From an uncultured Staphylococcaceae bacterium (GTDB lineage: Bacteria > Bacillota_I > Bacilli_A > ML615J-28 > CAG-313), in contig CAZIQF010000001.1 in NCBI GenBank assembly GCA_964541525.1, forward strand, positions 90,553 through 154,552: a stretch of 64,000 bases of DNA. Reading direction: 5' to 3'. Position numbers and translations under genes: made by a program. Positions 1 to 64,000 of this stretch are shown in pieces. The notes beneath the pieces are model-generated. The model did not search any database and was not told the origin of the DNA. It was given only the letters and a program-made list of their open reading frames with translations. Numbering within the stretch: position 1 is the stretch's first letter; each line of letters starts with the position of its first letter.

Positions 1-21
1 ATTGATGATCTTAAACTTAAA

Positions 22-513
22 TTAATTATTTTGGTTATCTTTAACTAATTCTTCTACAATTTTTGAATCTTTAACAATCAAAATCTTGACAAAACCTTCT
101 TCAAAAGTTGGTGGGATTAATCTTTCACTATAAGAATAAACAACTTCTGGTGGTAAAGGTAACTCTCCTTCTATTTTATTTCTTTCAACTACACGTTTAT
201 AACATTCATTTTTATCAGTTTCAAAGAAATAAGCACAAACTTCAGGAGTAATTCCAAATTTTGATACCTCATCAATAAATCTTTTTCTAACCTTGGGTGT
301 AATACTAGTCGCATCAAAGATTAATTCAATGTTATTCTTCACGTTAATTGCCACTTGTTCATAAACTAACTTCCACACTAGAGTTTCATCAATTCCTGGA
401 TGACTTTTTCGAACACTATCGGTAGATACAATACAAGCATTAATCGTTGGAGCGAAACTTTTCGCAAAAGTTGTCTTTCCCGAGCCTTGAATCCCAATTA
501 ACATATGAATCAT
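22..513 (-). CDS. P-loop NTPase / predicted kinase (AAA_33/zeta-toxin-like fold)
   Basis: N-terminal Walker A 'GIQGSGKTT'. 163 aa. Last gene of a co-directional string after the ABC transporter genes. Confidence 0.5.
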   Translation of the reverse strand: MIHMLIGIQGSGKTTFAKSFAPTINACIVSTDSVRKSHPGIDETLVWKLVYEQVAINVKNNIELIFDATSITPKVRKRFIDEVSKFGITPEVCAYFFETDKNECYKRVVERNKIEGELPLPPEVVYSYSERLIPPTFEEGFVKILIVKDSKIVEELVKDNQNN

Positions 514-578
514 ATATCTTTCTCCATCTTTTTATAAATTTAATTATTAATCTAATTGTATCATATTTTGGCAAATTT

Positions 579-1403
579 TCATAATACTTTACTTAAAAAC
601 TCTTGTAATCTTGGCGTTTGTGGATGTTCAAAAATTGCTTCTGGTGTTCCTTGTTCAACAATTTTACCTTGATCCATAAATAAAATGCGATCTGCTATTT
701 CTTTAGCAAAATTCATTTCATGGGTAACAATCACCATTGTAATATTAGCTTGGGATACTTTTTTAATTAGTTCTAATACTTCTTTAACCATTTCAGGATC
801 TAATGCTGAAGTTGGTTCATCAAATAAAATGACTTTCGGATTCATCATTAAGGTTCTAACGATTGCAATTCGTTGTTTTTGCCCACCAGATAATTGCGAT
901 GGATAGTTATCTGCCACATTTATTAGGTTAATTTTATTTAAATATTCAATCGCCTCTGTTTTAATTTGGGCTTTCAGTTGTTTAATAGTTGTATTAATCA
1001 CTCGTTTTTGCTTTTTATTTTTTCTAAATAAATTAGTAAAACCTAAAAAGAAATTATATCGATAATCTTTTTTTAGTGCTTTAACCTTAAGATAGGTTGG
1101 GACATAAGTAATATTTTCTAAAACTGTTAGATGATTAAACAAATTAAAATGTTGGAACACCATCCCCATTTTTGTCCGTACTTCGTTAATATCTACTTTA
1201 AACGATGTAATATCTTGATTTTCAAAAATGATTTGACCACTTGTTGGATCAACAATACAATTCAAACATCTAAGTAAGGTGCTTTTACCTGATCCAGATG
1301 GACCGATAATACAAACTTTTTCACCAGCGTTAATCTTAACTGACACATTATCTAAAATCGTTATATTATCATATTTTTTGGTTAAATTAATGACGTCGAT
1401 CAC
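579..1403 (-). CDS. polar amino-acid ABC transporter ATP-binding protein (GlnQ/HisP-like) with internal ~30-aa basic insertion
   Basis: Walker A 'GPSGSGKST', signature 'LSGGQKQR', Walker B '[11 protein letters not shown]' and H-loop 'VTHEM'. Overlaps the upstream fused SBP-permease gene by 17 nt. Confidence 0.85.
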
Positions 1404-2931
1404 TAGCGGCTAATCTCCTTTCTACTAATTTAATAATTATTGATATGATGATGACTAATACAATGTAAATTAATGCCATCACTAAGTATGGAATAATTAC
1501 GCTATAAGTATTAGTACCAATCGTATTGAATGCCGTATATAAGTCCACTACAGTAATGAAACTTACAACTGATGTTTCTTTTATAAGTGTAATTAATTCA
1601 TTACCAAGTGTTGGTAAAATATTTTTAATTGCTTGAGGAATAATAATTTTTACCATTGTAGCATGATAACTTAAGCCTAAAGCACGACCTGCTTCTAGTT
1701 GCCCGACATCCACTGCATTAATTCCACCACGCATAATTTCCGAAACATAGGCAGCACTATTTAAACCAAAGACAATAATCGCTACTAATAAAGATGAAAC
1801 ATTCGTAACATTTAAAAGCGGTAACAAAACATAATAAGCAAGTAATAATTGAACAACAATTGGTGTTCCTCTGAAAATAGCAACATAACAAGTGCCAATT
1901 TTATCGGCAATGCGAACCAATAATTTATATTTAGGTGCTACTTTAATTAAAGCAATGATTGTACCCAATATAATTCCAATCAATAATCCAATTATTGCAA
2001 TAACGATTGTATTTCTTAATCCGGTTAAAATTAATTTTTGGAAATTAGCTTGTGCCACACTATCAATAAAAATATCGATCCTCTTTTGTTCTTGATTGAG
2101 ACCATTCATCATGATTGCACCAGGTGCTTCATCAACAATGACACAATCAATAATTCCATTTTGTAAATCGGTTAACGCCAGTTGGGAAGTTTTATATCCA
2201 CTCTGTTTAACATTAGAAAAGCCATTAAATCCTAATGCTTGATCTCCTATTACATACCAATTAGCAGTTGTTCCAAATTGATAACCTACTTTTAAATCAT
2301 TTGTACTATTAATAACTATTTCTATTTCTTCTTTTGTTGAACATTGATCAAATAGCGGATTAGTTGCTTGAACAATTAATTTTTGTGATGCTTGATAATA
2401 AGGATTCGTAAAATCACATACTTGTTTTCTTTCACTCGTAGCTGTCATTCCCGCCATTCCCATATCCGAAAAGCCAGCATTGACATCACTTAAAATTGCA
2501 TCAAAATCAATATTTTTAATTATTAATTCTAGTTCATACTTTTTAGCAAATCTCGCTGCAATTTCAATATCAATTCCATAAGCTTTCCCACCATCAATAT
2601 ATTCAAATGGTTCAAATGGACAATTCGTTGCAATAACAAAATTATCATCTGTATTGGTAACACTCCCTCTAGATAAAGGGTATCCATTTAACTCTTGATT
2701 TGATGAGAAATACATTTCAATAATCTCAGTTAATTCACCATTTAAAGTAATTTGATCTAAGAATGAGTTAAACTGATTTGTTAATTCGGTATTCCCTTTT
2801 TTTACAGCAAAAGCATATTCTTCATTAGTTAAATCAATATCAACCATTTTCAGTTGATGATTAGTTTTACTACATGAGCTTAAACTAATCATACTAATGA
2901 TAATTAATAAATAAACTAATATTTTTTTCAT
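1387..2931 (-). CDS. fused amino-acid ABC transporter substrate-binding lipoprotein + permease (His/Gln/Arg family)
   Basis: Signal peptide with lipobox 'LSSCS'. SBP_bac_3-like N-terminal half and permease C-terminal half with EAA-like 'EAGRALGLS' motif. 514 aa. Confidence 0.8.
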
Positions 2932-2940
2932 ATTATCTCC

Positions 2941-2985
2941 TTAAAAAAACATCTAGAAAAGTAATACTATTCTAGATGTTAAAGA
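2941..2985 (-). terminator. perfect 11-bp hairpin + U7 directly abutting the RBS of the 1387..2931 gene (terminator/attenuator)
   Basis: Minus strand reads AACATCTAGAA-loop-TTCTAGATGTT followed by TTTTTTT, then AAGGAG and ATG at 2931. It lies 150 nt downstream of the metQ stop. Confidence 0.45.
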
Positions 2986-3137
2986 ATCTTCTTTATTACA
3001 ACTAGCTTATAATTATGTTAACTAATTCAAACTAATTGCATAATTATAATCAAGGATTACTCCTATCTTTTTTTAATTTTTATTACAATACCATTATAGC
3101 TTTTTTTGATAAAATATTATAGCAAAATGCAATTTTT

Positions 3138-3947
3138 TTAGAATGGAATTACTGTTCCTTGATAATTATCATTAATATATTGTCTAATACTATCTTGAGA
3201 TAATGCTTCAATTAATACTTTAATTGCTTCAGCTTCTTCATTACCTTCTTTTACAGCAATGATATTACCATAAGTAGTAGCAGCAACACTTTCTTTATCT
3301 TCTTGAGCAAGTAATTTATCATGTGCAATCTTTGCACTTTCAGCATAGTTACCATTAATTACTGCAATTTCTACTTCTGATAATTGAGCTGGAATACTAG
3401 CGGCTTCAAATGGAATAATTTCAAGGTTTAACGGATTTGATGTAATATCATTAATATCAATTTCAAGTCCTTTACTTTCATTAACACTAATTAAACCTTT
3501 GGCAGCAAGTAATAAAAGAGCTCTAGCACGATTAGTTGCATCGTTAGGAATTGCAACTTTGGCACCACTTTGTAAATTGTCTAATGAACTTGCTTTTCCA
3601 GCATAAATTCCTAGTGGTTCATAATGCACTTGTAATACACTAACTAAATGCGTATTATTTTGTTTATTGAAGTTATCTAAATATGGTTTGTGTTGGAAAA
3701 AGTTAGCATCTAATTCACCATCTTCTAAGGCAATATTAGGAACTACATAATCATCATAAATTTTAATTTCTAATTCATAGCCTTTTGATTCAATATAACT
3801 TCTTGCTTCTTCTAAGATTTTTGCATGAGGATTAGCTGAAGCACCAACGATGATTTTTTTATCATCAATCTTATTTTTAGCACAACTAGTAAGTACTAAT
3901 GAAACAATACAAATTGTAATAAATAATAAACTTTTAATTTTTTTCAT
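3138..3947 (-). CDS. metQ: methionine ABC transporter substrate-binding lipoprotein (MetQ/NlpA family)
   Basis: NlpA-family composition. Lipoprotein signal 'MKKIKSLLFITICIVSLVLTSC'. ORF track start at 3995 is probably an N-terminal over-extension; the internal ATG at 3947 is preferred. Confidence 0.8.
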   Translation of the reverse strand: MKKIKSLLFITICIVSLVLTSCAKNKIDDKKIIVGASANPHAKILEEARSYIESKGYELEIKIYDDYVVPNIALEDGELDANFFQHKPYLDNFNKQNNTHLVSVLQVHYEPLGIYAGKASSLDNLQSGAKVAIPNDATNRARALLLLAAKGLISVNESKGLEIDINDITSNPLNLEIIPFEAASIPAQLSEVEIAVINGNYAESAKIAHDKLLAQEDKESVAATTYGNIIAVKEGNEEAEAIKVLIEALSQDSIRQYINDNYQGTVIPF

Positions 3948-3951
3948 AATC

Positions 3952-4626
3952 TTAATTTCCTTTTCTTTTATCAATTTTTTTGGCCAAATAATCAAAACAA
4001 GTTTGAATTACTTGAACGACAATAATTAGAACGATTAATACAATTATCATAACATCTGTTCTAAAGTTATAATGACCTTGATACACTGCTGTGTATCCAA
4101 GTCCTCCCCCACCAACAGTTCCCGACATTGCTGAATAACCAACTAAAGTGATTAATGCAATCGAAACACCCCTAATTAGTGATGGTATACATTCTTTTAA
4201 GTATACCCGCATAATAATTTGTAAATTACTCGCCCCCATACAAACCGCTGCATCGATTACACCTTTAGGGATTTCTCTTAATGATTGTTCAACTAACCTT
4301 GCGATAAAAGGAGTTGAACCAATTACTAAAGGCACAATCATTCCTCTTACACCTAGCGATGTACCTACAATGATTTTAGTAAAAGGAATTAATAGTACTA
4401 GTAAAATCAAAAATGGAATTGATCTTCCTAAATTAACAATCACTGATAAGATTTTATGAATAATACCATTAGGGTGTAAACCATCTTTATCCGTAATGAC
4501 CATTAATACACCAATGGGAATCCCAAGCACATATGCACAGGCACAACTAATAAATGTCATTAAGAGTGTTTCAATTAAACTATCTAATAAATTTATACTA
4601 CTTAAAAGTGAAATTAATTCTTTCAT
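3952..4626 (-). CDS. metI: methionine ABC transporter permease
   Basis: Five-TM ABC permease, 224 aa. Tightly packed between metN and metQ. Confidence 0.85.
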   Translation of the reverse strand: MKELISLLSSINLLDSLIETLLMTFISCACAYVLGIPIGVLMVITDKDGLHPNGIIHKILSVIVNLGRSIPFLILLVLLIPFTKIIVGTSLGVRGMIVPLVIGSTPFIARLVEQSLREIPKGVIDAAVCMGASNLQIIMRVYLKECIPSLIRGVSIALITLVGYSAMSGTVGGGGLGYTAVYQGHYNFRTDVMIIVLIVLIIVVQVIQTCFDYLAKKIDKRKGN

Positions 4627-4627
4627 T

Positions 4628-5380
4628 TTAAATTTCTTCCTTTCCTAATAGTAATTTAGCAATTTCAGTTTGTGGATTATCCATTAAGTCTTTAACGGTA
4701 CTTACTTCTTTAATACATCCACCATCTAAGACCGCAACTTCATCACATAGTTTACTAACAACACTCATTTCATGGGTAATAATAATAATTGTGATTTTTA
4801 ATGCTTTTTTTATTTCTTTTAACAAATTAACAATTTGATTAGTTGTATATGGATCTAACGCTGATGTTGGTTCATCTAATAATAAAATTTTTGGATTAGT
4901 TGCAAGTGCTCTCGCAATTGCTACCCGTTGCATTTGTCCGCCTGATAACATTGAAGGATACGATAAAGCTTTATCACTTAGTCCAATTAATTCTAATAAT
5001 TTGATTACTGTACGATTTATTTCTTCTTTATCTACCTTATTAATTTTTAATGGAAAAGCAATATTATTATAAATATTCTCTTGCATCAATAGATTATATC
5101 CTTGAAAGACAACACCTAAATTTTTTCTAAAAGATCTTACTTCTTTCTTAGATAATTCACTCAGATTTAGATCATCGACATAAATATTACCACTAGTTGG
5201 TTTTTCCAATAATGTTAATAGTTTTAAGAGTGTCGTTTTACCAGCACCAGATAAGCCAATAATTCCAAAAATGGTATCATCTTTGATTTCTAAATTTAAG
5301 TTATCAATAACAACAAAATCTTCTTTGTTCTTTTTATCAGTTGATTTAAAGCTTTTTGATAGATTTGATATTCTTATCAT
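4628..5380 (-). CDS. metN: methionine ABC transporter ATP-binding protein (lacks C-terminal NIL domain)
   Basis: Walker A 'GLSGAGKTT', 'LSGGQMQR', '[11 protein letters not shown]'. 250 aa. Confidence 0.85.
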   Translation of the reverse strand: MIRISNLSKSFKSTDKKNKEDFVVIDNLNLEIKDDTIFGIIGLSGAGKTTLLKLLTLLEKPTSGNIYVDDLNLSELSKKEVRSFRKNLGVVFQGYNLLMQENIYNNIAFPLKINKVDKEEINRTVIKLLELIGLSDKALSYPSMLSGGQMQRVAIARALATNPKILLLDEPTSALDPYTTNQIVNLLKEIKKALKITIIIITHEMSVVSKLCDEVAVLDGGCIKEVSTVKDLMDNPQTEIAKLLLGKEEI

Positions 5381-5394
5381 TTAATCCCTCCTTA

Positions 5395-5700
5395 CAAATA
5401 AAAAAACTCATCCTTTATTAATAAAGGACGAGTCAAAATTCACCCGTGTTACCACCTTTGTTCACCTATTTCTTACGAAAATAAGCCTCATCAAGTTCAA
5501 TCCCTAAAGTTATTAAAAATATGTGGTATTATATTTTTCTTTAAGTTGTAAACTTTATCTCGATAACGGGAGAACCCGTAATAGCCTAAATATCGACTAT
5601 TCAACTCCAAGACCATGTTCAGTAACTCTTCTTTATCTTATTTCCACCAACAAAGACTCTCTATATAAGCACGAAATTACTTACTCTTCTTTTCAATGTT
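5395..5700 (-). promoter_or_regulatory. T-box-like leader (putative Met specifier AUG) with intrinsic terminator upstream of metNIQ
   Basis: Minus strand contains 'AAAGGUGGUAACACGGGUG', close to the T-box consensus AGGGUGGNACCGCG. This is followed by a 14-bp hairpin ACTCGTCCTTTATT/AATAAAGGATGAGT plus U7 (plus-strand 5397..5433) immediately before the RBS 'AAGGAGG' and the ATG. Upstream are 'AGAGAG' and 'GAACAUGGUC' (possible specifier loop, AUG at plus 5614..5616). Confidence 0.5.
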
Positions 5701-5814
5701 TTTAAATATACATCATCATTATATACCATTATAACGATTTTTTCATTGAAAATGCTTTATTTATTTTAAAATAAAATCATCTATTTCTTTCTAATAAACT
5801 TGTCAAAAGATTAG

Positions 5815-5856
5815 AAAAACTATCTCACATCATTTAGAAATGAGATAGTTTATTTT
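5815..5856 (-). terminator. intrinsic terminator downstream of the large lipoprotein gene
   Basis: Inverted repeat AAACTATCTCA...TGAGATAGTTT with flanking T-runs. Confidence 0.5.
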
Positions 5857-5859
5857 TAA

Positions 5860-8800
5860 TTATCTAGTATAAGCACCATGAACAATACTTGAAAATGTAG
5901 CAGTTTTACTGACACCAGTTAAGTTATTAGTAACAGTTACTGTATAACTAACTGTTGTTGTTTGATTAGGCACTTGAATAATGCGACCATTATTATCTAG
6001 AATATCGGGATTATTAGACTCCATTGTAATTGTATAATTACTCATTTGTTGTAATAATTTATATTCAGCTTCAACTAATTCCATGAATTTATGCCATAAT
6101 TCACCATTGTTTTCTAATAATGTTTGTGGGCAACCTTTACCACTAAACATATGGTGACCAGTAACTCGTGATAAATCTAAATTATGAGTCTTTAGTAAGT
6201 TTGCAACTAGTTGGGCAGTCATATGATATGTTCGCCATAGATCACTACCTTCATCACAAGCAGATTCAATACCAATTGAATTTTGATTTCCACCATAGTT
6301 AGAAATATATTTATAATCAGAATTGTAATATAATTTTGCAATATAGTAATATCCATCTACAACTTTCCATGCTGGTCCAAACCAAGTAAAGCGAGTTGAT
6401 GTATAGCCACTTGGTAAAGCAATATTTGACTTAGTACCATTAATTGTCAAGTATCCACCAGATCGATCATATACCGGTTTAGTATTTGAAGTTGCTTTAA
6501 CACCTGAATTAGTCCAACCAACATCATTGAATCCATCACCGGCATGTGCTGCTCTGACATAATCATCTAGACTTTGGAAAACACCATCATTACCAGTTGA
6601 ATAATGCCAACATGTAGTATTTCCAACTCGATAATTGTTCTTTAATGATAATGCTGTACGATGACCATTAACACCTTTTTGTGGCATACCATTATAGTGA
6701 ACTGTAATAAACTCAATTTTTGACATATTCTTTCTGCCAGTTTCAGTAAGAACTTCTTGACTTAAACGTAATGTTTGATCAGCATAGAATTCATGATTAT
6801 AGTAAATATCTGATACCGAGCAGACAACATCAGTATAATAAGCACCAAATGCAACATTTAAATTTTTAACATAATAAACTTCTGAATTATGACTTTCAGC
6901 AATAATTTTAAAGAAATCCGATTCTGATAATGGAATAATCGTTACCCCATATGAAAGATTAACCATTTCATTACCTTCAGCGTATGCAATGATTTCTGCA
7001 TAACCAGTCTTAATACCAGTAACAACGCCATTTTCATCAACTGTTGCAATATCTGGATTATTTGATTTCCATAAAATTTTAGATGAAAGTTTATATAATG
7101 TAGCTTTAAGTGTAATTGTATTTTCTGGTTCAACATAGGATACAGTTTCATAACTACCATCAATAAATGGTGCCACAAATACTTCAATTGTTAGAGTAAC
7201 ATTTAAATCTGTATTGCCTAAAACTGTGATTGTAAGTTCTGCTACTCCTTCTGCAAGACCATAAATTAAGCCTTCTTCAGTAACAGTTAACACTGATGAA
7301 TTACTTGATTTAAATAATACTCGCTTATTAGTTGCATCACTTGGTCCAAGTGTCCATATTAATTGATGTGATGTAAATTTTGCAAGTTCACTAATTTCGT
7401 TGTTGACAGTAAAACTAGTTACTGGAGTAGATGCACTCCACATTGCAGTAAGTACTAAATCACCTTTCATATCAGCAGTAATCTTTTCAACTTTATCACC
7501 AGTTTGATTATACCAACCTAAGAATGTTCGACCATCATCAATAACAAGTTCTAATAAATCGAATTCATCACCTAAATTGTATGAATCTGGAAGCGGAATT
7601 GGTTTATTCAATTCATTATATACCATTGCTTTTCGTTCATCAGTCCAATATGATGCAAAGTTACCAGAAAAGAATTCGTAGAAACGTTTATGGGCAGTCC
7701 ATGATGATGTCCAAATTGATTGGGAACCATTAATGTTATTAACTGCTGCTTCAAAACCAATTAAAACCGGCATCCATGTATCGAAATTAGCCTTTGCATG
7801 GAAGAAGTAGTTATCATCTTTAGTATTTTGATCAGCACCTTGATTATATAATTTGTAAGTGGCAACTCCACCAGAGCTCCAACTATTAAGACATGCAGTC
7901 TTGAAAGTTGCTAAACTATCACTACTTCCACTCCATTTATGAAATTCCTCCCAGAAGTAATTGATGAATTCATCAACAGTTGCTGGTTTTTGTGTTGGAA
8001 GTTGTCCTTCCTCATAGACATAAGTAATTGTGAATGTTGATTTTTCTTGCCATTGAGCATACACTGTTACATCACCAGTTTGTGATTTACTGATTTTTGT
8101 AATATATGCTGCTGAAGTTTCTGCTAATGTCCAACCTAAAAAATCATAACCTACTCGTGTTGGAATTGGTAATACTAATTCAACACCTTCGGTATAAGTA
8201 AGTGGGGCATCTTCAGTTAAACTACCACCATTTAAACGATAATTAATTTCACTATTAACAGGAATTTTTTGCCAAATAGCATATAAAGTGCAATCAGTTG
8301 TAACACTAGCTGAAATACTAGTTACATAGGTTGAACTATTCATTGATAGCTTCCAGCCTAAAAATTCACAGCCATCTTTTTCTGGATTTACAAGTTCAAC
8401 ACCAACCCCTTCAATAAAACTTGTTGGAGCATCTTCTGGTAAAACACCACCATATAAAACATAACTAATTTTATGTTCTACAATGTCTTTTTCCCATTTT
8501 GCATATAAATCAAGGTTTCCTTTACTTCCTTGAGTTATTGATGTTACAACAACACCACTAAAATCTTCATTTAAATACCATCCTAAAAAGGTATACCCAT
8601 CTTTTGTTGGATTTTTTAATTCAATCGGCAAATTATTAATGTTATACCCATTTGGATTTTGACTATTTTGAATACCTTCATCTAAATGATATGTGATTAA
8701 ATAATCCGTTTCTTCTACTTTAATATTAAATTCATATTTTTTACTTTGATCATCTAAACTAAAGGTAACTTTTAATATAAAATCACCTGCTTTTAAAGCA

Positions 8801-9033
8801 TTAATCACACCATCGGTAACCGTAGCAACTTCAACGTTACTACTTTCCCAACTTGCAACTACGCCTTCTTGTTTTGTGTAATCAATTGTTAAGCTATCGC
8901 CCTTATACATTACTTCAGGAACATTATTAAAAGTAACTTCTTTTAATTCTACTTTGCCAGTTTTTTTACATGAAGTAACAACTATTAATAATAATGCGAT
9001 CGTTAACAATAATAATTTTTTGACATTATTCAT
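5860..9033 (-). CDS. large surface lipoprotein: Listeria-Bacteroides (Flg_new) repeats + Big_2 Ig-like domains + C-terminal N-acetylmuramoyl-L-alanine amidase (Amidase_2/PGRP) domain
   Basis: Lipobox 'VVTSC'. Four repeats of the 'P(T/E)KDGY(T/E)FLGW' type. Big_2-like segments. C-terminus carries 'EFITVHYNG', 'GIESACDEG', 'GHHMFSGKGCP', matching zinc-amidase_2 motifs. Confidence 0.75.
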   Translation of the reverse strand: MNNVKKLLLLTIALLLIVVTSCKKTGKVELKEVTFNNVPEVMYKGDSLTIDYTKQEGVVASWESSNVEVATVTDGVINALKAGDFILKVTFSLDDQSKKYEFNIKVEETDYLITYHLDEGIQNSQNPNGYNINNLPIELKNPTKDGYTFLGWYLNEDFSGVVVTSITQGSKGNLDLYAKWEKDIVEHKISYVLYGGVLPEDAPTSFIEGVGVELVNPEKDGCEFLGWKLSMNSSTYVTSISASVTTDCTLYAIWQKIPVNSEINYRLNGGSLTEDAPLTYTEGVELVLPIPTRVGYDFLGWTLAETSAAYITKISKSQTGDVTVYAQWQEKSTFTITYVYEEGQLPTQKPATVDEFINYFWEEFHKWSGSSDSLATFKTACLNSWSSGGVATYKLYNQGADQNTKDDNYFFHAKANFDTWMPVLIGFEAAVNNINGSQSIWTSSWTAHKRFYEFFSGNFASYWTDERKAMVYNELNKPIPLPDSYNLGDEFDLLELVIDDGRTFLGWYNQTGDKVEKITADMKGDLVLTAMWSASTPVTSFTVNNEISELAKFTSHQLIWTLGPSDATNKRVLFKSSNSSVLTVTEEGLIYGLAEGVAELTITVLGNTDLNVTLTIEVFVAPFIDGSYETVSYVEPENTITLKATLYKLSSKILWKSNNPDIATVDENGVVTGIKTGYAEIIAYAEGNEMVNLSYGVTIIPLSESDFFKIIAESHNSEVYYVKNLNVAFGAYYTDVVCSVSDIYYNHEFYADQTLRLSQEVLTETGRKNMSKIEFITVHYNGMPQKGVNGHRTALSLKNNYRVGNTTCWHYSTGNDGVFQSLDDYVRAAHAGDGFNDVGWTNSGVKATSNTKPVYDRSGGYLTINGTKSNIALPSGYTSTRFTWFGPAWKVVDGYYYIAKLYYNSDYKYISNYGGNQNSIGIESACDEGSDLWRTYHMTAQLVANLLKTHNLDLSRVTGHHMFSGKGCPQTLLENNGELWHKFMELVEAEYKLLQQMSNYTITMESNNPDILDNNGRIIQVPNQTTTVSYTVTVTNNLTGVSKTATFSSIVHGAYTR

Positions 9034-9149
9034 TTTATGTTCTCCTTTTTCGTTTCTATTATATCATAAATTTATATTTTAAGCAAACGTTTTCACTATA
9101 TTAAAATTTAAAAAGTTATTACAATTTTTACCATAAGCTATTTTTTCTT

Positions 9150-9183
9150 AAAAAAACAAAAACAGGAACAATGTCCTGTTAAT
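9150..9183 (-). terminator. intrinsic terminator after the 9186..9737 gene
   Basis: AACAGGA-loop-TCCTGTT followed by TTTGTTTTTTT on the minus strand. Confidence 0.5.
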
Positions 9184-9185
9184 TA

Positions 9186-9737
9186 TTACCATTCTTTTTT
9201 GAATTGTTCCCAAGTACTTGGAGCATAGTCATAACCTGATTCAAAGAAACATCTTAAAATGTAGTATTCATTTTCATCCATTTCTTTATCACCAGCAAGA
9301 GCAAGATAGCAGAATCCTTGAACCATAGCTTCGTAATTTTCTGGATCAATACCTTCTCTTAAATCGATTAGGACTTTGATATCATCAACTAAATCATCAA
9401 CTGATAAACGATTATATAGTGCTCTTGAATCAGCAACTGATAATGGTTGGAATCCAGCCCAATTACAATATTTACAATATGCGTCATATTCACCTTGTAA
9501 GAAATCACCATCACTTAGCATTAAAAATACAAAAATGTGTTGATAAATAACAAATACTTCTTCATTATAAGATTTACCGTTTCTTGAACAATAATCTTTA
9601 AAAATCTTTTCATATTCAACAAATGAATGAGAAATTAAATTTTTAATTTTAACTTCGTATTCATCATGTGAAACTTCTTGTCTTCTGCTCCATGCTTTGT
9701 TCATTAATTCAATCATATTGATTCTTGATTTTCCCAT
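9186..9737 (-). CDS. hypothetical cytoplasmic protein, Cys/aromatic-rich
   Basis: 183-aa ORF with no recognisable motif. True start may be the internal 'MIELMNKAW'. Confidence 0.4.
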   Translation of the reverse strand: MGKSRINMIELMNKAWSRRQEVSHDEYEVKIKNLISHSFVEYEKIFKDYCSRNGKSYNEEVFVIYQHIFVFLMLSDGDFLQGEYDAYCKYCNWAGFQPLSVADSRALYNRLSVDDLVDDIKVLIDLREGIDPENYEAMVQGFCYLALAGDKEMDENEYYILRCFFESGYDYAPSTWEQFKKEW

Positions 9738-9891
9738 TTTTAAATACCTCTTTCCATCCTGAATATTTGTATATTACAAATATCTTACTTTCATTATATC
9801 AATTTCTCTTATTAATTTCAATGAATTTATTAATAAATATGGTAAAAGGCAAATTAAATATCCAATTTAACTTGCCTTTTATCTTTTACAA

Positions 9892-11337
9892 TTATTTTTT
9901 GTTTGAATTAACTAAATTAAAGATAGCAATTGCATCAGTAATGTTCTTTTCATAAGCTTCTTGTCCATACTTATCAACTTCTGCTTTATCTTTAGGGCCA
10001 TGAGTTAAACAACCAGCTCCACCAATACAGCCACCAATACATGCCATGCCTTCAACAAAATTAGCATCAAGCATATTTCGACGTTTTTTAAGTAAGGCAA
10101 TTTTACATTCATCAATTCCATTACAAGCAATTGGTTTCACTTCAAAATCTTCAATGTTTTGTTCCTTTAGTGCTTGTCTTACTGCATCAGATAATCCACC
10201 TGATCTAGCAAAAATTCTGCCATAATAAGATGCATTATCTAATACATCTAAATCTAATGTCGTAATATCTAAATCTTTACTATCAAATAATGCTTGTAGT
10301 TCTTCGAAAGTTAATACTTCATCAACATAATCCTTGACCACTTCTTGTCTTATTTCCATCTTTTTAGCTGTACATGGACCAATAAAGATCACTTTACATG
10401 TCGGATCTAATTCTTTTAAATATTTAGCAATTGTCGCCATCGGCGATAAATTATGCGAAATAAGTGGTTCTAAATCAGGAAAATCCTTTCGGACATACGC
10501 TACAAATGCTGGACAACAACTACTAGTTAGAAATCCTTTTTCCGCTAATTCTTGAGATTCACTTTTAGCTACCATATCGGCACCTAAGGCTGCTTCAATT
10601 ACTGTATAAAATCCTAGTTGTTTTAATCCAGTAATAACTTGACCTAATTTTGCATAGGTAAATTGACTAGAAATAGATGGTGCTACCACTGCATAAACTT
10701 TATAATTTTGATTATTATTACTCTTTTTAATTAAATCAATTACATCAACAATATATGATTTATCTGAAATGGCTCCAAATGGACATTGATATACACAGGC
10801 ACCACAAGCAATACATTTATCATTGTTGATTTTGGCTTCTTTATTTTCACCCATCGAAATTGCTTTTACTTTACAAGCTGTTTCACATGGACGTTTATAA
10901 TTGTGAATTGCCGAATATGGACAAACCTTAGCACAGGCACCACATTCTATACATTTAGTTTTATCAATGTGTGCTACGTGATTACTATCAAATGTAATTG
11001 CTCCTCTTGGGCATGCTTCTTCACAGCGATGAGCTAAACATCCACGGCATGAATTAGTTACTTCATAACCACCCATTGGGCATTCATCACAAGCACTTTC
11101 AATTACCTCAATAACATTGGGATTACTGCGATCACCACCCATTGCTAATTTTACTCGATCAGCAATAATTGCTCTTTCTTTGTAAACACAACAACGCATT
11201 GTAGGAATTTTACCTGGAACGATTTTTTTGGCAATATCTAATAAATTTTCTTGTAATGTATCATTCCAAGCTTCACGTGCGACTTCACGTAATACTTTAT
11301 ATTTTATATGTTGGACTTTTGTATCAAATTTTTTCAT
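9892..11337 (-). CDS. [FeFe]-hydrogenase-like protein (HydA homologue, HfsD-like; N-terminal multi-[4Fe-4S] + H-cluster domain)
   Basis: Ferredoxin motifs 'CIECGACAKVCP' and 'CIACGACVYQCP'. H-cluster motifs L1 'TSSCCPAF', L2 'GPCTAKKME', L3 'EGMACIGGCIGGAG'. Confidence 0.75.
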   Translation of the reverse strand: MKKFDTKVQHIKYKVLREVAREAWNDTLQENLLDIAKKIVPGKIPTMRCCVYKERAIIADRVKLAMGGDRSNPNVIEVIESACDECPMGGYEVTNSCRGCLAHRCEEACPRGAITFDSNHVAHIDKTKCIECGACAKVCPYSAIHNYKRPCETACKVKAISMGENKEAKINNDKCIACGACVYQCPFGAISDKSYIVDVIDLIKKSNNNQNYKVYAVVAPSISSQFTYAKLGQVITGLKQLGFYTVIEAALGADMVAKSESQELAEKGFLTSSCCPAFVAYVRKDFPDLEPLISHNLSPMATIAKYLKELDPTCKVIFIGPCTAKKMEIRQEVVKDYVDEVLTFEELQALFDSKDLDITTLDLDVLDNASYYGRIFARSGGLSDAVRQALKEQNIEDFEVKPIACNGIDECKIALLKKRRNMLDANFVEGMACIGGCIGGAGCLTHGPKDKAEVDKYGQEAYEKNITDAIAIFNLVNSNKK

Positions 11338-11348
11338 TTTATCTTTTC

Positions 11349-12521
11349 CTAAAAATAACTAACTTTTATTCTTTTTCCCATTGCTTTTAAGTATTTTGTT
11401 AGTTCTTCAACAAGATTCATTTTAATACTAAAGTTGATTGGCAAATCGGGATTTTGGTGAGCTGGATTAATGGCTCGACCAACATAGAAATTAATATCAG
11501 TTGCTTCTTCAAATAAGATTCTTGATATTAATGATGCTCCATCTTTTTTATAGCACCAGATATTATATAATTTATTTTCTTCCGTATAATCTTTAGCATA
11601 TTCAACAACACGGTTCATGGTAATCACACCTTCAGTTACTAAGTCTACACCTTCAATTTTTGCAATCGGTGGCATATCACTATCTTCAAAAGATAATGTT
11701 GCTTCAACTTTTTTACCTAGGTATTTAGCTGCGATTGATGATGTTGTACCTCCACATACAATATGTTTACCTTCTTTTGCGAAGAATAATGCCATCATTC
11801 TATTTCCATCATTTTTATCTGATGAAGGCCCAAATAAGATATTGACTGGTTCACGCTTTCTAATTTTAATGACACAAGCAGTTGCATCATCTCCTGGTTC
11901 AAAACCATATAGTTTATTACATTCATCAATTAACATTGTTGACATCGTCTTAGCTGTATAACCACCAGCATTAATGCTAACTAAAAACTCAGCGATATCT
12001 TCAATTTTCCATCCGAAATTATAAGCAATCCCAATACCAGCATGAGGACAACCATCACTCATTGTAATGATGGCATCTCCTTCTTCTAAATTGATGATTG
12101 ATTTGATAATTTTTTTGCCACCCATAATCAATTCTTGTTTTGGATAATCATAAATTTCATTATTTCTAATAAATAAAATTTGGGGATTGTCATACTGAAT
12201 TAATTCTGCTTGTTCATTATCTTTAATATGAATAATGGAAAATGTTGAATAGGCAACACCACGAACCGAACAAATTGGTAAAGTTGCAGCAATCGTATCA
12301 ACACATGATTCAAGTGATAATCCTGCAGATAACATTGTTGAAATAATCTTTGATGTTAGTGTTGATAAAATACTTGCTTTTACACCACTACCTAATCCAT
12401 CTGCTAGAACTACAATTGTTGAACCATCTGGCTGTTCAACAACATCAATGTGATCACCACATAGTTCCTCGCCATAATGGTTGACACTTTTAAAGCCAAT
12501 ATCAGCACATAGATTATTCAT
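11349..12521 (-). CDS. PP2C-family Ser/Thr phosphatase (SpoIIE/RsbU-like, HfsC-like)
   Basis: 'VLADGLGSGVKAS', 'ITMSDGCPHAG', 'GDDATACVIKI'. Start overlaps the HydS stop by 8 nt. Confidence 0.8.
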   Translation of the reverse strand: MNNLCADIGFKSVNHYGEELCGDHIDVVEQPDGSTIVVLADGLGSGVKASILSTLTSKIISTMLSAGLSLESCVDTIAATLPICSVRGVAYSTFSIIHIKDNEQAELIQYDNPQILFIRNNEIYDYPKQELIMGGKKIIKSIINLEEGDAIITMSDGCPHAGIGIAYNFGWKIEDIAEFLVSINAGGYTAKTMSTMLIDECNKLYGFEPGDDATACVIKIRKREPVNILFGPSSDKNDGNRMMALFFAKEGKHIVCGGTTSSIAAKYLGKKVEATLSFEDSDMPPIAKIEGVDLVTEGVITMNRVVEYAKDYTEENKLYNIWCYKKDGASLISRILFEEATDINFYVGRAINPAHQNPDLPINFSIKMNLVEELTKYLKAMGKRIKVSYF

Positions 12522-14196
12522 CTTTAATCGACTCCTTTAATTTAGTTAAAGCAATCTTAGTTTCAGCTGCTGTTTCACCTAGTAATGATGCTATTTCTTG
12601 GACGATTCGCATTTGACGTTCAACTACTTTATCAGCAATTTCAACAGTTTGTTTGCTGATTGATTCTTTTTTCGATTTTTCGATTGTCGCTTCAGTTACG
12701 TCACGCATTAAACAAATTAATAAGTGCGAAGTATCATCATATAAGATTGATTGTTCAACATATTTATCATATTCAGCCAAATAGATGCGTTCATTCTTAA
12801 TATTACATTTGGAATCCAAAACTTTAATAAATGGTAATGGATCCAGAATGCGAACAACTTGATCACCTAAAATATCTGATTCAAAACGAATATGTAACAT
12901 TTTTTTAGCTGCTTCATTTATTTGTTGTACTTCTAAACAATCATTTAAAACAATAATTCCATTAGGGGTATTTTTAACAATGCTGTCGGAGAAACTTTCA
13001 GCTTTATCTTTTAAGAATGGTAAACACATCGAAATTTCGGCTTTACCTTGGAAAATTGCTACTGCTTTGGCCCGACATGTACTATAACCACATGAACCAC
13101 AATTTAGTTCATCACTAGGTTTAAATTTCCCCATTTGTTTTAAAATTTGTTCAATTTCATAATTAGTTGGTTTTAATTCATTAACCATAATTGGTGAAAA
13201 TTGTTTTTGGAACAGTTGTGAATTACCACTACTAACAATAAAATCATTAGTACCAGCATATTTCGTTACTAATTGGAAATCACGAATATGCGATGAATGG
13301 TATTTTTCCATAATTGGTCCACCAATACAACTACCAACACATGCCGACATTTCAATAAAGCAATTGCTTACCTTTCCTGCTTCAATATCTTTTAATGTTT
13401 GAATACAGTTTTCTACTCCATCAATCGCTAAATAAGTGTATTTAGGATTATCACAAGCCATCGTTTTTAAGATACCACCAGTTGTTGGAAACAATCTGGC
13501 TTTAGAGTTAATATTATTTTCTTCATTTGGAGTCTTTTCAATGGTAATTTTTTCTTCTTTTAACCAATTGGTTAATTCTTCAAACGTTAAAACGCAATCG
13601 ACAATACCTTCATATCTTGAACCTTCATCTTTTTTTGCTACGCAAGGCCCTACAAAAATCGTTTTGGCATTTGGATATCTTTTTTTGATATCAGTACAAT
13701 GTGCTTGCATTGGTGTCATTACATTTGCTAAATATTTTAATGCATGAGGGAAGTATTTTTGAATAAGCAAATTAACAGAATGACAACAAGAAGAAATTAG
13801 AATATCACTATTTCCTTCTTTTAAAATGCGATTATATTCATTTTTAACAAAAGTTGCACCAATTGCTGTTTCTTCAACATCATATACTCCCAATTTTTGT
13901 AGGGCTGCTCTAATTGATTCAATCCCGATACCATCATAATTTGCAATAAATGATGGTGCTAAACTAACAATTACTTGTTCATTTGACTTTAAAAGTACTT
14001 TTGCCTTTTCGATATCATTAACGATTTCTTTAGCATTTTGCGGACATACTACAAAGCATTGTCCACATAAAATACATTCATTTTCAATAATATGTGCTTG
14101 ATTAGCGGAAAATCGAATTGATTTAACTGGACAATGTCTAATACATTTATAGCAGTTTTTACAATTTGATTTTTTTAATTTTAGAAATGTAGCCAT
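12514..14196 (-). CDS. sensory [FeFe]-hydrogenase (HydS/HfsB-like) with C-terminal PAS domain
   Basis: N-terminal 2x[4Fe-4S] ('CYKCIRHCP', 'CILCGQCFVVCP'). H-domain L1 'SSCCHS', L2 'GPCVAKKDE', L3 'EMSACVGSCIGGP'. Extra 'CGSCGYSTC' cluster. C-terminal PAS-like segment. Confidence 0.75.
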   Translation of the reverse strand: MATFLKLKKSNCKNCYKCIRHCPVKSIRFSANQAHIIENECILCGQCFVVCPQNAKEIVNDIEKAKVLLKSNEQVIVSLAPSFIANYDGIGIESIRAALQKLGVYDVEETAIGATFVKNEYNRILKEGNSDILISSCCHSVNLLIQKYFPHALKYLANVMTPMQAHCTDIKKRYPNAKTIFVGPCVAKKDEGSRYEGIVDCVLTFEELTNWLKEEKITIEKTPNEENNINSKARLFPTTGGILKTMACDNPKYTYLAIDGVENCIQTLKDIEAGKVSNCFIEMSACVGSCIGGPIMEKYHSSHIRDFQLVTKYAGTNDFIVSSGNSQLFQKQFSPIMVNELKPTNYEIEQILKQMGKFKPSDELNCGSCGYSTCRAKAVAIFQGKAEISMCLPFLKDKAESFSDSIVKNTPNGIIVLNDCLEVQQINEAAKKMLHIRFESDILGDQVVRILDPLPFIKVLDSKCNIKNERIYLAEYDKYVEQSILYDDTSHLLICLMRDVTEATIEKSKKESISKQTVEIADKVVERQMRIVQEIASLLGETAAETKIALTKLKESIKDE

Positions 14197-14206
14197 ATTT
14201 AACCTC

Positions 14207-14458
14207 TTATTTTAATTTAGGAGCAATAACTTCCTCCCAAAATTTTTCTATAGTTAATGGGGTAATGCCCGGATAAACGCAATCATCTACGATAATTGTT
14301 ACACCATTACGATTGCATTTACCCGCACAAAAACTTCCTGATAAGATGATTTGATCATCTAATGCTTCTTTTTCAATTCTCTTGTTTAAATATTCAACGA
14401 TTTCTGGAGAATTCTTTAAAAAACATGAACTTCCAATACAGACTTTAATTTCAATCAT
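14207..14458 (-). CDS. thioredoxin-like [2Fe-2S] ferredoxin (HfsA/NuoE-like)
   Basis: 83 aa with a C-x4-C ... C-x3-C pattern ('CIGSSC', 'CAGKC'). Confidence 0.6.
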   Translation of the reverse strand: MIEIKVCIGSSCFLKNSPEIVEYLNKRIEKEALDDQIILSGSFCAGKCNRNGVTIIVDDCVYPGITPLTIEKFWEEVIAPKLK

Positions 14459-14459
14459 A

Positions 14460-14705
14460 TTATTGAAGTTTTGCTAGAACATTTTTTTCAAAGAATTCAT
14501 TTACATTTTCCACATTTACGGAAAAGAATTCTTCTCCAACTTTAACGCAAACACCTTCTTGGCATCTACCCATACAGAATGTTCCACCTAATTCAACTTT
14601 ATCACTTAAATTATTTTTTGAAATCAAATATTGAATTTGTTCTACAACTTGTCTTGAACCTTTAATATGACAAGAACTTCCAATACATACTGTTATTTTA
14701 ATCAT
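14460..14705 (-). CDS. thioredoxin-like [2Fe-2S] ferredoxin (paralogue of 14207..14458)
   Basis: 81 aa with 'CIGSSC' and 'CMGRC'. Tandem duplicate 1 nt upstream of its paralogue. Confidence 0.6.
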   Translation of the reverse strand: MIKITVCIGSSCHIKGSRQVVEQIQYLISKNNLSDKVELGGTFCMGRCQEGVCVKVGEEFFSVNVENVNEFFEKNVLAKLQ

Positions 14706-14725
14706 TTTAATCTAATTCCTTTCTT

Positions 14726-15481
14726 CTATTCGTAATCAACGACATTAGCCCAAGATAATAAGAATTCTCTTTCTTTTTCATTACCTTTAACCGATTGAGA
14801 TACTGCAACAATTGGTAACCATCTTTGAACATCTTTCTTTAAGTGATTACTCTTATCACAATATAAGTTTAAATATTTATCAGCAGTTGAAATATCACCG
14901 GCTAACCAGAATAATAGATATGTTCTAGCTGCATCAGCACATGGATTACCTTGAGTAGCATGTGACCAGTCAATGATATAAGCTTTACCATCTTTACCAA
15001 TAATAATATTTGAAGGGTTAAAGTCACCATGACATACCGATGATCCTTTAGGCATACTTTCAAGTCTTGTATGTAAGTCATATTTTGTTGTTGGTGAAAC
15101 ATTAGCAATACTAATTTTTTGAGTAAATTTATCTTTTAATTTTGTTAATAATGGACTCTTATTGCTTTGAACCATAATTTGTAATTCAACAAATTGTTCT
15201 AAATATTCATCCTTTTGTTCTGGATGTTTTTCCATTAATGCAGCAAGTGTATCACCTTCAATATATTCAGTAATAATTGCCCATTTTCCTTCAACAGTTT
15301 CAATTGATTTAATCTTTGGTACATTGATTGTTAATTCTTCAACACGTGCTTGATTTAAAGCTTCATTTAAAATATCAGCTTTTGAATAGTCTGCATTGAA
15401 TAATTTAATACAATTATCATTATCTTTATAAACAGTTTTAGCGTTTCTAATCGCAATAATTTTTTCAAGATTCATTATCAT
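14726..15481 (-). CDS. APH/choline-kinase-fold phosphotransferase (putative protein kinase)
   Basis: Brenner motif 'HGDFNPSNIII' and 'IIDWSHA' (catalytic and metal-binding Asp). 251 aa. Confidence 0.6.
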   Translation of the reverse strand: MIMNLEKIIAIRNAKTVYKDNDNCIKLFNADYSKADILNEALNQARVEELTINVPKIKSIETVEGKWAIITEYIEGDTLAALMEKHPEQKDEYLEQFVELQIMVQSNKSPLLTKLKDKFTQKISIANVSPTTKYDLHTRLESMPKGSSVCHGDFNPSNIIIGKDGKAYIIDWSHATQGNPCADAARTYLLFWLAGDISTADKYLNLYCDKSNHLKKDVQRWLPIVAVSQSVKGNEKEREFLLSWANVVDYE

Positions 15482-15492
15482 TACCTCGTTTC

Positions 15493-18183
15493 CTATTTAT
15501 TTTTACGATAAAGATTTTTGAAATCATTATCTTCTTCTTTATTAACTACACATTGAGCTGGAACTTCTTTTTCAATAAAAGTTTTTCCATAATAAGCATT
15601 TAAGTACATTTGTTTGATTTCACTCATTAATGGATATCTAGGATTAGCACCTGTACATTGATCATCAAATGCTTGTTCAACCATTTCATCTAATGAACTC
15701 ATGAATACTGCTTCATCTGCTACATAATCTTTGATTGTAGATTTGATTCCAACTTTAGCTTTTAGTTCATCAATCGCTTTAATTAGATTTTCGACTTTTT
15801 CCTCATTTGTTGATCCACCTAAACCTAAATGAGTAGCAATTTCAGCATATCTTGCCATTGTATGAGGATGATCATATTGGGAGAATGTTCCCATCTTATG
15901 TGGAACATCTGATGCATTAAATCTAATTACTTCATCAATCATTAAAGCATTAGCAACACCATGAGGAATATGATGGAATGCACCTAATTTATGAGCCATT
16001 GAGTGACATACACCTAAGAAGGCATTAGCGAAAGCCATACCTGCCATAGTAGCTGCATTAGCCATTTTTTCTCTTGCAACAGGATTATTTTGACCATCTT
16101 CATAAGCAACTGGTAACCATTCAAAAATAATTTTTAAAGCACCTAAAGCTAAACTATCTGTATATTCAGTTGCAAGCATTGAAGCATATGCTTCGACTGC
16201 ATGAGTTACAGCATCAATACCAGATGCAGCAGTTAAACCTCTAGGAGCAGTCATATGGAAATCTGCATCAACAATGGCCATATTAGGTAATAATTCATAA
16301 TCAGCAAGTGGATATTTGATACCAGTAGTTTCATCAGTAATTACTGCAAATGGAGTAACTTCTGAACCTGTACCAGCTGATGTTGGAATTGCAATAAAGT
16401 ATGCTTTTTCACCCATCTTAGGGAAAGTATAGATACGTTTTCTAATATCCATGAAACGCATAGCCATATCCATAAAGTCTACTTCTGGATGTTCATATAA
16501 TACCCACATAATCTTAGCAGCATCCATTGCTGAACCACCACCTAATGCAATAATACAATCAGGTTTGAATGAAGCCATTTGTTCAGCACCTTTTTTAGCA
16601 CAAGCTAGTGTTGGATCTGGTTCAACATCATAGAACACAGCACTTTCGATATTTAATTCTTTTAATTTGTTAATAATTGGCGTAGCATGTCCGTGTGTAT
16701 ATAAGAAATTATCTGTAACAATAAATGCACGTTTTTTATTCATCACAGTCTTTAATTCATTTAAGGCAACAGGCATACAACCTTTCTTTAAGTAAACTTT
16801 TTCTGGAGCTCTAAACCAAAGCATATTTTCCCTTCTTTCTGCAACTGTTTTAATATTGATTAAGTGTTTTACACCAACATTTTCTGATACACTATTTCCA
16901 CCCCAAGAACCACAACCAAGAGTTAGTGATGGTGCAAGTTTAAAGTTGTAAATATCACCGATACCACCTTGTGATGATGGTGTGTTTACTAAAATACGAC
17001 ATGTTTTCATGCGAGCTGCAAATTCATTAAGTTTATCTTGTTCAGTTAATTCATTAATATAAATTGATGAAGTATGTCCATATCCACCATCAGCAATTAA
17101 TTGTTCAGCTTTACTAAATGCATCTTTAATTGATTTAGCTTTATACATTGCAAGTACTGGTGATAATTTTTCATGAGCAAATTCTTCACTTAATTCAACT
17201 GAAGAAACTTCACCAATTAATACTTTTGTACCTTCTGGAACACTAACGCCAGCGATAGCAGCAATTTTAGCTGCAGGTTGACCAACAATTTTAGCGTTTA
17301 ATGAACCATTAATAATAATTGTTTTTCTTACTTTATTTAATTCATTATCATTTAGGAAGTAACAACCACGAGCAGCAAATTCATATTTAACTGCATCGTA
17401 AACATTTTTATGAACAATTACTGATTGTTCAGATGCACAAATCATCCCATTATCAAAAGTTTTTGAATGAATAATTGAGTTTACTGCAAGAATAATATCA
17501 GCAGTTTCATCGATAATTGCAGGAGTATTACCAGCACCTACACCAATTGCAGGTTTACCTGAAGAGTAAGCAGCTTTTACCATCCCTGGGCCACCAGTTG
17601 CAAGAATAATATCGGCTTCTTTCATTACTGTATTAGTAAGTTCTAGACTAGGAACATCAATCCAACCAATGATTCCTTCGGGAGCACCAGCTTTAACAGC
17701 AGCTTCTAAAACAATTTTAGCAGCAGCAATTGTTGAATTCTTAGCACGTGGATGTGGACTAATGATGATTGCATTTCTTGTTTTTAATGCAAGTAAAGCT
17801 TTAAAGATCGCAGTTGAAGTTGGATTTGTAGTAGGAATAACGGCAGCAACAACACCGATTGGTTCAGCAATTTTCTTAATTCCATAAGCTTTATCTTCTT
17901 CAATAACACCACAAGTGATAGTATCACGGTATTGATTATAAATATATTCAGATGCATAGTGATTTTTAATAACTTTATCTTCGACAACACCCATTCCTGT
18001 TTCTTCAACAGCAAGTTTTGCAAGCGAGATACGAGCATTATTTGCAGCAAGTGAAGCTGCTAAAAAGATTTTGTCTACTTCTTCTTGAGTATAAGTAGCA
18101 TATTTACATTGAGCTTTTCTTAAATTTTCTAATTTTTTTGATAAACTTTCTAAGCTATCTACAATATCATAATTTTTGTTCAT
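15493..18183 (-). CDS. adhE: bifunctional acetaldehyde-CoA / alcohol dehydrogenase
   Basis: ~895 aa with ALDH and Fe-ADH halves. Preferred start ATG at 18183 ('MNKNYD') with AGGAGA 7 nt upstream. The ORF track has an N-terminal over-extension to 18201. Confidence 0.9.
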   Translation of the reverse strand: MNKNYDIVDSLESLSKKLENLRKAQCKYATYTQEEVDKIFLAASLAANNARISLAKLAVEETGMGVVEDKVIKNHYASEYIYNQYRDTITCGVIEEDKAYGIKKIAEPIGVVAAVIPTTNPTSTAIFKALLALKTRNAIIISPHPRAKNSTIAAAKIVLEAAVKAGAPEGIIGWIDVPSLELTNTVMKEADIILATGGPGMVKAAYSSGKPAIGVGAGNTPAIIDETADIILAVNSIIHSKTFDNGMICASEQSVIVHKNVYDAVKYEFAARGCYFLNDNELNKVRKTIIINGSLNAKIVGQPAAKIAAIAGVSVPEGTKVLIGEVSSVELSEEFAHEKLSPVLAMYKAKSIKDAFSKAEQLIADGGYGHTSSIYINELTEQDKLNEFAARMKTCRILVNTPSSQGGIGDIYNFKLAPSLTLGCGSWGGNSVSENVGVKHLINIKTVAERRENMLWFRAPEKVYLKKGCMPVALNELKTVMNKKRAFIVTDNFLYTHGHATPIINKLKELNIESAVFYDVEPDPTLACAKKGAEQMASFKPDCIIALGGGSAMDAAKIMWVLYEHPEVDFMDMAMRFMDIRKRIYTFPKMGEKAYFIAIPTSAGTGSEVTPFAVITDETTGIKYPLADYELLPNMAIVDADFHMTAPRGLTAASGIDAVTHAVEAYASMLATEYTDSLALGALKIIFEWLPVAYEDGQNNPVAREKMANAATMAGMAFANAFLGVCHSMAHKLGAFHHIPHGVANALMIDEVIRFNASDVPHKMGTFSQYDHPHTMARYAEIATHLGLGGSTNEEKVENLIKAIDELKAKVGIKSTIKDYVADEAVFMSSLDEMVEQAFDDQCTGANPRYPLMSEIKQMYLNAYYGKTFIEKEVPAQCVVNKEEDNDFKNLYRKNK

Positions 18184-18197
18184 AATATTTCTCCTAT

Positions 18198-18818
18198 TCA
18201 ATTATTATTTATTTCGATTGATAAAATTGCTAATGATGCCGCAATATCAATATTTCTTACTTTGACATCATCATTAACAATTAATTTCTGATTTGTAAAA
18301 TTTAAAATACCTTTAATCCCAACTGCTGTAACTTGATCACATACGCTTTGAGCAACATCAGCTGGAACTGCTAAAATAGCAATTTTAACTTTACTAAAAT
18401 TTGTTAATTCATCAATTGATAAAATTGGATGATTATTGATTGACTTACCAATTAATGATTCATCATTATCAAACAATCCCACTATGCTAAACCTGTTTTC
18501 TTCAAATCCATCATACATTGCGAGGGCTTTACCAATTTTACCAGCACCGATAATAACTACATCGTTTGTCCCAGATTGACCAATAAGTGTATCGATTTTA
18601 GTCTTTAAATCCGTTACATAATACCCAATTTTAGGTTTACCATTACCAGCAATTAAGTTAAGATCTTTTCTTACCTGCACTTCACCTAATCCTAAGTCCA
18701 TTGCTAATTTGGTCGATGAGATCATTTCAATCTGCTTTTTCTCTAAACATTTCAAATAATTGGCATAAAGCGGTATTCTTTCAATGACTGATTTAGGAAT
18801 ATTTTTGTTACTATTCAT
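18198..18818 (-). CDS. rex: redox-sensing transcriptional repressor Rex
   Basis: Winged-helix N-terminus and Rossmann 'VVIIGAGKIGKAL'. The ORF track start at 18836 is GTG; the ATG at 18818 with AGGAAG RBS is preferred. Stop lies 14 nt before the adhE start. Confidence 0.85.
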   Translation of the reverse strand: MNSNKNIPKSVIERIPLYANYLKCLEKKQIEMISSTKLAMDLGLGEVQVRKDLNLIAGNGKPKIGYYVTDLKTKIDTLIGQSGTNDVVIIGAGKIGKALAMYDGFEENRFSIVGLFDNDESLIGKSINNHPILSIDELTNFSKVKIAILAVPADVAQSVCDQVTAVGIKGILNFTNQKLIVNDDVKVRNIDIAASLAILSIEINNN

Positions 18819-18881
18819 TACGCATCTTCCTTTCACACTAATAGTATATCATAATAAAATATAAATGTAAAATATAAAAAA

Positions 18882-18912
18882 AGTATATCGATATATCAAT
18901 ATCGATATACAA
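18882..18912. promoter_or_regulatory. tandem ATATCGATAT palindromes between lysR-type gene and rex
   Basis: 'TATATCGATATAT' and 'ATATCGATAT' separated by ~5 nt. No T-run follows. Confidence 0.25.
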
Positions 18913-18916
18913 ATAT

Positions 18917-19846
18917 CTATTTACTAATTTTAACCCTTCTTTTACTCTCACAAAGACAAGTAATGAAGTCTTTTTCTAATTTAGTTAATTTATGTGAAGA
19001 TTTATAAATTAACAAATCTTTATACACCCGGGTTTGATCAACACATGTTCTTTGAACAAGACCATATCGATTTAAAGTAGCTTCTGGAATCGGTGAAACC
19101 CACATAAATGTTTCATGATTTTCGGCTAATAGTTCAAACTGACTAGCTCGTTCAAAAACAAAAATCCTTCTACTTACCTTACTAGTTAATTCCATTTTTG
19201 TTACTTCTGACATTGGAATTTGCGGAACATATGAATCCTTATGCGCAATTTCAATATAATTAACTAAATCATCGGTTGTAATTATTTCATTTTCAGCAAG
19301 TGGTGAATCTTTACTAAAAACCAAAACATAATTAAATTCATGAATTAACTCACTTGTTAAATCTTTTTTCACAAGCATCTCTTTAAAATAATTATCGTAA
19401 TTAATATCATAACGAATAATACCTAATTTATAATCTGCATTAATAATATTATTAATTGCTTTATAAGCATTCGTTTCTTTATAAATCAATTCGACATTAT
19501 CAATTTTCGAAAGAATCTTCGAAAATTTTGCGAAAGCATCAGAAACATAACTAGACCTAGGAACAGAGATTGAGAAAACATTTTTACTTGCATTGTCACC
19601 AAATGAATTTTCAAGTTCATCAATTTGCTTTAAGATTTTCTTCCCATACATAATTAACTTTTCACCATCAGGTGTAATTACAAGTCCTTTAGAATTACGA
19701 TCAAAAATCGCAATGTTTAATTCATTTTCTAATTCTTTAATTGCACGTGATAAATTAGGTTGTGCAACATATAATTTTTCTGCTGCTTTACTCATTGAAC
19801 CTGTTTCAGCAACCATAATTGCATATTTTAAATGGATAATATTCAT
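18917..19846 (-). CDS. LysR-family transcriptional regulator
   Basis: N-terminal HTH 'SMSKAAEKLYVAQPNLSRAIKELE'. 309 aa. RBS GAGAGGTG. Confidence 0.85.
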   Translation of the reverse strand: MNIIHLKYAIMVAETGSMSKAAEKLYVAQPNLSRAIKELENELNIAIFDRNSKGLVITPDGEKLIMYGKKILKQIDELENSFGDNASKNVFSISVPRSSYVSDAFAKFSKILSKIDNVELIYKETNAYKAINNIINADYKLGIIRYDINYDNYFKEMLVKKDLTSELIHEFNYVLVFSKDSPLAENEIITTDDLVNYIEIAHKDSYVPQIPMSEVTKMELTSKVSRRIFVFERASQFELLAENHETFMWVSPIPEATLNRYGLVQRTCVDQTRVYKDLLIYKSSHKLTKLEKDFITCLCESKRRVKISK

Positions 19847-19912
19847 ATGACACCTCTCAATAATCTTCCAGTAATATTATATCAAAAAAAGTCAATTTTT
19901 GCAAATTCAAAA

Positions 19913-20419
19913 TTAGAAATTAATCAAATATGAGTCAAACACTTTACTAAGCGGATGATACAAAATAATCGTTGATAAAAAACTACTTACCGCCAGAATG
20001 ATTTCAAATGTTAAATCTTGGATAAGATAATACATTGGATCAAGATGTAAAAAAATTACATTGGGAATTAGATAAATCCAACAATAAAAAAATGAACAAA
20101 CAATCCCTAACCCTCCTAGCCATAATGGATGATCGACTTTTTTAAATAAAGTACAAGTAAGAATCGGAATAAGCATCCATCCTAAGATCATAAATGGTGT
20201 AAAGATTATATTAAAACTGCCTACAACTAAATTATCCAAAATAATGTAAACTAAAATAATAATTGAACTTTTAAAAAATCCCAATTTTTTCGCATAGAGA
20301 ATCATTAAAAAGACTGTTAAACTAATATTCGGTAATAAAGATAAAATAATTTTTTGAACAAATAAAATACAACTTAAAGCAGCCATCAAAGTAATTTCTT
20401 TAATCTTATTTCCAACCAT
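19913..20419 (-). CDS. small polytopic membrane protein (ECF-transporter S-component-like)
   Basis: 168 aa with 5-6 TM segments. Overlaps the upstream lipoprotein gene by 14 nt. Confidence 0.4.
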   Translation of the reverse strand: MVGNKIKEITLMAALSCILFVQKIILSLLPNISLTVFLMILYAKKLGFFKSSIIILVYIILDNLVVGSFNIIFTPFMILGWMLIPILTCTLFKKVDHPLWLGGLGIVCSFFYCWIYLIPNVIFLHLDPMYYLIQDLTFEIILAVSSFLSTIILYHPLSKVFDSYLINF

Positions 20420-20867
20420 TAATTACAAACCCAAACTCTTGTAGACCTTCTAAACTAGTTTCGCCAATACCACTAGGAGCAGAATTACCATTAACGGCGA
20501 TATAACTCCACGAAACATCAATTTCTTGATTATCATTACATTCGGAATAATTTGCAAAATAACCTCTTGTATAAGTTAAACCATAAGTACTATCTTCTAG
20601 TACCAAATAATCCGCAGCATCGTTACTAAAATAATACTTATTACCCCTTTTAATTAAGGTATCAGTTACTGTGGTTGCATTTGCATATTCAATTTGATAT
20701 TTCACAATAACAATATTATCCGATAAATTGCTATTATCACTATCACTTTGATAGATTATAAAGTCATAACTTCCCTTAACGACTGGAACTAGTTCTTTAT
20801 GACAAGAACCAAGCATGAATGCGATAAAAAAAATCATCATCAAGCATCCATAAAAATTCTTTTTCAT
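20406..20867 (-). CDS. hypothetical lipoprotein
   Basis: Signal peptide with lipobox 'LGSC'. 153 aa. Confidence 0.5.
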   Translation of the reverse strand: MKKNFYGCLMMIFFIAFMLGSCHKELVPVVKGSYDFIIYQSDSDNSNLSDNIVIVKYQIEYANATTVTDTLIKRGNKYYFSNDAADYLVLEDSTYGLTYTRGYFANYSECNDNQEIDVSWSYIAVNGNSAPSGIGETSLEGLQEFGFVINGWK

Positions 20868-21163
20868 TGCTGTTTATAATTCATTTAACCAATAACGTGA
20901 CCCAGCATTATTTACAATTAAATCAATTATTTCCTCCTCTTATTTTAGATTAGGCAAGTCTCCTGACTTAACATCATCCCATTATTAACCTTCTCAAATC
21001 AAAATTCAATGGTATTAAAATAATAGTCCGTATTCACAGTTGCTGGCACAGTTTAAGCTTTTCACTTAGATTCCTTATTAAGTTTAACTAAAAACACCTA
21101 ACATTGATTATTATATCATTTTTTGCTGCTTTATACCAATATTTTAATTGAACAATCAAAATA

Positions 21164-21763
21164 TTATGATTCTTTTAATAAATTAATTAAGATTTTTCCA
21201 CATGTTAATGCATCATCACAAGCACGATGGGCATTTTTATTAATAATTTTATAATATTCCGCTACAGTAGCTTGTTTATAATTGGGTAAAAACAACTTAT
21301 TTCTTGCAATCTTCAAAGTATCAATATAACGAATAATACCATTATAACCTAACCTTTCTAGAGTATTTGAAATAAACCCCATATCAAATGATGCATTATG
21401 AGCACATACGATGACATCACCAGTCAACACCTTTTCAAAAAACTTAACAAATTTAGCATAGACAATAGCTTCATCATCAGCTTTTTTTATCATCGTATTT
21501 GTAATGTTATTTACTTTCGTGACCTGTGGCGTAATTATACAATGGGGGTTAACTAAAGAGGAAAAACTTTCATTTGCTAATTGCTTAACAAACAATACCG
21601 CACCTAATTCAATAATACGATCGTTAGTACATGAAAATCCAGTCGTTTCTACATCAAATGCCATAAATGTCGTATTTAATTCATCAATAATATTTTTAGT
21701 CAATCTTTCTTCAATCAGTTTAATTTTACCATATTCTACTTCTTCAAAAATATTATAATTCAT
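21164..21763 (-). CDS. DEDDh 3'-5' exonuclease (DnaQ/epsilon-like)
   Basis: Exo I 'FDVETTG', Exo II 'CAHNASFD', Exo III 'HRACDDA'. Preferred start 'MNYNIF' at 21763, with AAGGA upstream. Confidence 0.7.
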   Translation of the reverse strand: MNYNIFEEVEYGKIKLIEERLTKNIIDELNTTFMAFDVETTGFSCTNDRIIELGAVLFVKQLANESFSSLVNPHCIITPQVTKVNNITNTMIKKADDEAIVYAKFVKFFEKVLTGDVIVCAHNASFDMGFISNTLERLGYNGIIRYIDTLKIARNKLFLPNYKQATVAEYYKIINKNAHRACDDALTCGKILINLLKES

Positions 21764-21899
21764 TTTACAACAGTCCTTATCTAATAGAATTATTATTAGT
21801 ATAAACCATTTAAATCTTATTTTCAAGTTTTCTAATTATTTTATTTTTAAAGCATTATATTAGCATTTTTGTGGATTTCTTGGTATATTATCCACATAA

Positions 21900-22120
21900 A
21901 AAAGTAAATAGAGGTAGCGTTGCAAATGAGTAACATTAGCTAGCAGGCATGCGATGATCTAATGAGAAAGGTAATCAACGCCGAATAAAATAATTAGGCA
22001 TAATTATTTTATGGGGTTATAGAGAATATCTATAACACTCCTACAATTAATATTGTAGAGGCGCTAGACTAAAATATCAAAAGGTATTAAAAAGCGTCTA
22101 GCACGCTTTTTTTGTTTTTT
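21900..22120 (+). promoter_or_regulatory. structured leader with terminator/antiterminator alternative upstream of amino-acid ABC operon
   Basis: Terminator AAAAAGCGT-CTAGC-ACGCTTTTTTT (22088..22117) sits immediately before the RBS. The upstream 'GCGCTAGAC' is complementary to 'GTCTAGC' of the terminator 5' arm and loop. Class not identified. Confidence 0.4.
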
Positions 22121-22139
22121 ATCGAAAGGAATTAAGAAA

Positions 22140-22973
22140 ATGAAAAAATTATTTTTATGCTTATTATTAAGTATTTGTTGTTGTAGCTTAACAAGTTGTA
22201 AAAAAGCACAATTTAACGAAAAAGAAGGAGTTATAACGATTGGTCTAGAATGTAACTATGCACCTTTTAATTGGGCCGAAACTAAACCAACTACAACTAA
22301 TGTCAAAGTAACTGGAGCGTCTAATATGTACGCCGAAGGTTATGATGTAATGATTGCAAAAAGAATTGCTGAACAATTAGGTTATGAACTAAAAATTAAA
22401 GCAATTGATTGGAACGGATTAGTACCTGCATTAACATCTGGTGATATTGATCTAATTATCGCTGGAATGAGTCCAACTGCTGAACGTAAGAAAGTAATTA
22501 ACTTTACTGATGAATATTATCGCTCTAATCATGTCTTACTAATGAAAAAATCTAGTGTATACGCAAATGCAAAAACATTTGATGATTTAAATAACGCTAA
22601 AGTAATTGGTCAAAAATCAACATCATATGATGAACTTGCAAAACAAATTGCTGAAAAGAATTCATCAACTATATATCAAAATCCACTTAATACAATTCCT
22701 GAGATTATTATTTCACTTACTTCTAACGCATCGGATATTACTGTTCTAGAAGAACCTGTTGCAAGAGGAATTGTTGCAAAATATCCTGAATTCACTTATA
22801 TCCAACTAGAAAGTGCTTTTGATATTCTAGAAGAAAATTTAATTGTTTCAATCGGTGTCAGAAAAATCGATGAAGCACTTTTAGTGGCAGTAAATAGTGC
22901 ACTTGCAAATATTTCTCAAGAAGAAAGAAATAATATTATGCAAACTGCTATTGGGCTACAAAATGAGGAATAA
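22140..22973 (+). CDS. amino-acid ABC transporter substrate-binding lipoprotein
   Basis: Lipobox 'LTSC'. SBP_bac_3-like, 277 aa. Confidence 0.8.
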   Translation: MKKLFLCLLLSICCCSLTSCKKAQFNEKEGVITIGLECNYAPFNWAETKPTTTNVKVTGASNMYAEGYDVMIAKRIAEQLGYELKIKAIDWNGLVPALTSGDIDLIIAGMSPTAERKKVINFTDEYYRSNHVLLMKKSSVYANAKTFDDLNNAKVIGQKSTSYDELAKQIAEKNSSTIYQNPLNTIPEIIISLTSNASDITVLEEPVARGIVAKYPEFTYIQLESAFDILEENLIVSIGVRKIDEALLVAVNSALANISQEERNNIMQTAIGLQNEE

Positions 22974-22974
22974 T

Positions 22975-23700
22975 ATGGAGCTTAACTTTTTATCTTATTC
23001 TGTTGTCTTAAGAGAATACGGAATTTTATTTGCTGATGGTGTTTTAATCACCTTATATCTTGCAATTTTTGGAACCATAATCGGTTTCATTTTGGCTTTA
23101 ATTTTAGGAACAATACGCGTTCAGACCATTAATCCAACTGATTCTAGATTTGTTAAGGGAATTAAACGCATTGGTTTAGTCTTTGTTAAAACTTATGTTA
23201 CTATTTTTAGAGGAACACCAATGATTCTACAAGCATTCATCTTCTTCTATGGTTTTAAAACAATCGGCATTAATTGGAGTGCGAATCTTGCAGGATTATT
23301 TACTGTTTCCCTAAATACTTCAGCATATTTAACCGAAGTGATTAGAGGTGGAATTGAATCAATTGACAAAGGACAAATGGAAGCGGCACGGGCGATGGGG
23401 ATGAGTCAAACTAAAGCGATGATTTATGTAATCTTCCCACAAGCACTTAAAAATTCAATGGCTTCAATTGGTAATGAATTAATTATTAACATTAAAGATA
23501 CCGCTGTACTTAGTACAATTGGAATTATTGATTTATTCTCAACTATTGAAACCGTAACTGGAAGTACACTTCTTTATTTAGAAGCATATTCCATTGGAGC
23601 AATTATTTACTTAATTCTTACCCTTGGTTCTTCTAAACTATTAATGTTATTAGAGCGCAAAATTGGTGCTCCAACTAAAGAAATAACTAGTTGTAATTAG
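22975..23700 (+). CDS. amino-acid ABC transporter permease
   Basis: '[10 protein letters not shown]' EAA motif. Preferred start ATG at 22975 with AGGAATAAT upstream. The ORF track is over-extended to 22897. Confidence 0.8.
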
Positions 23701-23710
23701 TGAGGTAACT

Positions 23711-24451
23711 ATGGAACCTATATTTAAAATTAATAATTTAACTAAATCATTTGATAATGAAGTTATTTTAGACAATATCAACCTAACCATCAATAAAGGT
23801 GATATTATATCAATTATCGGTCCATCCGGTTCTGGTAAATCAACATTACTTAGATGTTTGAACTTATTAAATATTCCTGATAGTGGTGAAATTTATTTTC
23901 ATAATCAAAACATTATCACTAATCCTAAGCAATTAAACAATTTAAGAACTAAAATCGGGATGGTTTTTCAATCATTTAATTTGTTCAACAATATGAATGT
24001 ATTACAAAACCTCATCATTGGTCCTACCAAAATCTTAAAAATGCCTAAGGCGGAGGCTATCGCTAATGCTAAAGAATTATTAAAACTTGTTGGATTAGAA
24101 GGATTTGAAAATCAAAGAGTTCAAACATTATCTGGTGGACAAAAACAACGCGTTGCGATAGCAAGAACATTATGTATGAAGCCAGAAGTAATCTTATTTG
24201 ATGAACCAACCAGTGCATTAGACCCAGAAATGATTGGTGAAGTTCTAGATGTCATTAAAAAATTAACAACTAAAGATATGACATTAATTATTGTTACTCA
24301 TGAAATGAGTTTTGCTAAAGAAATTAGTAGTCGTGTCGTTTTTATGGCCGATAGCAAAATTATCGAAACTGGAACTCCTACTGAAATCTTCGAACATCCT
24401 AAATGTGAACGAACTAAAAACTTTTTAGAACGCTTTAATAATCAAAAATAG
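23711..24451 (+). CDS. amino-acid ABC transporter ATP-binding protein (GlnQ-like)
   Basis: 'GPSGSGKST', 'LSGGQKQR', '[11 protein letters not shown]'. Confidence 0.85.
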
Positions 24452-24482
24452 TGTAGAAAATTTTCTACACTATTTTATTTTA
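24451..24482. terminator. bidirectional intrinsic terminator between ABC ATPase gene (+) and xth (-)
   Basis: Perfect palindrome GTGTAGAAAATTTTCTACAC flanked by A-runs and T-runs. Confidence 0.55.
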
Positions 24483-25239
24483 CATTAATATCTAAGACAA
24501 TTGGACAATGATCACTACCCATGATATCATTACAAATATCAGTGGCAATAACTTTTGATCTTAAGCAATCACTAATAATAAAGTAATCAATTCTCCATCC
24601 AGCGTTATTCACCCTTGCATTGAATCGATAACTCCACCACGAATATTTAATTGTATTAGGGTGTAATACTCGATAAATATCAGTATAACCATTAGCTAAT
24701 AGGTTAGTAAATGCATTACGTTCTTCAATTGTAAATCCTGCATTATGAATATTCGCATTAGGATTTTTGATATCAATTGGTTGATGAGCACAATTTAAGT
24801 CACCTGCGTAAATAATTGGCTTTTTCTGATTTAAATCATTCAAATACTTAAGTATATCTTCTTCAAATTCTAATCTAAAATCTAGTCGTTTTAGCCCATC
24901 ACCACTATTGGGGACATAACACGCAACATAATAAAACTCTTCGAACTCAAGGGTGATAATTCGCCCTTCATCATCATATTTATGATTGTCTAAGCCATAA
25001 TGTACACTTAATGGTTTATTTTTTGTATAAACTAAAACCCCTGAATAACCTTTTCTTATCTTAGAATTAGTATAATAACAATAATATCCCGATGGTTCAA
25101 ATACCGATATATCCGAATCTAATGATAATTTAGTTTCATTTAAACTAAAAATATCAGCATTAAATCGTTCAAAATCTTCAATAAAGTTTTTCTTGATGAT
25201 TGCTCGCAACCCATTTACATTAAAAGAAACAATTTTCAT
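24475..25239 (-). CDS. xth: exodeoxyribonuclease III (AP endonuclease)
   Basis: 'MKIVSFNVNGLRA' plus EEP-fold motifs. 254 aa. Confidence 0.85.
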   Translation of the reverse strand: MKIVSFNVNGLRAIIKKNFIEDFERFNADIFSLNETKLSLDSDISVFEPSGYYCYYTNSKIRKGYSGVLVYTKNKPLSVHYGLDNHKYDDEGRIITLEFEEFYYVACYVPNSGDGLKRLDFRLEFEEDILKYLNDLNQKKPIIYAGDLNCAHQPIDIKNPNANIHNAGFTIEERNAFTNLLANGYTDIYRVLHPNTIKYSWWSYRFNARVNNAGWRIDYFIISDCLRSKVIATDICNDIMGSDHCPIVLDINVK

Positions 25240-25290
25240 TTTATATCCTCTTCTTTTTATAAAAATTCTATTTCTTAGTTACTTCATTAA

Positions 25291-25509
25291 TTATCTTCTA
25301 AATTTTATAATTATAAATAATAAACAAATTAGCATAATTACTAATAATACCAATATTCCATAAAATCGATAACCAATTATATAGTCCTTAAATGCTAAAA
25401 CAATCCAAATTGCTGCAGTAATAATTGTAATCAAAAAGCAAATTAGTGTCAAGCAAAAATTAGACCATTTGGAATGTGATTTATTAAGTGATATTTGATT
25501 ATCTGTCAT
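25291..25509 (-). CDS. small two-TM membrane protein
   Basis: 72-aa hydrophobic ORF adjacent to the DUF1294 gene. Confidence 0.3.
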   Translation of the reverse strand: MTDNQISLNKSHSKWSNFCLTLICFLITIITAAIWIVLAFKDYIIGYRFYGILVLLVIMLICLLFIIIKFRR

Positions 25510-25510
25510 G

Positions 25511-25816
25511 TTATCTTTTTCCTATAATTACTAATGTGATTAAAATTCCAAGGATAATCAGTGATAAAACTAAAGAAAAGTTAATGATGAAACTAAAATA
25601 TTTTTTTTGTGTTTTATGTCTAACTAAAACTCTCGCAAAATATGCTCCAATACTTCCTCCTAGTGCTACCACCAAAAGTAATACTTTTTCTTTGATTCTA
25701 ATATGATTTGCTTTTTTTGCAAAAGATTTATCAACTACAAATAGAACAAATGTCACAAGGGAAATAGTTATTAGATAAATCAAATAAGCAATCAGTAATA
25801 TACAATAATAATTCAT
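25511..25816 (-). CDS. DUF1294-family membrane protein
   Basis: 'LLLVVALGGSIGAYFARVLVRHKTQK' conserved core. Confidence 0.5.
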   Translation of the reverse strand: MNYYCILLIAYLIYLITISLVTFVLFVVDKSFAKKANHIRIKEKVLLLVVALGGSIGAYFARVLVRHKTQKKYFSFIINFSLVLSLIILGILITLVIIGKR

Positions 25817-25817
25817 T

Positions 25818-27614
25818 TTATTTAATCATTTTTGTTTCTTTTAATAACGCTTCAAAAGTATCAATATCTTCTTCAATAAATCTTAAACTTTCAAGCCAAA
25901 ATTCTTTATTGGTTACATCAATATCCATGCTCATTGCAACATCTTCTACACTCATAAAACCAGTATTTCTTAACATTTGATCATATTTTTGAACAAATGA
26001 TTGAGGATTTTTTAAATATTGCTTATATAAACCTTTACCATATAATAAACCAAATGCATATGGCCAATTATAGAAATTAAGGCCTGCACTATAATAATGG
26101 CTCTTGACTAGCCACATATACGGATGACGATATGCTGAATCAAGACCATCACCATAACTTTCATCTTGGGCATCTAGCATCATTTTACACATATCATCTG
26201 CTGATAGTGGTACAGCTACATCGCTTGCAAGAACTTTCGATTCAAATAAGAATCTTGATAGAATATCAATTACACATTGAGTATCTTCTTGAAGTGATTG
26301 TTCAACTACTGTTAATTTTTCAAGTGGATCACTGATTTCATTAATCATTTTGTTAGCCATTAATGTTTGGCAGAAAATTGATGCTGTTTCAGCAAGTGGC
26401 ATTGGATAGTCGCGATTGAGTGGAGCATTATCACATGTAACTCGACCATGATACGCATGACCTAATTCATGAGCTAATGTTTGAATATCACTTAGTGAAC
26501 CTGTAAAGTTAGTTAATACACGACTTTGATTATGATTGCCTAAACTAGCACAAAATGCTCCACCACTTTTACCTTGTGCCGGTAAAAAGTCAATCCATTG
26601 ATTTTCAAATGCTTCTTTTCCTAATTCATATAACTTATCAGAAAATGATTTATATACTTCTAATACTAATTCTTTAGCTTCAAGTGGCGTATATTCTTTA
26701 GTTAAATTTCCCATTGGTGCGAACAATTCATAGAATGGAAGTCCATTTTCATGACCTAACGCTTTAGCTTTTAATTTAAAATATTCTCTAAATTTAGGTG
26801 CTTCTTCTTTAATTGCTTCAATCATTGCATTTAAAGTTGCTTGTTTCATATGTGATTGAATTAATGTTTTTTCTAGAGCACTCTTAAATCCGCGTAATGG
26901 CATCATAATATTGACTTCACGCTTAATGTTATTTAAAGCCATTGCTACTGATGTTTCAATTGTTTTGCAAGCTTCAAGTTCGGCAAAATAAGCATTTTTT
27001 CTCACTTCTTGATCATTAGCGTAAGCAAGATTTCGAACTGCAGATAATGGCATTGCTTCATCAAAGCCTTTAACTTTAATTGATAAATTAGCAGTTAATT
27101 GTTGTTGTAAATCACTCCAAGATGAAGAACCAACTAATTCCAATTTAGCAGCTAAGATTTCTTCTTTATCCGATAGCATATGTTTGGCACTTTCTTGATT
27201 GTTCTTTAAATTAAATAAATATGTTTTAATTAATTCACTTTTTGAAGCAAGATCATCTAAATCTAAATCTAATAAAAATTTGGTAAAGGCAACACTTGAA
27301 CCAACAGTTTCTTGAAGGGCCATTTGTAATTTTCCCATTTCACCTAAAGCCACAAAATCGTTAACATTAGTTGCTGTTCTTAATGATGAATACGTAAATA
27401 ATTCTTCGATTAAACTAGTGAAACGTTCTTCGAGTTTTAATTCTGCTTCAATTACATTAATTACACTTTGTTCATCACTCTTATTAATGGTTTTTAATAA
27501 TTCAGCTTTTTGATTTAATTCTTGAATTAATTCAAATACACTCGAACTATCTTTTTGATATTTCTCATCTTCATATCCCTTATATAAGATATTTAAATCC
27601 CATTTCATTTCCAT
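25818..27614 (-). CDS. pepF: oligoendopeptidase F (M3B)
   Basis: Zinc motif 'HELGHAYH'. 598 aa. Confidence 0.85.
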   Translation of the reverse strand: MEMKWDLNILYKGYEDEKYQKDSSSVFELIQELNQKAELLKTINKSDEQSVINVIEAELKLEERFTSLIEELFTYSSLRTATNVNDFVALGEMGKLQMALQETVGSSVAFTKFLLDLDLDDLASKSELIKTYLFNLKNNQESAKHMLSDKEEILAAKLELVGSSSWSDLQQQLTANLSIKVKGFDEAMPLSAVRNLAYANDQEVRKNAYFAELEACKTIETSVAMALNNIKREVNIMMPLRGFKSALEKTLIQSHMKQATLNAMIEAIKEEAPKFREYFKLKAKALGHENGLPFYELFAPMGNLTKEYTPLEAKELVLEVYKSFSDKLYELGKEAFENQWIDFLPAQGKSGGAFCASLGNHNQSRVLTNFTGSLSDIQTLAHELGHAYHGRVTCDNAPLNRDYPMPLAETASIFCQTLMANKMINEISDPLEKLTVVEQSLQEDTQCVIDILSRFLFESKVLASDVAVPLSADDMCKMMLDAQDESYGDGLDSAYRHPYMWLVKSHYYSAGLNFYNWPYAFGLLYGKGLYKQYLKNPQSFVQKYDQMLRNTGFMSVEDVAMSMDIDVTNKEFWLESLRFIEEDIDTFEALLKETKMIK

Positions 27615-27632
27615 ATTTTTCTTCTCCTTTTT

Positions 27633-28154
27633 TTATAATCTATGAATATATTTTTCATCATATTGTGTTCTCGGTGCTTTATCTTCATCAGGATAACCGA
27701 TATAAATTAGTCCTAGTGGTATTACGTCATCATCTAATCTTAATAATTCTTTGACGTTCTTAACAACAGATTTTTGCGGATAAGCCCCACACCAAAGTGA
27801 ACCTAATCCCAAAGCAGTACATCCAATTAGGATGTTTTCAATAGCTGCTGAACAGTCTTGAATCCAATAATCATTATCTTTTCTAGACAAACTTCTTTGT
27901 AAATTACCACATACAACAATTGCGAGTGGTGCATCAATCTTAGTATAGCGACTGACATTGGTTAATTCTTTCAATAAAGTTTCATTAGTTATAACATAAA
28001 ATTCCCAAGGTTGTTTATTACATGCTGAGGGAGCACTCATTGCAACTTCTAGTAAATATTTAATATCTTCTTCATTTACTTGATTTGGCTTAAACTTTCT
28101 AATACTTCTTCTTCGTAACATTAGATTATACAAACTATTTCTCACTTTAATCAT
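27633..28154 (-). CDS. nitroreductase-family protein
   Basis: 'RRSIRKF' FMN-binding N-terminus. 173 aa. Confidence 0.7.
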   Translation of the reverse strand: MIKVRNSLYNLMLRRRSIRKFKPNQVNEEDIKYLLEVAMSAPSACNKQPWEFYVITNETLLKELTNVSRYTKIDAPLAIVVCGNLQRSLSRKDNDYWIQDCSAAIENILIGCTALGLGSLWCGAYPQKSVVKNVKELLRLDDDVIPLGLIYIGYPDEDKAPRTQYDEKYIHRL

Positions 28155-28275
28155 CCTCCTTGTTACTAATTATGTATAATTATTATAGCACAATTTTTAA
28201 AATATTGCTTGAAGATTAATTAATTAAATAAAAAAGATTCAAAAATCTCTTTGAATCTTTTCAGTATTAATTATT

Positions 28276-30060
28276 TTAGTCATTTTGTTCTAATTTTGTG
28301 ACACGAATATATAAAGCTAAATCAGCATTTAAACAATGCTCGGTGATTAAATTGGTAAAGTCAGCATCATATGCAAGTTCTACTAGATAATCACTTGAAT
28401 TTGAATATAATAAAGAACGAATTGATTGTCCAGAAATAATTGTTCCCTTTTTCAAATTCAAAATCCGATATCCATAATCACTAATAAGAGTTAATGAAAC
28501 TAATGTTTGATCATAGATTGGATGAGCAATTAAATTCTTACTTTGAGCTTTTTTTACTAAAGTTACAAATTCTGCTTTAAATTTATCCGTATGTATACAT
28601 TCTAATTGTTCTAATCTGGCTACCAAATGATCATAATTAGCAGTCCCACGATAATTTGAATTTCTAAGAATTAATGCAAATTCAACTAAACAACTAACAA
28701 ATTGATGATTTTCCGATAGTTCTTGTTTAACAATTTCATACCCAAATGATACTTTTTTTGTTAAGGATTCATTTGATTTAGGATCCTTATAATTAATTTG
28801 AACATTGAATAACTCTTGTAAGAAGGCATCGGTTTCTGCTTTTAAAACAATCTCATAAGCAATTAATGTTGTATGACCACTACCGACGTCTCCTGCATCT
28901 TTAGTTTCATCATTAAATTCATCTTCAGTTAGTAATTTATTTTCATAGCCGATTAAGCGATAACTGTCAACTGTATTAGGATTAAATTCAACCTTGTTTT
29001 TTACATCTTTTGCCACCGTTACTAGTGTTTTACTAATTTCATCAACTAATACCTTTTCAACCTCTAAACTGCTATCAATATACGCATAATTACCATTACC
29101 ATTTTTGGCTAGTGTTTCTAATGTTGTATCACGATAATTCCCCATACCAAAGCCTAATGTTGTAAGATAAATACCACTGGTTGTTTTTCCACTAATGAAT
29201 GATTTTAATTCATCTTGATTATAAATACCAATATTGAAATCACCATCTGTTGCAAGAATAATTCTGTTATTACCACCAGGAATTAAATATTTTTCAGCAA
29301 TTTCATAAGCTTTTTGAATTCCACCTGAACCATTAGTTCCACCACCAGCAGTTAAATCGTTGATAATTCGTTTTAGTGATTCTTTTTCATCGGCATAAAC
29401 ACCATTAGCACGTACTTTCACACCATTTGCATACGTTACAATTGAAATGCGATCAGTTGGTGATAAAGTATCTAATAATTTAGTAAATCCTTCTTTTAGT
29501 AAGCCAATTTTATTCGTAGAATTCATTGAACCTGATACATCAATTAAAAATACAAGATTATTACCAACACCTGTAGTTAAATCTTCTTCTTTAGTATTGA
29601 CTGCAATCGTTAATAATTGATTATCACTCCAAGGACATTTCCCCATTTCAGCACTAATCTTAAATGTTTCATCACCTTCTGGCTTTTCTAAATCATAATT
29701 AAAATAGTTAATTAATTCATCAGTTTTGATAATATTAGCATTAAGAGCTTGTCCTTGATTAATATATCTTCGTAAATTTGAATATGAAGCTGTAAATGAG
29801 TCCATACTAAAATAACTAGCATTATTACTACTCGTATAAATGAAATTATTTTCCGTAACCTGATTGTAATCTTCACCTAGCATAAATGAATCCTCATTAT
29901 CTTCAGCTACCTCACAAAAATTCCCACCATTCATCATGTCATTACTACCATTAGGTGCATATCCAGTATTTTTATTAGCACATGCAGTTAATAACATCAA
30001 TCCACATAATAAACAAATTAAAACAAAAGTTAAAGTTATTCTTTTTAACATTCTTTCCAC
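28276..30060 (-). CDS. von Willebrand factor A domain lipoprotein
   Basis: Lipobox 'LLTAC'. MIDAS 'VFLIDVSGSM'. 594 aa. Confidence 0.7.
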   Translation of the reverse strand: MERMLKRITLTFVLICLLCGLMLLTACANKNTGYAPNGSNDMMNGGNFCEVAEDNEDSFMLGEDYNQVTENNFIYTSSNNASYFSMDSFTASYSNLRRYINQGQALNANIIKTDELINYFNYDLEKPEGDETFKISAEMGKCPWSDNQLLTIAVNTKEEDLTTGVGNNLVFLIDVSGSMNSTNKIGLLKEGFTKLLDTLSPTDRISIVTYANGVKVRANGVYADEKESLKRIINDLTAGGGTNGSGGIQKAYEIAEKYLIPGGNNRIILATDGDFNIGIYNQDELKSFISGKTTSGIYLTTLGFGMGNYRDTTLETLAKNGNGNYAYIDSSLEVEKVLVDEISKTLVTVAKDVKNKVEFNPNTVDSYRLIGYENKLLTEDEFNDETKDAGDVGSGHTTLIAYEIVLKAETDAFLQELFNVQINYKDPKSNESLTKKVSFGYEIVKQELSENHQFVSCLVEFALILRNSNYRGTANYDHLVARLEQLECIHTDKFKAEFVTLVKKAQSKNLIAHPIYDQTLVSLTLISDYGYRILNLKKGTIISGQSIRSLLYSNSSDYLVELAYDADFTNLITEHCLNADLALYIRVTKLEQND

Positions 30061-30112
30061 TTCCTTTCACTTATAAAACAAATTAAAAAGGAAAAAAGTG
30101 ACAAAAATTTAA

Positions 30113-31345
30113 TTAATTTTTAAAAGCCCATGTTCCATTAACAAAAATTGGTACATCTGTTCCATTTTTAAGATGAGCAGTGATTTTTAAGTCTTCAGAA
30201 CCAATCATAAAATCAACATGAATCATTGAATTATTAATTCCCATTTGATCAAAATCTTGTTGTGAATATTTTTCATAATCTTTAACACAATCACTAAATC
30301 CACGCCCTAAAGCTAAATGACAAACGGCATTTTCATCAAATAAAGTATTATAGAACAAAATTCCTGTTTGATTAACTGGCGATTCAAATGGAACTAATGC
30401 ACATTCACCTAAATATGAAGCACCTTCATCCATTGATAACATTTGTTTTAGTAATTCTTCACCTTTTTCAGCATGATATGATTCTACTTTTCCATTTTTA
30501 AAAGTGAAAGAAAAGTTTTCAATCAAATCACCATTATAACTAAGTGGTTTAGTTGCAACAACATGTCCTTCAGCACGACCTTTAATTGGCGTAATAAAAC
30601 ATTCTTCAGTTGGCATATTCGGATTATAATAAATTCCTCTTAATGATGTTTCACCACCACCTAACCATTGACATTGATCTAACATCCAGACTTTAAAATC
30701 AGTACCATTATTTGAGTGATATTCTAAATAATCGATATCTAAACTATTTAAATAATTACAACGATTTAGTAAATCTTGATTATGTAATTCCCAAGCCTTA
30801 ATTGGATCATCCGTAACACGTGCAGTTTTTAAGATTGCATCCCATAAAGCTTCAACTGCTTGTTTCTTTGATAAATTAGGGAAAACTTTTTTAGCCCATT
30901 CCACGCTTGGAACAGCCACTATTGTCCATTGATAATGATTATTCATTTGTTCAATAAATGGTTTCATAATCGGGTACATAATCATATTAGCTTTACTTAG
31001 TTTAGCCTGATCTAATCCTTTTAATGCATCAGGTGCACTACTCATAATATGAATAATTACCGGATTAGTTTTTACTTGGTGTTTCATTTTTTCAATTCTC
31101 CAAGTTGGAAGTTCAGCTAGTTTTTCAACTGTTTCATATTTTACTTTGGTTTTTTTAATCGAAGCAGGAAGATTCCAATCTACAGTAACTTCTGATGCTT
31201 TAAGCTTATAACATTCAGTAACTACATAAGATACAAATTCAACTTGATCTACTTCCGCTCTAATAATAACTTCTTGACCTGGTTGAACATTAGCTCCAAC
31301 TTTGGCTACTAAGTGTGCATATTTTTGAAGATTTGATTTTTTCAT
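30113..31345 (-). CDS. M29-family aminopeptidase (AmpS/PepS-like)
   Basis: N-terminus 'YAHLVAKVGANVQPGQEV', typical of the family. 410 aa. Confidence 0.8.
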   Translation of the reverse strand: MKKSNLQKYAHLVAKVGANVQPGQEVIIRAEVDQVEFVSYVVTECYKLKASEVTVDWNLPASIKKTKVKYETVEKLAELPTWRIEKMKHQVKTNPVIIHIMSSAPDALKGLDQAKLSKANMIMYPIMKPFIEQMNNHYQWTIVAVPSVEWAKKVFPNLSKKQAVEALWDAILKTARVTDDPIKAWELHNQDLLNRCNYLNSLDIDYLEYHSNNGTDFKVWMLDQCQWLGGGETSLRGIYYNPNMPTEECFITPIKGRAEGHVVATKPLSYNGDLIENFSFTFKNGKVESYHAEKGEELLKQMLSMDEGASYLGECALVPFESPVNQTGILFYNTLFDENAVCHLALGRGFSDCVKDYEKYSQQDFDQMGINNSMIHVDFMIGSEDLKITAHLKNGTDVPIFVNGTWAFKN

Positions 31346-31359
31346 TTTTACTTTCCTTT

Positions 31360-32085
31360 CTAATAAAGACTCTTAATTCGTCTTTGATATTTATCATATA
31401 GTTTTTGGTTATATTCATCACCACCTGGTGTATTCGCACTATGATATACCGGTGGTATTAGGTTATTTTCTTCATACAATTTTATTATTTCTAAGACTAA
31501 ACTTTGAGCAATATAGGCTCCAGCAATTGATGATACTGCTCCAACTAAAGCATATGGTTTTTCAATTACTCCATCACCATATGGTGTATGATTATCAATT
31601 ACAACATCGGCTAGTTCATATAAGTGTTGATTAAGAGTGTTTCTAGGAGTTAATTTTTCACTTGTTTTTTTACTTGTTACTACAATTAATGGATGACCAT
31701 GCTTTCTTACCAGATTAGCCATTTCAACTGGAACAGCATTAATCCCTGAATTAGAAACAATAATAAATGGTTCATTTGGTTTTCGATCAATACTATTAAA
31801 AATCGTTTCAGCAAGTCCAGTCAATCGTTCTAATTTAGTACTTCTAATTGCTCCTTCATGTTGCATTAGACATGGTTCCAAAATAGGATTAACATTAACT
31901 AATCCTCCTGCACGATAAAATAGTTCTTCAGCAAACATATGAGAGTGACCTGTTGCAAAAACATGTACAACACCATCAACTTTAATTGCATTAAAAATCA
32001 TCTTTGCTGCCACTTTGATTTTTTCTTGTTCCTCAATCGTAATATCATCAATGATAGTTTTTACTTTTTTATTAAATTGATTCAT
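31360..32085 (-). CDS. SIS-domain protein (UPF0309-like)
   Basis: 'HVFATGHSHMFAEE', 'IVSNSGINAVPVE'. Confidence 0.6.
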   Translation of the reverse strand: MNQFNKKVKTIIDDITIEEQEKIKVAAKMIFNAIKVDGVVHVFATGHSHMFAEELFYRAGGLVNVNPILEPCLMQHEGAIRSTKLERLTGLAETIFNSIDRKPNEPFIIVSNSGINAVPVEMANLVRKHGHPLIVVTSKKTSEKLTPRNTLNQHLYELADVVIDNHTPYGDGVIEKPYALVGAVSSIAGAYIAQSLVLEIIKLYEENNLIPPVYHSANTPGGDEYNQKLYDKYQRRIKSLY

Positions 32086-32213
32086 ATTCTTTAGTCCTTT
32101 TCTTTTATTGATAAAATTTTATCATTTATTAATCACTTTTTCAATTAAAATAACTATTTATTTAATAAAAATATACTCCATAATTTTTATAGAGTATATC
32201 TTAATTAATTTAT

Positions 32214-33536
32214 TTATTCTTTCTTAATTTCACCTGCTTTAGTTAAAGCAATCTTTGTAATAACTGGTCCAATTAATTCATAAACTAAAGTTGCGCATAA
32301 AACAACAGCCGTAATTGTTCCAGCAAGACCATATAAATAATTCGCACCAGTAAATAAATGATTTTCTTCTAAAGCTGCATCAGCGATTGCTCTAAAAGTA
32401 TTTGAAGCACTACGAGCCATACCGATTGCAACACCAGCTTGTGGCAATAAAGTTAAACCTAAATATTTAGTAACATTTTTATCTTTCTTTTCTAGCGAAC
32501 AGCCAAAGCGAGCACCAAAGTATTTACCAAGTGATCTGGCAATTAAATAAACAACGCATAAGGCAACAACTGGTAATGTGATAACACTAAAATCTAGTTC
32601 CGCACCTGATAGAATAAAGAATAGCATAAATAATGCTGGAGTCCAACGATCAATTCCATCAAGAATCACAATTGCATCTTTTCTCAAATTACAGAAAACT
32701 GCTCCTAACATCATACAAGTAAGTAACGATGATAATTCTAAATCAAACCACGTTCCAAATAGGTCACATAGTGCCACAGCTAAAAAGACTGCAGCAAGCA
32801 TGCACATTAAACGATTTGCCCGTGATTTAAACGCATTCATCGCATAAGTTAAAATTAAACCAATAATACCACCAATTAATAGGGATAAAACTATTTCTAA
32901 TAGTGGAAATACTAAGATATCAACAACACTAATATTACCACCACCTAGTCCTGCTTGCTGTTTAGCAAAAACTTGAGCAATCGAAAATGAGATTGAGAAT
33001 AAAATTAAACCTACTGCATCATCAAATGCAACAACTGGTAATAATGTATCAGTAACTGGTCCTTTAGCTTTATATTGTTTAATGACCATTAATGTTGCTG
33101 CTGGAGCTGTAGCAGTTGCAACCGCACCTAAAGTCAAGATTAATGGCAATTGTTCAGCTAAATTATTTGTACATAAGCACACAATAATTAACGCAATATC
33201 AACAAATGCTAATGCTGCAAATGCTTGTAACATTGTGATGGTAACAATACCTTTACCAACTTTCTTGATACTACTTAACTTAAATTCGCTTCCGATGGAA
33301 AAAGCGATAAAACCTAATGCTAAATCAACAATGATACCAAAAGCCGATACCATATCTTTTGATAATACACCAGTTAAATCATCATTAAATAAACTGAAAA
33401 GATAAGGGCCAAGTAAAATTCCCACAATTAAATAACCAGTTACATTGGGTAATTTTACTAATTTGATTAGTCGATTAGAAATTAATCCGGCAATTAAAGC
33501 AATACTAATTCCTAATAAAATGCTTCCAGTATCCAT
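32214..33536 (-). CDS. cation:proton antiporter (CPA family)
   Basis: 440 aa with ~12 TM segments and an Na+/H+-exchanger-like N-terminus. Confidence 0.7.
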   Translation of the reverse strand: MDTGSILLGISIALIAGLISNRLIKLVKLPNVTGYLIVGILLGPYLFSLFNDDLTGVLSKDMVSAFGIIVDLALGFIAFSIGSEFKLSSIKKVGKGIVTITMLQAFAALAFVDIALIIVCLCTNNLAEQLPLILTLGAVATATAPAATLMVIKQYKAKGPVTDTLLPVVAFDDAVGLILFSISFSIAQVFAKQQAGLGGGNISVVDILVFPLLEIVLSLLIGGIIGLILTYAMNAFKSRANRLMCMLAAVFLAVALCDLFGTWFDLELSSLLTCMMLGAVFCNLRKDAIVILDGIDRWTPALFMLFFILSGAELDFSVITLPVVALCVVYLIARSLGKYFGARFGCSLEKKDKNVTKYLGLTLLPQAGVAIGMARSASNTFRAIADAALEENHLFTGANYLYGLAGTITAVVLCATLVYELIGPVITKIALTKAGEIKKE

Positions 33537-33877
33537 TATTCATCAAGTCCTTCCAAGAAGGCAATCGGAAGTGAATACATGAAACCTTTTTCTTTAATTC
33601 CAGATAATGCTTGATTAGTAATTTTAGCTAATTCTTTTACTTCTTCATCTTTTTTTACTACTACTAAAATCATTGGTCTAGATATTTCTACATCTTGATC
33701 AATCATTCGATTAATTCCGCCAAAATATGGTTCTGGTTCAATAGAATCCATTAATGCGTGATGAATACTCTTAGTTGATAAGACAGTCCCACGATAATTA
33801 TTAACAGAATAAGTTTTTAACAAAGGAAGTACATATTGGTCCTCTGTTAATACAACAATAAATAATTGCATAAGCAA
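33536..33877 (-). CDS. small cytoplasmic protein co-transcribed with antiporter (P-II-like/DUF190 candidate)
   Basis: ~110 aa. Stop overlaps the antiporter start. Confidence 0.35.
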   Translation of the reverse strand: MLMQLFIVVLTEDQYVLPLLKTYSVNNYRGTVLSTKSIHHALMDSIEPEPYFGGINRMIDQDVEISRPMILVVVKKDEEVKELAKITNQALSGIKEKGFMYSLPIAFLEGLDE

Positions 33878-34006
33878 ATCCTCCTTAAATTCTACAATAT
33901 TATACCACTTTAAAAGTAGCTTAAGTTAAATAATGCAATTTTAAAATCAGTTAGTTCAAAATAAAACTGACATAAATATCTTTTATTTATGTCAGTATTT
34001 TAATTA

Positions 34007-35275
34007 TTATTTTTCCTGATTGGATGATGCTTTTTTAAAGATTGCTTCCGTTGCAAAATGAAGTTTCGTTAATACATTCGGATTATTCAATGGAAAAACA
34101 AAATAAGTATCTTCCATTGTCGCAATATCTATTGCATCTCCACGTCCCTTATAATTATATTCAATATGAAGTGATGCAGTTGATACCGCTGGTTTGAATA
34201 AACTAAATTCAGAACCATCATCTAATGTTCCTTCCAATCTGATTCCTTCTAATGACTGTTTCATTTTTACAACACCAATTCGAACAAATCCTTTTTTCGA
34301 ATTAACCAATCGTTCAATTCTGACATCATCTTCAAAATAGTAAGTTCCTTCATCAACTGCATGATTGACAACTGATCTTTGCCACAAATACCATGAAGGA
34401 ATATGTGATAAGTTTTCATCCCATTTTTGATCTTCGTTTAGTAAATGTAGACGAGAATATTCGTCCATATCCCATTTTGCATGACAATCTAAACATTCTA
34501 AGTAGTGATCATAACTAGTCATTTTTTGTTCAGTTCCACAACATGGACATTTATATAAAATTTTATGAAGATTTGTTGCACGATCATGATCAGTTATCTT
34601 GATCTTATTATCATATTGCCACTTGTAATCATCATAGATAAAAGCTTTTTCAATCCGTTCTTGGATTTCATCTGCTGATATACTTAATACTTCTTCTTTT
34701 GTTACAACTTGTATAAAGTCTGCTTCACATCTGAATCCTTTACGATAAGGATGTTTATTCCACTGCGGAGAACGAATAAATGTTCCTTTTTGATTAATCA
34801 CCACTACTGGTACTTTACATAATTTTGCAAACTTACCTAGAGCTTTACCAATATCTTCATTAATCCCCGCAAGCGTAAATCTAGCTTCCGGATAAATTAC
34901 AACATTACATTTTAATTTGTGTAAAGCATTGTAGCAATTTCTGATTAACACTGTATCTTTAGTAAATTTGCGTTTAGGAATACAGCCGATATGACGCATT
35001 AGCCATTCGCGGCCGTTAAACTCTTCAATTGATGTTACCCAACAATTTTTTTGTGGTTTATTGGCTTTGATTAGATTTGCAAAATCAACAAAAGATGCAT
35101 GATTTGCAAGTACTAAATACGGTGGTTTTAAGCCTTGACAATTAATTTTATTTATTTTTGTTCTAGTTCCAAATATTCCTGAAAACCACCAAGCACCAAT
35201 CCATTCAATTGGCAATAGATACCAACTTGGTTTTTGGATTTTTTTATGTAATTCAAATTCTTTTTCTTCTTTCAT
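34007..35275 (-). CDS. PlsC-like acyltransferase with C-terminal zinc-ribbon domain
   Basis: HX4D motif 'NHASFVD'. 'CPCCG...CLDC' zinc ribbon. Confidence 0.55.
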   Translation of the reverse strand: MKEEKEFELHKKIQKPSWYLLPIEWIGAWWFSGIFGTRTKINKINCQGLKPPYLVLANHASFVDFANLIKANKPQKNCWVTSIEEFNGREWLMRHIGCIPKRKFTKDTVLIRNCYNALHKLKCNVVIYPEARFTLAGINEDIGKALGKFAKLCKVPVVVINQKGTFIRSPQWNKHPYRKGFRCEADFIQVVTKEEVLSISADEIQERIEKAFIYDDYKWQYDNKIKITDHDRATNLHKILYKCPCCGTEQKMTSYDHYLECLDCHAKWDMDEYSRLHLLNEDQKWDENLSHIPSWYLWQRSVVNHAVDEGTYYFEDDVRIERLVNSKKGFVRIGVVKMKQSLEGIRLEGTLDDGSEFSLFKPAVSTASLHIEYNYKGRGDAIDIATMEDTYFVFPLNNPNVLTKLHFATEAIFKKASSNQEK

Positions 35276-35432
35276 CTCTTTAATTCCTTTTGATATTATT
35301 ATACCAAAAAAATCAAAAAAATAAAGTAATTTTACTTATATCGACAATTTTTTTAAAATATTCCTTAACTAATCAAATTTTTGACTCTATAATTGTTATA
35401 GATAAAATAACTATATGATTTTTATATAGACT

Positions 35433-36107
35433 TTATTTTATATTCTCGTTTGCCATTTTTGCATAAATTTCTTCAGGTATCATTGGTGTTTTTAATTTTT
35501 CCATTGTCGATGATGAAATCATTCCATCCTTAATATATTCATATCCAGCTTTTTTTACTATTTCTAAGAATGGCATTGCTGGTGGAATATTAAAAAGTGG
35601 ACTCTCTGTTACTGTGATCATTGTATGATTATTGGGAAAACATAATTCAAATTGTTTTATTACTGCTTCAAAATTATTTTTTGAACTTGGAAAGCCGCAA
35701 CCACTAATCATGACATATTTAAGATGAGACTAATCACTTCTTCCAACATGATAATACTGATCATTTTCCTTAACCATTGTCATTTTCGATAGTGGCATAG
35801 TTCGATCTAATACTGCTTTTAGTATAGCAGGCATTCCATAACAATATAACGGAAAACTAAAAATTATGATATCACTTAATAAAATTTCTTCAAGAATTTC
35901 TTTCATATCATCATCTTAGATACACTCACCATTGTTGATCTTACAAGCAAAGTACCCTTTACAATAATTGATTTTTTTCTCATTAACATTGATAATTGTT
36001 TCTTCTATTGTAGTTGCTGTTTTCATTCCTTCTAAAAAGGCTTTAGTCAAGTGCAAAGTATCACTCTTATTTCCTTTAGGACTACCATTAAAAATTAATA
36101 CTTTCAT
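35433..36107 (-). pseudogene. flavodoxin-like NAD(P)H-dependent FMN reductase gene interrupted by two in-frame stop codons
   Basis: ORFs 35916..36152 ('MKVLIFNGSPKGNKSD...') and 35433..35711 are in the same frame. The segment between them translates as 'DDDMKEILEEILLSDIIIFSFPLYCYGMPAILKAVLDRT...'. The sequence shows an in-frame TAA at 35916..35918 and an in-frame TAG at 35731..35733. There are no frameshifts. Confidence 0.55.
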
Positions 36108-36248
36108 ATTTTTTCTCCTAATTAGTCTTTTTAATAATGTATTTAAACGCAACTTAAATCTACTATTTTTTTCGTATTTTGAAATGCCAAAAATCCTTTC
36201 TAAACTATCACCTGATTTAGTAAATAATATTAATTATTTAGATTAATC

Positions 36249-37094
36249 TTATGTTTGTTTTATCTTAGTAATTTCACTAAATTCAGTTAGATTTAAAATA
36301 TCAATAATATTTTCATTTGCATTAATAATCGATAGTGGCTTATTATTACATTTCTTTTTTAGTTTTAGAATTACTCTTAATCCAGCACTAGAAATGTAAT
36401 TCAACGCTTTGGCGTTAATAATGATACCATTATCTAAAATCTTTGCATTTGTAGCATGGTTTTCAAATTCATTAGCATTGTTTATATCAATACTTCCGAC
36501 TAAATTGATATAGGTAGTATTATTTTCATATGTGATATAGATTATATTTTTAGATTCCTTTTTTGCAAATACAGTTTCTACTTCTTGCTTAAGTTCTTGA
36601 TACATCTTTAAGTGGCTGAAACGACTAAACACTTGGATATACTCGTTGTATAACCATTCTTGTTTTTCTTTTCCGCGTTTAAACATACTCCAAATACTAT
36701 CTCCATCTCGGTTCATTGATTCATGAATATCAATGATGTTTGACAATTTATCGGCTAAGACTAACATTGCACAAGCATCATCACAATTTTCAAGAGCTTT
36801 TAATGTAGCATTTTTGCGTTCTTCCCAGGATAATGATTTATCTTCTGTATCAAACATTACTAAGCGATAAACTTCTTCACCAAATTCTTGTTTAATGGTT
36901 TCCGGTGTTACATTAGCATCTTCGATAGTGTCATGCAAAAAACCAGCTGCTACTAGTTCATCACTAGCTCCATTTTCAAGTAATTTTAAGCCGACTGATA
37001 CTGGATGCAAAATATAGGGAAGACCACCCTTTCTTACATCTTTTTGATGAGCAATACCAGCGAATTTTAAAGCTTTTATTTTTAAATCATTCAT
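36249..37094 (-). CDS. HD-domain (p)ppGpp-hydrolase-like (Rel/SpoT hydrolase, SAH-type) fused to C-terminal STAS domain
   Basis: 'ILHPVSV', 'AGFLHDTIED', 'VLADKLSNI' (HD hydrolase motifs). C-terminus 'LNYISSAGLRVILKL' (STAS phospho-serine motif). Confidence 0.7.
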   Translation of the reverse strand: MNDLKIKALKFAGIAHQKDVRKGGLPYILHPVSVGLKLLENGASDELVAAGFLHDTIEDANVTPETIKQEFGEEVYRLVMFDTEDKSLSWEERKNATLKALENCDDACAMLVLADKLSNIIDIHESMNRDGDSIWSMFKRGKEKQEWLYNEYIQVFSRFSHLKMYQELKQEVETVFAKKESKNIIYITYENNTTYINLVGSIDINNANEFENHATNAKILDNGIIINAKALNYISSAGLRVILKLKKKCNNKPLSIINANENIIDILNLTEFSEITKIKQT

Positions 37095-37097
37095 AAC

Positions 37098-38273
37098 TTA
37101 AAATGATAATTTATCAACCTTTGCAAGATTGTTTTCTAATAATTTAGTGTAGTATTCAATAAATTGTTTACCTTCTAAAGTATCTTCAGTATGATATACA
37201 TACACACGACGAAGAATTCGTACTGCTGATAAGATTTCAACTTTTCTTACTGCATCTTCAATTAATTCTTGATTATTATCAAAATAATCATTTAAGAATA
37301 AATGCCACATTTTAACAGTTGTATCATAAGATAAGCCATAAAAATCTAATGCATTTTGATGATTAAACATTGAATAACCGACAAAACTACAATAAACACT
37401 AACCAAATCGAAAATTGGATGACCAACTGATACTGTATCCATATCAATTAAAATTGGTTCATTATCACCAAACATAACATTATTTGTATGATAATCACCA
37501 TGGATTAATATTGGTAAAACTGGAATTTCTGTGATTAATTGTTCTAGTTTATCCCATAGATGATCACTAATTTTGCCTTTAATCACATTTAACCAACCAA
37601 TGCCCACTTTTTTGATTGATGGGAATTCATCTAAAGTAGCCTTTGTTTCATGGATTTTTTCTAAGAAATTAGAAAAAATATGCATATAATATTCTAATTT
37701 TTCTGGTTCTGCGATAATGCATTTAGTAATTGATTTAGCATTTAGTAATTCAACAACAGTTGCATAATATTCTCCCACTTTAACAATATCATAGGGAATA
37801 GCTGAGTTAATTCCTTTCATTAAGACTTTTCTACAAAGTTCACGTTCATTTTTAATCTCTTCAAGTGGCGAATGATTATAGAATACTTTAACAATTGTTT
37901 CAGCATCGTAACGATAAATTCTCCCCTTAGCTCCTTGTGCAATAACTTCACAACCATCTAAACTTAATTTTCTAAATGCTTTTTCAACTGTTAATAATTC
38001 AACAAACCCTGTCATATCAAAAATATTATAGATTTCATTAGAAACATTAATCACCTTTAATTCATCGACTGTCTTGCGTAATCTTAATAAAATTCGAAGA
38101 CCAGCACTTGAAATATATTCTAAAGCTTCAGCATCGATAATAAAAGCTTGTTCTAATGAATCATTAATAAGCTTTTTAATCTTTTCTTCGGCTTCATTAG
38201 CATTAGAAGCATCAATTCTTCCAATTAGTTCAATTACTAATAAATCATTTTCAATTCTACTTTTAATTTCCAT
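37098..38273 (-). CDS. N-terminal STAS domain fused to APH/choline-kinase-fold phosphotransferase
   Basis: 'LEYISSAGLRILLRL' STAS motif. 'IHGDYHTNNVMF' and 'LIDMDTV' kinase motifs. Confidence 0.7.
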   Translation of the reverse strand: MEIKSRIENDLLVIELIGRIDASNANEAEEKIKKLINDSLEQAFIIDAEALEYISSAGLRILLRLRKTVDELKVINVSNEIYNIFDMTGFVELLTVEKAFRKLSLDGCEVIAQGAKGRIYRYDAETIVKVFYNHSPLEEIKNERELCRKVLMKGINSAIPYDIVKVGEYYATVVELLNAKSITKCIIAEPEKLEYYMHIFSNFLEKIHETKATLDEFPSIKKVGIGWLNVIKGKISDHLWDKLEQLITEIPVLPILIHGDYHTNNVMFGDNEPILIDMDTVSVGHPIFDLVSVYCSFVGYSMFNHQNALDFYGLSYDTTVKMWHLFLNDYFDNNQELIEDAVRKVEILSAVRILRRVYVYHTEDTLEGKQFIEYYTKLLENNLAKVDKLSF

Positions 38274-38288
38274 ATTCTAAGCTCCTTT

Positions 38289-39941
38289 TTATTTTCGCTT
38301 GATTGCAAGCATTGTAATATCATCAAATTGTGGTGTTTCATTACAAAACTCTTCAATTGATTTTTTCATATTTTTAATTAAATCAGTTGTAGAAAGATTT
38401 GAATCTTTGTTTACTACAGCTAATATTCCTTCAATTCCAAATTGAATATTTTGATTATTGATTGCTTCAGTTACACCATCTGTATAAATCAATAAAGTTT
38501 CTCCTTTTTCTAATACAAATTCATAATTTTTATATTTCATATTTGGGAAGCATCCAATTGCTAATCCATGTTTAGTTTGATAGACTTTTGCAGTTCCATC
38601 ATTTGCTTTAATTACTGGATCTTCATGTCCCGCATTCGCACAAATAACCTTACCCGTTGATAATTCTATGATGGCAAACCAAACCGTAACAAACATATCT
38701 TCTTGGTTGTTACTTGAAATCTTATTATTTAGTGCTTCTAAAATTTTAGCCGGATCATTGATTAACGTTGCAAGATTACTTGTTAAGATTTTAGTAACCA
38801 TCATAAATAATGCGGCTGGAACCCCTTTACCTGATACATCACCAATAGTTAAAGCTAAATGATCATCATCAAGCAAGTAAAAATCGAAGTAATCGCCACC
38901 TACTTCTTTAGCAGGATGCATTAAACCAAATAAGTCAATATCTTCTCGTTCGGGAAATGGCGGAAAGACACTTGGAATCATTGTCATTTGGATTTTTGTT
39001 GCAAGATTTAATTCAGTTGCAATCCTTTCTCGTTCTGCAGTTAATTTTTCTAATAAATTAGTATTATTAACAACATCATTTTCTAAATGTTGTAGTGATC
39101 GCCAGATTGAATTAAGTTCTGTAATGCTACTAACTGATTTAACATTATCTTCAAGAACAATATTACTACTTGCGAAGCGTTTAGATTCCGTAATAATCTT
39201 TTTAACTGGATTAGAGAATTGTTTAATACAATACAAAACGCCAAAAAAGACTAAAATCGCTAGATTAGCAAAGGTTGTTAAGGTATTTTTTCTTAGAAAA
39301 CTTGATAACAAGCTATTTAATTCATTCATTTCTCTTTGAACACAAGTTATTGCAACAACATTTCCATTTGAATCAAAAACCGGCGATAGTGCCGTAATAT
39401 GTGGAGGTTTACCATTTAAATCTTTAGTTCTAGTTACTACTCCGTTTTCAATCTTTTTTTCATATAAATCTTTATAAATACTAATGTATTCATCATTACT
39501 TTCACGATGATATCCTAGTTCCCATGGCGTATAACCATAAGGGTTATCATCAATAACTGTATTGAATACCGAATAGAAATTATCATAGTTTGCTTCTTGA
39601 TCAACAACAATAACATATAGAAGCGTTATTTTTTGTTTTTGGCAAACATGATTTAAATTATCTAATATTTCTAAATATTCACTATCTTGTTTATAATAAT
39701 CAACATCAGCCAAATAATCATCAAGCATATCACCATCAATAAAATCATTAGCAGTATCAGCGGCATTAATTGCATATTCATAATATGTTTTTTTCATCGC
39801 TTCATTAATTTCAACATAACCAATCACACATGCTACTGCATTAGATAAAAGTAAAATAATGACAATAAAGAAAATAAAGCGAAAGTTAATACTATTAATT
39901 AATTTCCTGAACTTTTTCATACTACCTATTCTCGCTTTCAC
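38289..39941 (-). CDS. membrane-anchored sensor PP2C phosphatase (RsbU/SpoIIE-like) with extracytoplasmic domain
   Basis: TM1, ~190-aa periplasmic/extracellular region, TM2, then 'GGDYFDFY', 'IGDVSGKGVPAA', 'YTDGVTEA'. Overlaps the upstream kinase gene by 20 nt. Confidence 0.8.
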   Translation of the reverse strand: MKARIGSMKKFRKLINSINFRFIFFIVIILLLSNAVACVIGYVEINEAMKKTYYEYAINAADTANDFIDGDMLDDYLADVDYYKQDSEYLEILDNLNHVCQKQKITLLYVIVVDQEANYDNFYSVFNTVIDDNPYGYTPWELGYHRESNDEYISIYKDLYEKKIENGVVTRTKDLNGKPPHITALSPVFDSNGNVVAITCVQREMNELNSLLSSFLRKNTLTTFANLAILVFFGVLYCIKQFSNPVKKIITESKRFASSNIVLEDNVKSVSSITELNSIWRSLQHLENDVVNNTNLLEKLTAERERIATELNLATKIQMTMIPSVFPPFPEREDIDLFGLMHPAKEVGGDYFDFYLLDDDHLALTIGDVSGKGVPAALFMMVTKILTSNLATLINDPAKILEALNNKISSNNQEDMFVTVWFAIIELSTGKVICANAGHEDPVIKANDGTAKVYQTKHGLAIGCFPNMKYKNYEFVLEKGETLLIYTDGVTEAINNQNIQFGIEGILAVVNKDSNLSTTDLIKNMKKSIEEFCNETPQFDDITMLAIKRK

Positions 39942-40356
39942 CTAAATATTTGATAATGGTTAATTTGTTTTGTTGATTATCATATTCATATTCAATATTA
40001 TCCATTAAATTTTTTACCATATAAATCCCCAATCCACCGATTTGGCGATCAGCAAGGGGAATATTAAAGTTGGGATCTTCTTTTTCGAGTGGGTTATATT
40101 GGATTCCTTGATCGATAAATATAATTTGAATATAGTGTGGATCAATATTTGTATTAACTTCAATGATGGCATCTCCTCCATCTACAGGATATGCATATTT
40201 AGCAATGTTAACAAAGATTTCTTCTACTGCTTCTTCAATGGCAAATCTTTGTTTAAATGTACAATTTGTATCATCTAAGATATTATCAATAAATGAAATT
40301 ACATCATTGAGATTATCAATTTTAGCGTCTATTTGTAATTTTTTCATGCTAATCAT
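39922..40356 (-). CDS. anti-sigma-factor-type Ser kinase (RsbW/SpoIIAB-like GHKL ATPase)
   Basis: N-box 'EEAVEEIFVNIAKYA'. G-box 'GGLGIYMVKNL'. 144 aa. Confidence 0.8.
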   Translation of the reverse strand: MISMKKLQIDAKIDNLNDVISFIDNILDDTNCTFKQRFAIEEAVEEIFVNIAKYAYPVDGGDAIIEVNTNIDPHYIQIIFIDQGIQYNPLEKEDPNFNIPLADRQIGGLGIYMVKNLMDNIEYEYDNQQNKLTIIKYLGESENR

Positions 40357-40361
40357 CCTTT

Positions 40362-40664
40362 TTATTTTATCTTTACAATATCAATAAAGCCAGTTAAATT
40401 AAATACATCAATTATTTCATCTGATGCATTAACAATCTCAAAATTGATATTTTTTGCTTTAGTTTGCTTAACAAATAACAAAATAACTCTTAATCCAGCA
40501 CTTGAAATATATTGTAAAGAAGAAAAATCAAAGATTAAGGAACTAATCTTTTCATTAAGAATTTCTCCCATTTTCGTTTCAAGTTCAATATATGATTGAG
40601 AATCAAGTCTTCCCAATAATAAAACACGTAAACTATCATTTTCTTTTTTTAATTCAATAATCAT
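40362..40664 (-). CDS. STAS-domain anti-sigma-factor antagonist (RsbV/SpoIIAA-like)
   Basis: 'LQYISSAGLRVILLF'. 100 aa. Confidence 0.8.
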   Translation of the reverse strand: MIIELKKENDSLRVLLLGRLDSQSYIELETKMGEILNEKISSLIFDFSSLQYISSAGLRVILLFVKQTKAKNINFEIVNASDEIIDVFNLTGFIDIVKIK

Positions 40665-40698
40665 ATAATCACCCTTAAAAACAATCTTATATTAAATC

Positions 40699-40727
40699 AT
40701 TATACCAATTTTTTCTTATTTTTTCAA
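40699..40727 (-). promoter_or_regulatory. sigma-A-type promoter for the partner-switching operon
   Basis: Minus strand TTGAAA-17 nt-TATAAT with TGg extended -10. Lies ~35 nt upstream of the rsbV-like start. Confidence 0.4.
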
Positions 40728-40810
40728 TAAAAGCAATAAAAACATCTATTGATAATTCTCATCGCTAAGTCACTAGAATAAATCAAATTAAGTTTTATTT
40801 TTAATTCCAT
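40724..40810 (-). CDS. small ORF (28 aa, MELKIKLNLIYSSDLAMRIINRCFYCFY)
   Basis: GGAGG 10 nt upstream of ATG. Ends in 'CFYCFY'. Overlaps the predicted -35 element. Confidence 0.25.
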   Translation of the reverse strand: MELKIKLNLIYSSDLAMRIINRCFYCFY

Positions 40811-40974
40811 ATAAAAAATACCTCCAAAGCAAATCGTGAATAATGTTATTTTGTTTCACTATCTACTTTAGAGATATCTTCCTATTTTGATTAGTTCTTC
40901 TTTTTATTCTTTTAAGAATATTTAATGTATGTTTTTCTTAGAATCATCAAAAAGATTTTATAAAATTAAACTGC

Positions 40975-42882
40975 TTATGTATCCAAACCAGCAAATTGAG
41001 TTTGATATAAACGATTATAAACACCTTGTTTTGCAAGTAATTCTTGATGATTACCCATTTCAACAACTATTCCTTGATCAAGAACAACAATTAAATCCGC
41101 ATCTTGGATTGTTGATAAACGGTGAGCAATAATAATCGTTGTTCGGTTTTCCATTAGTTTAACTAAAGCATCTTGAATCTTCTTTTCAGTTCTTGTATCA
41201 ACTGAAGATGTAGCTTCATCGAGAATTAAGATTTTAGGATTAGCAAGAACAGCTCTTGCAATAGTTAGTAATTGTCTTTGTCCTTGAGAAAGATTAGTTG
41301 CACCTTCATTTAGAACCGTTTTTTCTTTTAATGGTAGACGATTAACAAATTTATAACAATTAGCCATCTTTAAAGCGTTATCAAATTCTTCTTGAGTTGC
41401 ATCCGCTTTTCCATATTTAACATTATTTTCAATTGTATCACCAAATAATACCGCATCTTGTAATACAATAGAAATGGCATCTCTTAAATTTTTCTTGGAC
41501 ATATCCTTAATATCCTTACCATCAATTAAAATTCGACCACTAGTTACATCATAGAAACGAAGTAATAAATTAACAATCGTTGTTTTTCCTGAACCTGTTG
41601 CTCCAACTAAAGCAATTTTGTGACCACTTCTAACATCTACGGTAAAATCTTTTAAAACTTGCTTTTCTGGTACATAACCAAATCCAACATGTTGGAAATC
41701 AATATAACCTGTTGTTTTATTTGGATCAAATTCAATTGTACCACTAAAATCTTCTACTTCTTCATTCATCATTGTAAAGACTCTTTCAGCACCTGCCATC
41801 GCTGTTAAAAGTGATGAGTATAATTGAGCAATTTCATTAATTGGTCTTGTAAATTGTTTATTTAATGTCAAGAAAGAAATAATAATTGAAACGCTAAGAT
41901 TTCCCATTACAATTGATCCACCTATACCTTTACTCATAAAGATTGCACCAAATAGACAAATTAAGAAATAACCAACATTACCGACAAAGTTCATAATCGG
42001 TCCCATTGAACCACTCCAAATTTGAGCATTGATTGCTGTTTTGCATAATGTATCTGAATATTCATTAAATTCTGCTACTGCAATATCTTGATGATTATAA
42101 GCAATAACTGTTTTACAACCAGTCACCATTTCTTCTGTTTGCGAATTTAATAAGCCTAAAATGGTTTGTTGTTTGGTAAATAGCGGTCCCATAAACTTAG
42201 ACATCACAAAAGTAACAATCAATGATAGGATAAGTGTTACAAGTGATACTAGTGTAAGTAATGGAGAAAAGACTAACATTATACATAAGCAACCAATAAT
42301 TGTTAGAATTCCTGATACTAATGATGAAATTGATTGTGATACAGCCATTGAGATATTATCAATATCATTAGTCATTCTTGACATAATATCACCATGAGCG
42401 TGTGTATCAGTATATTTTATTGGGAATTTAACAATTTTCGCAAATAAATCATTTCTTAGTTTTCTTGTCATCCCAATTGAAAGATAAGCACCAATTAATG
42501 ATGATAGGTATTGAAGCACACAATATACAATATATACAGCTGCTAATATACCAATATACAATATAATATTATTAAGGTTAGGTTCTATTTTCCAACTATT
42601 AGTTTCAATATTATATTCGCCAAAAGAAGCAATAATTTTTTGAATTATAACATTGGTTGACAAAGTGGCAGCGGTAACAAATAATACAACAATGATTAAA
42701 GAAATTAACAATCCTTTAGAAAATGAAATATAGTCAAGTAATTGTTTGAATGTTTTTCTAAAATTTTTAGGTTTTTCTTTTAATCCACCAAACCTACTTC
42801 CTGGACCATGACCATTGCCGGCTTTGATTTTTAATTCACGAAGTTTTTTATCATCTAGTTTTCTTTTACTCATTGTTGTCAC
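40975..42882 (-). CDS. ABC exporter fused permease-ATPase (ABCB type) with basic N-terminal extension
   Basis: 6-TM domain plus 'GATGSGKTT', 'LSQGQRQL', 'LILDEATSSVD'. Confidence 0.85.
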   Translation of the reverse strand: MTTMSKRKLDDKKLRELKIKAGNGHGPGSRFGGLKEKPKNFRKTFKQLLDYISFSKGLLISLIIVVLFVTAATLSTNVIIQKIIASFGEYNIETNSWKIEPNLNNIILYIGILAAVYIVYCVLQYLSSLIGAYLSIGMTRKLRNDLFAKIVKFPIKYTDTHAHGDIMSRMTNDIDNISMAVSQSISSLVSGILTIIGCLCIMLVFSPLLTLVSLVTLILSLIVTFVMSKFMGPLFTKQQTILGLLNSQTEEMVTGCKTVIAYNHQDIAVAEFNEYSDTLCKTAINAQIWSGSMGPIMNFVGNVGYFLICLFGAIFMSKGIGGSIVMGNLSVSIIISFLTLNKQFTRPINEIAQLYSSLLTAMAGAERVFTMMNEEVEDFSGTIEFDPNKTTGYIDFQHVGFGYVPEKQVLKDFTVDVRSGHKIALVGATGSGKTTIVNLLLRFYDVTSGRILIDGKDIKDMSKKNLRDAISIVLQDAVLFGDTIENNVKYGKADATQEEFDNALKMANCYKFVNRLPLKEKTVLNEGATNLSQGQRQLLTIARAVLANPKILILDEATSSVDTRTEKKIQDALVKLMENRTTIIIAHRLSTIQDADLIVVLDQGIVVEMGNHQELLAKQGVYNRLYQTQFAGLDT

Positions 42883-44623
42883 CTTCTTTCTTTAATTGTG
42901 AATTGTAGATATCTTGATATACTTCACAATTCTTTAGTAAGTTTTCATGAGTATCAAATGCAACAATGGAACCAGAATCTAATACGATAATCTTATCCGC
43001 ATTTTTGGCAGTAGCAACACGTTGAGCGACAACAATTCTTGTTGTATTATTGATATATTTTCTCATTGCTTTATATAATAGTGATTCTGTAACTAAATCT
43101 AGTGCACTAGTTGAATCATCGAAAATTAAAATTTCTGGTTGTTTTACAATTGCTCTAGCAATTGATAATCTTTGCTTTTGACCACCTGATAGTGATGTAC
43201 CCTTTTCTTCAACATATTCATCAAATCCTTCAGGTTTACTATTGATAAACTCTAATGCTTGCGCAATTTCTGCAGCTAAATGGATTTCTTCATCAGTAGC
43301 ATCTGGTTTACCCCAGGCAATGTTATCTCTAATTGTACCCGCAAATAATTCTGATTTTTGAAGCGCAATTGCAATCTTATTTCTTAATTCTTTTTGTTTA
43401 TATTCTTTGACATTAACACCATCTACTAATACTTCACCTTCAGTTACATCGTAGAATCTTGTAATTAAATTAACTAAAGATGTCTTGCCTGATCCTGTCG
43501 CACCAACAATTGCAATCGTTTCACCTTGTTCAATTTTGAATGTTATATTTTCAAGCACTGCACCATTAGCATTAGGATAAGTAAAAGATACATTTTTAAA
43601 TTCAACTGTTCCTTTTTCAGTAATGGTATTAATATCTAAAGTACCATCAACAATTTCTAGTGGACAGTCAAGTACTGCATTGATCCGTTTTGCTGATGCT
43701 TGAGCTCTTGCCACATTTGAGAATATCATCCCAAATTGCATTAATGAGAAACAAATCATCACGATATAAGTTACAGCTTGTGATGTTTCACCAACTAAAA
43801 TGTCTGGGCGAGTACCATTTTGATATCCTTCAAAAATAGAATTACCACCAATTGCATAAATTGCGATTTGGGCTAAATAAACAATTAACATAAATAATGG
43901 CATTAACAATGCTAAAATTTTATTAATATATAATAAAGTATCAGCATAACTACCATTTACCCGTTTAAAACGTTCATTTTCATAATCTTCTTTACAAAAT
44001 GCTTTGACAACACGTGCTCCACTAACATTTTCATGAACAACGGTATTAACTGCATCCAATTTAGTTTGAATTACTGAAAAAACAGGAAATGCTTTTTTCA
44101 TAAAAATTATCATAACTAAAATTTCCACTGGTAGAGCTATTAATAAAATAATTGCAAATCTTGAATCGATAGAAATTGTAAAAATAATTCCCAGAATAAA
44201 CATTCCAAATGATCTAACAAACATTCTAATCATTTGAGCAATAAAGTTTTGCATTTGTGTGATATCATTTGTTACTCTAGTTACAAGAGATCCAGTAGAG
44301 AAGTCATCGGTTTGATCATATGATAGACACATAATTTTATTGAATAAATCTTGTCTTAAATCATTCGCAAAATTACAACTTGCAATATTAGCAAATACAC
44401 CACTTAAAAATCCACCAATAACACCTATCAATACAATTCCAATCATTGTTAAACCGATTGATAAAATATTATTTAGATCACCAGATGGTATTCCTTCATC
44501 AATCATTACTTGCATTTGTTTAGTCAGCATCATATCCATTGATACTTCTATAATCATAAATACTGGTGCTAAAAGTGCAGCCCACCAATATTTTTTTAAA
44601 TACCTAAATAATTTAAACATCAT
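42866..44623 (-). CDS. ABC exporter fused permease-ATPase (heterodimer partner)
   Basis: 'GATGSGKTS', 'LSGGQKQR', 'LIFDDSTSALD'. Confidence 0.85.
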   Translation of the reverse strand: MMFKLFRYLKKYWWAALLAPVFMIIEVSMDMMLTKQMQVMIDEGIPSGDLNNILSIGLTMIGIVLIGVIGGFLSGVFANIASCNFANDLRQDLFNKIMCLSYDQTDDFSTGSLVTRVTNDITQMQNFIAQMIRMFVRSFGMFILGIIFTISIDSRFAIILLIALPVEILVMIIFMKKAFPVFSVIQTKLDAVNTVVHENVSGARVVKAFCKEDYENERFKRVNGSYADTLLYINKILALLMPLFMLIVYLAQIAIYAIGGNSIFEGYQNGTRPDILVGETSQAVTYIVMICFSLMQFGMIFSNVARAQASAKRINAVLDCPLEIVDGTLDINTITEKGTVEFKNVSFTYPNANGAVLENITFKIEQGETIAIVGATGSGKTSLVNLITRFYDVTEGEVLVDGVNVKEYKQKELRNKIAIALQKSELFAGTIRDNIAWGKPDATDEEIHLAAEIAQALEFINSKPEGFDEYVEEKGTSLSGGQKQRLSIARAIVKQPEILIFDDSTSALDLVTESLLYKAMRKYINNTTRIVVAQRVATAKNADKIIVLDSGSIVAFDTHENLLKNCEVYQDIYNSQLKKEGDNNE

Positions 44624-44633
44624 GTCCTCCTTC

Positions 44634-45068
44634 TTAATCTAAATTTTCTAAATTATTTTTCATCATTGAAATAATCCGTTTAAATGTTGCTAAATCTACA
44701 TCTGAAATTTGATTAATCATTTTATTTTCAAGTTCTTCATAACATTCGCGAATTTGTTCATCTAACTCTAATCCCTTTTCAGTTAGTTTAACAATAACTT
44801 TACGGCTATCTTCTTTCTTTGTTTCCTTGGTTATTAATCCTATTATTTCCATATTTTTTAAGGTTAAACTAACAGTTGGTGCTTTTAAATGTGCATGTTC
44901 AGCAATCTCATTTTGCGTTGCACCATCTTCTACTCTTCTTAAATACATAATAATGGAGGAGTATGTAGAATTAATTCCTTTGTTGTTACATAAATCTTTA
45001 ATCGAATTTCTAAATAACTTACTTAAATAATTAATCTGTGCTCCATACGGAATTTTATCATTATTCAT
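44634..45068 (-). CDS. MarR-family transcriptional regulator
   Basis: Winged HTH 'GATQNEIAEHAHLKAPTVSLTLKNME'. Confidence 0.8.
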   Translation of the reverse strand: MNNDKIPYGAQINYLSKLFRNSIKDLCNNKGINSTYSSIIMYLRRVEDGATQNEIAEHAHLKAPTVSLTLKNMEIIGLITKETKKEDSRKVIVKLTEKGLELDEQIRECYEELENKMINQISDVDLATFKRIISMMKNNLENLD

Positions 45069-45089
45069 TCTTCACCTCTATTATATTAA

Positions 45090-45105
45090 TTAGTTTTAAA
45101 ACTAA
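45090..45105. promoter_or_regulatory. perfect 16-bp palindrome TTAGTTTTAAAACTAA upstream of marR (candidate operator)
   Basis: Lies 22 nt upstream of the marR start, in the divergent region shared with the XRE gene. Confidence 0.4.
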
Positions 45106-45196
45106 CTATTAATTAGTATATCACTTTTTAAATTATTTGGATGATATTTTGCTTTAAAAAGTAAATAGTGTTTAACTTGTATTTTTTTTATTTTTT

Positions 45197-45835
45197 TTGT
45201 ATAATAAAGATATGATGAATGAAGAAATATTTAAAAACATTATTGCAAAAAATTTAACAAAATATCGCAAAATTAATAATTTAACACAATTAGATTTAGC
45301 CGAAAAATTAAATTACTCTGATAAAGCTATTTCAAAGTGGGAAAGGGGAGAGAGTTTACCAGATGTTTACACTTTATGTAAATTAGCAGAGTTTTATGGT
45401 ATTACACTTAATGATTTATGTCGTGAAGATATTGAGCCCATTAAAGCTAAAACTTCGAAAAAAGTAAACCATATTTTCATTATTTTACTTTCAGTTGGAC
45501 TTGTATGGTTTATTGCAACTTTAACCTTTGTCATTTTAAAAATAATACCATCAACTTCATCATATGATTTATGGTTAATTTTTATTAGTGCAATCCCAAT
45601 ATCCTTTATCCTACTAACTGTTTTTTCCGGTTTATGGTATAATAATTTTGCAAAAACAATTTCCGTTTCTGGTTTAGTATGGGGGCTTGCATTATTAGGA
45701 CATCTAATGTTATATCGAGTTCATTGGGAAAATGCTGCATTAATTTATGTTATTGCAGTTCCATTTCAAGTTTTAATTATTTTATGGTTCTCAATGTTTT
45801 CGGTTCAATCCAAATTTAGAAAGAAAACAAAATAA
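45197..45835 (+). CDS. XRE-family HTH regulator with C-terminal 4-TM membrane domain
   Basis: 'LTQLDLAEKLNYSDKAISKWERGESLP'. The C-terminal half is hydrophobic. Confidence 0.7.
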   Translation: MYNKDMMNEEIFKNIIAKNLTKYRKINNLTQLDLAEKLNYSDKAISKWERGESLPDVYTLCKLAEFYGITLNDLCREDIEPIKAKTSKKVNHIFIILLSVGLVWFIATLTFVILKIIPSTSSYDLWLIFISAIPISFILLTVFSGLWYNNFAKTISVSGLVWGLALLGHLMLYRVHWENAALIYVIAVPFQVLIILWFSMFSVQSKFRKKTK

Positions 45836-45872
45836 GAACATATTGAAAAATCCATTTCAATATGTTCTTTTT

Positions 45873-46757
45873 CTATTCAAAGCGATCCTTACCATGGAAG
45901 AATGCTGCAACTAGTCCTGGACCAGTATGTGAACCTATAATAGTGCCAATATAGCTATAGACAATTTCTTTAAATCCTAATTCTCTTTGTAACATTTCCC
46001 CTAATTCAATCGCATCATCAATTGCATGTGAGTGGGAAATATAAAGGGTTTGTTCACTAGGATTAAATGCTGCTTCTTCAATTACTGTTTTCATTTTCTT
46101 TAATGTATCGGTTTTTCCATGACCTTTTTTATATACTAATAGATGGCCTGCAGTATCAAGTCTTAAAACTGGTCTAATACTTAAGACATTACCAAAGATT
46201 GATGCAATTTTTGTAACACGTCCACCTTTTGCAAGATAAGTTAATGTATTAGTTGTAAAGTAAGGATTAACACCAACTTTAACTTTTTCTAAATACTCAA
46301 CAACGCTTTCAATACTTTCGCCTTCACTACGCATTTTTGCTGCTTCAAGTAGAAGCATTCCATAGCCTAAAGATGCTAAAGTTGAATCAACAATATAGAT
46401 TACAGCATCAGGATATTCTTTTAATACTCTTTCCCTTGCTTGAAGCATATTATTATAAGTACCAGAGATACCACTACCTAATGAGATATGGACAATTGGT
46501 TGATGATATTCCATTAAGCCTTTTAAGAATAAATAACCTTCTTCAATATTCACGGCAGTAGTCTTATACATTTTACCACCAATCATACTACGATAATAGT
46601 TAATTAAATCTTCTTGTTCCATTGTATCAGTATATTCGTTTTCATCATCATAATAATGCATTAATAGTGGAATAATATTATTTTTTTTACAGACATCCAT
46701 TGATAAATCACAACCAGAGTCCGTACTAATAATATATTTTAATTCTTCTTGTTTCAT
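45873..46757 (-). CDS. DegV-family fatty-acid-binding protein
   Basis: N-terminal 'IISTDSGCDL' of the DegV fold. 294 aa. Confidence 0.85.
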   Translation of the reverse strand: MKQEELKYIISTDSGCDLSMDVCKKNNIIPLLMHYYDDENEYTDTMEQEDLINYYRSMIGGKMYKTTAVNIEEGYLFLKGLMEYHQPIVHISLGSGISGTYNNMLQARERVLKEYPDAVIYIVDSTLASLGYGMLLLEAAKMRSEGESIESVVEYLEKVKVGVNPYFTTNTLTYLAKGGRVTKIASIFGNVLSIRPVLRLDTAGHLLVYKKGHGKTDTLKKMKTVIEEAAFNPSEQTLYISHSHAIDDAIELGEMLQRELGFKEIVYSYIGTIIGSHTGPGLVAAFFHGKDRFE

Positions 46758-46900
46758 TTTTTACCTCCAAAACAATTTATTTCATTAAACATTATAATAT
46801 AGAAGATTAAAAAAATCAACCATTTTTAACCAATTTGAACTCTATTGTTTAAGCCTTAAAAAGTAGAATAGAAATAAAGACTCTACAATTAGTAGAATCT

Positions 46901-47071
46901 TTATTTTAATTTAATTTGATTAATTGATTCATCATAAATGTAATTATTCTTACATAGAATAGCTAATAAATCATTATAATTGATGTCTTCTTCCTCACAA
47001 AGATTTAATAAATCATCATACTTATCTCTTAAATATGTATTAATAATTGAGACTAGAAGCGCAATATTCAT
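46901..47071 (-). CDS. DUF4250-like small protein
   Basis: 'LRDKYDDLLNLCEE...NDLLAIL'. Start is uncertain. Confidence 0.4.
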   Translation of the reverse strand: MNIALLVSIINTYLRDKYDDLLNLCEEEDINYNDLLAILCKNNYIYDESINQIKLK

Positions 47072-47085
47072 TGACAAATTAATCA

Positions 47086-48873
47086 TTAGATGGCCTCGAC
47101 AATTTGCTTCAACCATTCATTTTCTGCTTTTGTTAGATATGGTGATAGCATTTCATATACGCGTTGATGATATGCATGAATTTGGGCTTTTTCTACTTCG
47201 GTCAATAAACTTAAATCAATCGCATCAATTTCATATGGAGCAAGGGTTAAATCATCAAAACATAAGAATTGTCCAAATGCTGTAGTTTGATTTTCTTTAC
47301 ATAAAACTAAATTTTCAATTCTAACTCCAAATTCACCAGGAAGATATACACCTGGTTCATTGGAAGTAATCATTCCAACCTCAAATGAATAATTAGCACG
47401 AATTACTGATGGTGAAATGTTTTGAGGACCTTCATGAACATTTAGTAATGAACCGACACCATGTCCTGTACCATGATTATAATTTAATCCATATTTGAAT
47501 AAAGCACTTCTCGCAAGAATATCTAAATTAGCTCCTGATGTTCCCTTAATGAATACTGCATTACTCAACGCAAGATGTCCTTTTAAAACTAAGGTATAAT
47601 AAGTTTTTTCTTTCGCAGATAATTGGCCTAAACTAATTGTTCGTGTAACATCAGTTGTTCCTTCTAAATATTGTCCACCAGAATCAACAAGTAAAAATGA
47701 TTGTTGATCAAGAGTTTTATTAGTTGCCTCTGTTGCTGAATAATGAATGATTGCACCATGTTCCTTATATCCTGCAATGGTTTCAAAACTTAAACCAATA
47801 AAATTTGTTTGTTCTTTTCTAAATCTTTCTAAAATATCGCTAGCTGATATTTCAGTTAAATCCACTTTACCAATATTTTGTTTTAAATAATAGATAAATT
47901 TAGTTAATGCCACACCATCTTTTAAATGGGCAAGATAGGCATTTTTTATTTCAGTTTCATTTTTAATCGCTTTAAACATCGTAGTAGGATTAAGTTTATT
48001 AACAATTTGATGTCCCTCAACACATCCATAAATACGATAGTTTACTTTGTTTTCATCAATCATTAACACTACTGATTTACTCATTGATTGAAGATCTTGA
48101 TAAATCTGATTATATGGCTTAATTGTTACTAAATCGGTTTCTAAATTATTAATAATCGTTTTTGATAAAATTGATTCATTAAGATATAAAGTACACTCAT
48201 TCATTGAAAGTGTAACATAAGATAAAAAGACTGGGTTACATTCAACATCGGCACCACGTAAATTTAATAACCACGCTATATCATCTAATGATGTAAGAAC
48301 TAACATATCCGCACCTGCTGAAAGTAAAGCACTTCTAACTCGCTTAAATTTACTAGTTCTTGATTCACCTGCATATTCTAAACCTAATTCATAAACAGAC
48401 TTATGCGATAATTCCGGACGATCTTTCCAAATATCACCGACTAAATCTAATTCATAATTATATTTAAGTTCCAAATTATTTAATGCTTGTTTAAGACTCT
48501 TCACAAAGCCAATTGATACAACACGTCCATCAAAACCAATACAATTGTGCTTAGTTAATTTATTTTTTAAGAACTCAAGAATTGTTGGTACGCCAGCTTC
48601 ACCCATTTTATATAAAGTTATTGTAGTTCCTTCAAGTTCGGATTCAGCTTGTAAAAAATAGCGTCCATCAGTCCATAAACCAGCTTCATCCATAGTAATA
48701 ACACAAGTACCAGCACTACCAGTAAAACCAGTTATGTATGATCGTGATTTAAAATAATCACCTACATATTCTGAGCCATGAAAATCATTTGTAGGTACAA
48801 TATAAGCATCCACTTCTAATTTTTTCATTTTAGCTCTTAATTTTGCTAATCTTTCAATAATGATTTCGTTCAT
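47086..48873 (-). CDS. pepP: Xaa-Pro aminopeptidase (M24B) with Creatinase_N domains
   Basis: 595 aa. C-terminal 'HGTGHGVG' and the M24 metal-ligand pattern. Confidence 0.85.
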   Translation of the reverse strand: MNEIIIERLAKLRAKMKKLEVDAYIVPTNDFHGSEYVGDYFKSRSYITGFTGSAGTCVITMDEAGLWTDGRYFLQAESELEGTTITLYKMGEAGVPTILEFLKNKLTKHNCIGFDGRVVSIGFVKSLKQALNNLELKYNYELDLVGDIWKDRPELSHKSVYELGLEYAGESRTSKFKRVRSALLSAGADMLVLTSLDDIAWLLNLRGADVECNPVFLSYVTLSMNECTLYLNESILSKTIINNLETDLVTIKPYNQIYQDLQSMSKSVVLMIDENKVNYRIYGCVEGHQIVNKLNPTTMFKAIKNETEIKNAYLAHLKDGVALTKFIYYLKQNIGKVDLTEISASDILERFRKEQTNFIGLSFETIAGYKEHGAIIHYSATEATNKTLDQQSFLLVDSGGQYLEGTTDVTRTISLGQLSAKEKTYYTLVLKGHLALSNAVFIKGTSGANLDILARSALFKYGLNYNHGTGHGVGSLLNVHEGPQNISPSVIRANYSFEVGMITSNEPGVYLPGEFGVRIENLVLCKENQTTAFGQFLCFDDLTLAPYEIDAIDLSLLTEVEKAQIHAYHQRVYEMLSPYLTKAENEWLKQIVEAI

Positions 48874-49140
48874 TTTATTCCTTCTTTCAACTTTTTTCGA
48901 TAATTTTATAATTAATTTAACTTGAGTTAATATTTCTTTTATATACTTCTATTGTAGATATTTAAAGTCTGGGAATTCTCTTTAAATTCTTCCCCCATAA
49001 TAGGTGTCTATAATCTACGAAAACAAATTCATCTTCATAAAAACTCCCAGACTAGACACGAAGGATTAGAAATAAAACTTCTAATCCTTTTTTATTATAC
49101 CACAAAAATTCATTTACTACCCAGTGATTGATAAGAAAAT

Positions 49141-49182
49141 AAAAAAATACATTGATAAAAGAACAAGTTCTTTACCAATGTA
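49141..49182 (-). terminator. intrinsic terminator after the histidine kinase gene
   Basis: TACATTG...(inner AAAGAAC/GTTCTTT)...CAATGTA followed by TTTTTTTATTTT. Confidence 0.5.
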
Positions 49183-49183
49183 T

Positions 49184-50248
49184 TTAATTTTCTAGATATA
49201 AAGGCAAGGTTACATTAATGGTTGTACCTTTTCCTAATTCTGATTCAACATCAATTATGCCCCCACATAGATAAACAATCTTATGGACTAATGCAAGACC
49301 TAAACCATTTCCAGCTTTTGAGTGTGATTTATCACCTTGATAAAATTTATCAAACATATGCGTTTGCGTTTCTTGATCCATACCAATGCCATAATCAGTA
49401 ATATTAATTGTTACAGAATTACTATTCGATTTAATAGCAATTTTAATAACACTATCCTCATATGAAAACTTAATAGCGTTGGAAATAATATTCATCCATA
49501 CTTGTTGTAATAGCTCTTCATCACTAATGATATTAAAATCAGGAATATCAATATCAAATTCAATACGCTTTTGTTCCCAAGATGATTGAAGTAAAATAAT
49601 TACTTCCCTAAGTTGTTCACTAATATTATATTCAGTTTTATTAATTTCAACTTCTTGATTTTCTAATTTAGATATTTTTAAGATATTGGAAGTTAGATTA
49701 GTTAATTTTGTTGTTGCATCAAAAATAATATCAATATATTTTTTTCGTTCGGTTGGTGTTAATTTATCATCTTCTAATAATGTTACATAGCCTTGGATTG
49801 TTGCAAGTGGTGTTTTAAATTCATGAGATACATTAGAAATAAAATCACTACGAAGTGTTTCAATTTCAGCTAATTTGGAAGCCATAATGTTAAAATTTTG
49901 AATTAAAACGTTAAGTTCTGAATCATCATCCACATTAACGGGAATTTCAACAGATACCTTAAAATCACCTTGAGCAATTTGTTTCATTCCACTTGATAAA
50001 TCTTTGAAAGGTTTAATGGTACGATAGCCAAATAACGCACCTATAATTGTGCCTAATATAATACTTGACAACAACATTGAAATAATGGTGCCAACAAATC
50101 CAAACCTTCCACCAATTTCTAAAAATCTTAACTGATGTAAAATCACCATCACAATTCCTAAAATAATTGATGATGCTAACATAACATTAAAAATCATCAA
50201 GATAATTTTCCAAATAAACTTTTTTGATAGTGGTTGTTTATTTTTCAT
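49184..50248 (-). CDS. sensor histidine kinase (OmpR-partner type)
   Basis: 2 TM segments and HAMP. H-box 'SHEFKTPL'. G-boxes 'GIGM' and 'GLGLAL'. Confidence 0.85.
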   Translation of the reverse strand: MKNKQPLSKKFIWKIILMIFNVMLASSIILGIVMVILHQLRFLEIGGRFGFVGTIISMLLSSIILGTIIGALFGYRTIKPFKDLSSGMKQIAQGDFKVSVEIPVNVDDDSELNVLIQNFNIMASKLAEIETLRSDFISNVSHEFKTPLATIQGYVTLLEDDKLTPTERKKYIDIIFDATTKLTNLTSNILKISKLENQEVEINKTEYNISEQLREVIILLQSSWEQKRIEFDIDIPDFNIISDEELLQQVWMNIISNAIKFSYEDSVIKIAIKSNSNSVTINITDYGIGMDQETQTHMFDKFYQGDKSHSKAGNGLGLALVHKIVYLCGGIIDVESELGKGTTINVTLPLYLEN

Positions 50249-50916
50249 TTCTTAACGACCTTATAACCAATACCCCTAACTGTTACGATTTCGAAGTCAG
50301 GACTATCTTTGAATTTATCTCTTAACCGATTGATATGAACATCAATTGTTCTTTCATCTGATTCACTAAGCATACCCCAAAATTCATTCATTAGTTTAGT
50401 TCGAGTAAAAATTTGATTAGGATAAGAGAACAATTTAAATAAAATATTGAACTCTTTTTGTGGTAATTCAATCGTTTCTTTTGGTGTTACAACACTATAT
50501 GTATCATAATCTAGTGTTGTTGATCCAATTGTAACCTTTTTATCACTATTGATTTTTGCTCTTCTAAGTAATGCTCCTACTCTTAACACTAGTTCTTCTA
50601 AATTAATTGGTTTGACCAAATAATCATCGGCACCTACTGAAAATCCTTCGACTTTATTAGAAAATTCTTCACAAGAGGTAATAATTAAAATCGGAATTTC
50701 AATTTTTTCTTCTCTTAACGATTTGGTAAAGGCATAGCCATCAATACCTGGCATCATTATATCAGTGATAATCAAATCAATATAATTAACATCAATTACA
50801 TCATATGCATCATTAGCATTGTAACTTTGATAAACTTTATAGCCATTTTTAGTTAATACTTTGCTGATTAAATAGTTTAAATTAATATCATCGTCTACTA
50901 CTAATATTTTAAACAT
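50245..50916 (-). CDS. OmpR-family response regulator
   Basis: Receiver 'LVVDDD...TDIMMPGIDG'. Winged-helix C-terminus. 4-nt overlap with the kinase gene. Confidence 0.9.
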   Translation of the reverse strand: MFKILVVDDDINLNYLISKVLTKNGYKVYQSYNANDAYDVIDVNYIDLIITDIMMPGIDGYAFTKSLREEKIEIPILIITSCEEFSNKVEGFSVGADDYLVKPINLEELVLRVGALLRRAKINSDKKVTIGSTTLDYDTYSVVTPKETIELPQKEFNILFKLFSYPNQIFTRTKLMNEFWGMLSESDERTIDVHINRLRDKFKDSPDFEIVTVRGIGYKVVKK

Positions 50917-51090
50917 TTGATCCCTCCTTATATTTATACATTAATATTATACATCAATTTTGTAAACTAAGTTTTAATAAAGTTAATTTATTTTTATTAT
51001 ATGTTAATAATTAGTTAAAAGAAATTTACTATAATATTTATAGATAAACTAAAAAAATATATTTTTATCACATGAAAGGAGAATTTTCTA

Positions 51091-51708
51091 ATGCAAGATC
51101 CCTATCAAGTTTTAGGCGTCAGCCCTAATGCAACCGATGATGAAGTAAAAGAAGCATACCGCAAACTTGCAAAAAAATATCATCCCGATTTAAATCAAGA
51201 TAAAGTTTACGCTGAAAAGATGATGAAAGAAATCAATTTTGCCTATGATACAATTAAAAAGATTCGCGAAGGAAATCCTAGTACTAATAACGATCAAGGA
51301 TATAACAATAATTATAATTATTATGATGGTTATAATCGTAATGGCTATAATCAAGTTGAACAATTAATTAGAAATCGTGATTTTTATACTGCAAGAGTAA
51401 TTTTAAATTCAATGAATAATAATGAAGCAAAATGGTATTATTATAGTTCGCTTGCTAATTATGGATTAAACGATTTCGTTACTGCGAAACAACATATTAA
51501 TATTGCCTGTAATTTAGATCCAAGTAATGCTGAATATCAAAGAATCAAAATTTTAATTAATAATCAAAGGAGTGCGGGCTTTAGTGGGGTTAGATATACT
51601 ACTACTGCTCACCCATTTCGTTTGTTTGATTTCATCTTCAAACTAATGATTTTTTCTGCAGTGATTAGATTTATCTTTTCAATTTTCATTTCATGTTTTG
51701 CGAGGTAA
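51091..51708 (+). CDS. J-domain protein with TPR-like region and C-terminal hydrophobic tail
   Basis: '[31 protein letters not shown]' (HPD motif). Confidence 0.7.
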
Positions 51709-51722
51709 GAAAGGTAGGATTT

Positions 51723-52127
51723 ATGAGTAAATTTAAAAGTTTTATACAAAAATTTTTCTATGGAAGATGTGGTAATGATTCACTAAATCGTTTTATTTTC
51801 TTTCTTTATTTTTTATCTTTTATTCTATTTTTATTTTTTCAACATTATAGTGTTCTAATTGTTAATACCATTTTATTAATAATTTTTATTTTCAGATTTA
51901 TGTCAAGAAATATCTATAAAAGAAATCATGAAAATCAAGTATTTATTAACATCGTTAATAAAATTAAACGACCATTTCTTCGCTTTTTTCATAAAATTAG
52001 AGATCGTAAGACCCATGTTTATCGAAAATGTCCTAATTGTAAAAAAGTATTAAGATTAAGAAAAGTAAAAGGCGAACATGGTGTCAAATGTCCAATTTGT
52101 AATAACCACTTTAAAATCAATATATAA
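51723..52127 (+). CDS. membrane protein with C-terminal zinc ribbon
   Basis: ATG at 51723 with AAAGGTAGGA RBS. 2 TM segments. 'CPNCKK...CPICNN'. Confidence 0.45.
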   Translation: MSKFKSFIQKFFYGRCGNDSLNRFIFFLYFLSFILFLFFQHYSVLIVNTILLIIFIFRFMSRNIYKRNHENQVFINIVNKIKRPFLRFFHKIRDRKTHVYRKCPNCKKVLRLRKVKGEHGVKCPICNNHFKINI

Positions 52128-52158
52128 AAATGTTATGACTCAAATCATAACATTTTTT

Positions 52159-53700
52159 TTAAAAGAATGGAGCAAACAAATTAATGATTCGCACAAAAAC
52201 TCTTGTAAAAAAGTTTTGTTTAGCAGATTCAATTGTTAAAAGCATTGATTCATCTATCGTCTTCAGAAAATCTTCCTTCATCGCCAATAATACTGATGTT
52301 TTATACATCCATACAGCATTTTCATAGTGATGAATTAAACTACGATAATCAAAATTAATAGTTCCACAAATTGCATAACAATCATCAGAGATAAAGTTTT
52401 TCGCATGAATAAACCCTTTAGTAAATTCATAAATCTTAACTCCTGACTTAATTAGTGGTGTATAAGCATTTTTACCCATGACATAAACATATTTTTTATC
52501 AGGGATGTGTGGTAAGATTAATCGAACATCAACTCCACGCTTAGCTGCATTCATTAAAGCATTGGTTAATTCTCGATCTATAATTAAATATGGTGTTGTA
52601 ATATAAACATAATTAGTTGCTTGATTGATTAGATTTAAATACATATTTTTCGCAATGTTCGGTGCATATAATGGTCTTGGACCCGTACCAAAAGCTAAAT
52701 AGTAACCATCATCAACATCTAATTTCTCACTATTTAAGTATTTTGACCATAAGGATACTTTACCACAATTTAAGTCCCAGTCATAAAGGAAAATTTTTGT
52801 TAATTCTTTAACTCCTTTTCCTCTAATTTCAATTGCACTATCTTTCCAATAACCATGAATAACTTTTTCATTAATATATTCATCAGCTAGATTAATTCCA
52901 CCAGTATAAGCAACTTCACCATCGATAATTGTGATTTTGCGATGATTACGATTGTTGTGGGATGAATTAGCTTTATGAGTATATTTAGCAAAACATTTCG
53001 CATTAATTCCTAACTTACATAACTTTTTATAGTAATTACCAGAAACATTGAATAAACTACCAATGTCATCATACATAAATCGAACTTCAACACCTTCTCT
53101 TACTTTTTCAACTAAAATATCTAAAATACTATCCCACATTTTACCTTCACAAATAATAAAATATTCCATAAAAATAAACTGTTTAGCTTCTTTTAAACTA
53201 CTTAGCAAACTAGCATAAAATAGTTCACCAGTTGGGAAATATTTTCCTGATGTATTTTTATATAAAGTTGCAATTGATTCCTTAGATAGGGCCAAAGCAT
53301 TTTGATATGCTCTTTGATCAAGTATCTTTAATTCATTTAACGTGCTATCATCGACATCAAATAATTTTCCATAATCACATTCTAAATTTTTTAAAAACTT
53401 TTTTTCATGTCTAGTAATTAATCTACCACCAAAAATAGCATATAATAACGCACCAAATGGTTGGATTAATAAAATAATAACTACCCAAGGAAGTTTTCCT
53501 TCAACACTCATATCAGTGTTAATTACATAAATCAAAGTTAAAAAACTAATGATATAAGAAAGTACTCTAACGGGAGTAAGCCATTCAATTAAATATTTTT
53601 CTGTACCAAAGATTATAACTAGTTCTAAAATTATTAAAATCGAACAAATAAAATATCTCGAACAAATTATTTTCCAAGCTTGCCTAAAAAATTTACGCAT
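52159..53700 (-). CDS. cls: cardiolipin synthase (PLD superfamily)
   Basis: N-terminal TM segments. Two HKD motifs ('HRKITIIDG', 'HAKNFISDD'). Confidence 0.85.
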   Translation of the reverse strand: MRKFFRQAWKIICSRYFICSILIILELVIIFGTEKYLIEWLTPVRVLSYIISFLTLIYVINTDMSVEGKLPWVVIILLIQPFGALLYAIFGGRLITRHEKKFLKNLECDYGKLFDVDDSTLNELKILDQRAYQNALALSKESIATLYKNTSGKYFPTGELFYASLLSSLKEAKQFIFMEYFIICEGKMWDSILDILVEKVREGVEVRFMYDDIGSLFNVSGNYYKKLCKLGINAKCFAKYTHKANSSHNNRNHRKITIIDGEVAYTGGINLADEYINEKVIHGYWKDSAIEIRGKGVKELTKIFLYDWDLNCGKVSLWSKYLNSEKLDVDDGYYLAFGTGPRPLYAPNIAKNMYLNLINQATNYVYITTPYLIIDRELTNALMNAAKRGVDVRLILPHIPDKKYVYVMGKNAYTPLIKSGVKIYEFTKGFIHAKNFISDDCYAICGTINFDYRSLIHHYENAVWMYKTSVLLAMKEDFLKTIDESMLLTIESAKQNFFTRVFVRIINLFAPFF

Positions 53701-53806
53701 TAATCTTTTCTCCTTTTTGACAAATTATACTCTATCATTATTAAATTTATATTAATTACTATTTAAATAGTTATTTTATTAAATATTATTCCACTTTTAT
53801 TTATGA

Positions 53807-54712
53807 TTAATGTAATTTTTTTAATTTAATCACGAAAAAACCTTCAAAATACGCATTAGGCATCAGACATAATGCACCATTAATGGTTGTTGGTAATAGT
53901 GGTAAATCAAATTCATCACGATTAATTGGTACAACTTCTACCTTAAATTCTTTTAAAATGTGATTTATGACCATTTCATTTTCAATATTTAGGATTGAAC
54001 AAGTTGAATAAATCATTTCCGAACCAGGTTTTAAAATTGTTAATGCTTTTTTCAAAAGACTGATTTGTAATCTTGATGAATTTTCAACTAATTTTAATGA
54101 AATTTGGTTAAAACTATCATCCCTTAAATTAAGCGTTCCACTACCACTACATGGAGCGTCTAATATAATTTGATCAAACCGAAAATAATCATCTAACTTT
54201 TTGGAATCAACAAGCATAAAATTAATCTTAGTAGCTCCTAACTTTGCAACATTACATTGCAATCGCTCCATTCTAATTTTATTAATTTCACAAGCAGTAA
54301 TAAAAGCATTATTATTTGTTAATGCTGCTAGATATGTCGTTTTGCTACCAGGAGCAGCACACATATCTAAAATATCCGTGTTAGGCTTAGGATTAAGCAA
54401 ATATGCCGCTAGTTGACTTGATAAACTTTGTAAATAAATCTTACCACTTTCACATAAAGCCAGAGCTAAAACTTCTTTACTATTAATATGTTTTAGTACT
54501 AAGGAATCAGGCATTCCTTTAACTGTTTCATAGCTTATTTGTAATTTATCTAAAGCATTTATCACTTCTTCAATATTCGACTTTAACGTATTAACTCTAA
54601 TTGTTACAAACCGAGAACCTAAGTAACCAGCTTCAATTTTTTGGTATAACGCCTCACCATATTGTTTGACTAATAAATGTTTTAAAAATTCAGGAATTGC
54701 TTTTTCATTCAT
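53807..54712 (-). CDS. RsmB/RsmF-family rRNA m5C methyltransferase
   Basis: 'DMCAAPGSKT', 'ILDAPCSGSG', 'YSTCS'. Confidence 0.8.
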   Translation of the reverse strand: MNEKAIPEFLKHLLVKQYGEALYQKIEAGYLGSRFVTIRVNTLKSNIEEVINALDKLQISYETVKGMPDSLVLKHINSKEVLALALCESGKIYLQSLSSQLAAYLLNPKPNTDILDMCAAPGSKTTYLAALTNNNAFITACEINKIRMERLQCNVAKLGATKINFMLVDSKKLDDYFRFDQIILDAPCSGSGTLNLRDDSFNQISLKLVENSSRLQISLLKKALTILKPGSEMIYSTCSILNIENEMVINHILKEFKVEVVPINRDEFDLPLLPTTINGALCLMPNAYFEGFFVIKLKKLH

Positions 54713-54865
54713 AGTATCTTCTCTTTCTACAATTAATTATAACAATTTTTTTGAAATTTTGCTAGATGCTAACATTTTATTTTAATATAATATTGTTTTT
54801 TCTTAACTTTAGATGAACTTTTATAGTATAATATTAGTATCAAACTAAATAAATGAGAGGTAAAT

Positions 54866-56056
54866 ATGGAAAGATTAGTAGGGACAATTTCAAGAGGAAT
54901 TAGATGCCCAATTATTAGAGAAAATGATAACTTAGAAAAAATCGTTGTCGATAGTATTATTGCCGCGAGTAAAGCCGAAGGATTTGAGTTTCATGATAAA
55001 GATGTAATCGGTATTACTGAAGCTGTGGTTGCAAGAGCCCAAGGGAACTATGCTACAATTGATGATATTGCTAAAGATATTAAAAATAAATTTGGTGATA
55101 ATCCAGTTGGTGTTGTATTTCCCATTTTAAGTCGAAATCGTTTTTCAATTTGCTTGAAAGGAATTGCCAGAGGTGCGAAAAAAATTATTTTAATGTTAAG
55201 TTATCCTTCTGATGAAGTTGGAAATCATTTACTAAGTTTAGACCAATTAGATGAGAAGAAAATAAATCCTTGGTCAGATGTACTAACATTAAAACAATAT
55301 CGTGAGTTATTTGGATATCAAGTTCATCCATTTACTGGTGTTGATTACGTTAAATATTATCAAGAATTAATTGAAGCAGAAGGTGCTGAAGTTGAAATTG
55401 TTTTTGCTAATGATGTAAGAACTATCCTAAAATATACAAAAAATGTGCTTTGTTGTGATATTCATTCACGCCATCGTTCTAAACGTTTATTAAAAGAAGC
55501 TAATGCTAATTTAGTATATGGTCTAGATGATATCTTAACTGAATCAATCAATGGTAGTGGTTATAATAAAAACTATGGCTTACTAGGAAGTAACAAAGCA
55601 ACAGAAGAAAAAGTTAAGCTATTCCCACGTGATGGTCAACAACTAGTTGAAAAAATTCAAGCAGATATGCTTAAATTAACTGGAAAACATGTAGAAGTAA
55701 TGGTTTATGGTGATGGTGCCTTTAAAGATCCAGTAGGTAAAATTTGGGAACTTGCTGATCCCGTTGTTTCTCCATTCTATACACAAGGCTTAGATGGAGT
55801 TCCAAACGAAGTAAAATTAAAATATCTAGCTGATAATGATTTTGCAAATTTATCTGGTGAAGAATTAAAACAAGCAATTAAATCATACATCAAACAAAAG
55901 GATGACAATCTTGTTGGTAAAATGGTATCGCAAGGAACAACTCCAAGACAATTAACTGACTTAATTGGTTCTCTTTGTGATCTAACTAGTGGTAGTGGTG
56001 ATAAAGGAACCCCAATCATTTTAATTCAAGGTTATTTTGATAACTATACAAACTAA
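54866..56056 (+). CDS. CofE-like (F420-0:gamma-glutamyl ligase family) protein
   Basis: N-terminal resemblance to the CofE fold. 396 aa. Assignment is tentative. Confidence 0.4.
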   Translation: MERLVGTISRGIRCPIIRENDNLEKIVVDSIIAASKAEGFEFHDKDVIGITEAVVARAQGNYATIDDIAKDIKNKFGDNPVGVVFPILSRNRFSICLKGIARGAKKIILMLSYPSDEVGNHLLSLDQLDEKKINPWSDVLTLKQYRELFGYQVHPFTGVDYVKYYQELIEAEGAEVEIVFANDVRTILKYTKNVLCCDIHSRHRSKRLLKEANANLVYGLDDILTESINGSGYNKNYGLLGSNKATEEKVKLFPRDGQQLVEKIQADMLKLTGKHVEVMVYGDGAFKDPVGKIWELADPVVSPFYTQGLDGVPNEVKLKYLADNDFANLSGEELKQAIKSYIKQKDDNLVGKMVSQGTTPRQLTDLIGSLCDLTSGSGDKGTPIILIQGYFDNYTN

Positions 56057-56125
56057 AGGGATTAATTCCCTTTTTTTATTTAAAAAGTCTCTATTAAACT
56101 ATTTTCTAGTTAATAGAGACCTTTT

Positions 56126-56572
56126 TTATTGAACTGAAAGACTATATTTTAATTTAAGTTCACAACTTTCACAGGCAAGTACTAATTTTAATTCTTCATA
56201 GAGAGGATCAATTACGAACGAATCAACTTCATTAAAAGTATAAACGATTTTATCATCATTACATAATACTAATTGAGCATTACCCTTTAATATTTGCAAA
56301 TTAACTTCTACAATTACGCTTTGCCCCTTTGGTTTAATCGTATTTAACTTTTGAATTCCATTAGCTTTTTTCACGCTATAAGAATACTGATTATTTACTT
56401 GTGAATTGATACTACCGATTTCTGTTATCTGATATTTACCACTCAAAATATCTTGTTCTGTATAATAACATAAAGCAGTTGAATCCCCATTAGTATCTTC
56501 AATATCTTTAACGCAACTACTAATTAGAGTTGTACTAAAAATAAGTACAATAATTAACCATATTTTTTTCAT
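56126..56572 (-). CDS. hypothetical lipoprotein
   Basis: Lipobox 'LISSC'. 148 aa. Confidence 0.4.
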   Translation of the reverse strand: MKKIWLIIVLIFSTTLISSCVKDIEDTNGDSTALCYYTEQDILSGKYQITEIGSINSQVNNQYSYSVKKANGIQKLNTIKPKGQSVIVEVNLQILKGNAQLVLCNDDKIVYTFNEVDSFVIDPLYEELKLVLACESCELKLKYSLSVQ

Positions 56573-56573
56573 T

Positions 56574-57350
56574 TTATGCCCCCTTCTTCATTGTTTTTGC
56601 AGAAGATGCTGTAACAAATGATCGTGGAAAGAATCTTGTTCCGAAAATAGTTAATCGATTTTTAAAACCAACTACTGCAAGGCGTTTTCCTTTTAATGAT
56701 TTTTGATAACCAAAAGCTGCCACTTTGCCTGCAGTAATAGGTTTAATTTTCTTAAAAGTATAATCATTATGGGCAACTTCAACAAACTTAGACAAAAAAG
56801 GCCCTGGGCATAAAGTTAAAACTTTAACATTAGTTTTTCTAAATTCATATGCAATCGCTTCACCTAATAACAAGACAAAACTTTTACAAGCATGATAAGT
56901 ACACATATAAGGTGCAGGCATAAAAGCTGCGATTGATGCAACGTTAATAATATGACCTTCATTATTTTTTAACATTTGGTCAGAAAATACTTTTGTAAAA
57001 TATAATAATGCATTACAATCCACATTGGTCATCCTGATTTGTAGATCAATATCCATATTTTTAAAATCTTTACGATCACCAAAGCCTGCAGCATTAACTA
57101 AATTATTCACAAAATAGTTTTTTTCAATTGTATGATTGTAAACTTTTTTTAGTTCTTCTACTACTGACAAATCAGCAACAACATAATCAATCATAATCTT
57201 ATTGTAGTTTTGTTTAATCTCATTAACTGTGCTTTCAAGTGCTACTTGATCAATATCAACTAATAATAAATTATTGTCATCTTTTGCATATAATTTTGCA
57301 AACTCTTTTCCAAGCCCATTAGCAGCACCAGTAATTAAAGTAATCTTCAT
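56574..57350 (-). CDS. SDR-family oxidoreductase
   Basis: 'TGAANGLG' and 'YHACK' (YxxxK). Confidence 0.85.
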   Translation of the reverse strand: MKITLITGAANGLGKEFAKLYAKDDNNLLLVDIDQVALESTVNEIKQNYNKIMIDYVVADLSVVEELKKVYNHTIEKNYFVNNLVNAAGFGDRKDFKNMDIDLQIRMTNVDCNALLYFTKVFSDQMLKNNEGHIINVASIAAFMPAPYMCTYHACKSFVLLLGEAIAYEFRKTNVKVLTLCPGPFLSKFVEVAHNDYTFKKIKPITAGKVAAFGYQKSLKGKRLAVVGFKNRLTIFGTRFFPRSFVTASSAKTMKKGA

Positions 57351-57606
57351 TCTTTATTCCTCCATATTGTCAATATTATTCCACTTTATTAAGTATTATA
57401 TGTTATTATTTTACCATATTTTTTTTATTTTACAAAACAAAATACAAAAGAAGACAACTTTCTGCGAATTGTCTTCTTCATCAAATAACTACAAATAAAA
57501 TTTAAACTCGTTAAAATTGCTATAATTACAAACATATCCCCCTATATTTTTGTAAAACACTTTAAACCTTCCATTATTAAAAAATCATTAAAATATATTA
57601 GCTATA

Positions 57607-59289
57607 TCAGCTATACACATCAACATTATCTAAAGCCGGACCATAAGATAGTACAATTTCTTCATTAAGTTTTTGAACCGAACCAACTTGAAAAATCTTT
57701 ATATAAAAAGTTCCATCATATGGTGCTTCAAATAAAATCATTTCAATATTGGAATTTGTTGAACTCGCGAAAGCCAAATTATTACCATTGGTATCCGTGA
57801 TTCTTAAATCATAATTGGTTAATTTCAAACTATCGACTGTACCAGTTGTATATGCAGTCCATGCTATTGATACTTTTATTTTTTCCAAAATCTCTAATTG
57901 AATTGGAAGACGATAGATACAACTACCATTTGTACCAGTTACATGGATAATGGATTTAGCATTGGAATAGTGTTCCTCAAAGTTAACCCAACTAATCATT
58001 CCTGCTCCAACTCCTTCATCAAAACCATTCATATTACATAAAAGGTTATTTTCTGAACTATATTGGGCACTAGATGTAAGTAAGGCTAAAACTTTTTCTG
58101 GATATCCCTTTAAACCTGGATGTTTATCCATCATCAACGCAATAATACCTGATGCAATCGCTGAAGAAAGACTAGTTCCTGTACTGTAAATATTATTCAA
58201 AGGAACAGCAACGGAGGAACCATGTACCACAACTGTTGGTTTTTTAGGGCCTATAGCTTCTAAGTATGCTGAAAACCCGTGTCTAATAATATATTCATTC
58301 GCTGAACCCACACCAACAACATTATAACCAAGACCAGGGTTAGCAACAAAGCGACCATCATTTCCTGTTGAAGCGACCATAATCACCCCATATGCACGGG
58401 CGATATAATCAACATAGGCTGAATCTGAAGCGTATACACCATCTGGGTTTGCTTCACCAAAACTCATATTAATAATATCTACATCGTTATCAAGCATCCA
58501 TTCTATTTCTTCACTAAGCGACCCATAAAGATAAGATGAAAGGATGGTTGCATCAGGTGCAATCCCGTCTTCCGCCGCGATAATTGCTGCCATTTGAGTT
58601 GTGTGATTTTCAATTGTTTGCGTAAAGCCAGTTTGGGAATGAATTAAGCAAGTTGTATTGTCGAATTCCTCATGAGATAAATCGACAAGGCCTGGTTCTA
58701 AGATTCCAACTGTTACGCCTTCACCTGTATATGTCCGATTTTCATAAATACCAGCAGTACCGGCACAAGCTAAACTGATAATTAATTGTTCTTGTTTCTC
58801 ATAACAATACTCTTTTACATATACAGTTTCAATATCCGGATTACTATTTAACTGATTTAAAATAAAATCTTGATATTGATAGAATTTAGCTTTTTCATAA
58901 GTAAATTCTACGTATGGAGAATATTTAGAAATATAAAATGACTTATAATTACTAATCAATATATCTTTTAATTTATCTTCATTCCCATTATAAAAATATT
59001 GTTTAGCACGAGTTCTATAACGATCATCATTTCGTTCTATATTTTCATTAATCTCTTCTAATTCTTCTTCAGTTTTAAATTTTATTTGAATCACAATTTC
59101 ATCAATCGCTTGAGCATTAACACTTTCGGTATCAAGTGATAATTTCTGATAATCATCTGTTGTTTCAAATACAATTTTGCTTGTAGTATCCCCCCGAACT
59201 ACAATAATAGATAAATCAAAGGATATAATTGAAAGAATTATAATAATAAAGATTTTCTTCAAAATATATATAAACAAAATGACTCTCAA
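57607..59289 (-). CDS. S8-family (subtilisin-like) serine peptidase
   Basis: N-terminal TM/signal. 'HTTQMAAIIAA' (His) and 'GTSLSSAIASG' (Ser). 560 aa. Confidence 0.8.
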   Translation of the reverse strand: MRVILFIYILKKIFIIIILSIISFDLSIIVVRGDTTSKIVFETTDDYQKLSLDTESVNAQAIDEIVIQIKFKTEEELEEINENIERNDDRYRTRAKQYFYNGNEDKLKDILISNYKSFYISKYSPYVEFTYEKAKFYQYQDFILNQLNSNPDIETVYVKEYCYEKQEQLIISLACAGTAGIYENRTYTGEGVTVGILEPGLVDLSHEEFDNTTCLIHSQTGFTQTIENHTTQMAAIIAAEDGIAPDATILSSYLYGSLSEEIEWMLDNDVDIINMSFGEANPDGVYASDSAYVDYIARAYGVIMVASTGNDGRFVANPGLGYNVVGVGSANEYIIRHGFSAYLEAIGPKKPTVVVHGSSVAVPLNNIYSTGTSLSSAIASGIIALMMDKHPGLKGYPEKVLALLTSSAQYSSENNLLCNMNGFDEGVGAGMISWVNFEEHYSNAKSIIHVTGTNGSCIYRLPIQLEILEKIKVSIAWTAYTTGTVDSLKLTNYDLRITDTNGNNLAFASSTNSNIEMILFEAPYDGTFYIKIFQVGSVQKLNEEIVLSYGPALDNVDVYS

Positions 59290-59400
59290 TCCTTTTATTT
59301 GTAGGTATTTTGTTCATCTCATACTTTAAATATTTCCCATACATAAATATATACACTTTCAATCCTTGATTTTCCACAAAAAATTTGTATTTTTTTTAAA

Positions 59401-60036
59401 TTAATACGAAAAAGTGTAAGTTTTTGCCCCTTGACTATTACCATAAGTGATAGTTAATAATGGATTATTTCCTATTTCATTTGCTGAAATTGCCTTAAGA
59501 ATACCACAACTTGAATTAGAAGCAAAACGAATAATCTTTTCATCAACCTGTAAATACATGGATGAAAGATCATCAGATGCACTTTTCATTATATAAAAAT
59601 AATAATAGTTATTTATTTTTGTTTCATATTTATCATAGCCACAATAAATATATAGTGATGTATTCAGATCTAATTGAATAAAATACATCGGATTAACATC
59701 TGGTTTTTCACAATGACTCTTCATAAATGATAAATATTCTTCGGTCATCACGGCTGTATCATCTTTGACATGAAAATGTTTATCAACATAAATCGTTTCA
59801 ACATTTTTATTAAAAGTATCATTTGTAATCGTTATAAGTGTAAATGATGTGACAACTAAGATAATTATAAAAATTGATGTTAAAAAAGCGTATTTATAAT
59901 TAAAAAATTTGTTTACCTTTCTTGAAGAACGATTATCAAAAAAGTCAGTTTGCTTAATTATATCTTCAGCAGTTACACGACATTGATATTTTGATTTCAT
60001 TGCTTCAATTAATTGTTTTTCTTTATCAGCTTTCAT
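59401..60036 (-). CDS. putative single-pass anti-sigma factor
   Basis: Overlaps the sigma gene by 4 nt. Short cytoplasmic N-terminus, one TM, then ~135-aa extracytoplasmic domain. Confidence 0.45.
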   Translation of the reverse strand: MKADKEKQLIEAMKSKYQCRVTAEDIIKQTDFFDNRSSRKVNKFFNYKYAFLTSIFIIILVVTSFTLITITNDTFNKNVETIYVDKHFHVKDDTAVMTEEYLSFMKSHCEKPDVNPMYFIQLDLNTSLYIYCGYDKYETKINNYYYFYIMKSASDDLSSMYLQVDEKIIRFASNSSCGILKAISANEIGNNPLLTITYGNSQGAKTYTFSY

Positions 60037-60584
60037 TCTTGTTGATCCTTTCCTTGCAAGTATTCTTTAACAGTTTGTTCTGCTTCATTATACATTCTAC
60101 GTGCTGTTTCTGGATTTAAATTTAACATAATTGCGATATCTTTGAACGTCATTTTAAATCCAATTCGATTAACATAAATAGAATATTTGACATCCCCTAA
60201 TAGCTTTTCGATATCTTCTAACATTAAATAAATTTCCGTATTATTAAATACGATTGTTTGGTCTATACTTTCTTCTGAAAGTGTACACTTGTTCATTCTA
60301 TTGTGTTTAATTTTAATAAAATTTAATATGTAATTTCTTGATAATGATATGAACCAAGTATAAAATGATGATTCTTTTTCATTATACATATTGATTTTCT
60401 GAAGTAATCTTAAAAATATTTCTTGTGTACAATCATTTGCATCATCATAATTCTTTAAATAATGATAACAAAAATAATATATTACATCTTTGTACTCTGA
60501 AAAGATTATATTGAATGCTTCTTTGTCTCCTTCTTTTAATTCTCTGATTATTGATTTGTTTAATTTATGCATAACTTCCCTCAT
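60033..60584 (-). CDS. ECF-type sigma-70 family RNA polymerase sigma factor
   Basis: Region 2 'YTWFISLSRNYILNFIK'. Region 4 'FKDIAIMLNLNPETARRMY'. Confidence 0.8.
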   Translation of the reverse strand: MREVMHKLNKSIIRELKEGDKEAFNIIFSEYKDVIYYFCYHYLKNYDDANDCTQEIFLRLLQKINMYNEKESSFYTWFISLSRNYILNFIKIKHNRMNKCTLSEESIDQTIVFNNTEIYLMLEDIEKLLGDVKYSIYVNRIGFKMTFKDIAIMLNLNPETARRMYNEAEQTVKEYLQGKDQQE

Positions 60585-60625
60585 AACATGAAAATTTTTT
60601 TGTATATCCTGATTTATCTATTAAT

Positions 60626-60658
60626 AGTATTTTATCAAATTTTGATAAATCTTTCAAG
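60626..60658 (-). promoter_or_regulatory. putative promoter with embedded 17-bp perfect palindrome TTATCAAATTTTGATAA
   Basis: Minus strand TTGAAA-17 nt-TAAAAT. The palindrome at 60632..60648 fills the spacer. Confidence 0.35.
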
Positions 60659-60675
60659 AATATGGTTGTTTAAAT

Positions 60676-60705
60676 TAAAAAATTCGGTATCCCGAATTTT
60701 TATTA
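60676..60705. terminator. bidirectional intrinsic terminator
   Basis: AAAAAATTCGG-tatc-CCGAATTTTTATT. Confidence 0.5.
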
Positions 60706-60707
60706 CT

Positions 60708-61739
60708 TTATTCATTTACATAAAAAGCCATTGGATAAGTTAAGTAGTTGATTTCATCTAATTGATCGATAGAAATGTAGCCTGTTTCAGCTTTTAATAG
60801 TGATGGAATTCGATTGACAATTGTTGCACACGTGTGAGCAACAGTGTCTGGTTTTACTACTTTGAAGATCGTATTTGGTTCGCCTGTGATTTCCCAGTCA
60901 CACATATCTCCTTCTCCTTCTGCATAAACCTTACCAATAGTTTGTTCTTCAATAATAATACCTTGATGTGTATGAATTGTTACAACTGCGGACATTCCGA
61001 TACATTTTCCCTTTTCAATTGTTTTGTTTAGGGTATGACTATATGTGTCTTCTGTTGCAAGATATGGGACATTTTCTTGAGTTAATGATTTAATGGTCAA
61101 TCCCAATTTGTTTGCTAGTGCCTCACTTGCATTCCATGCATATGATGCTTGAACAACTTCGGGATGGGCAATTTTAGCTTCAAATTCTTCTTCGGTTAAA
61201 TCTACACCATGCGCTTCGGCCAAAGCGATCCCATATTCATCTACATTATAGCTATATGCACCCTTAATTTGGGTAATATTATGACAGCCACCACAAATCA
61301 TTGATACCATATTAATCCAAAAGATATCTTGCATTCCACTACCAGTAATTGTACATCCTGTTTCTTTTGCAAGTAAATCTAATTTATTCGTAAGATGAGC
61401 TGATGTTTGGTAGGGAAAAATCGCTTCTTCACATGTTGTAATCACATTTATGCCTCTTTCTACACATTTTTCGATATGGTCATAAACATCAGAAATATAA
61501 CTAAATAAAGTTACAACTGCTACATCAGCTGCACACTCATCTAATACTTGATCAGCATTACTACTAATCTTTACTCCCAATTTTACCCCTAGTTCTGCAA
61601 AATCACCGACATCCATACCGATAATTTCCGGATTAATATCGATTGCTCCAACGATTTCCGCTCCTTTTTCATATAAATAACGAATAATATATTTCGCCAT
61701 TTTTCCGCATCCATATTGGACTACTTTAATTTTTCTCAT
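60708..61739 (-). CDS. DapB-fold NAD(P)-dependent oxidoreductase (2,4-diaminopentanoate dehydrogenase-like)
   Basis: '[15 protein letters not shown]' Rossmann N-terminus. 343 aa. Confidence 0.5.
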
Positions 61740-61839
61740 ATTTTTTCCTCCCTGTTTTACAAATATATTTTATACAATATTAGGTAATTTTATACGTATA
61801 TAATTTTTTTACTGGTAAATAATATAATTGGTGATATTT

Positions 61840-63270
61840 ATGAAAAAAATTGTAATTATAGGTGCTGGAATTACAGGATTATGTACGGGAATTTTTGCCT
61901 TAAGAAAAGGATATCAAGTATCAATATATGAAAAAAATAGTTTTGCCGGTGGTTGTTGTACCGGTTGGATAAGAGATAATACCTATATCGATAATTGTAT
62001 GCATTGGCTTACTGGAACTAATCAAACTACTAAAACCTTCAAATTATGGAAAAAGGTGGGAGCCATCTCAGAAACAAGTAATTTATATCAAGGCGAGTAT
62101 TTTTATAAATCTATATATAATAAGGACGAAATTGCGTTATCTAACGATTTAGAAAAGTTTAGGGCTGATTTATTAAAGTTATCAATTGAAGATCAAAAAG
62201 AAATCAATAAATTTGTTAATACGGTTAAAAGTTTAATTGTAATCCATCAAAATCCTAAATTGGTTAATAAAATTTTTAATACACCTTTCGCTTATTTAAA
62301 CTCGTATATGCGATATCGTCATTTATCCCTTGATGATTTAGCTAAAAAATTTAAACATCCACTCCTTAGAAAAATGTTTACTGATTATTTGCCGAAAGAA
62401 TATTGTTCACTAGCATTGATTTATGCTTATGCGACTTTTGCAAGTGGTAATGGTAAAATTTATAGTGCAGGTTCAAAAGCTTTTGCAAATAATATTTTAG
62501 ATGAATATATTAAACTTGGTGGTTTCATTCATTTTGATAGCACTTTAACCAAAATCCATCTCAACAATAACCGCATTGTTGGCGTTGAAATTAATAATCG
62601 CGAAAATATTATGGCTGATGAATTTGTTTATACAGCTGATCCTAAATATTTATTTGATCATCTATTATCTAATGAATATATGCCAAAGGAATTAGAACAA
62701 AAATTTAATGATCCTAGGGTCTACCCGCTTTATTCTAGTTTCCATGCAGCATATTTAGTTGATAAAGACCAATGTCCATTTAAGGATAGTGTTATATTCG
62801 AAATTAAAGAAACAAAAATAGGCCAAAATTATATTACAAGGTTGCATTTAAGAGATTATTCCTATCTTTACCCTCACAGTCATAAGACCGTAATTCAAGT
62901 GTTTATCCCTCAATCAATGGATGATTATAGTTATTTTGAATCATTATTAAAAAATAATCCCGATGATTATGAAAGAAAGAAAACAAATCTAGCTAATAAA
63001 TTTAAAGATTTAATTGTTGAGGAGTTTCCTAATCTTAAAAAATCAATCACTTTATTAGATTGCTGGACCCCAGTGACCTATAATCAATATTTTAATTCTA
63101 ATTGTGGTTCATATATGGGATTTACTTTTACAAAGAAATCTAGTTTTAATCATATTCCCTATAAACTAAAAAATCTAAAGAATTTTTATCTAGCTACCTA
63201 TTGGCAAAAACTTTCTGGTGGACTTCCAGTTGGGTTAGAAATAGGTTATGAAATTAGTAAAATATTATAA
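61840..63270 (+). CDS. FAD-dependent oxidoreductase (phytoene-desaturase/amine-oxidase fold)
   Basis: 'KIVIIGAGITGLCTG' dinucleotide-binding motif. ATG at 61840 with GGTGA RBS. Confidence 0.7.
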   Translation: MKKIVIIGAGITGLCTGIFALRKGYQVSIYEKNSFAGGCCTGWIRDNTYIDNCMHWLTGTNQTTKTFKLWKKVGAISETSNLYQGEYFYKSIYNKDEIALSNDLEKFRADLLKLSIEDQKEINKFVNTVKSLIVIHQNPKLVNKIFNTPFAYLNSYMRYRHLSLDDLAKKFKHPLLRKMFTDYLPKEYCSLALIYAYATFASGNGKIYSAGSKAFANNILDEYIKLGGFIHFDSTLTKIHLNNNRIVGVEINNRENIMADEFVYTADPKYLFDHLLSNEYMPKELEQKFNDPRVYPLYSSFHAAYLVDKDQCPFKDSVIFEIKETKIGQNYITRLHLRDYSYLYPHSHKTVIQVFIPQSMDDYSYFESLLKNNPDDYERKKTNLANKFKDLIVEEFPNLKKSITLLDCWTPVTYNQYFNSNCGSYMGFTFTKKSSFNHIPYKLKNLKNFYLATYWQKLSGGLPVGLEIGYEISKIL

Positions 63271-63302
63271 GAAAAGACCTGTTTTTAAACACAGGTCCAT
63301 TT

Positions 63303-64000
63303 TTATAGTTTGTTTAAAACGAGATTAATTCTTCTTGATACTTCGTCTTTTCCTAAAATTTTAAGCACCCAATATGGATTTGGCGTATTTTTTCTTGTTG
63401 AAACAGCTATTCTTAAAATTTCAGATACATCAGCAATGCTACCAAGATATGCTTCTTTATTCTTTTTATAAACTTTCATATTGTCACAGAAGCCACATTT
63501 AACAGCAACTTGTTTTAAATTTTCAAACCATTCTTCTTCTGATAGTTCTAATCCCATATTTTGTTCGTACGTTGTTAGAACATTTTTGATTGCATCTCTT
63601 GCAATATTTTCATTGAATGGTAATTCAGTTTCTTTTAATAATTGATCATATAAGTTGGCATAGAAGAATGCAACAAGCGGATATACTTGAGAAAATGTTT
63701 CATAGTCTTTTCTTGGATTTTCTTTTTCTCTTTCAATATTGATAATTGATTTAAAGTATTCTTCATCTTGTTTAATTAGATTTGCAAGATCTTGATTATA
63801 TTCTTCAGCATAAGCTAAAGCACGTTTTGTAAATTCTTCTTTAGTTAAACGAGCAAGACGTTCTTTACAAATATTTTTCACTTTCGCAAGATCAAATAGT
63901 GCTCCATCTAAATTCATTTTTTCAAATGATAGTTTAAAATCATAGATATTTGCGTTCATGTTTTGAAGACGCCATTCTTCAAAGTTAGAATTAGCAATCG
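63303..64000 (-). CDS. gltX: glutamate--tRNA ligase, C-terminal part (gene runs off window edge)
   Basis: C-terminal 'ILRIAVSTRKNTPNPYWVLKILGKDEVSRRINL', typical of GltX. The reading frame stays open to 64000. Confidence 0.55.
   Translation of the reverse strand, partial: IANSNFEEWRLQNMNANIYDFKLSFEKMNLDGALFDLAKVKNICKERLARLTKEEFTKRALAYAEEYNQDLANLIKQDEEYFKSIINIEREKENPRKDYETFSQVYPLVAFFYANLYDQLLKETELPFNENIARDAIKNVLTTYEQNMGLELSEEEWFENLKQVAVKCGFCDNMKVYKKNKEAYLGSIADVSEILRIAVSTRKNTPNPYWVLKILGKDEVSRRINLVLNKL

Follow-up and report, generated by a model that had tools for sequence, protein, structure and literature searches.

The question raised by this locus is whether a putative sensory [FeFe] hydrogenase, a phosphatase and a kinase are joined with the NADH sensor Rex and the ethanol-forming enzyme AdhE in one transcriptional unit, and what such a unit would do. 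The window, a stretch of 64,000 nucleotides from an uncultured Staphylococcaceae bacterium (GCA_964541525.1, CAZIQF010000001.1:90553-154552), holds eight minus-strand genes between positions 18818 and 9892, in the order rex, adhE, APH-fold kinase, two ferredoxins, hydS, PP2C/SpoIIE-family phosphatase (pp2c) and second hydrogenase (hydB). We consider it probable (about 0.7) that the minus-strand region between about 18871 and 9843 forms a single predicted operon, orthologous to the eight-gene cluster that responds to H2 in Ruminococcus albus 7, and that it carries homologues of hfsB, hfsC and hfsD. The features of the locus, from upstream to downstream, are the following.

18917..19846, minus strand: LysR-type transcriptional regulator, co-oriented and directly upstream (PF00126 HTH_1, E 2.1e-21)
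18883..18910, minus strand: perfect 12-bp inverted repeat, GTATATCGATAT-TGAT-ATATCGATATAC, then T7 (terminator scan)
18843..18871, minus strand: predicted sigma-70-like promoter, TTTACA, 17 nt, TATACT, with upstream TG (10/12 consensus matches)
18198..18818, minus strand: rex, redox (NADH/NAD+)-sensing repressor, 206 aa (NF003994, 205 bits, cutoff 130)
15493..18183, minus strand: adhE, bifunctional acetaldehyde-CoA/alcohol dehydrogenase, 896 aa (NF010378, 1391 bits, cutoff 951)
14726..15481, minus strand: APH-fold phosphotransferase/kinase, 251 aa (PF01636, E 5.8e-15)
14460..14705, minus strand: thioredoxin-like [2Fe-2S] ferredoxin 1, NuoE/HoxE-like, 81 aa (PF01257, 28.8 bits, cutoff 24.8)
14207..14458, minus strand: thioredoxin-like [2Fe-2S] ferredoxin 2, 83 aa, beginning 1 nt past ferredoxin 1 (PF01257, 28.7 bits)
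12514..14196, minus strand: hydS, group-C putative sensory [FeFe] hydrogenase, 560 aa (Fer4 pair with 2x[4Fe-4S], Fe_hyd_lg_C H-domain, PF04060 Cys4, PAS, near-invariant C-terminal helix)
11349..12521, minus strand: pp2c, PP2C/SpoIIE-family phosphatase, 390 aa, with an 8-nt hydS overlap (PF07228, E 1.5e-14)
9892..11337, minus strand: hydB, group-B monomeric [FeFe] hydrogenase, 481 aa (TIGR04105, 573.5 bits, cutoff 450, profile positions 1-461 of 462)
9843..9881, minus strand: intrinsic-terminator-like hairpin closing the unit, 17-pair stem, then a T-rich tail

Organization of the gene cluster

An earlier note on this DNA had described eight co-oriented genes with minimal gaps at these coordinates, and Pfam and NCBIfam matches support each assignment. 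From rex down, the spacings are 14, 11, 20, 1, 10, -8 (the hydS/pp2c overlap) and 11 nt, in agreement with the 14-nt rex-adhE gap and the 8-nt phosphatase overlap given in that note. Its listing of rex as the first gene, extending to 18836, stands as to the gene, which carries a recognition-helix QVRKDL at residue 48 and a Rossmann GAGKIG at residue 91, and needs a small correction at the start, the ATG at 18818, with the ribosome-binding site AAAGGAAG before it, being more likely than the GTG at 18836.

Consensus and terminator scans place a promoter-like site (18871-18843) upstream and a terminator hairpin (9881-9843) downstream of the unit. Between these two, the terminator scan of the minus strand returned no intergenic terminator-like site, the sole internal match being a weak 5-pair stem inside the adhE coding sequence, and the promoter-like matches within the unit were fewer than expectation (55 vs 67 expected from shuffles). 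The downstream neighbour gene (9737-9186) has a strong promoter of its own (9821-9793, 11/12 consensus matches). The proposal that an HfsB/HydS-type sensor module with its phosphatase/kinase pair is joined to rex-adhE in one transcriptional neighbourhood is therefore supported by gaps of at most 20 nt, the lack of an intergenic terminator, the conserved order and the reported co-regulation of the R. albus 7 orthologue (PMC6776011).

The two hydrogenases

In HydS, residues C138, C185, C286 and C290 align to the H-cluster cysteines C300, C355, C499 and C503 of CpI, and over about 80 loci none of the H-cluster ligands varies; the motifs (S/T)SCCHS, GPCVAKKDE and EMSAC.GSC are likewise conserved across related loci. 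The Cys4 FeS motif (366-391) is matched by PF04060 at 364-393 (E 1.9e-11), and the PAS match (PAS_8, 405-461) is marginal: with the cutoff at 21.8, the whole protein scores 21.3 bits and its C-terminal fragment 22.7 bits. The L1 motif reads SSCCHS (residues 135-140), Met353, Met497 and Ser319 of CpI are replaced by G183, S284 and A157, Arg286 is absent, and a single Glu (E120) stands for Glu279/Glu282, the two alignments differing on which of the pair it represents. The departure of HydS from the catalytic L1 consensus (SCCHS) was borne out, and SSCCHS, G183, S284 and a broken proton pathway together make up a sensory signature. The proton-relay Cys is retained (Cys137, at the Cys299 position), as in only about 17% of sensory hydrogenases (PMC10055695), and given this residue HydS may have appreciable turnover.

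The biochemically characterised group-C enzyme of Thermotoga maritima, TmHydS (Chongdar 2018; PMC10055695), has the same plan of N-terminal [4Fe-4S] clusters, H-domain, C-terminal Cys4 and PAS, and its Gly177 and Ser267 at the Met353 and Met497 positions correspond to the Gly and Ser found here. TmHydS differs in having Ala at the Cys299 position, whereas HydS of the window keeps Cys and has His for Pro301. In addition, thermophile sensory hydrogenases such as TmHydS are usually located upstream of trimeric bifurcating hydrogenases (PMC3561251), while the partners of HydS in the window are different. In the literature, H2 sensing remains a putative role for every HydS (PMC8924675).

The second hydrogenase scored 150 with the group-A model TIGR02512, below its cutoff of 406, and is 74% identical to R. 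albus HydA2, which itself scores 577 with TIGR04105. Its E260, E263, K267, S294, C274 and M431 align to CpI E279, E282, R286, S319, C299 and M497, indicating an intact proton pathway. Its L1 motif is TSSCCPAF (271-278), and it shares with group-B hydrogenases the one-residue-longer L1 loop without the upstream Pro294 of group A and, as in the group-B enzyme CpIII, a Gly at the Met353 position. Group B is marked by the motif TSCCCP, whereas the second hydrogenase and all of its about 68 orthologues have Ser in place of the extra Cys (TSSCCP); for this reason it falls in the TIGR04105 family and outside the strict TSCCCP (M2a) subtype, and the Cys-dependent O2-protection mechanism of ToHydA may not apply to it. 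A sensor-like deviant, as a reading of this protein, is ruled out by the group-B register of the TSSCCP loop, the TIGR04105 match and the intact proton pathway. Alignment of the H-cluster motifs, proposed as a check, showed that neither protein is an ordinary group-A enzyme, HydS belonging to group C and the second hydrogenase to group B. Of the view that both proteins deviate from the L1 consensus, the motifs and the sensory character of HydS remain, while the second hydrogenase, with its catalytic residues kept, is no deviant sensor and is predicted to be a catalytic, ferredoxin-linked enzyme. R. albus HydA2 has been described as a ferredoxin-dependent hydrogenase (PMC11837493), and HfsD has been assigned to group B and named as the principal source of H2 (PMC8924675).

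Kinase, ferredoxins and phosphatase

The kinase has an intact catalytic loop (HGDFNPSN, 151) and IDW motif (170), and is 62% identical to an R. albus protein named phosphotransferase. Its nearest solved sequences are a choline kinase and an APH-family protein, placing it closer to small-molecule kinases than to Hanks-type protein kinases. In the translation of ferredoxin 1 the cysteines are arranged as C7-X4-C12-X31-C44-X3-C48, and ferredoxin 2 shares this C-X4-C-X31-C-X3-C pattern. The phosphatase carries the metal-binding Asp motifs ADGLGSG (40), SDG (155) and GDDAT (210), and its AlphaFold model (pLDDT 73) gave SpoIIE (5mqh, E 6.5e-13) as the top Foldseek match, with RsbU (3ke6) and RsbX (3w40) also found. 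Beyond the N-terminal PP2C domain lies a near-invariant alpha/beta domain of 170 aa at the C-terminus, with neither a Pfam match nor a significant fold match. The unit encodes neither a STAS-domain substrate nor a GHKL anti-sigma kinase of the partner-switching type, nor any other obvious phospho-acceptor.

Relationship to known clusters and distribution

Judged by its sequence, the linkage is already known and represents no new kind of system, as it matches gene for gene the published cluster on the R. albus 7 megaplasmid pRUMAL01 (RUMAL_RS17350-17385; Zheng et al. 2014; Greening et al. 2019, PMC6776011), which has the same genes, order and orientation with lysR upstream. By tblastn all nine genes, lysR included, are collinear with pRUMAL01 137906-147916 (NC_014824.1), and the R. 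albus gaps of 16, 15, 17, 5, 10, -8 and 16 nt compare with 14, 11, 20, 1, 10, -8 and 11 nt in the window. Protein identities range from 40% (Rex) to 75% (PP2C), with 67% for HydS and 73% for AdhE, the latter being about 80% identical to AdhE of Clostridia loci; the L1 motifs of the R. albus HydS and HydA2 are identical to those above. However, the R. albus copy resides on a megaplasmid of a Ruminococcus, while that of the window is apparently chromosomal in a low-GC host (about 29% GC). The R. albus 7 cluster is reported to be 111-fold repressed in co-culture with an H2 consumer, and transcription of its sensory hydrogenase together with AdhE and the ferredoxin-only hydrogenase has been described (PMC6776011).

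The last genes of the unit also have counterparts in hfsABCD of Thermoanaerobacterium saccharolyticum and T. thermosaccharolyticum (Shaw 2009; PMC5707799; PMC11837493), where, by published descriptions, HfsB is a PAS-containing [FeFe] hydrogenase like HydS, HfsC a Ser phosphatase, and HfsD a ferredoxin-linked group-B hydrogenase similar to HydA2. In the thermophile, adhE (Tsac_0416), rex (Tsac_2615) and hfs (Tsac_1550) lie apart, whereas they are joined in the window; no kinase has been described for the hfs operon, and HfsA is described as aligning poorly with known proteins, whereas two clear thioredoxin-like ferredoxins precede hydS here. An influence of HfsB/HydS-type clusters on ethanol yield in thermophilic clostridia, mentioned in the earlier note, agrees with the rise in adhE transcript and ethanol yield on hfsB deletion (PMC5707799). 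In T. saccharolyticum, hfsABCD and adhE are each preceded by a predicted Rex site (PMC5886521).

Among 56 related loci with enough flank, adhE was present in 35, the kinase in 44, rex in 29 and an upstream lysR in 39, so that by gene order lysR is part of the conserved neighbourhood of the cluster. Downstream of hydS, pp2c and hydB were found in 67 of 68 loci, and the ferredoxin pair lies directly upstream of hydS in nearly all. Because this gene order is repeated in dozens of independent gut Clostridia genomes, the arrangement is not due to chance. The R. albus-type arrangement is thus widespread in uncultured gut Firmicutes, and the metagenome-assembled genomes with close relatives of the window copy are labelled Bacilli, Mollicutes or Coprobacillus, labels which would extend it past Clostridia.

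Putative function and alternative explanations

By its sequence HydS binds an H-cluster and carries second-sphere substitutions known from the slow, sensory type of [FeFe] hydrogenase; we propose that, together with the two small [2Fe-2S] ferredoxins, it would use its C-terminal Cys4 cluster and PAS domain to report the level of H2 (or the H2/ferredoxin redox level). The conserved 8-nt overlap suggests that the signal would pass to the translationally coupled PP2C phosphatase, which might counteract the APH-fold kinase on a putative phospho-target, and the R. albus data point to the operon's own transcription as the output. At high H2, when NADH could not be disposed of via a bifurcating hydrogenase, AdhE would be made and NADH sunk into ethanol, and the group-B hydrogenase would also be made and ferredoxin sunk into H2. 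Sensing of H2 and the switch between acetate plus H2 and ethanol in strict anaerobes bear on the rumen and gut hydrogen economy, methane output and engineered ethanol production.

The retention in HydS of four H-cluster cysteines and of Cys137 is also what would be expected if HydS, the two ferredoxins and the group-B hydrogenase formed one multi-subunit catalytic Hfs hydrogenase, with HydS as an electron-transfer or second catalytic subunit and the kinase and phosphatase acting post-translationally. The small ferredoxins do resemble NuoE/HoxE subunits of multimeric hydrogenases, and deletion of hfsA or hfsB in T. saccharolyticum shifts ADH activity beyond the transcript-level effect, which suggests post-transcriptional effects (PMC5707799). 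However, HydS lacks Met353, Met497, Ser319, one of Glu279/Glu282 and Arg286, which is the slow sensory pattern (PMC10055695), its PAS domain and coupled PP2C are signalling hallmarks, the hfsB deletion raised rather than lowered hydrogenase activity, and hfsD alone gives the phenotype (PMC5707799, PMC11837493), thus we regard such a complex as improbable. Slightly less probable still is a module that responds to the redox state of the cell, in its ferredoxin or NADH pool, instead of H2, with the two ferredoxins feeding an H-domain that works as a redox-poised FeS/PAS sensor. A pair of genes for dedicated low-potential ferredoxins is conserved directly before hydS, Rex is another redox sensor encoded in the same operon, and the PAS domain of HfsB has been described as possibly responsive to redox potential (PMC11837493), but the strict conservation of the H-cluster ligands argues that the [2Fe] subcluster, hence H2 binding, matters, and both fermentation and cluster expression in R. 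albus follow H2 levels (PMC6776011).

A very unlikely alternative is that the genes are merely adjacent, rex-adhE being an ordinary Rex-controlled fermentation unit and the genes from kinase to hydrogenase a separate operon with its own promoter. Loci with the hydS core and neither adhE nor rex do exist (the Monoglobus locus L083, and 7 loci with the ferredoxin pair as sole upstream genes), suggesting that the parts are separable modules in evolution. Yet the 11-nt gap between adhE and the kinase contains neither a terminator nor a credible promoter, the linkage to adhE recurs in the 35 of 56 loci noted above, and the R. albus cluster acts as one unit in RNA-seq (PMC6776011).

Rex box and upstream dyad

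Returning to the single operon, the earlier note had suggested a search for a TTGTGAA-N6-TTCACAA-like Rex operator in the lysR-rex and adhE-proximal regions. With TTGTTAA-N4-TTAACAA or TTGTGAA-N4-TTCACAA as the operator, neither the 98-nt lysR-rex gap of the window nor the region before adhE has a site with 3 or fewer mismatches; over the 230 nt preceding rex, the closest site differs at 4 positions and falls within the lysR gene. Rex control of this copy is therefore unsupported. Across orthologous clusters a Rex box was found upstream of 12/12 that begin with adhE and 7/31 that begin with rex, the background rate being about 0.9% for each 230-nt window. Rex would add an NADH/NAD+ input in those family members with a canonical Rex box over the -10, a box missing in the window; the R. 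albus 7 cluster lacks it as well and has the same kind of upstream TATCGATA dyad.

The core of the dyad in the window (18886-18907) is TATCGATA-N6-TATCGATA and ends 11 nt upstream of the -35; as RNA, the inverted repeat at 18883-18910 folds at -15.3 kcal/mol (z -4.4). This dyad, which appears to be previously undescribed, occurs once in the 64-kb window; across 1.37 Mb of related loci it turned up 32 times, 26 of them at this promoter, vs about 3 in shuffles. The repeat is a candidate operator that may double as the lysR terminator; its sequence is conserved even in loci with a separate lysR terminator, and the arrangement of dyad followed by TTTACA is also found in the close relatives L085-L087. 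This conserved element is the best candidate site for an H2-dependent regulator, maybe the adjacent LysR-type protein. The comparison set provides testable regulatory elements in this conserved dyad and in a Rex box present or absent by lineage.

A tentative and more far-reaching reading, which we consider doubtful, is that the block from lysR to hydB could act as an H2/NADH-gated ethanol switch that is self-contained and moves horizontally. Two inputs would meet at its promoter, the dyad operator (TATCGATA-N6/7-TAYCGATA), answering to the HydS-PP2C/kinase signal perhaps via LysR, and a Rex box over the -10. The lineages of the window and of R. albus, with rex itself in cis, would depend on the dyad alone after losing the Rex box, and the 170-aa domain at the C-terminus of the phosphatase would serve as a new signalling partner or target domain.

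Organization of the cluster

Eight adjoining minus-strand ORFs fill window 9892-18836. These ORFs and the elements bounding them are listed below in the 5' to 3' direction of the cluster.

19846-18917, lysR, co-oriented with the cluster and upstream of it
18910-18883, perfect 12-bp hairpin with a T7 tail, between lysR and the promoter-like site
18871-18843, promoter-like site TTTACA-17-TATACT, upstream of rex
Minus strand, Rex (NF003994, 205 bits; cutoff 130)
Minus strand, AdhE (NF010378, 1391 bits; cutoff 951)
Minus strand, APH-fold phosphotransferase, the kinase (PF01636, E 5.8e-15)
Minus strand, two thioredoxin-like [2Fe-2S] ferredoxins of 81 and 83 aa (PF01257; C-X4-C-X31-C-X3-C in each)
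Minus strand, HydS, a 560-aa [FeFe] hydrogenase homologue (N-terminal Fer4 pair, H-domain, PF04060 Cys4 motif, PAS domain)
Minus strand, 390-aa phosphatase (SpoIIE/PP2C by profile search)
9892-11337, minus strand, second [FeFe] hydrogenase, 481 aa (profile search)
9881-9843, 17-pair hairpin, downstream of the last cluster gene

From rex to the last gene the intergenic distances are 14, 11, 20, 1, 10, -8 and 11 nt, and a Shine-Dalgarno sequence is visible at most genes; for rex itself the ATG at 18818, preceded by AAAGGAAG, is better placed as a start than the GTG at 18836. Scanning inside the unit revealed no terminator-like site between the genes, the sole minus-strand match, a weak stem of 5 pairs, being inside adhE itself, in its coding sequence, and promoter-like matches were fewer than expected from shuffles. 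The gene after the terminal hairpin has its own strong predicted promoter.

When PLSDB was searched at the protein level, this block was also located on pRUMAL01 (L082), the 421-kb, MOBP-mobilizable megaplasmid of Ruminococcus albus 7; the annotation there reads LysR, Rex, AdhE, phosphotransferase, two (2Fe-2S) ferredoxins, [Fe-Fe] hydrogenase, SpoIIE phosphatase and 4Fe-4S dicluster protein. Window and R. albus 7 proteins are 55% (LysR), 40% (Rex), 73% (AdhE), 62% (kinase), 67% (HydS), 75% (PP2C) and 74% (second hydrogenase) identical, and the 8-nt hydS/pp2c overlap is common to both. The corresponding R. albus 7 cluster has been published by Greening et al. 2019 (PMC6776011). The window cluster is an operon-like unit orthologous to this H2-repressible/inducible cluster. 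The earlier note was correct in reading a putative H2-sensor module joined to rex-adhE, as conserved gene order and the published R. albus 7 cluster indicate; the hydS-rex-adhE linkage is, however, already known from the literature and the window cluster is not a new system.

Two hydrogenases of different type

CpI and the bifurcating HydA structures of T. maritima and Thermoanaerobacter served as references for aligning HydS. Its SSCCHS aligns with TSCCPx, with Pro301 replaced by His, thus HydS keeps the cluster-ligating Cys138 and the proton-relay position Cys137 (= Cys299 of CpI). Met353, Met497 and Ser319 are substituted by G183, S284 and A157, a single Glu (E120) stands for Glu279/Glu282, two alignments differing on which of them it matches, and Arg286 has no counterpart. 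In the pattern described for sensory enzymes, Met353 is replaced by Gly or Ser and Met497 by a non-Met residue (Ser267 in T. maritima HydS), and only ~17% of these enzymes have Cys at position 299 (PMC10055695). The motifs (S/T)SCCHS, GPCVAKKDE and EMSAC.GSC are essentially invariant over the related loci, and the L1 motif of R. albus HydS is identical to that in the window. On these motifs HydS is identified as a sensory-type hydrogenase.

For the second hydrogenase TIGR04105 ("monomeric [FeFe] hydrogenase", B1; cutoff 450) gave 573 bits and the group-A model, whose cutoff is 406, only 150 bits; R. albus HydA2 (L082, 146480-147916) likewise reached 577 bits on TIGR04105 and fell under the group-A cutoff, which disagrees with the label "group A1" given to HydA2 by Greening et al. 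(PMC6776011). The L1 loop TSSCCPAF has a one-residue insertion and lacks the upstream proline, features that mark group B, in which CpIII and ToHydA have TSCCCP (bioRxiv 10.1101/2025.03.17.643706); the window enzyme and R. albus HydA2 differ from the TSCCCP of group B (M2a) in having TSSCCP, with the extra Cys replaced by Ser. E260, E263, K267, S294, C274 and M431 align to the proton-pathway and Met497 positions of CpI, and a Gly occupies the Met353 position, as in CpIII. Profile score, group-B loop and kept proton-pathway positions together argue that, judged from its sequence, the second hydrogenase is a catalytic-type enzyme and not a second sensor. The homologous HfsD has been described as a group-B enzyme and likely main H2 producer (PMC8924675). 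The earlier note had seen both hydrogenase-like proteins deviate from the catalytic L1 consensus; HydS carries sensory substitutions, and its partner is of the group-B, catalytic type. The possibility that both are ordinary group-A enzymes was examined by motif alignment and profiles, and neither is.

Kinase, phosphatase and proposed signalling

Active-site motifs are intact in both kinase and PP2C. The kinase keeps an IDW motif as well as the catalytic loop HGDFNPSN, and its closest sequences are choline kinase and APH-family proteins, thus its substrate could be a protein or a small molecule. The N-domain of the phosphatase models as a SpoIIE/RsbU/RsbX-type PP2C in the predicted structure. 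Its C-terminal 170 residues (window 11349-11858) are ~80% conserved between classes and form an alpha/beta domain with invariant CGGTTS, EGVDLVTEGVIT and GRAINPAHQNPDLPINF, for which neither a Pfam match nor a significant structural neighbour in PDB was found, and no STAS or GHKL partner is encoded in the cluster. The helix that ends HydS after the PAS domain (last ~50 residues, window 12514-12670) is nearly invariant among HydS proteins 70-100% identical overall, and is a possible contact surface with the phosphatase.

We propose that HydS and the two ferredoxins would report H2, and that the Cys4/PAS C-terminus of HydS would modulate PP2C, to which HydS is translationally coupled, in its opposition to the kinase. 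A putative target would then, by its phosphorylation state, set transcription from the promoter containing an inverted repeat (dyad) between lysR and rex, so that at high H2 AdhE would be made as an NADH sink and the group-B hydrogenase as a ferredoxin sink. Candidate targets include Rex, LysR, AdhE, HydA2 and HydS, and also the C-terminal domain of the phosphatase itself. Rex would add NADH control at the -10 in most relatives, a control not visible in the window copy.

R. albus HydS has been equated with Thermoanaerobacterium HfsB and HydA2 with HfsD, and HfsC has been described as a Ser phosphatase (PMC5707799, PMC11837493). Alternatively to the proposed signalling, HydS and its partners might be part of a multi-subunit catalytic Hfs hydrogenase; the residues of HydS itself follow the sensory pattern. 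The module might also sense redox state instead of H2, a reading to be set against the 111-fold down-regulation of the R. albus cluster in growth with an H2 consumer (PMC6776011). The third rival, that the cluster comprises independent transcription units, has to face the tight packing, the lack of a terminator-like site between the genes and the sub-shuffle level of promoter-like matches; in R. albus the sensory hydrogenase is described as co-transcribed with AdhE and the ferredoxin-only hydrogenase (PMC6776011). Together with these features, ORFs, profiles, spacings and the bounding promoter-like site and hairpin confirm the earlier description of eight co-oriented, tightly packed genes.

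Distribution and horizontal transfer of the cassette

A HydS-alignment scan with one genome per species yielded 80 loci, mostly from uncultured gut and rumen Clostridia (Acutalibacteraceae, Oscillospiraceae, Ruminococcus etc.), with HydS ~70% identical. Window proteins were placed on these loci by tblastn, and upstream order was counted in the 56 loci with at least 4.6 kb 5' of hydS: lysR-rex-adhE-kinase-fdx-fdx (fdx, ferredoxin gene) precedes hydS in 19, lysR-adhE-kinase-fdx-fdx in 12 and rex-adhE-kinase-fdx-fdx in 4, the rest being shorter versions. Downstream of hydS, pp2c and then the second hydrogenase follow in 67 of the 68 loci with sufficient sequence. The breadth of distribution of the full nine-gene neighbourhood is modestly new, and so is the presence of this neighbourhood in a low-GC lineage, the nearest named relatives of which bear the labels Bacilli, Mollicutes or Coprobacillus. 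Ten large ORFs of the window were checked for housekeeping markers that could fix the taxonomy, and none was found.

The flanks of the lysR-to-hydrogenase block differ between the window and its closest relatives (L085, L086 and L087), and AdhE of MAGs labelled Bacilli is ~80% identical to that of MAGs carrying the label Clostridia. These observations suggest horizontal transfer of the whole lysR-to-hydrogenase cassette, with which the differing flanks and the mobilizable-plasmid copy in R. albus are consistent. A clostridial-type cluster also lies on contigs labelled Methanocorpusculum sp. and Sphaerochaetaceae bacterium (L032 and L074), most likely reflecting binning or label error and not true hosts.

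Promoter region

The earlier note had suggested searching for a Rex operator in the lysR-rex and adhE-proximal regions. When the window was scanned with the clostridial and general consensus, allowing up to 3 mismatches, neither the lysR-rex gap nor the sequence preceding adhE contained such a site; over the 230 nt 5' of rex the best match, with 4 mismatches, falls within lysR. R. albus 7 and L085-L087 resemble the window in having no Rex box. Among the related loci (L002-L081), a Rex box such as TTGTTAAAATAWTAACRA (at most 2 mismatches) stands 65-160 nt upstream in 12/12 adhE-first clusters, all lacking rex in cis, and in only 7 of the 31 rex-first clusters, against a background of ~0.9% of random 230-nt windows. 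The best and only 1-mismatch match in the window, TTGCTAATTGCTTAACAA at 21574-21591, is inside an RNase T/DnaQ-like exonuclease ORF and is probably fortuitous.

The hairpin after lysR proved to be a sequence-conserved dyad, TATCGATA-N5-9-TAYCGATA, with 32 occurrences over the 1.37 Mb of related loci versus ~3 in shuffles. Twenty-six of these are found no more than 350 nt 5' of the gene that opens the cluster, in most cases 84-121 nt from rex, including those at L082 (about 4270-4300), L085-L087, L067, L018, L038 and others; a variant, TATCATTTTTGATA, is found in adhE-first clusters. In the 64-kb window the dyad occurs once, ending 11 nt 5' of the -35. A role as lysR terminator only was rejected, because genomes that differ widely in GC content share its sequence and not only its pairing, because in several loci, those of R. 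albus, L017 and L044 among them, the dyad is preceded by a separate GC-rich terminator, and because the dyad persists in loci without lysR nearby. Its likeness to a Fur box (GATAATGATAAT in L017) is only partial and absent from the window, and a full-text literature search for an operator of this sequence returned nothing relevant. For the dyad-binding protein the obvious candidate is the LysR-type neighbour. The promoter architecture, a dyad with a lineage-dependent Rex box, is a further modestly new point.

Several regulatory RNAs were also identified in the window. A cobalamin riboswitch (20936-21116, minus strand) lies upstream of two small membrane-protein genes (20867-19913) without Pfam match, themselves directly 5' of lysR. 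A lysine riboswitch (21901-22071, plus strand) is located 5' of an amino-acid ABC transporter (22140-24451), and a T-box leader (5421-5705, minus strand) 5' of another ABC transporter operon.

Follow-up and report, generated by a model that had tools for sequence, protein, structure and literature searches.

Five co-directional, tightly packed genes lie on the minus strand of the window, the 64-kb stretch of DNA that was analysed as a whole. They encode a solo STAS protein, an RsbW-type kinase, a membrane sensor phosphatase and two further STAS proteins, one fused to an APH-fold kinase domain (STAS-APH) and the other to an HD_4 domain of the small-alarmone-hydrolase (SAH) type (HD_4-STAS). The promoter and the genes are:

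40727-40699, minus: sigma-70-like promoter (TTGAAA, 17-nt spacer, TG-extended TATAAT)
40664-40362, minus: first gene, solo STAS, 100-aa ORF
40356-39922, minus: second gene, RsbW-type kinase, 144-aa ORF, Met4 a possible start
39941/39920-38289, minus: third gene, sensor phosphatase, 550 or 543 aa by the start chosen
38273-37098, minus: fourth gene, STAS-APH, 391-aa ORF
37094-36249, minus: fifth gene, HD_4-STAS, 281-aa ORF

The promoter is the top sigma-70-like match between 35300 and 41300, agreeing at 11 of 12 positions. It lies 35 nt from the first ATG (40664), with a ribosome-binding site, AAGGGTGA, between the two. A preliminary description of this DNA had set the five packed genes behind one sigma-A-like promoter, and a single strong site is indeed present. 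The promoter itself is plausible but not proven, because this AT-rich region contains about as many promoter-like sites as chance predicts (46 seen, 41.9 expected). The packing stood as well, but the proposed overlap of two genes is doubtful on sequence grounds. The kinase and phosphatase genes overlap only if the latter starts at GTG 39941, whereas in the alignment its homologues begin at the position of ATG 39920 (MKKF...), as does the gene call in locus L006. This start leaves a 1-nt gap, and the intergenic gaps are then 5, 1, 15 and 3 nt.

Domain architecture of the encoded proteins

The domains of the three larger proteins are arranged as follows:

38289..39920, minus: membrane sensor phosphatase, TM1-sCache-like-TM2-linker-PP2C, 543 aa from ATG
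39816-39884, minus: TM1, from hydropathy, residues ~13-35 of the 543-aa form
39285..39815, minus: extracytoplasmic sensor domain, ~177 aa, between TM1 and TM2 in the hydropathy profile
39216-39284, minus: TM2, from hydropathy, residues ~213-235 of the 543-aa form
38295..38870, minus: PP2C (SpoIIE-type) catalytic domain, Pfam SpoIIE profile positions 1-191 of 192
37980-38261, minus: STAS domain of STAS-APH, residues 5-98
37101-37973, minus: APH-fold kinase domain of STAS-APH, residues 101-391
36567-37082, minus: HD_4 domain, SAH type, residues 5-176
36252-36530, minus: STAS domain of HD_4-STAS, residues 189-281

The solo STAS protein matches Pfam STAS at 56.7 bits (gathering score 22.6; E 2.4e-15) and passes the NCBIfam ant_ant_sig cutoff (59 bits against 53.45). 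Its phospho-acceptor motif, YISSAGLR, is also present in the HD_4-fused and APH-fused STAS domains, and its acceptor, Ser55, is kept in 56 of 56 solo STAS sequences. The kinase is recognised by Pfam HATPase_c_2 (74.3 bits, gathering score 27.4; E 1.1e-20) and has the N-box (E46/N50), G1 (D82xG84) and G2 (G107GxG110) motifs, which 57-60 of 60 homologues keep. Its best named matches are RsbW and SpoIIAB, but against the corresponding NCBIfam equivalogs it scores weakly, with 38 against a cutoff of 145 and 24 against 135.

The phosphatase scores 174.3 bits with Pfam SpoIIE (gathering score 25; E 3.7e-51), and its metal-binding Asp residues are the same in 49 of 49 homologues. An AF2 model of the sensor domain (pLDDT 88, pTM 0.83) has Foldseek matches to single-Cache/PDC sensors (E 1e-6 to 1e-4, TM about 0.5). 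These include the WalK extracellular domain, the formate sCache receptor 8py0, KinD, CitA and the periplasmic domain of Chlamydia RsbU. Two Cys residues and a YTPWELGY motif in this domain are invariant among homologues.

STAS-APH contains a STAS domain (Pfam STAS, 50.8 bits, E 1.6e-13) that resembles SpoIIAA/RsbV structures (TM 0.7-0.78) and an APH domain (Pfam APH, 52.3 bits, gathering score 23.2, E 8.4e-14); in NCBIfam the protein is TIGR02172-like. Residues K129, E143, H258, D260, N265 and D277 of the APH domain are invariant in 88 of 88 homologues. The acceptor Ser is kept in all 86 of the 86 APH-linked STAS domains and in all HD-linked ones. No close characterised relative of the APH domain was found, the best PDB sequence matches having E > 1e-4, and AF2 modelled its N-lobe poorly (pLDDT < 50 over residues 95-177). 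That it phosphorylates a substrate, still unidentified, is an inference.

HD_4-STAS matches Pfam HD_4 (49.7 bits, gathering score 27.2, E 4.2e-13), Pfam STAS (43.9 bits, E 2.2e-11) and the N-terminal NCBIfam spoT_relA model (79 bits). The nearest solved structures to its HD_4 domain are Lmo0812 (4yf1, E 3e-29), the SAHs 7qoe and 7qoc, and MESH1, with E values of 3e-29 to 1e-15 for the best PDB sequence matches. All metal-binding and catalytic residues are shared with Mesh1, RelH, PaSAH and Lmo0812 (4yf1, 7qoe, 7qoc, 5vxa), and H30, H54, D55, E58, D59, D115 and N119 are invariant in the 58 HD_4 proteins of the module described below (58/58). SAH-type enzymes are promiscuous, as Mesh1 uses NADPH and some SAHs use (p)ppApp; alarmone hydrolysis by this HD_4 domain is therefore not certain. 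To our knowledge, known SAHs are single-domain proteins for which no post-translational switch has been described. In contrast, the window's HD_4 bears a C-terminal STAS domain and is encoded in a kinase/phosphatase operon.

The domain calls of the preliminary description are thus upheld: an RsbV-like STAS, an RsbW-like GHKL Ser kinase, a PP2C with a sensor between two TM helices (given as ~190 aa, close to the ~177 aa seen here), and STAS domains fused to an APH-fold kinase and a Rel/SpoT-type HD domain. Each passes its Pfam gathering score, and no catalytic or phospho-acceptor residue has been lost in any of the proteins.

Elsewhere in the window, a hydrogenase-sensor cluster pairs a different APH/RIO-like kinase with a PP2C.

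Recurrence and gene neighbourhood

STAS-APH proteins form a family of more than 7992 clusters and occur in at least 532 species genomes. Of 532 species-genome loci retrieved via STAS-APH, the 80 best were used for neighbourhood counts. HD_4 lies immediately upstream on the same strand in 44 of these 80 and within six genes in 50, and was not found nearby in the other 30. RsbW (48 loci), PP2C (40) and solo STAS (46) are also frequent neighbours; HD_4, PP2C and RsbW are all missing nearby in 11 of the 80, and no further neighbour family recurs in more than 10. Reciprocally, HD_4 homologues picked by HD similarity alone (P0021, P0033) lie in the same module. Since the same five-gene cassette recurs amid unrelated flanks in L001/L011, L003 and L010, it is not a chance assembly.

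The module also occurs in fused forms. An HD_4-STAS-APH protein of 574-602 aa, with a single STAS placed between both enzyme domains, adjoins sensor-PP2C-RsbW in at least 17 gut metagenome loci, and a three-gene form consists of sensor-PP2C-RsbW, HD_4-STAS-APH and STAS. Relatives of the cassette include PP2C-RsbW fusions; STAS-APH-RsbW fusions are found in L058, L061 and L068, and an independent HD_4-STAS in L079. The split into STAS-APH and HD_4-STAS that the window shows is rare, with one cluster at 50% identity. Solo and enzyme-linked STAS domains form separate clades, and the window's 100-aa STAS groups with the solo clade of the module. At one locus (L009), a RelA_SpoT small alarmone synthetase lies immediately upstream of the module, a second link to alarmone metabolism. 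No description of the module was found in the searched literature, and it is apparently undescribed so far.

The sole sigma-like ORF in the 64 kb (60033-60584; Sigma70_r2, ECF-like) lies ~19.3 kb from the promoter and has its own downstream membrane ORF. Among 89 loci, only 3 have a sigma-like ORF within ~10 kb and 86 have none; PP2C, RsbW, solo STAS, HD_4 and STAS-APH cluster without a sigma gene in many gut and rumen genomes. This agrees with the earlier statement that no sigma factor sits in or beside the operon, the nearest being 20 kb away. The gene-neighbourhood search, a check that it had suggested, showed STAS-APH and HD_4 in company with RsbW and PP2C homologues in many genomes. The proposal that enzymes replace sigma as partners of RsbW, STAS and PP2C gains comparative support from the sigma-less clusters and the fusions.

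Comparison with known partner switches

The cassette has in common with the Bacillus subtilis RsbU/RsbV/RsbW-sigmaB and SpoIIE/SpoIIAA/SpoIIAB-sigmaF systems the core trio of a PP2C, a GHKL Ser kinase and a STAS protein whose Ser can be phosphorylated. Unlike them, the cassette and its relatives lack a sigma factor, whether within the operon or close to it. Moreover, two of its three STAS domains are fused to enzymes, its phosphatase input is TM-sCache-TM instead of the RsbU N-domain or the SpoIIE membrane domain, and its kinase is far from reaching the equivalog cutoffs for RsbW and SpoIIAB.

The closest functional precedent is HenR/All4160 of Anabaena PCC 7120, a STAS-glycosyltransferase with the kinases Alr3423 and All2284, in which a STAS is likewise covalently fused to an enzyme. 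STAS phosphorylation by the RsbW-like kinases and dephosphorylation by a PP2C directly control All4160 without a sigma factor (PMC13555669). There, however, dispersed genes serve a glycosyltransferase output, while in the cassette one operon encodes both outputs, an APH-fold kinase and an HD hydrolase of the SAH type, and adds a solo STAS and a Cache-type membrane sensor.

Other sigma-less switches are Pseudomonas aeruginosa SiaABCD, which acts on SiaD, a nucleotide-second-messenger enzyme (PMC8457831), and Vibrio fischeri SypE/SypA (PMC10120452). Each uses a PP2C and a Ser kinase to control the state of a small switch protein whose target is not a sigma factor, and SypE, a fused kinase-phosphatase, resembles the PP2C-RsbW fusions of the cassette's relatives. 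Their switch proteins bind the target in trans, whereas the cassette's enzymes carry the switch domain in cis. SiaABCD makes c-di-GMP; the second messenger implied for the cassette is an alarmone, and it is degraded. With the SiaA model, whose cutoff is 700, the PP2C of the window reaches only 56 bits. The Chlamydia trachomatis Rsb network also has a membrane RsbU-type PP2C, whose periplasmic, ligand-binding domain of the Cache type provides the input to an RsbV/RsbW switch (PMC4552016, PDB 6mab), and 6mab is among the Foldseek matches of the window's sensor. The chlamydial domain is a larger double-Cache, in contrast to the single-Cache-like sensor here, and that network's proposed output is primary sigma factor availability and not fused enzymes.

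A putative switch with enzyme outputs and its alternatives

The favoured reading, held at a probability of roughly 0.55, is a sigma-independent partner switch based on Ser phosphorylation with enzymes as its outputs; no biochemical evidence exists for any step. The RsbW-type kinase would bind and phosphorylate the Ser of YISSAGLR in the solo STAS and in both enzyme-fused STAS domains. The membrane phosphatase would remove the phosphate, its PP2C activity being set by ligand occupancy of the extracytoplasmic single-Cache-like domain. The phospho-state of a fused STAS, its capture by the kinase, or both may then toggle the attached catalytic domain, and the solo STAS would most likely compete for the kinase or buffer it. 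If Anabaena All4160 is a guide, activity probably resides in the unphosphorylated form. The analysis establishes which genes are present and how they are arranged, that the active-site and acceptor residues are intact, the fold of the sensor, the conserved neighbourhood with its fusions, and the missing sigma gene. That the STAS domains are phosphorylated, that alarmones are hydrolysed and that an external cue gates the system is inferred only; the kinase-substrate pairing, the direction of regulation, both enzyme substrates and the ligand are inferences too.

It is possible, if on balance unlikely, that only the solo STAS cycles. The RsbW-like protein would bind the unphosphorylated STAS domains of the HD and APH enzymes and keep both enzymes inhibited, as an anti-sigma factor does sigma, until solo STAS, dephosphorylated by the sensor phosphatase, displaced the kinase and freed them. 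This is classical RsbV/RsbW logic. It suits the separate STAS clades, which fit distinct roles, and the retention of a solo STAS where the enzymes bear their own, which is the case in the three-gene form as well as the window. However, the acceptor Ser is equally strict in APH-linked, HD-linked and solo domains, which argues that the fused domains are phosphorylated too, and STAS-APH-RsbW fusions would tie kinase and STAS together permanently.

More doubtful is a pairing in which HD and APH act on one phosphorylated small molecule, with the STAS toggling synthesis against degradation. The model is bifunctional Rel, whose two domains are reciprocally regulated, and the molecule need not be (p)ppGpp: another nucleotide-type signal could replace or accompany it. 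We know of no APH-fold alarmone synthetase, the HD domain is closest to ordinary SAHs and Rel hydrolase domains, and the window's other APH/RIO-like kinase and PP2C pair would suit a protein-kinase role. For the pairing speak the adjacency of HD_4 and STAS-APH in over half of the 80 best loci, the single polypeptide that joins both around one STAS, the strict conservation of both active sites, and the prevalence of small-molecule O-kinases among APH-fold enzymes (Pfam APH).

There is little to recommend an ordinary anti-sigma system, in which the kinase serves as anti-sigma factor to a sigma whose gene lies elsewhere in the genome, with the enzyme-fused STAS proteins acting merely as additional antagonists. 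The named matches of the kinase point that way, and in other bacteria the cognate sigma gene can sit outside the module. Against this stand the low equivalog scores, the rarity of nearby sigma genes, the frequent fusion of the kinase domain to the phosphatase or to STAS-APH, and the ECF type and own membrane ORF of the window's only sigma. Binding of a distal sigma factor by the RsbW-like protein is nevertheless not excluded.

An anti-phage or toxin-antitoxin role, in which a CapK/CapS-like kinase and STAS pair would control the SAH and the SAH would counteract a toxic alarmone synthetase, can practically be set aside: SAHs often accompany toxic synthetases (PMC9765508), and RsbW-like/STAS-like pairs regulate immune operons (PMC13373217), but none of the five cassette proteins has a PADLOC match, the cassette lacks a synthetase, its flanks are housekeeping or transport genes that vary among genomes, and a Cache sensor in the membrane suggests that the cue is a chemical outside the cell.

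Under the favoured switch with enzyme outputs, an external chemical cue would alter the degradation of (p)ppGpp-type alarmones and the phosphorylation of an unidentified substrate. As far as sequence comparison can tell, the window's cassette is no unique invention but a rare split arrangement of a widespread gut-bacterial module.

Five-gene cassette and its components

Five minus-strand genes, co-directional and closely spaced as the preliminary description had them, lie between 40727 and 36249 of the window (G+C about 29%). Every Pfam domain in them (STAS, HATPase_c_2, SpoIIE, APH and HD_4) scores above its gathering threshold, which bears out the domain calls made earlier from the sequence alone, and NCBIfam agrees with this picture.

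Promoter and genes of the cassette
40727-40699, minus strand: sigma-70-like promoter, TTGAAA-17-TG-TATAAT, 11/12 matches, top site in the region
40664-40362, minus strand: solo STAS gene, 100 aa; Pfam STAS E 2.4e-15
40356-39922, minus strand: RsbW-type kinase gene, 144 aa; Pfam HATPase_c_2 E 1.1e-20
39920-38289, minus strand: sensor phosphatase gene, 543 aa; Pfam SpoIIE/PP2C E 3.7e-51
38273-37098, minus strand: STAS-APH gene, 391 aa; Pfam STAS E 1.6e-13, then APH E 8.4e-14
37094-36249, minus strand: HD_4-STAS gene, 281 aa; Pfam HD_4 E 4.2e-13, then STAS E 2.2e-11

The gaps between the genes are 5, 1, 15 and 3 nt when the phosphatase starts at ATG 39920, the start used by homologs and by an independent gene call. 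An overlap of two genes, as first reported, arises only with a GTG start at 39941, which was rejected in favor of that ATG. The single sigma-A-like promoter of the first reading does correspond to the best-scoring site ahead of the first gene, 35 nt 5′ of its ATG with a ribosome-binding site in between; because the total of promoter-like sites in this AT-rich DNA is at chance level, it is plausible and not proven. An Rfam scan of 35000-41500 returned chance-level matches only and no Rfam family, and thus no riboswitch or leader RNA is recognized in that interval.

All three STAS domains of the cassette carry the motif YISSAGLR, whose second Ser, at position 55 of the solo protein, 56 of STAS-APH and 236 of HD-STAS, is presumably the phospho-acceptor position, judging from alignment to SpoIIAA (DSSGLG). 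This Ser is invariant in 56/56 solo STAS and 86/86 APH-linked STAS homologs, which satisfies the partner-switch requirement for a phosphorylatable Ser conserved within the DSSG/SSAG loop. In a STAS tree, solo and enzyme-linked domains form separate clades, with the window-type HD-linked STAS sister to the APH-linked clade. The kinase scores 74.3 bits for HATPase_c_2 and contains E46, N50, D82xG84 and G107GxG110 of the N, G1 and G2 boxes, which are kept in 57-60 of 60 homologs from related loci. Measured against equivalog models, however, it reaches only 38.2 vs 145 bits (NF003144), 30.7 vs 155 (TIGR01924) and 23.8 vs 135 (TIGR01925), so that by sequence score it is merely a distant RsbW/SpoIIAB relative, far under the cutoffs. 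The window holds just three STAS ORFs, all within the cassette, and one GHKL kinase. With no further STAS ORFs, a single such kinase and a phosphatase bearing a membrane sensor rather than an RsbT-binding N-domain, the cassette does not fit the definition of a stressosome (RsbR- and RsbS-type STAS scaffolds, with an RsbT kinase acting ahead of the phosphatase).

The metal-binding Asp residues of the PP2C motifs GGD, GDVSGKG, YTDG and QFDD are invariant in 49/49 homologs. Two hydrophobic segments of the phosphatase flank about 177 aa, close to the extracytoplasmic domain of about 190 aa between two TM helices that had been proposed. The AlphaFold2 (AF2) model of this stretch has a pLDDT of 88, and Foldseek matches it with probability 1.0, at a TM of only about 0.5, to the WalK extracellular domain, the formate-binding sCache receptor 8py0, KinD and CitA, as well as to the periplasmic domain of Chlamydia RsbU. 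A long N-terminal helix, a PAS-like alpha/beta core and placement between two TM helices served as the criterion for the single-Cache/PDC class, to which the modeled sensor belongs by fold and not by sequence: no Pfam Cache model matches it at E < 0.01. Its sequence family is narrow, with only 17 homologs found.

The HD_4 domain scores 49.7 bits against a gathering score of 27.2, and matches the hydrolase N-terminal part of NCBIfam spoT_relA at 79 bits. H30, H54, D55, E58, D59, D115 and N119 are present here and in 58/58 homologs from the wider module, satisfying the residue criterion of Mn-binding H/HD/D plus catalytic ED and N. Among solved structures it lies closest to Listeria Lmo0812 (E 3e-29), the bacterial small alarmone hydrolases (SAHs) 7qoe and 7qoc, MESH1 and Rel hydrolase domains. 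By score and residues the domain is of the SAH type, and hydrolysis of the 3′-pyrophosphate of (p)ppGpp/(p)ppApp is inferred from this. The whole protein, 281 aa with a C-terminal STAS, departs from the single-domain SAH norm of about 180-200 aa; most of its HD_4 relatives within the module consist of that one domain and measure 181-200 aa. To our knowledge, known SAHs are bare catalytic domains, and how SAHs are regulated is an open question.

The APH domain scores 52.3 bits against a Pfam gathering score of 23.2. K129, E143, H258, D260, N265 and D277 are invariant in 88/88 homologs, meeting the APH criterion of catalytic Lys and Glu, an HxDxxxxN loop and a metal-binding DxD. The AF2 model of STAS-APH falls below pLDDT 50 in the kinase N-lobe and activation segment, and Foldseek on this poor model finds only STAS matches and weak APH(2'') and APH(3') matches. 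Sequence and profile searches of the PDB with the APH domain reach only the remote hygromycin kinase, YtaA/CotI and choline kinase at E 1e-3 to 0.2. Given the poor N-lobe model and the weak fold matches, no substrate can be inferred, and the profile searches do not point to one either. STAS-APH scores under the cutoffs of TIGR02172 (100.7 vs 228.2) and APH(3')-I (19.8 vs 400), and there is no basis for an antibiotic-resistance kinase. Judged by their residues, the cassette components look catalytically competent; phosphorylation, dephosphorylation and exclusive binding are inferences.

Related loci and gene fusions

STAS-APH relatives occur in at least 532 species-representative genomes and make up more than 7992 clusters among a set of 5.8 billion proteins. 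Carriers include Lachnospiraceae, Oscillospiraceae, other Clostridia, Treponemataceae, Collinsella and Erysipelotrichaceae, and among them are the cultured species Coprococcus catus, Flavonifractor sp. An82 and Collinsella tanakaei. The nearest metagenome-assembled genomes (MAGs) are from uncultured Anaeroplasma sp. and Coprobacillus sp. (72-73% identity). Neighborhoods were counted in the best 80 of 532 STAS-APH loci, using our own ORF calling and HMMs built from the window domains.

Genes found near STAS-APH, best 80 of 532 loci
HD_4 directly upstream on the same strand: 44/80
HD_4 at most 6 genes away: 50/80
RsbW-type domain: 48/80
PP2C: 40/80, of which 32 are fused to RsbW (PP2C-RsbW, about 940 aa)
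Solo STAS: 46/80
HD_4, PP2C and RsbW all absent: 11/80

Whether the two enzyme fusions accompany RsbW/RsbU homologs in other genomes had been posed as a check, and both do: STAS-APH at the frequencies listed, and HD-STAS in identical five-gene cassettes and, as part of HD_4-STAS-APH, in at least 17 loci. Three other sources share the five-gene order but have wholly different flanks: one uncultured Coprobacillus MAG (L001/L011), one ENA metagenome contig (L003) and one uncultured Anaeroplasma MAG (L010). The reciprocal test also works, as two proteins chosen by HD similarity alone (P0021 and P0033) fall within module operons, [5TMR_LYT-PP2C-RsbW][HD_4][STAS-APH]...[STAS] and [HD_4][STAS][5TMR_LYT-PP2C][RsbW][STAS-APH]. 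What the window carries is one version of a widely distributed module. A search for an additional conserved neighbor (sigma factor, transporter or synthetase) yielded no family in more than 10/80 loci.

A scan with HD-STAS found a three-gene form in at least 17 metagenome loci, many of them human-gut contigs: a sCache-type sensor-PP2C-RsbW protein (666-679 aa), an HD_4-STAS-APH protein (574-602 aa) and a STAS of about 100 aa. Over the first 280 residues of HD_4-STAS-APH, the window HD-STAS shares 52% identity with it. When 1.84 billion representatives at 50% identity were searched exhaustively, only two covered both HD and STAS, P0003 (279 aa, window type) and P0258 (574 aa, triple fusion), which makes the split arrangement of the window a rare version of an otherwise common system. 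Fusion has taken other routes as well. STAS-APH is joined to an RsbW domain in three loci (L058, L061 and L068), and a Lachnospiraceae MAG (L079) has its own, independently derived HD_4-STAS, whose STAS groups with the APH-linked STAS of the same locus.

In one MAG (L004, GCA_963633095.1), HD_4-STAS is preceded by a transposase-like ORF and followed by an apparent decayed APH remnant ('KGCEVISRES', a short out-of-frame ORF). In this MAG the triple fusion appears to be in decay, and this may illustrate how a two-domain HD-STAS could originate. In the triple-fusion lineage (L097, L105, L107, L112, L133; L090) the cluster has three further genes, encoding a CDF cation-efflux protein (about 299 aa), a solo STAS and a single-module NRPS-like protein (about 997 aa, A-T-C domains), and in L090 and L105 a PNP_UDP_1 nucleoside-phosphorylase gene lies ahead of the phosphatase. 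The CDF and PNP_UDP_1 neighbors may point to a connection of the module with metal (Mn2+?) and with nucleosides. Several loci (L008, L009, L013, L070 and others) place an SDF-family sodium:dicarboxylate/amino-acid symporter between PP2C-RsbW and STAS-APH, and the module may be tied to amino-acid or carboxylate uptake.

A RelA_SpoT synthetase adjoins the module in just one locus, L009, where a 350-aa small alarmone synthetase gene (4044-5096), with a response-regulator gene ahead of it, lies directly 5′ of STAS, 5TMR_LYT-PP2C-RsbW, the SDF symporter and STAS-APH; no HD_4 gene is listed there. It is a second, independent tie of the module to alarmone metabolism.

Mechanistic readings

The best-supported reading, to which we assign a probability of roughly 55%, is a Ser-phosphorylation switch acting through the fused STAS domains. 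Whether the STAS Ser is phosphorylated would depend on the RsbW-type kinase and on the Cache-gated PP2C, the fused STAS would relay this state to the attached enzyme, HD hydrolase or APH kinase, and the solo STAS would compete for the RsbW-type kinase. Phosphorylation, substrates, ligand and direction of control are not shown. The readings were judged singly, and their likelihoods do not sum to one.

Sequestration is a serious rival, if a doubtful one: only the solo STAS would cycle, and the kinase would inhibit the enzymes by binding them.

More speculatively, HD_4-STAS-APH and its split form in the window may constitute a Rel-like nucleotide-messenger enzyme of two activities, with the APH-fold kinase as writer in place of the RelA/SpoT nucleotidyltransferase and the HD domain as eraser. 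The STAS phospho-switch, set by the Cache-gated PP2C and RsbW-type kinase, would flip the APH/HD balance in a manner akin to the reciprocal control of Rel. The close coupling of HD_4 and APH, which extends to fusion around one STAS, leaves room for this unlikely reading, in which both domains would act on one phosphorylated small molecule; if true, it would be a new alarmone-like signaling route, common in gut Clostridia.

A second pairing of PP2C and APH-fold kinase in the window belongs to a cluster of the sensory [FeFe]-hydrogenase type, which we take to resemble the HydS/hfs-type H2-sensing clusters of Ruminococcus and Thermoanaerobacterium. Its kinase and the kinase part of STAS-APH share 23% identity.

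Sensory [FeFe]-hydrogenase-type cluster, 9892-18836, minus strand
18198-18836, minus strand: Rex
15493-18201, minus strand: AdhE
14726-15481, minus strand: APH/RIO-like kinase, 251 aa
14207-14705, minus strand: two thioredoxin-like 2Fe-2S proteins
12514-14196, minus strand: Fe-hydrogenase-like protein, 560 aa, extra FeS domain
11349-12521, minus strand: SpoIIE/PP2C phosphatase, 390 aa
9892-11337, minus strand: Fe-hydrogenase, 481 aa

A distal sigma factor as the target of the kinase cannot be excluded and is improbable. The preliminary description saw no sigma factor in or beside the operon and placed the nearest 20 kb off; in agreement, the sole sigma-like ORF of the 64 kb (60033-60584) is of the ECF type and about 19 kb away. 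The cassette does not meet the cognate-sigma criterion of the classical RsbV/RsbW/RsbU definition. Across related loci, a sigma-like ORF lies within about 10 kb in 3/89, as detected with SigF and SigB queries plus the ECF sigma of the window, a sensitive test and not an exact one. The genes right next to the cassette are not connected with transcription: a MarR-family gene and two genes for ABC exporters lie on the 5′ side, and fragments of a decayed FMN reductase and an acyltransferase gene on the 3′ side.

35433-36152, minus strand: two short ORFs (78 and 92 aa) directly 3′ of the cassette, the first matching the N-terminus of FMN_red/Flavodoxin_2

These two ORFs look like what is left of a degraded gene for an NAD(P)H-dependent FMN reductase, and two near-identical contigs (L006 and L007) likewise have just short gene calls there (63, 58 and 92 aa). 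The ECF sigma gene (Sigma70_r2 E 1.5e-14) overlaps a 211-aa membrane ORF by 4 nt (59401-60584, minus strand); Pfam gave no match for this ORF, which from its position is probably the anti-sigma factor of the ECF sigma itself.

A defense or toxin-antitoxin role has least to recommend it, and a PADLOC scan of the cassette without matches renders the defense reading unlikely.

Known partner switches and significance

Sigma-independent partner switches are established in SiaABCD (PMC8457831), SypE/SypA (PMC10120452) and CapK/CapS (PMC13373217). The Anabaena glycosyltransferase All4160 was shown in 2026 to be an enzyme-fused STAS under the control of a PP2C and RsbW-like kinases (PMC13555669). The module follows the same enzyme-fused-STAS logic, but its outputs are an SAH-type hydrolase and an APH-fold kinase, it has two or three STAS domains, and its membrane inputs are Cache or 5TMR_LYT domains. 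No account of STAS-APH, of HD-STAS or of the cluster as a whole came up in full-text literature searches, where seeming matches traced to reference lists or shared word stems.

The module adds enzyme domains fused in cis to a repertoire of sigma-independent partner switches that bind their targets in trans, and provides a functional handle on a very large uncharacterized family of STAS-APH kinases. Occurring in hundreds of gut and rumen species, it offers a testable answer to the question of SAH regulation, namely a Ser-phosphorylation switch gated by an extracellular ligand and wired straight to the SAH. Should a nutrient be the cue, the module would couple the chemistry of the gut lumen to leaving or entering the stringent response.

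Follow-up and report, generated by a model that had tools for sequence, protein, structure and literature searches.

A protein encoded in a partner-switch operon joins an apparently active (p)ppGpp-hydrolase-like domain to a putatively phosphorylatable STAS switch

Results

The window that we analyzed, a 64,000-nucleotide stretch of DNA from a gut-type low-GC bacterium, carries a five-gene operon on its minus strand. In operon order, the genes encode a stand-alone STAS protein of 100 aa (40362..40664; Pfam STAS, E 2.4e-15), an RsbW/SpoIIAB-like serine kinase of 144 aa (39922..40356; Pfam HATPase_c_2, E 1e-20), a membrane PP2C phosphatase of the SpoIIE/RsbU type (38289..39941; Pfam SpoIIE, E 3.7e-51), a STAS-APH-like kinase of 391 aa (37098..38273; Pfam STAS and APH; NCBIfam TIGR02172, E 1e-28) and, as the last gene of the operon, the SAH-STAS protein that is the subject of this report (36249..37094). 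The intergenic gaps in the same order are 5, -20, 15 and 3 nt, the last separating the stop codon of the STAS-APH gene from the SAH-STAS start. Upstream of the first gene, at a distance of about 35 nt, the sequence TTGAAA-17-TATAAT (40699..40727, minus strand), which includes an extended -10 TG, resembles a promoter; it is a consensus match only, agrees at 11 of 12 positions and is the best site of the region. A terminator-like hairpin at 36401-36418 falls inside the coding region at chance expectation and was ignored.

When compared with B. subtilis RsbW (6m36_A), the RsbW-like kinase conserves the N-box Asn, the DxG and the GGLG, and its ATP-binding motifs are thus intact. In the hydropathy analysis, the PP2C phosphatase has two hydrophobic stretches, at about aa 20-42 and at about aa 220-242, and the roughly 175 aa between them form an extracytoplasmic region. 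The stand-alone STAS protein contains YISSAGLRV, and an identical YISSAGLR motif is found in all three STAS domains of the operon. The STAS-APH-like kinase belongs to a family of thousands of members, mostly named ‘anti-sigma factor antagonist’; its invariant residues are K129, E143, H258-G259-D260, N265, D277 and S55-S56. The AF2 model of this protein (pLDDT 88.9, pTM 0.80) has an APH-like fold nearest to APH(2''), APH(3') and MTR kinase, the matches being weak (TM 0.45-0.6, about 15% identity). Neither the operon nor the 20 flanking or candidate window ORFs scanned contained a sigma-factor gene, and no alarmone synthetase was found in the operon or among the window ORFs checked. Genes for a nucleoside phosphorylase (PNP_UDP_1), a cation-efflux protein and an LPG-synthase adjoin some of the related operons; they were rejected as members of the module because they are not conserved across loci.

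The SAH-STAS gene is an uninterrupted ATG-to-stop ORF of 281 aa with matches to Pfam HD_4 and STAS. The original prediction, made by inspection of the sequence, had assigned its N-terminal part to the Rel/SpoT-type hydrolases from the motifs HDTIED and LADKLSNI, and its C-terminal part to the STAS domains from the motif SSAGLRV. The three motifs are present at aa 54-59, 113-120 and 235-241, respectively, and profile searches returned both assignments. The RSH-type hydrolase (SAH) domain, as defined by PDB and Foldseek matches, comprises aa 1-178 (36561..37094, minus strand). Residues 8-124 match HD_4 (E 4e-13), and SAH-STAS matches the NCBIfam profile spoT_relA (TIGR00691; E 2.6e-22). The PDB sequence matches of the HD part include Lmo0812 (E 3e-29), its nearest solved relative, MESH1 (E 9e-16) and the SAHs 7qoe and 7qoc. 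The HD model was superposed by Foldseek (probability 1.00) on RelH_Cg (TMt 0.84-0.86), Lmo0812 (0.91) and MESH1; against the solved SAH structures TMt was 0.84-0.91 with an rmsd of 1.6-2.1 A, and the sequences are about 32-35% identical to the bacterial structures (RelH, Lmo0812), whereas identity to metazoan Mesh1 is about 21-27%.

The catalytic constellation on which the hydrolase assignment depends is present in the alignment with MESH1 (3nr1). Residues R21, H30, H54, D55, E58, D59, D115 and N119 align, in order, with its residues R24, H35, H61, D62, E65, D66, D122 and N126. The H54/D55 and E58/D59 codons lie at 36930-36935 and 36918-36923 (minus strand), respectively. All eight residues are invariant across 41 fusion proteins. 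The wider catalytic set (H16, R21, K22, Y27, H30, H54, D55, E58, D59, D115, K116 and N119) is likewise invariant, and this 12-residue pattern was kept in 37 of 37 complete HD domains of such loci, the few others having conservative changes only. A domain search did not find a synthetase (SYNTH) domain in SAH-STAS. Judged from its domain content, we classify the protein as a SAH-type catalytic domain in a new architecture and not as a classical, single-domain SAH, because the STAS domain at aa 183-281 makes it multi-domain.

That STAS domain (36252..36548, minus strand) follows the HD domain after a linker of about 8 residues. It was recognized by Pfam STAS (aa 191-281, E 2e-11), by an NCBIfam anti-sigma antagonist profile (E 5.6e-13) and by PDB sequence matches to 1sbo and 4hyl. 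In the AF2 model, the STAS part superposes on RsbV (TMt 0.80) and SpoIIAA (0.76) in Foldseek, and its secondary structure is beta-beta-alpha-beta-alpha-beta-alpha-beta with a helix at 236-248. Ser236, which is part of YISSAGLRV and the putative phospho-acceptor (codon 36387-36389, minus strand), sits at the N-terminus of helix alpha2; by motif alignment, it is the counterpart of Ser58 in SpoIIAA. The C-terminus of SAH-STAS is a SpoIIAA/RsbV-type STAS domain, and YISSAGLR is invariant in the fused STAS domains across four lineages that share 70-75% overall identity. The window allele has an unusual E271 (codon 36282-36284, minus strand) at the position normally occupied by the nearly invariant G of the TGF motif.

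An identical 281-aa protein was found on 5 other contigs in public assemblies, and orthologues of the same architecture with 70-75% identity were found in three further lineages; the fusion therefore does not stem from misassembly. The domain assignments are well outside what chance would give. The AF2 model of the full-length protein has a pLDDT of 88.6 and a pTM of 0.63, and linker residues 179-181 have a pLDDT below 50. Given the flexible linker and the pTM, AF2 did not predict a confident HD/STAS interface, so that no allosteric HD-STAS route is visible in the model.

The HD/STAS junction contains an A6 homopolymer (T6 on the plus strand) at codons 177-179 (36559..36564, minus strand). In other strains, an A5 allele ends the protein at 183 aa and removes the STAS domain. 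The A6-to-A5 frameshift was found in about half of the assemblies of this species (4 contigs, compared to 5 with the full-length gene). Since about half of the assemblies are frameshifted and the window allele has E in place of the TGF-motif G, the STAS domain may be dispensable or decaying in this species. Apart from the frameshift, the STAS coding sequence of the frameshift strains is intact, with a canonical TGF motif, which points to recent or reversible slippage more than to prolonged decay.

The same five parts recur on many gut and rumen Firmicutes contigs. The two-domain SAH-STAS is rare, with four 90% clusters in Coprobacillus- and Anaeroplasma-like MAGs, and the same five-gene operon was found among other flanking genes at L001/L006 (Coprobacillus MAG), L004 and L007 (Anaeroplasma MAG); the operon at L007 has no free STAS gene and has kept the fused one. 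Among the independent fusions of module parts, the SAH-STAS-APH triple fusions are represented by at least 44 clusters at 90% and three at 50%; the others are PP2C-RsbW and STAS-APH-RsbW. Stand-alone SAHs (46-56% identity in the HD domain) sit in operons with STAS, PP2C(-RsbW), RsbW and STAS-APH; these SAHs were chosen by HD similarity alone and thus provide an unbiased check of the neighbors. A set of 80 metagenome loci was selected by STAS motifs and query similarity, so that STAS content is there by construction and only gene adjacency and the presence of PP2C and RsbW are informative. In more than 20 distinct loci, the SAH gene directly neighbors or overlaps the STAS-APH gene; the conserved partnership of the SAH with an APH-like kinase was absent from the original prediction. 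Most related systems have a SAH that lacks a STAS domain, and hence a fused STAS is not required for the module to work. We did not find an RsbW-like gene near some triple-fusion loci (L009, L016), and APH is absent from L035, L039 and L080, though these have a SAH and a partner switch.

The HD domain of the window protein shares 62% identity with that of the triple fusion P0163, and the window STAS gave its best alignment score against the STAS of the same protein. As each domain is closest to its triple-fusion counterpart, the two-domain SAH-STAS was probably derived from SAH-STAS-APH by loss of APH. For the fused STAS domain, pairwise identities among the STAS domains (33-45%) do not by themselves resolve the origin, and only the alignment score and a shared KK[KR]C/indel pattern favor the triple fusion. 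P0005 resembles a similar truncation of a P0163-type triple fusion and adjoins the same Fe-ADH gene.

Discussion

In SAH-STAS, an apparently active hydrolase-like enzyme of the (p)ppGpp type is joined to a putatively phosphorylatable STAS switch domain. The protein has its fold and catalytic residues in common with C. glutamicum RelH (7QOC/7QOD), L. levettii RelH (7QOE), Lmo0812 (4YF1) and MESH1, and like these it has no synthetase domain. RelH, Lmo0812 and MESH1 are single-domain proteins, whereas SAH-STAS has a STAS domain at its C-terminus and is encoded in a partner-switch operon. The closest biochemically characterized relatives of the HD domain, RelH_Cg and Tde-SAH, hydrolyze (pp)pGpp (PMC10434055). 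The SAH family is promiscuous, with (p)ppApp, NADPH and CoA reported as substrates (PMC10434055 and abstracts of other papers). Because of this promiscuity, (p)ppGpp would be the default guess for the substrate of the HD domain. The nearest relatives in architecture are the SAH-STAS-APH triple fusions (about 575 aa; P0144, P0163), which have the same motifs and 48-54% identity over the HD-STAS part, are named ‘anti-sigma factor antagonist’ in NCBI and are often found beside PP2C and RsbW genes. Unlike them, the window protein has no APH domain, and a separate STAS-APH gene lies immediately upstream. In the literature searched, we found no description of a SAH and STAS (PF13328 and PF01740) architecture, and none of the alarmone papers matching ‘STAS’ had a title or abstract about a STAS domain.

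The operon resembles SpoIIAA-SpoIIAB-SpoIIE and RsbV-RsbW-RsbU, in which a STAS protein with an alpha2 serine, a GHKL-type Ser kinase and a PP2C phosphatase are likewise encoded together. It differs from the SpoIIA/Rsb systems by having no sigma factor, by three STAS domains of which two are enzyme-fused, and by a phosphatase that is membrane-anchored with an extracytoplasmic region. A STAS-glycosyltransferase of Anabaena, All4160, is controlled via its STAS serine by a PP2C (HenR) and kinases (Alr3423) (bioRxiv 10.64898/2026.04.08.717354). All4160 is thus an enzyme-fused STAS protein in which phosphorylation of the STAS serine controls the enzyme and not a sigma factor. The window operon has the same combination of a STAS fused to a catalytic domain with a kinase and a phosphatase, and contains two such STAS-enzymes; All4160 differs in enzyme class, phylum and the N-terminal position of its STAS, and its genes do not form one operon with two STAS-enzymes. 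In Pseudomonas, the partner-switches HsbR/HsbA/HsbD and SiaABCD control c-di-GMP synthesis, and a STAS-like protein in them binds a separate diguanylate cyclase. Their output is also nucleotide second-messenger turnover, whereas the STAS domain here is on the nucleotide hydrolase itself and the nucleotide would be an alarmone. In the long RSH enzymes (Rel/SpoT) and in T. denticola SAS-TPR, an alarmone-metabolizing domain is likewise governed by a fused regulatory domain, which is TGS/ACT or TPR in those proteins and a phosphorylatable STAS tied to a kinase and phosphatase in SAH-STAS. The TPR of SAS-TPR is described as a brake on the enzyme (PMC10434055).

We lean toward the reading that SAH-STAS is a Mn2+-type RelA/SpoT-family hydrolase and a direct client of the co-encoded partner-switching module. 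The proposal builds on the observed identity of the domains, the intact catalytic and phospho-acceptor residues, the structure of the operon, its conservation and the repeated fusion of its parts. The RsbW-like kinase would phosphorylate Ser236 of SAH-STAS, Ser56 of STAS-APH and the equivalent serine of the free STAS protein, and the membrane PP2C would remove the STAS phosphate when its extracytoplasmic sensor region senses its signal. The phosphorylation state of the STAS domain, the binding of the RsbW-like protein to unphosphorylated STAS, or both, would toggle the hydrolase on or off, and the co-transcribed STAS-APH-like kinase would be switched in parallel. The output of the module would be enzymatic instead of the release of a sigma factor, and the hydrolase would cleave the 3'-pyrophosphate from (p)ppGpp or (p)ppApp or have a related ribose-phosphorylated nucleotide as its substrate. 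We infer who phosphorylates whom, the sign of the regulation, the substrate and the role of the APH-like kinase. Partner-switch control had been suggested from the fusion itself in the original prediction, which is supported as a whole; the suggestion is much strengthened because the same operon encodes an RsbW-like kinase, a PP2C and two more YISSAGLR STAS domains.

The adjacency or overlap of SAH and STAS-APH in more than 20 loci, and their fusion in at least 44 clusters, would also be consistent with SAH and kinase working against each other on a single phosphorylated compound, a small molecule or nucleotide other than (p)ppGpp. The kinase would make the compound and the HD domain would remove the phosphate, in analogy to the synthetase and hydrolase halves of Rel, and the STAS domains would let the partner-switch set the balance. 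We regard this as unlikely, though by no means far-fetched. The catalytic residues of the kinase are invariant and its fold is nearest to the sugar-hydroxyl kinases APH(2''), APH(3') and MTR kinase; in addition, MESH1 is reported to strip NADPH and CoA of single phosphates at the 2'/3' ribose positions, and a MESH1-PAPS complex (9chy) is among the solved structures matched by Foldseek. However, fusion speaks for joint work of SAH and APH and not for their opposition, the substrate is not deducible from structural matches as weak as those of the kinase, RelH_Cg and Tde-SAH hydrolyze (pp)pGpp, and L035, L039 and L080 have the SAH and partner-switch but no APH. It is rather unlikely that the five-part gene set constitutes an as yet undescribed second-messenger system, in which the APH-fold kinase and RSH-type hydrolase would make and destroy a ribose-phosphorylated nucleotide or metabolite other than classical (p)ppGpp, with the balance set by the partner-switch and the junction homopolymer letting strains uncouple the hydrolase by slipped-strand frameshifting.

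The order of the domains, with HD N-terminal and STAS C-terminal, is that of a sensor-STAS protein, compared to the N-terminal STAS of STAS-APH and All4160, and the triple fusions are ordered HD-STAS-APH. The HD domain could then be an input, as in RsbR/YtvA, whose alarmone binding or turnover reports to the STAS domain and tunes the partner-switch, the real output being the APH-like kinase. This seems quite unlikely, as the Glu-Asp catalytic pair and all metal ligands are invariant, beyond the binding residues, the SAH of most systems is a separate protein without STAS, and there are no stressosome-type RsbS/RsbT partners. The STAS-less frameshift alleles, the G271E change of the window allele and the apparent truncation in P0005 raise the possibility that the fused STAS is a functionless remnant of a truncated SAH-STAS-APH gene, decaying in this lineage and attached to a constitutive SAH. 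We consider this improbable given the invariant YISSAGLR in a STAS domain conserved in four lineages, the otherwise intact STAS sequence with canonical TGF of the frameshift strains and the Anaeroplasma operon that lost the free STAS and kept the fused one. SAHs do neutralize toxic alarmone synthetases (toxSAS), and Coprobacillus carries the toxSAS FaRel2 (PMC7229694), but it is very improbable that SAH-STAS is an antitoxin or counter-defense enzyme like the PbcSpo-type SAHs. We rejected a toxin-antitoxin or anti-phage role: PADLOC matched none of the five operon proteins, the operon and the window ORFs that we checked contain no SAS gene, and the conserved neighbors are signaling proteins and not toxins.

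Stand-alone alarmone hydrolases are usually viewed as constitutive enzymes or antitoxins. A STAS-fused stress-nucleotide hydrolase under signal control is apparently an undescribed arrangement. The proposed client role of SAH-STAS would extend partner-switching from sigma factors to the direct control of two enzymes at once, and would provide the large and unannotated STAS-APH kinase family with a concrete functional partner. By its operon and by repeated fusion, the hydrolase is hard-wired to a serine kinase/phosphatase switch with a membrane sensor; because of this genetic tie, we predict that the breakdown of alarmones, or of related nucleotides, would be under signal-dependent post-translational control in gut and rumen Firmicutes.

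The SAH-STAS protein and its active site

The original prediction placed a small alarmone hydrolase (SAH)-like HD domain fused to a STAS domain at 36249-37094 of the window (G+C content 29.5%). An ATG-to-stop ORF of 281 aa occupies exactly these coordinates (36249..37094, minus strand), and the quoted motifs HDTIED (aa 54-59), LADKLSNI (aa 113-120) and SSAGLRV (aa 235-241) were all found. In profile searches, the predicted hydrolase half matched Pfam HD_4 (E 4e-13) and TIGR00691 spoT_relA (E 2.6e-22) over aa 8-124, and the predicted STAS half matched STAS at E 2e-11 and, as a superfamily, the anti-sigma antagonists at E 5.6e-13 over aa 188-281. Among solved structures, the best match of the N-terminal part was Listeria Lmo0812 (E 3e-29); it also matched Leptospira and Corynebacterium SAHs (7qoe, 7qoc), MESH1 and Rel/SpoT hydrolase halves; the C-terminal part matched anti-sigma antagonists.

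The HD catalytic set R21, H30, H54-D55, E58-D59, D115 and N119 is kept in a HMMER alignment to human MESH1 (3nr1), where we take the counterparts to be R24, H35, H61-D62, E65-D66, D122 and N126. These residues were invariant in alignments of 8 and then 41 HD-STAS-containing proteins and unchanged in 37 HD domains of related loci. Judged by sequence, no active-site residue is missing from the SAH-type catalytic domain.

With the 41-sequence alignment as input, AlphaFold2 gave a model with a mean pLDDT of 88.6. In Foldseek comparisons, residues ~1-180 fitted RelH_Cg (TMt 0.84-0.86, rmsd 1.6-2.1 A), Lmo0812 (TMt 0.91) and MESH1, and the C-terminal ~100 residues fitted RsbV (0.80) and SpoIIAA (0.76), in keeping with the proposed STAS fold. 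Ser236 lies in the first turn of helix alpha2 (residues 236-248), by motif alignment the position of the SpoIIAA/RsbV phospho-serine; the STAS domain is canonical and predicted to be phosphorylatable. The MESH1 alignment and the fold superpositions show the HD catalytic set to be present and the C-terminus to be a STAS fold, and the predicted fusion stands. The model gave no positive sign of the STAS domain packing on the HD active site (pTM 0.63), and linker residues 179-181 had pLDDT below 50.

A five-gene operon with a putative STAS kinase and phosphatase

Five closely spaced genes on the minus strand, separated in gene order by 5, -20, 15 and 3 nt, end with the SAH-STAS gene. The region's best sigma-70-like site (TTGAAA-17-TG-TATAAT, 40727-40699, minus strand), a consensus match only, lies upstream of gene 1. 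Genes 1 and 2 encode a STAS protein of 100 aa and a RsbW/SpoIIAB-like GHKL kinase of 144 aa. In an alignment to B. subtilis RsbW, the kinase keeps the N-box Asn, DxG and GGLG. Gene 3 encodes a PP2C/SpoIIE phosphatase of 550 aa (E 3.7e-51) with a ~175-aa external region between two hydrophobic segments; its N-terminal region has no Pfam match and differs from those of many relatives' phosphatases. Gene 4 encodes a STAS-APH-like kinase of 391 aa (TIGR02172-like, E 1e-28). All three STAS domains of the operon share the YISSAGLR motif, and SAH-STAS is co-transcribed with a kinase and a phosphatase that both look competent to act on STAS. Scans of the flanks and of candidate-sized window ORFs turned up neither a sigma factor nor an alarmone synthetase or defence gene.

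In the APH-like domain, the glycine-rich loop, K129, E143, the HGD loop (H258-D260), N265 and D277 were present in all 37-40 aligned sequences. The closest folds of the STAS-APH model (pLDDT 88.9, pTM 0.80) were APH(2''), APH(3'), methylthioribose kinase, capreomycin kinase and amicoumacin kinase, a distant resemblance to small-molecule kinases (TM 0.45-0.6, identity 13-16%). CotS/YtaA and fructosamine kinases were weak sequence matches. A second APH-fold kinase of 251 aa (14726-15481, minus strand; E 6e-15 to Pfam APH, less strongly similar to RIO1 and TCAD9) is without a STAS domain and unlinked to the operon.

Directly downstream of SAH-STAS lies a flavodoxin/NADPH-FMN-reductase-like gene (35433-36152, minus strand), which is intact (161 aa) in L098, a locus from another strain of the species, and broken into three ORFs of only 78, 58 and 92 aa in both L100 and the window. 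The split gene is probably a pseudogene in the window haplotype.

Relatives and the conserved gene set

Among genomes with an orthologue, the closest were MAGs whose labels read uncultured Coprobacillus and uncultured Anaeroplasma. When 5.8 billion clusters were searched with a word index, genuine two-domain proteins came only from the window's cluster and P0001, P0002 and P0003; P0005 was a truncated variant, and P0006, P0007 and P0008 were fragments of longer proteins. Exhaustive HMMER of 1.84 billion 50% representatives returned a single two-domain cluster, P0003, while P0135, P0254 and P0375 were clusters of the longer HD-STAS-APH form. The two-domain architecture is rare. Its four lineages have the same operon and different flanking genes. 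In the Anaeroplasma locus (L007:6622-6759) no stand-alone STAS gene lies upstream of the RsbW-like gene, and just 137 nt separate the latter from a glycoside hydrolase gene, which leaves that operon with no STAS domains other than the two enzyme-fused ones.

A search with fragment P0022 recovered thousands of ~391-aa STAS-APH proteins and at least 44 clusters of SAH-STAS-APH triple fusions (~575 aa), which NCBI names 'anti-sigma factor antagonist'; some of these clusters exceed 1000 sequences. The triple fusions usually neighbour PP2C, often as a PP2C-RsbW fusion with a free STAS, and some stand alone. We annotated 97 fetched loci with purpose-built HMMs. The usual gut/rumen metagenome layout was STAS / PP2C(-RsbW) / SAH (~190 aa) / STAS-APH, the last two genes overlapping or a few nt apart. 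The loci had been chosen via STAS motifs, and therefore stand-alone SAH contexts chosen by HD similarity alone were checked too; all three (P0021/P0185, P0033, P0039) lie in operons that contain these parts, five in all. Since SAH, STAS, PP2C, RsbW-like kinase and STAS-APH recur together and as fusions, they are a conserved gene set; its members are fused in at least four different combinations, and all five parts are evolutionarily coupled.

Six metagenome loci (L044, L054, L056, L067, L070, L074) encode STAS-APH-RsbW triple fusions (~520-550 aa), with both kinases and a STAS domain on one polypeptide. In many relatives the phosphatase and RsbW-like kinase, two separate genes in the window, form a single protein (L012:4991-7456; L103:6896-9055; L014:5845-7977), often behind a 5TM-5TMR_LYT membrane sensor. 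An HD-APH protein at L030:7196-8245, cut by the contig end and with no STAS detected by the HMMs, lies opposite a STAS-APH / PP2C / RsbW cluster. Two unrelated SAH partner-switch operons carry an alpha/beta-hydrolase gene after STAS-APH, with a 207-aa ORF that matches nothing in Pfam in between in one (L101:10363-11983) and immediately in the other (L103:10306-11247); the window operon has no such gene.

Origin and strain polymorphism of the two-domain form

The window HD domain is 62% identical to that of the triple fusion P0163, compared with 46-48% for SAHs preceding a free STAS gene. The window STAS scored highest against STAS domains of the triple-fusion and STAS-APH type and has the KK[KR]C motif and the pattern of gaps in common with them. 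From these comparisons, the most economical explanation is that the two-domain form would be a triple fusion minus its APH part, with the paralogous STAS-APH gene kept upstream. P0005 (288 aa, HD-STAS; L003:153-587 and 869-1735) adjoins the same Fe-alcohol-dehydrogenase gene as P0163 does (L016:2410-5355), and has an integrase-core fragment beside it; it resembles the product of a separate, similar truncation of a triple fusion.

The exact window protein occurs on five public contigs, and the same 90% cluster holds three 183-aa alleles on four contigs. DNA alignment showed that these alleles (L098:3455-3900; L099:683-1130) have one A fewer in the A6 run at the HD/STAS junction (window 36559-36564, codons 177-179), giving a stop after ...AKRNLKI and a 183-aa stand-alone SAH. 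The STAS coding sequence 3' of the frameshift is intact, and its reading frame in truncated strains has the canonical TGF motif; at codon 271 (36282-36284) the window allele has E271 and nearly all 41 relatives have G. Through slipped-strand changes, the A-run may let the hydrolase alternate between a regulated and an unregulated form (phase variation); alternatively, it may reflect relaxed selection on the fused STAS or a recent frameshift. The frameshift alleles lower our confidence that the fused STAS is indispensable in the window species.

Proposed function

We propose that the RsbW-like kinase and PP2C would determine whether Ser236 and the serines of the other two STAS domains are phosphorylated, and that this state, or RsbW binding to unphosphorylated STAS, would switch the hydrolase and the APH-like kinase. 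The module would thus act through enzymes and not through transcription. Among experimentally studied systems, the closest parallel is All4160 of Anabaena, a STAS-glycosyltransferase whose STAS serine is the point at which a phosphatase and kinases control it (bioRxiv 10.64898/2026.04.08.717354). The default substrate would be (pp)pGpp or (p)ppApp, since these are what the most closely related characterised SAHs hydrolyse (PMC10434055); the family is described as promiscuous in substrate in PMC10434055 and in abstracts.

It is unlikely, but conceivable, that the SAH and APH-like kinase act antagonistically on one phosphorylated molecule of another kind. We are more doubtful of a role for the HD domain as nucleotide-sensing input, as in RsbR or YtvA; in the window protein its catalytic set is complete. 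That the fused STAS is a decaying remnant has a small chance. An SAH acting as antitoxin is barely credible, with no synthetase or defence gene seen in the scanned flanks and candidate-sized ORFs.

Both domain families, and partner-switches with non-sigma outputs, are already known. The literature searched described no SAH-STAS protein, SAH in a partner-switch operon or STAS-APH family, and the databases give such proteins generic names ('HD domain-containing protein', 'anti-sigma factor antagonist'). The results bring to light a widespread, uncharacterised five-component module, in which an alarmone-type hydrolase is predicted to be under signal-dependent, post-translational control.
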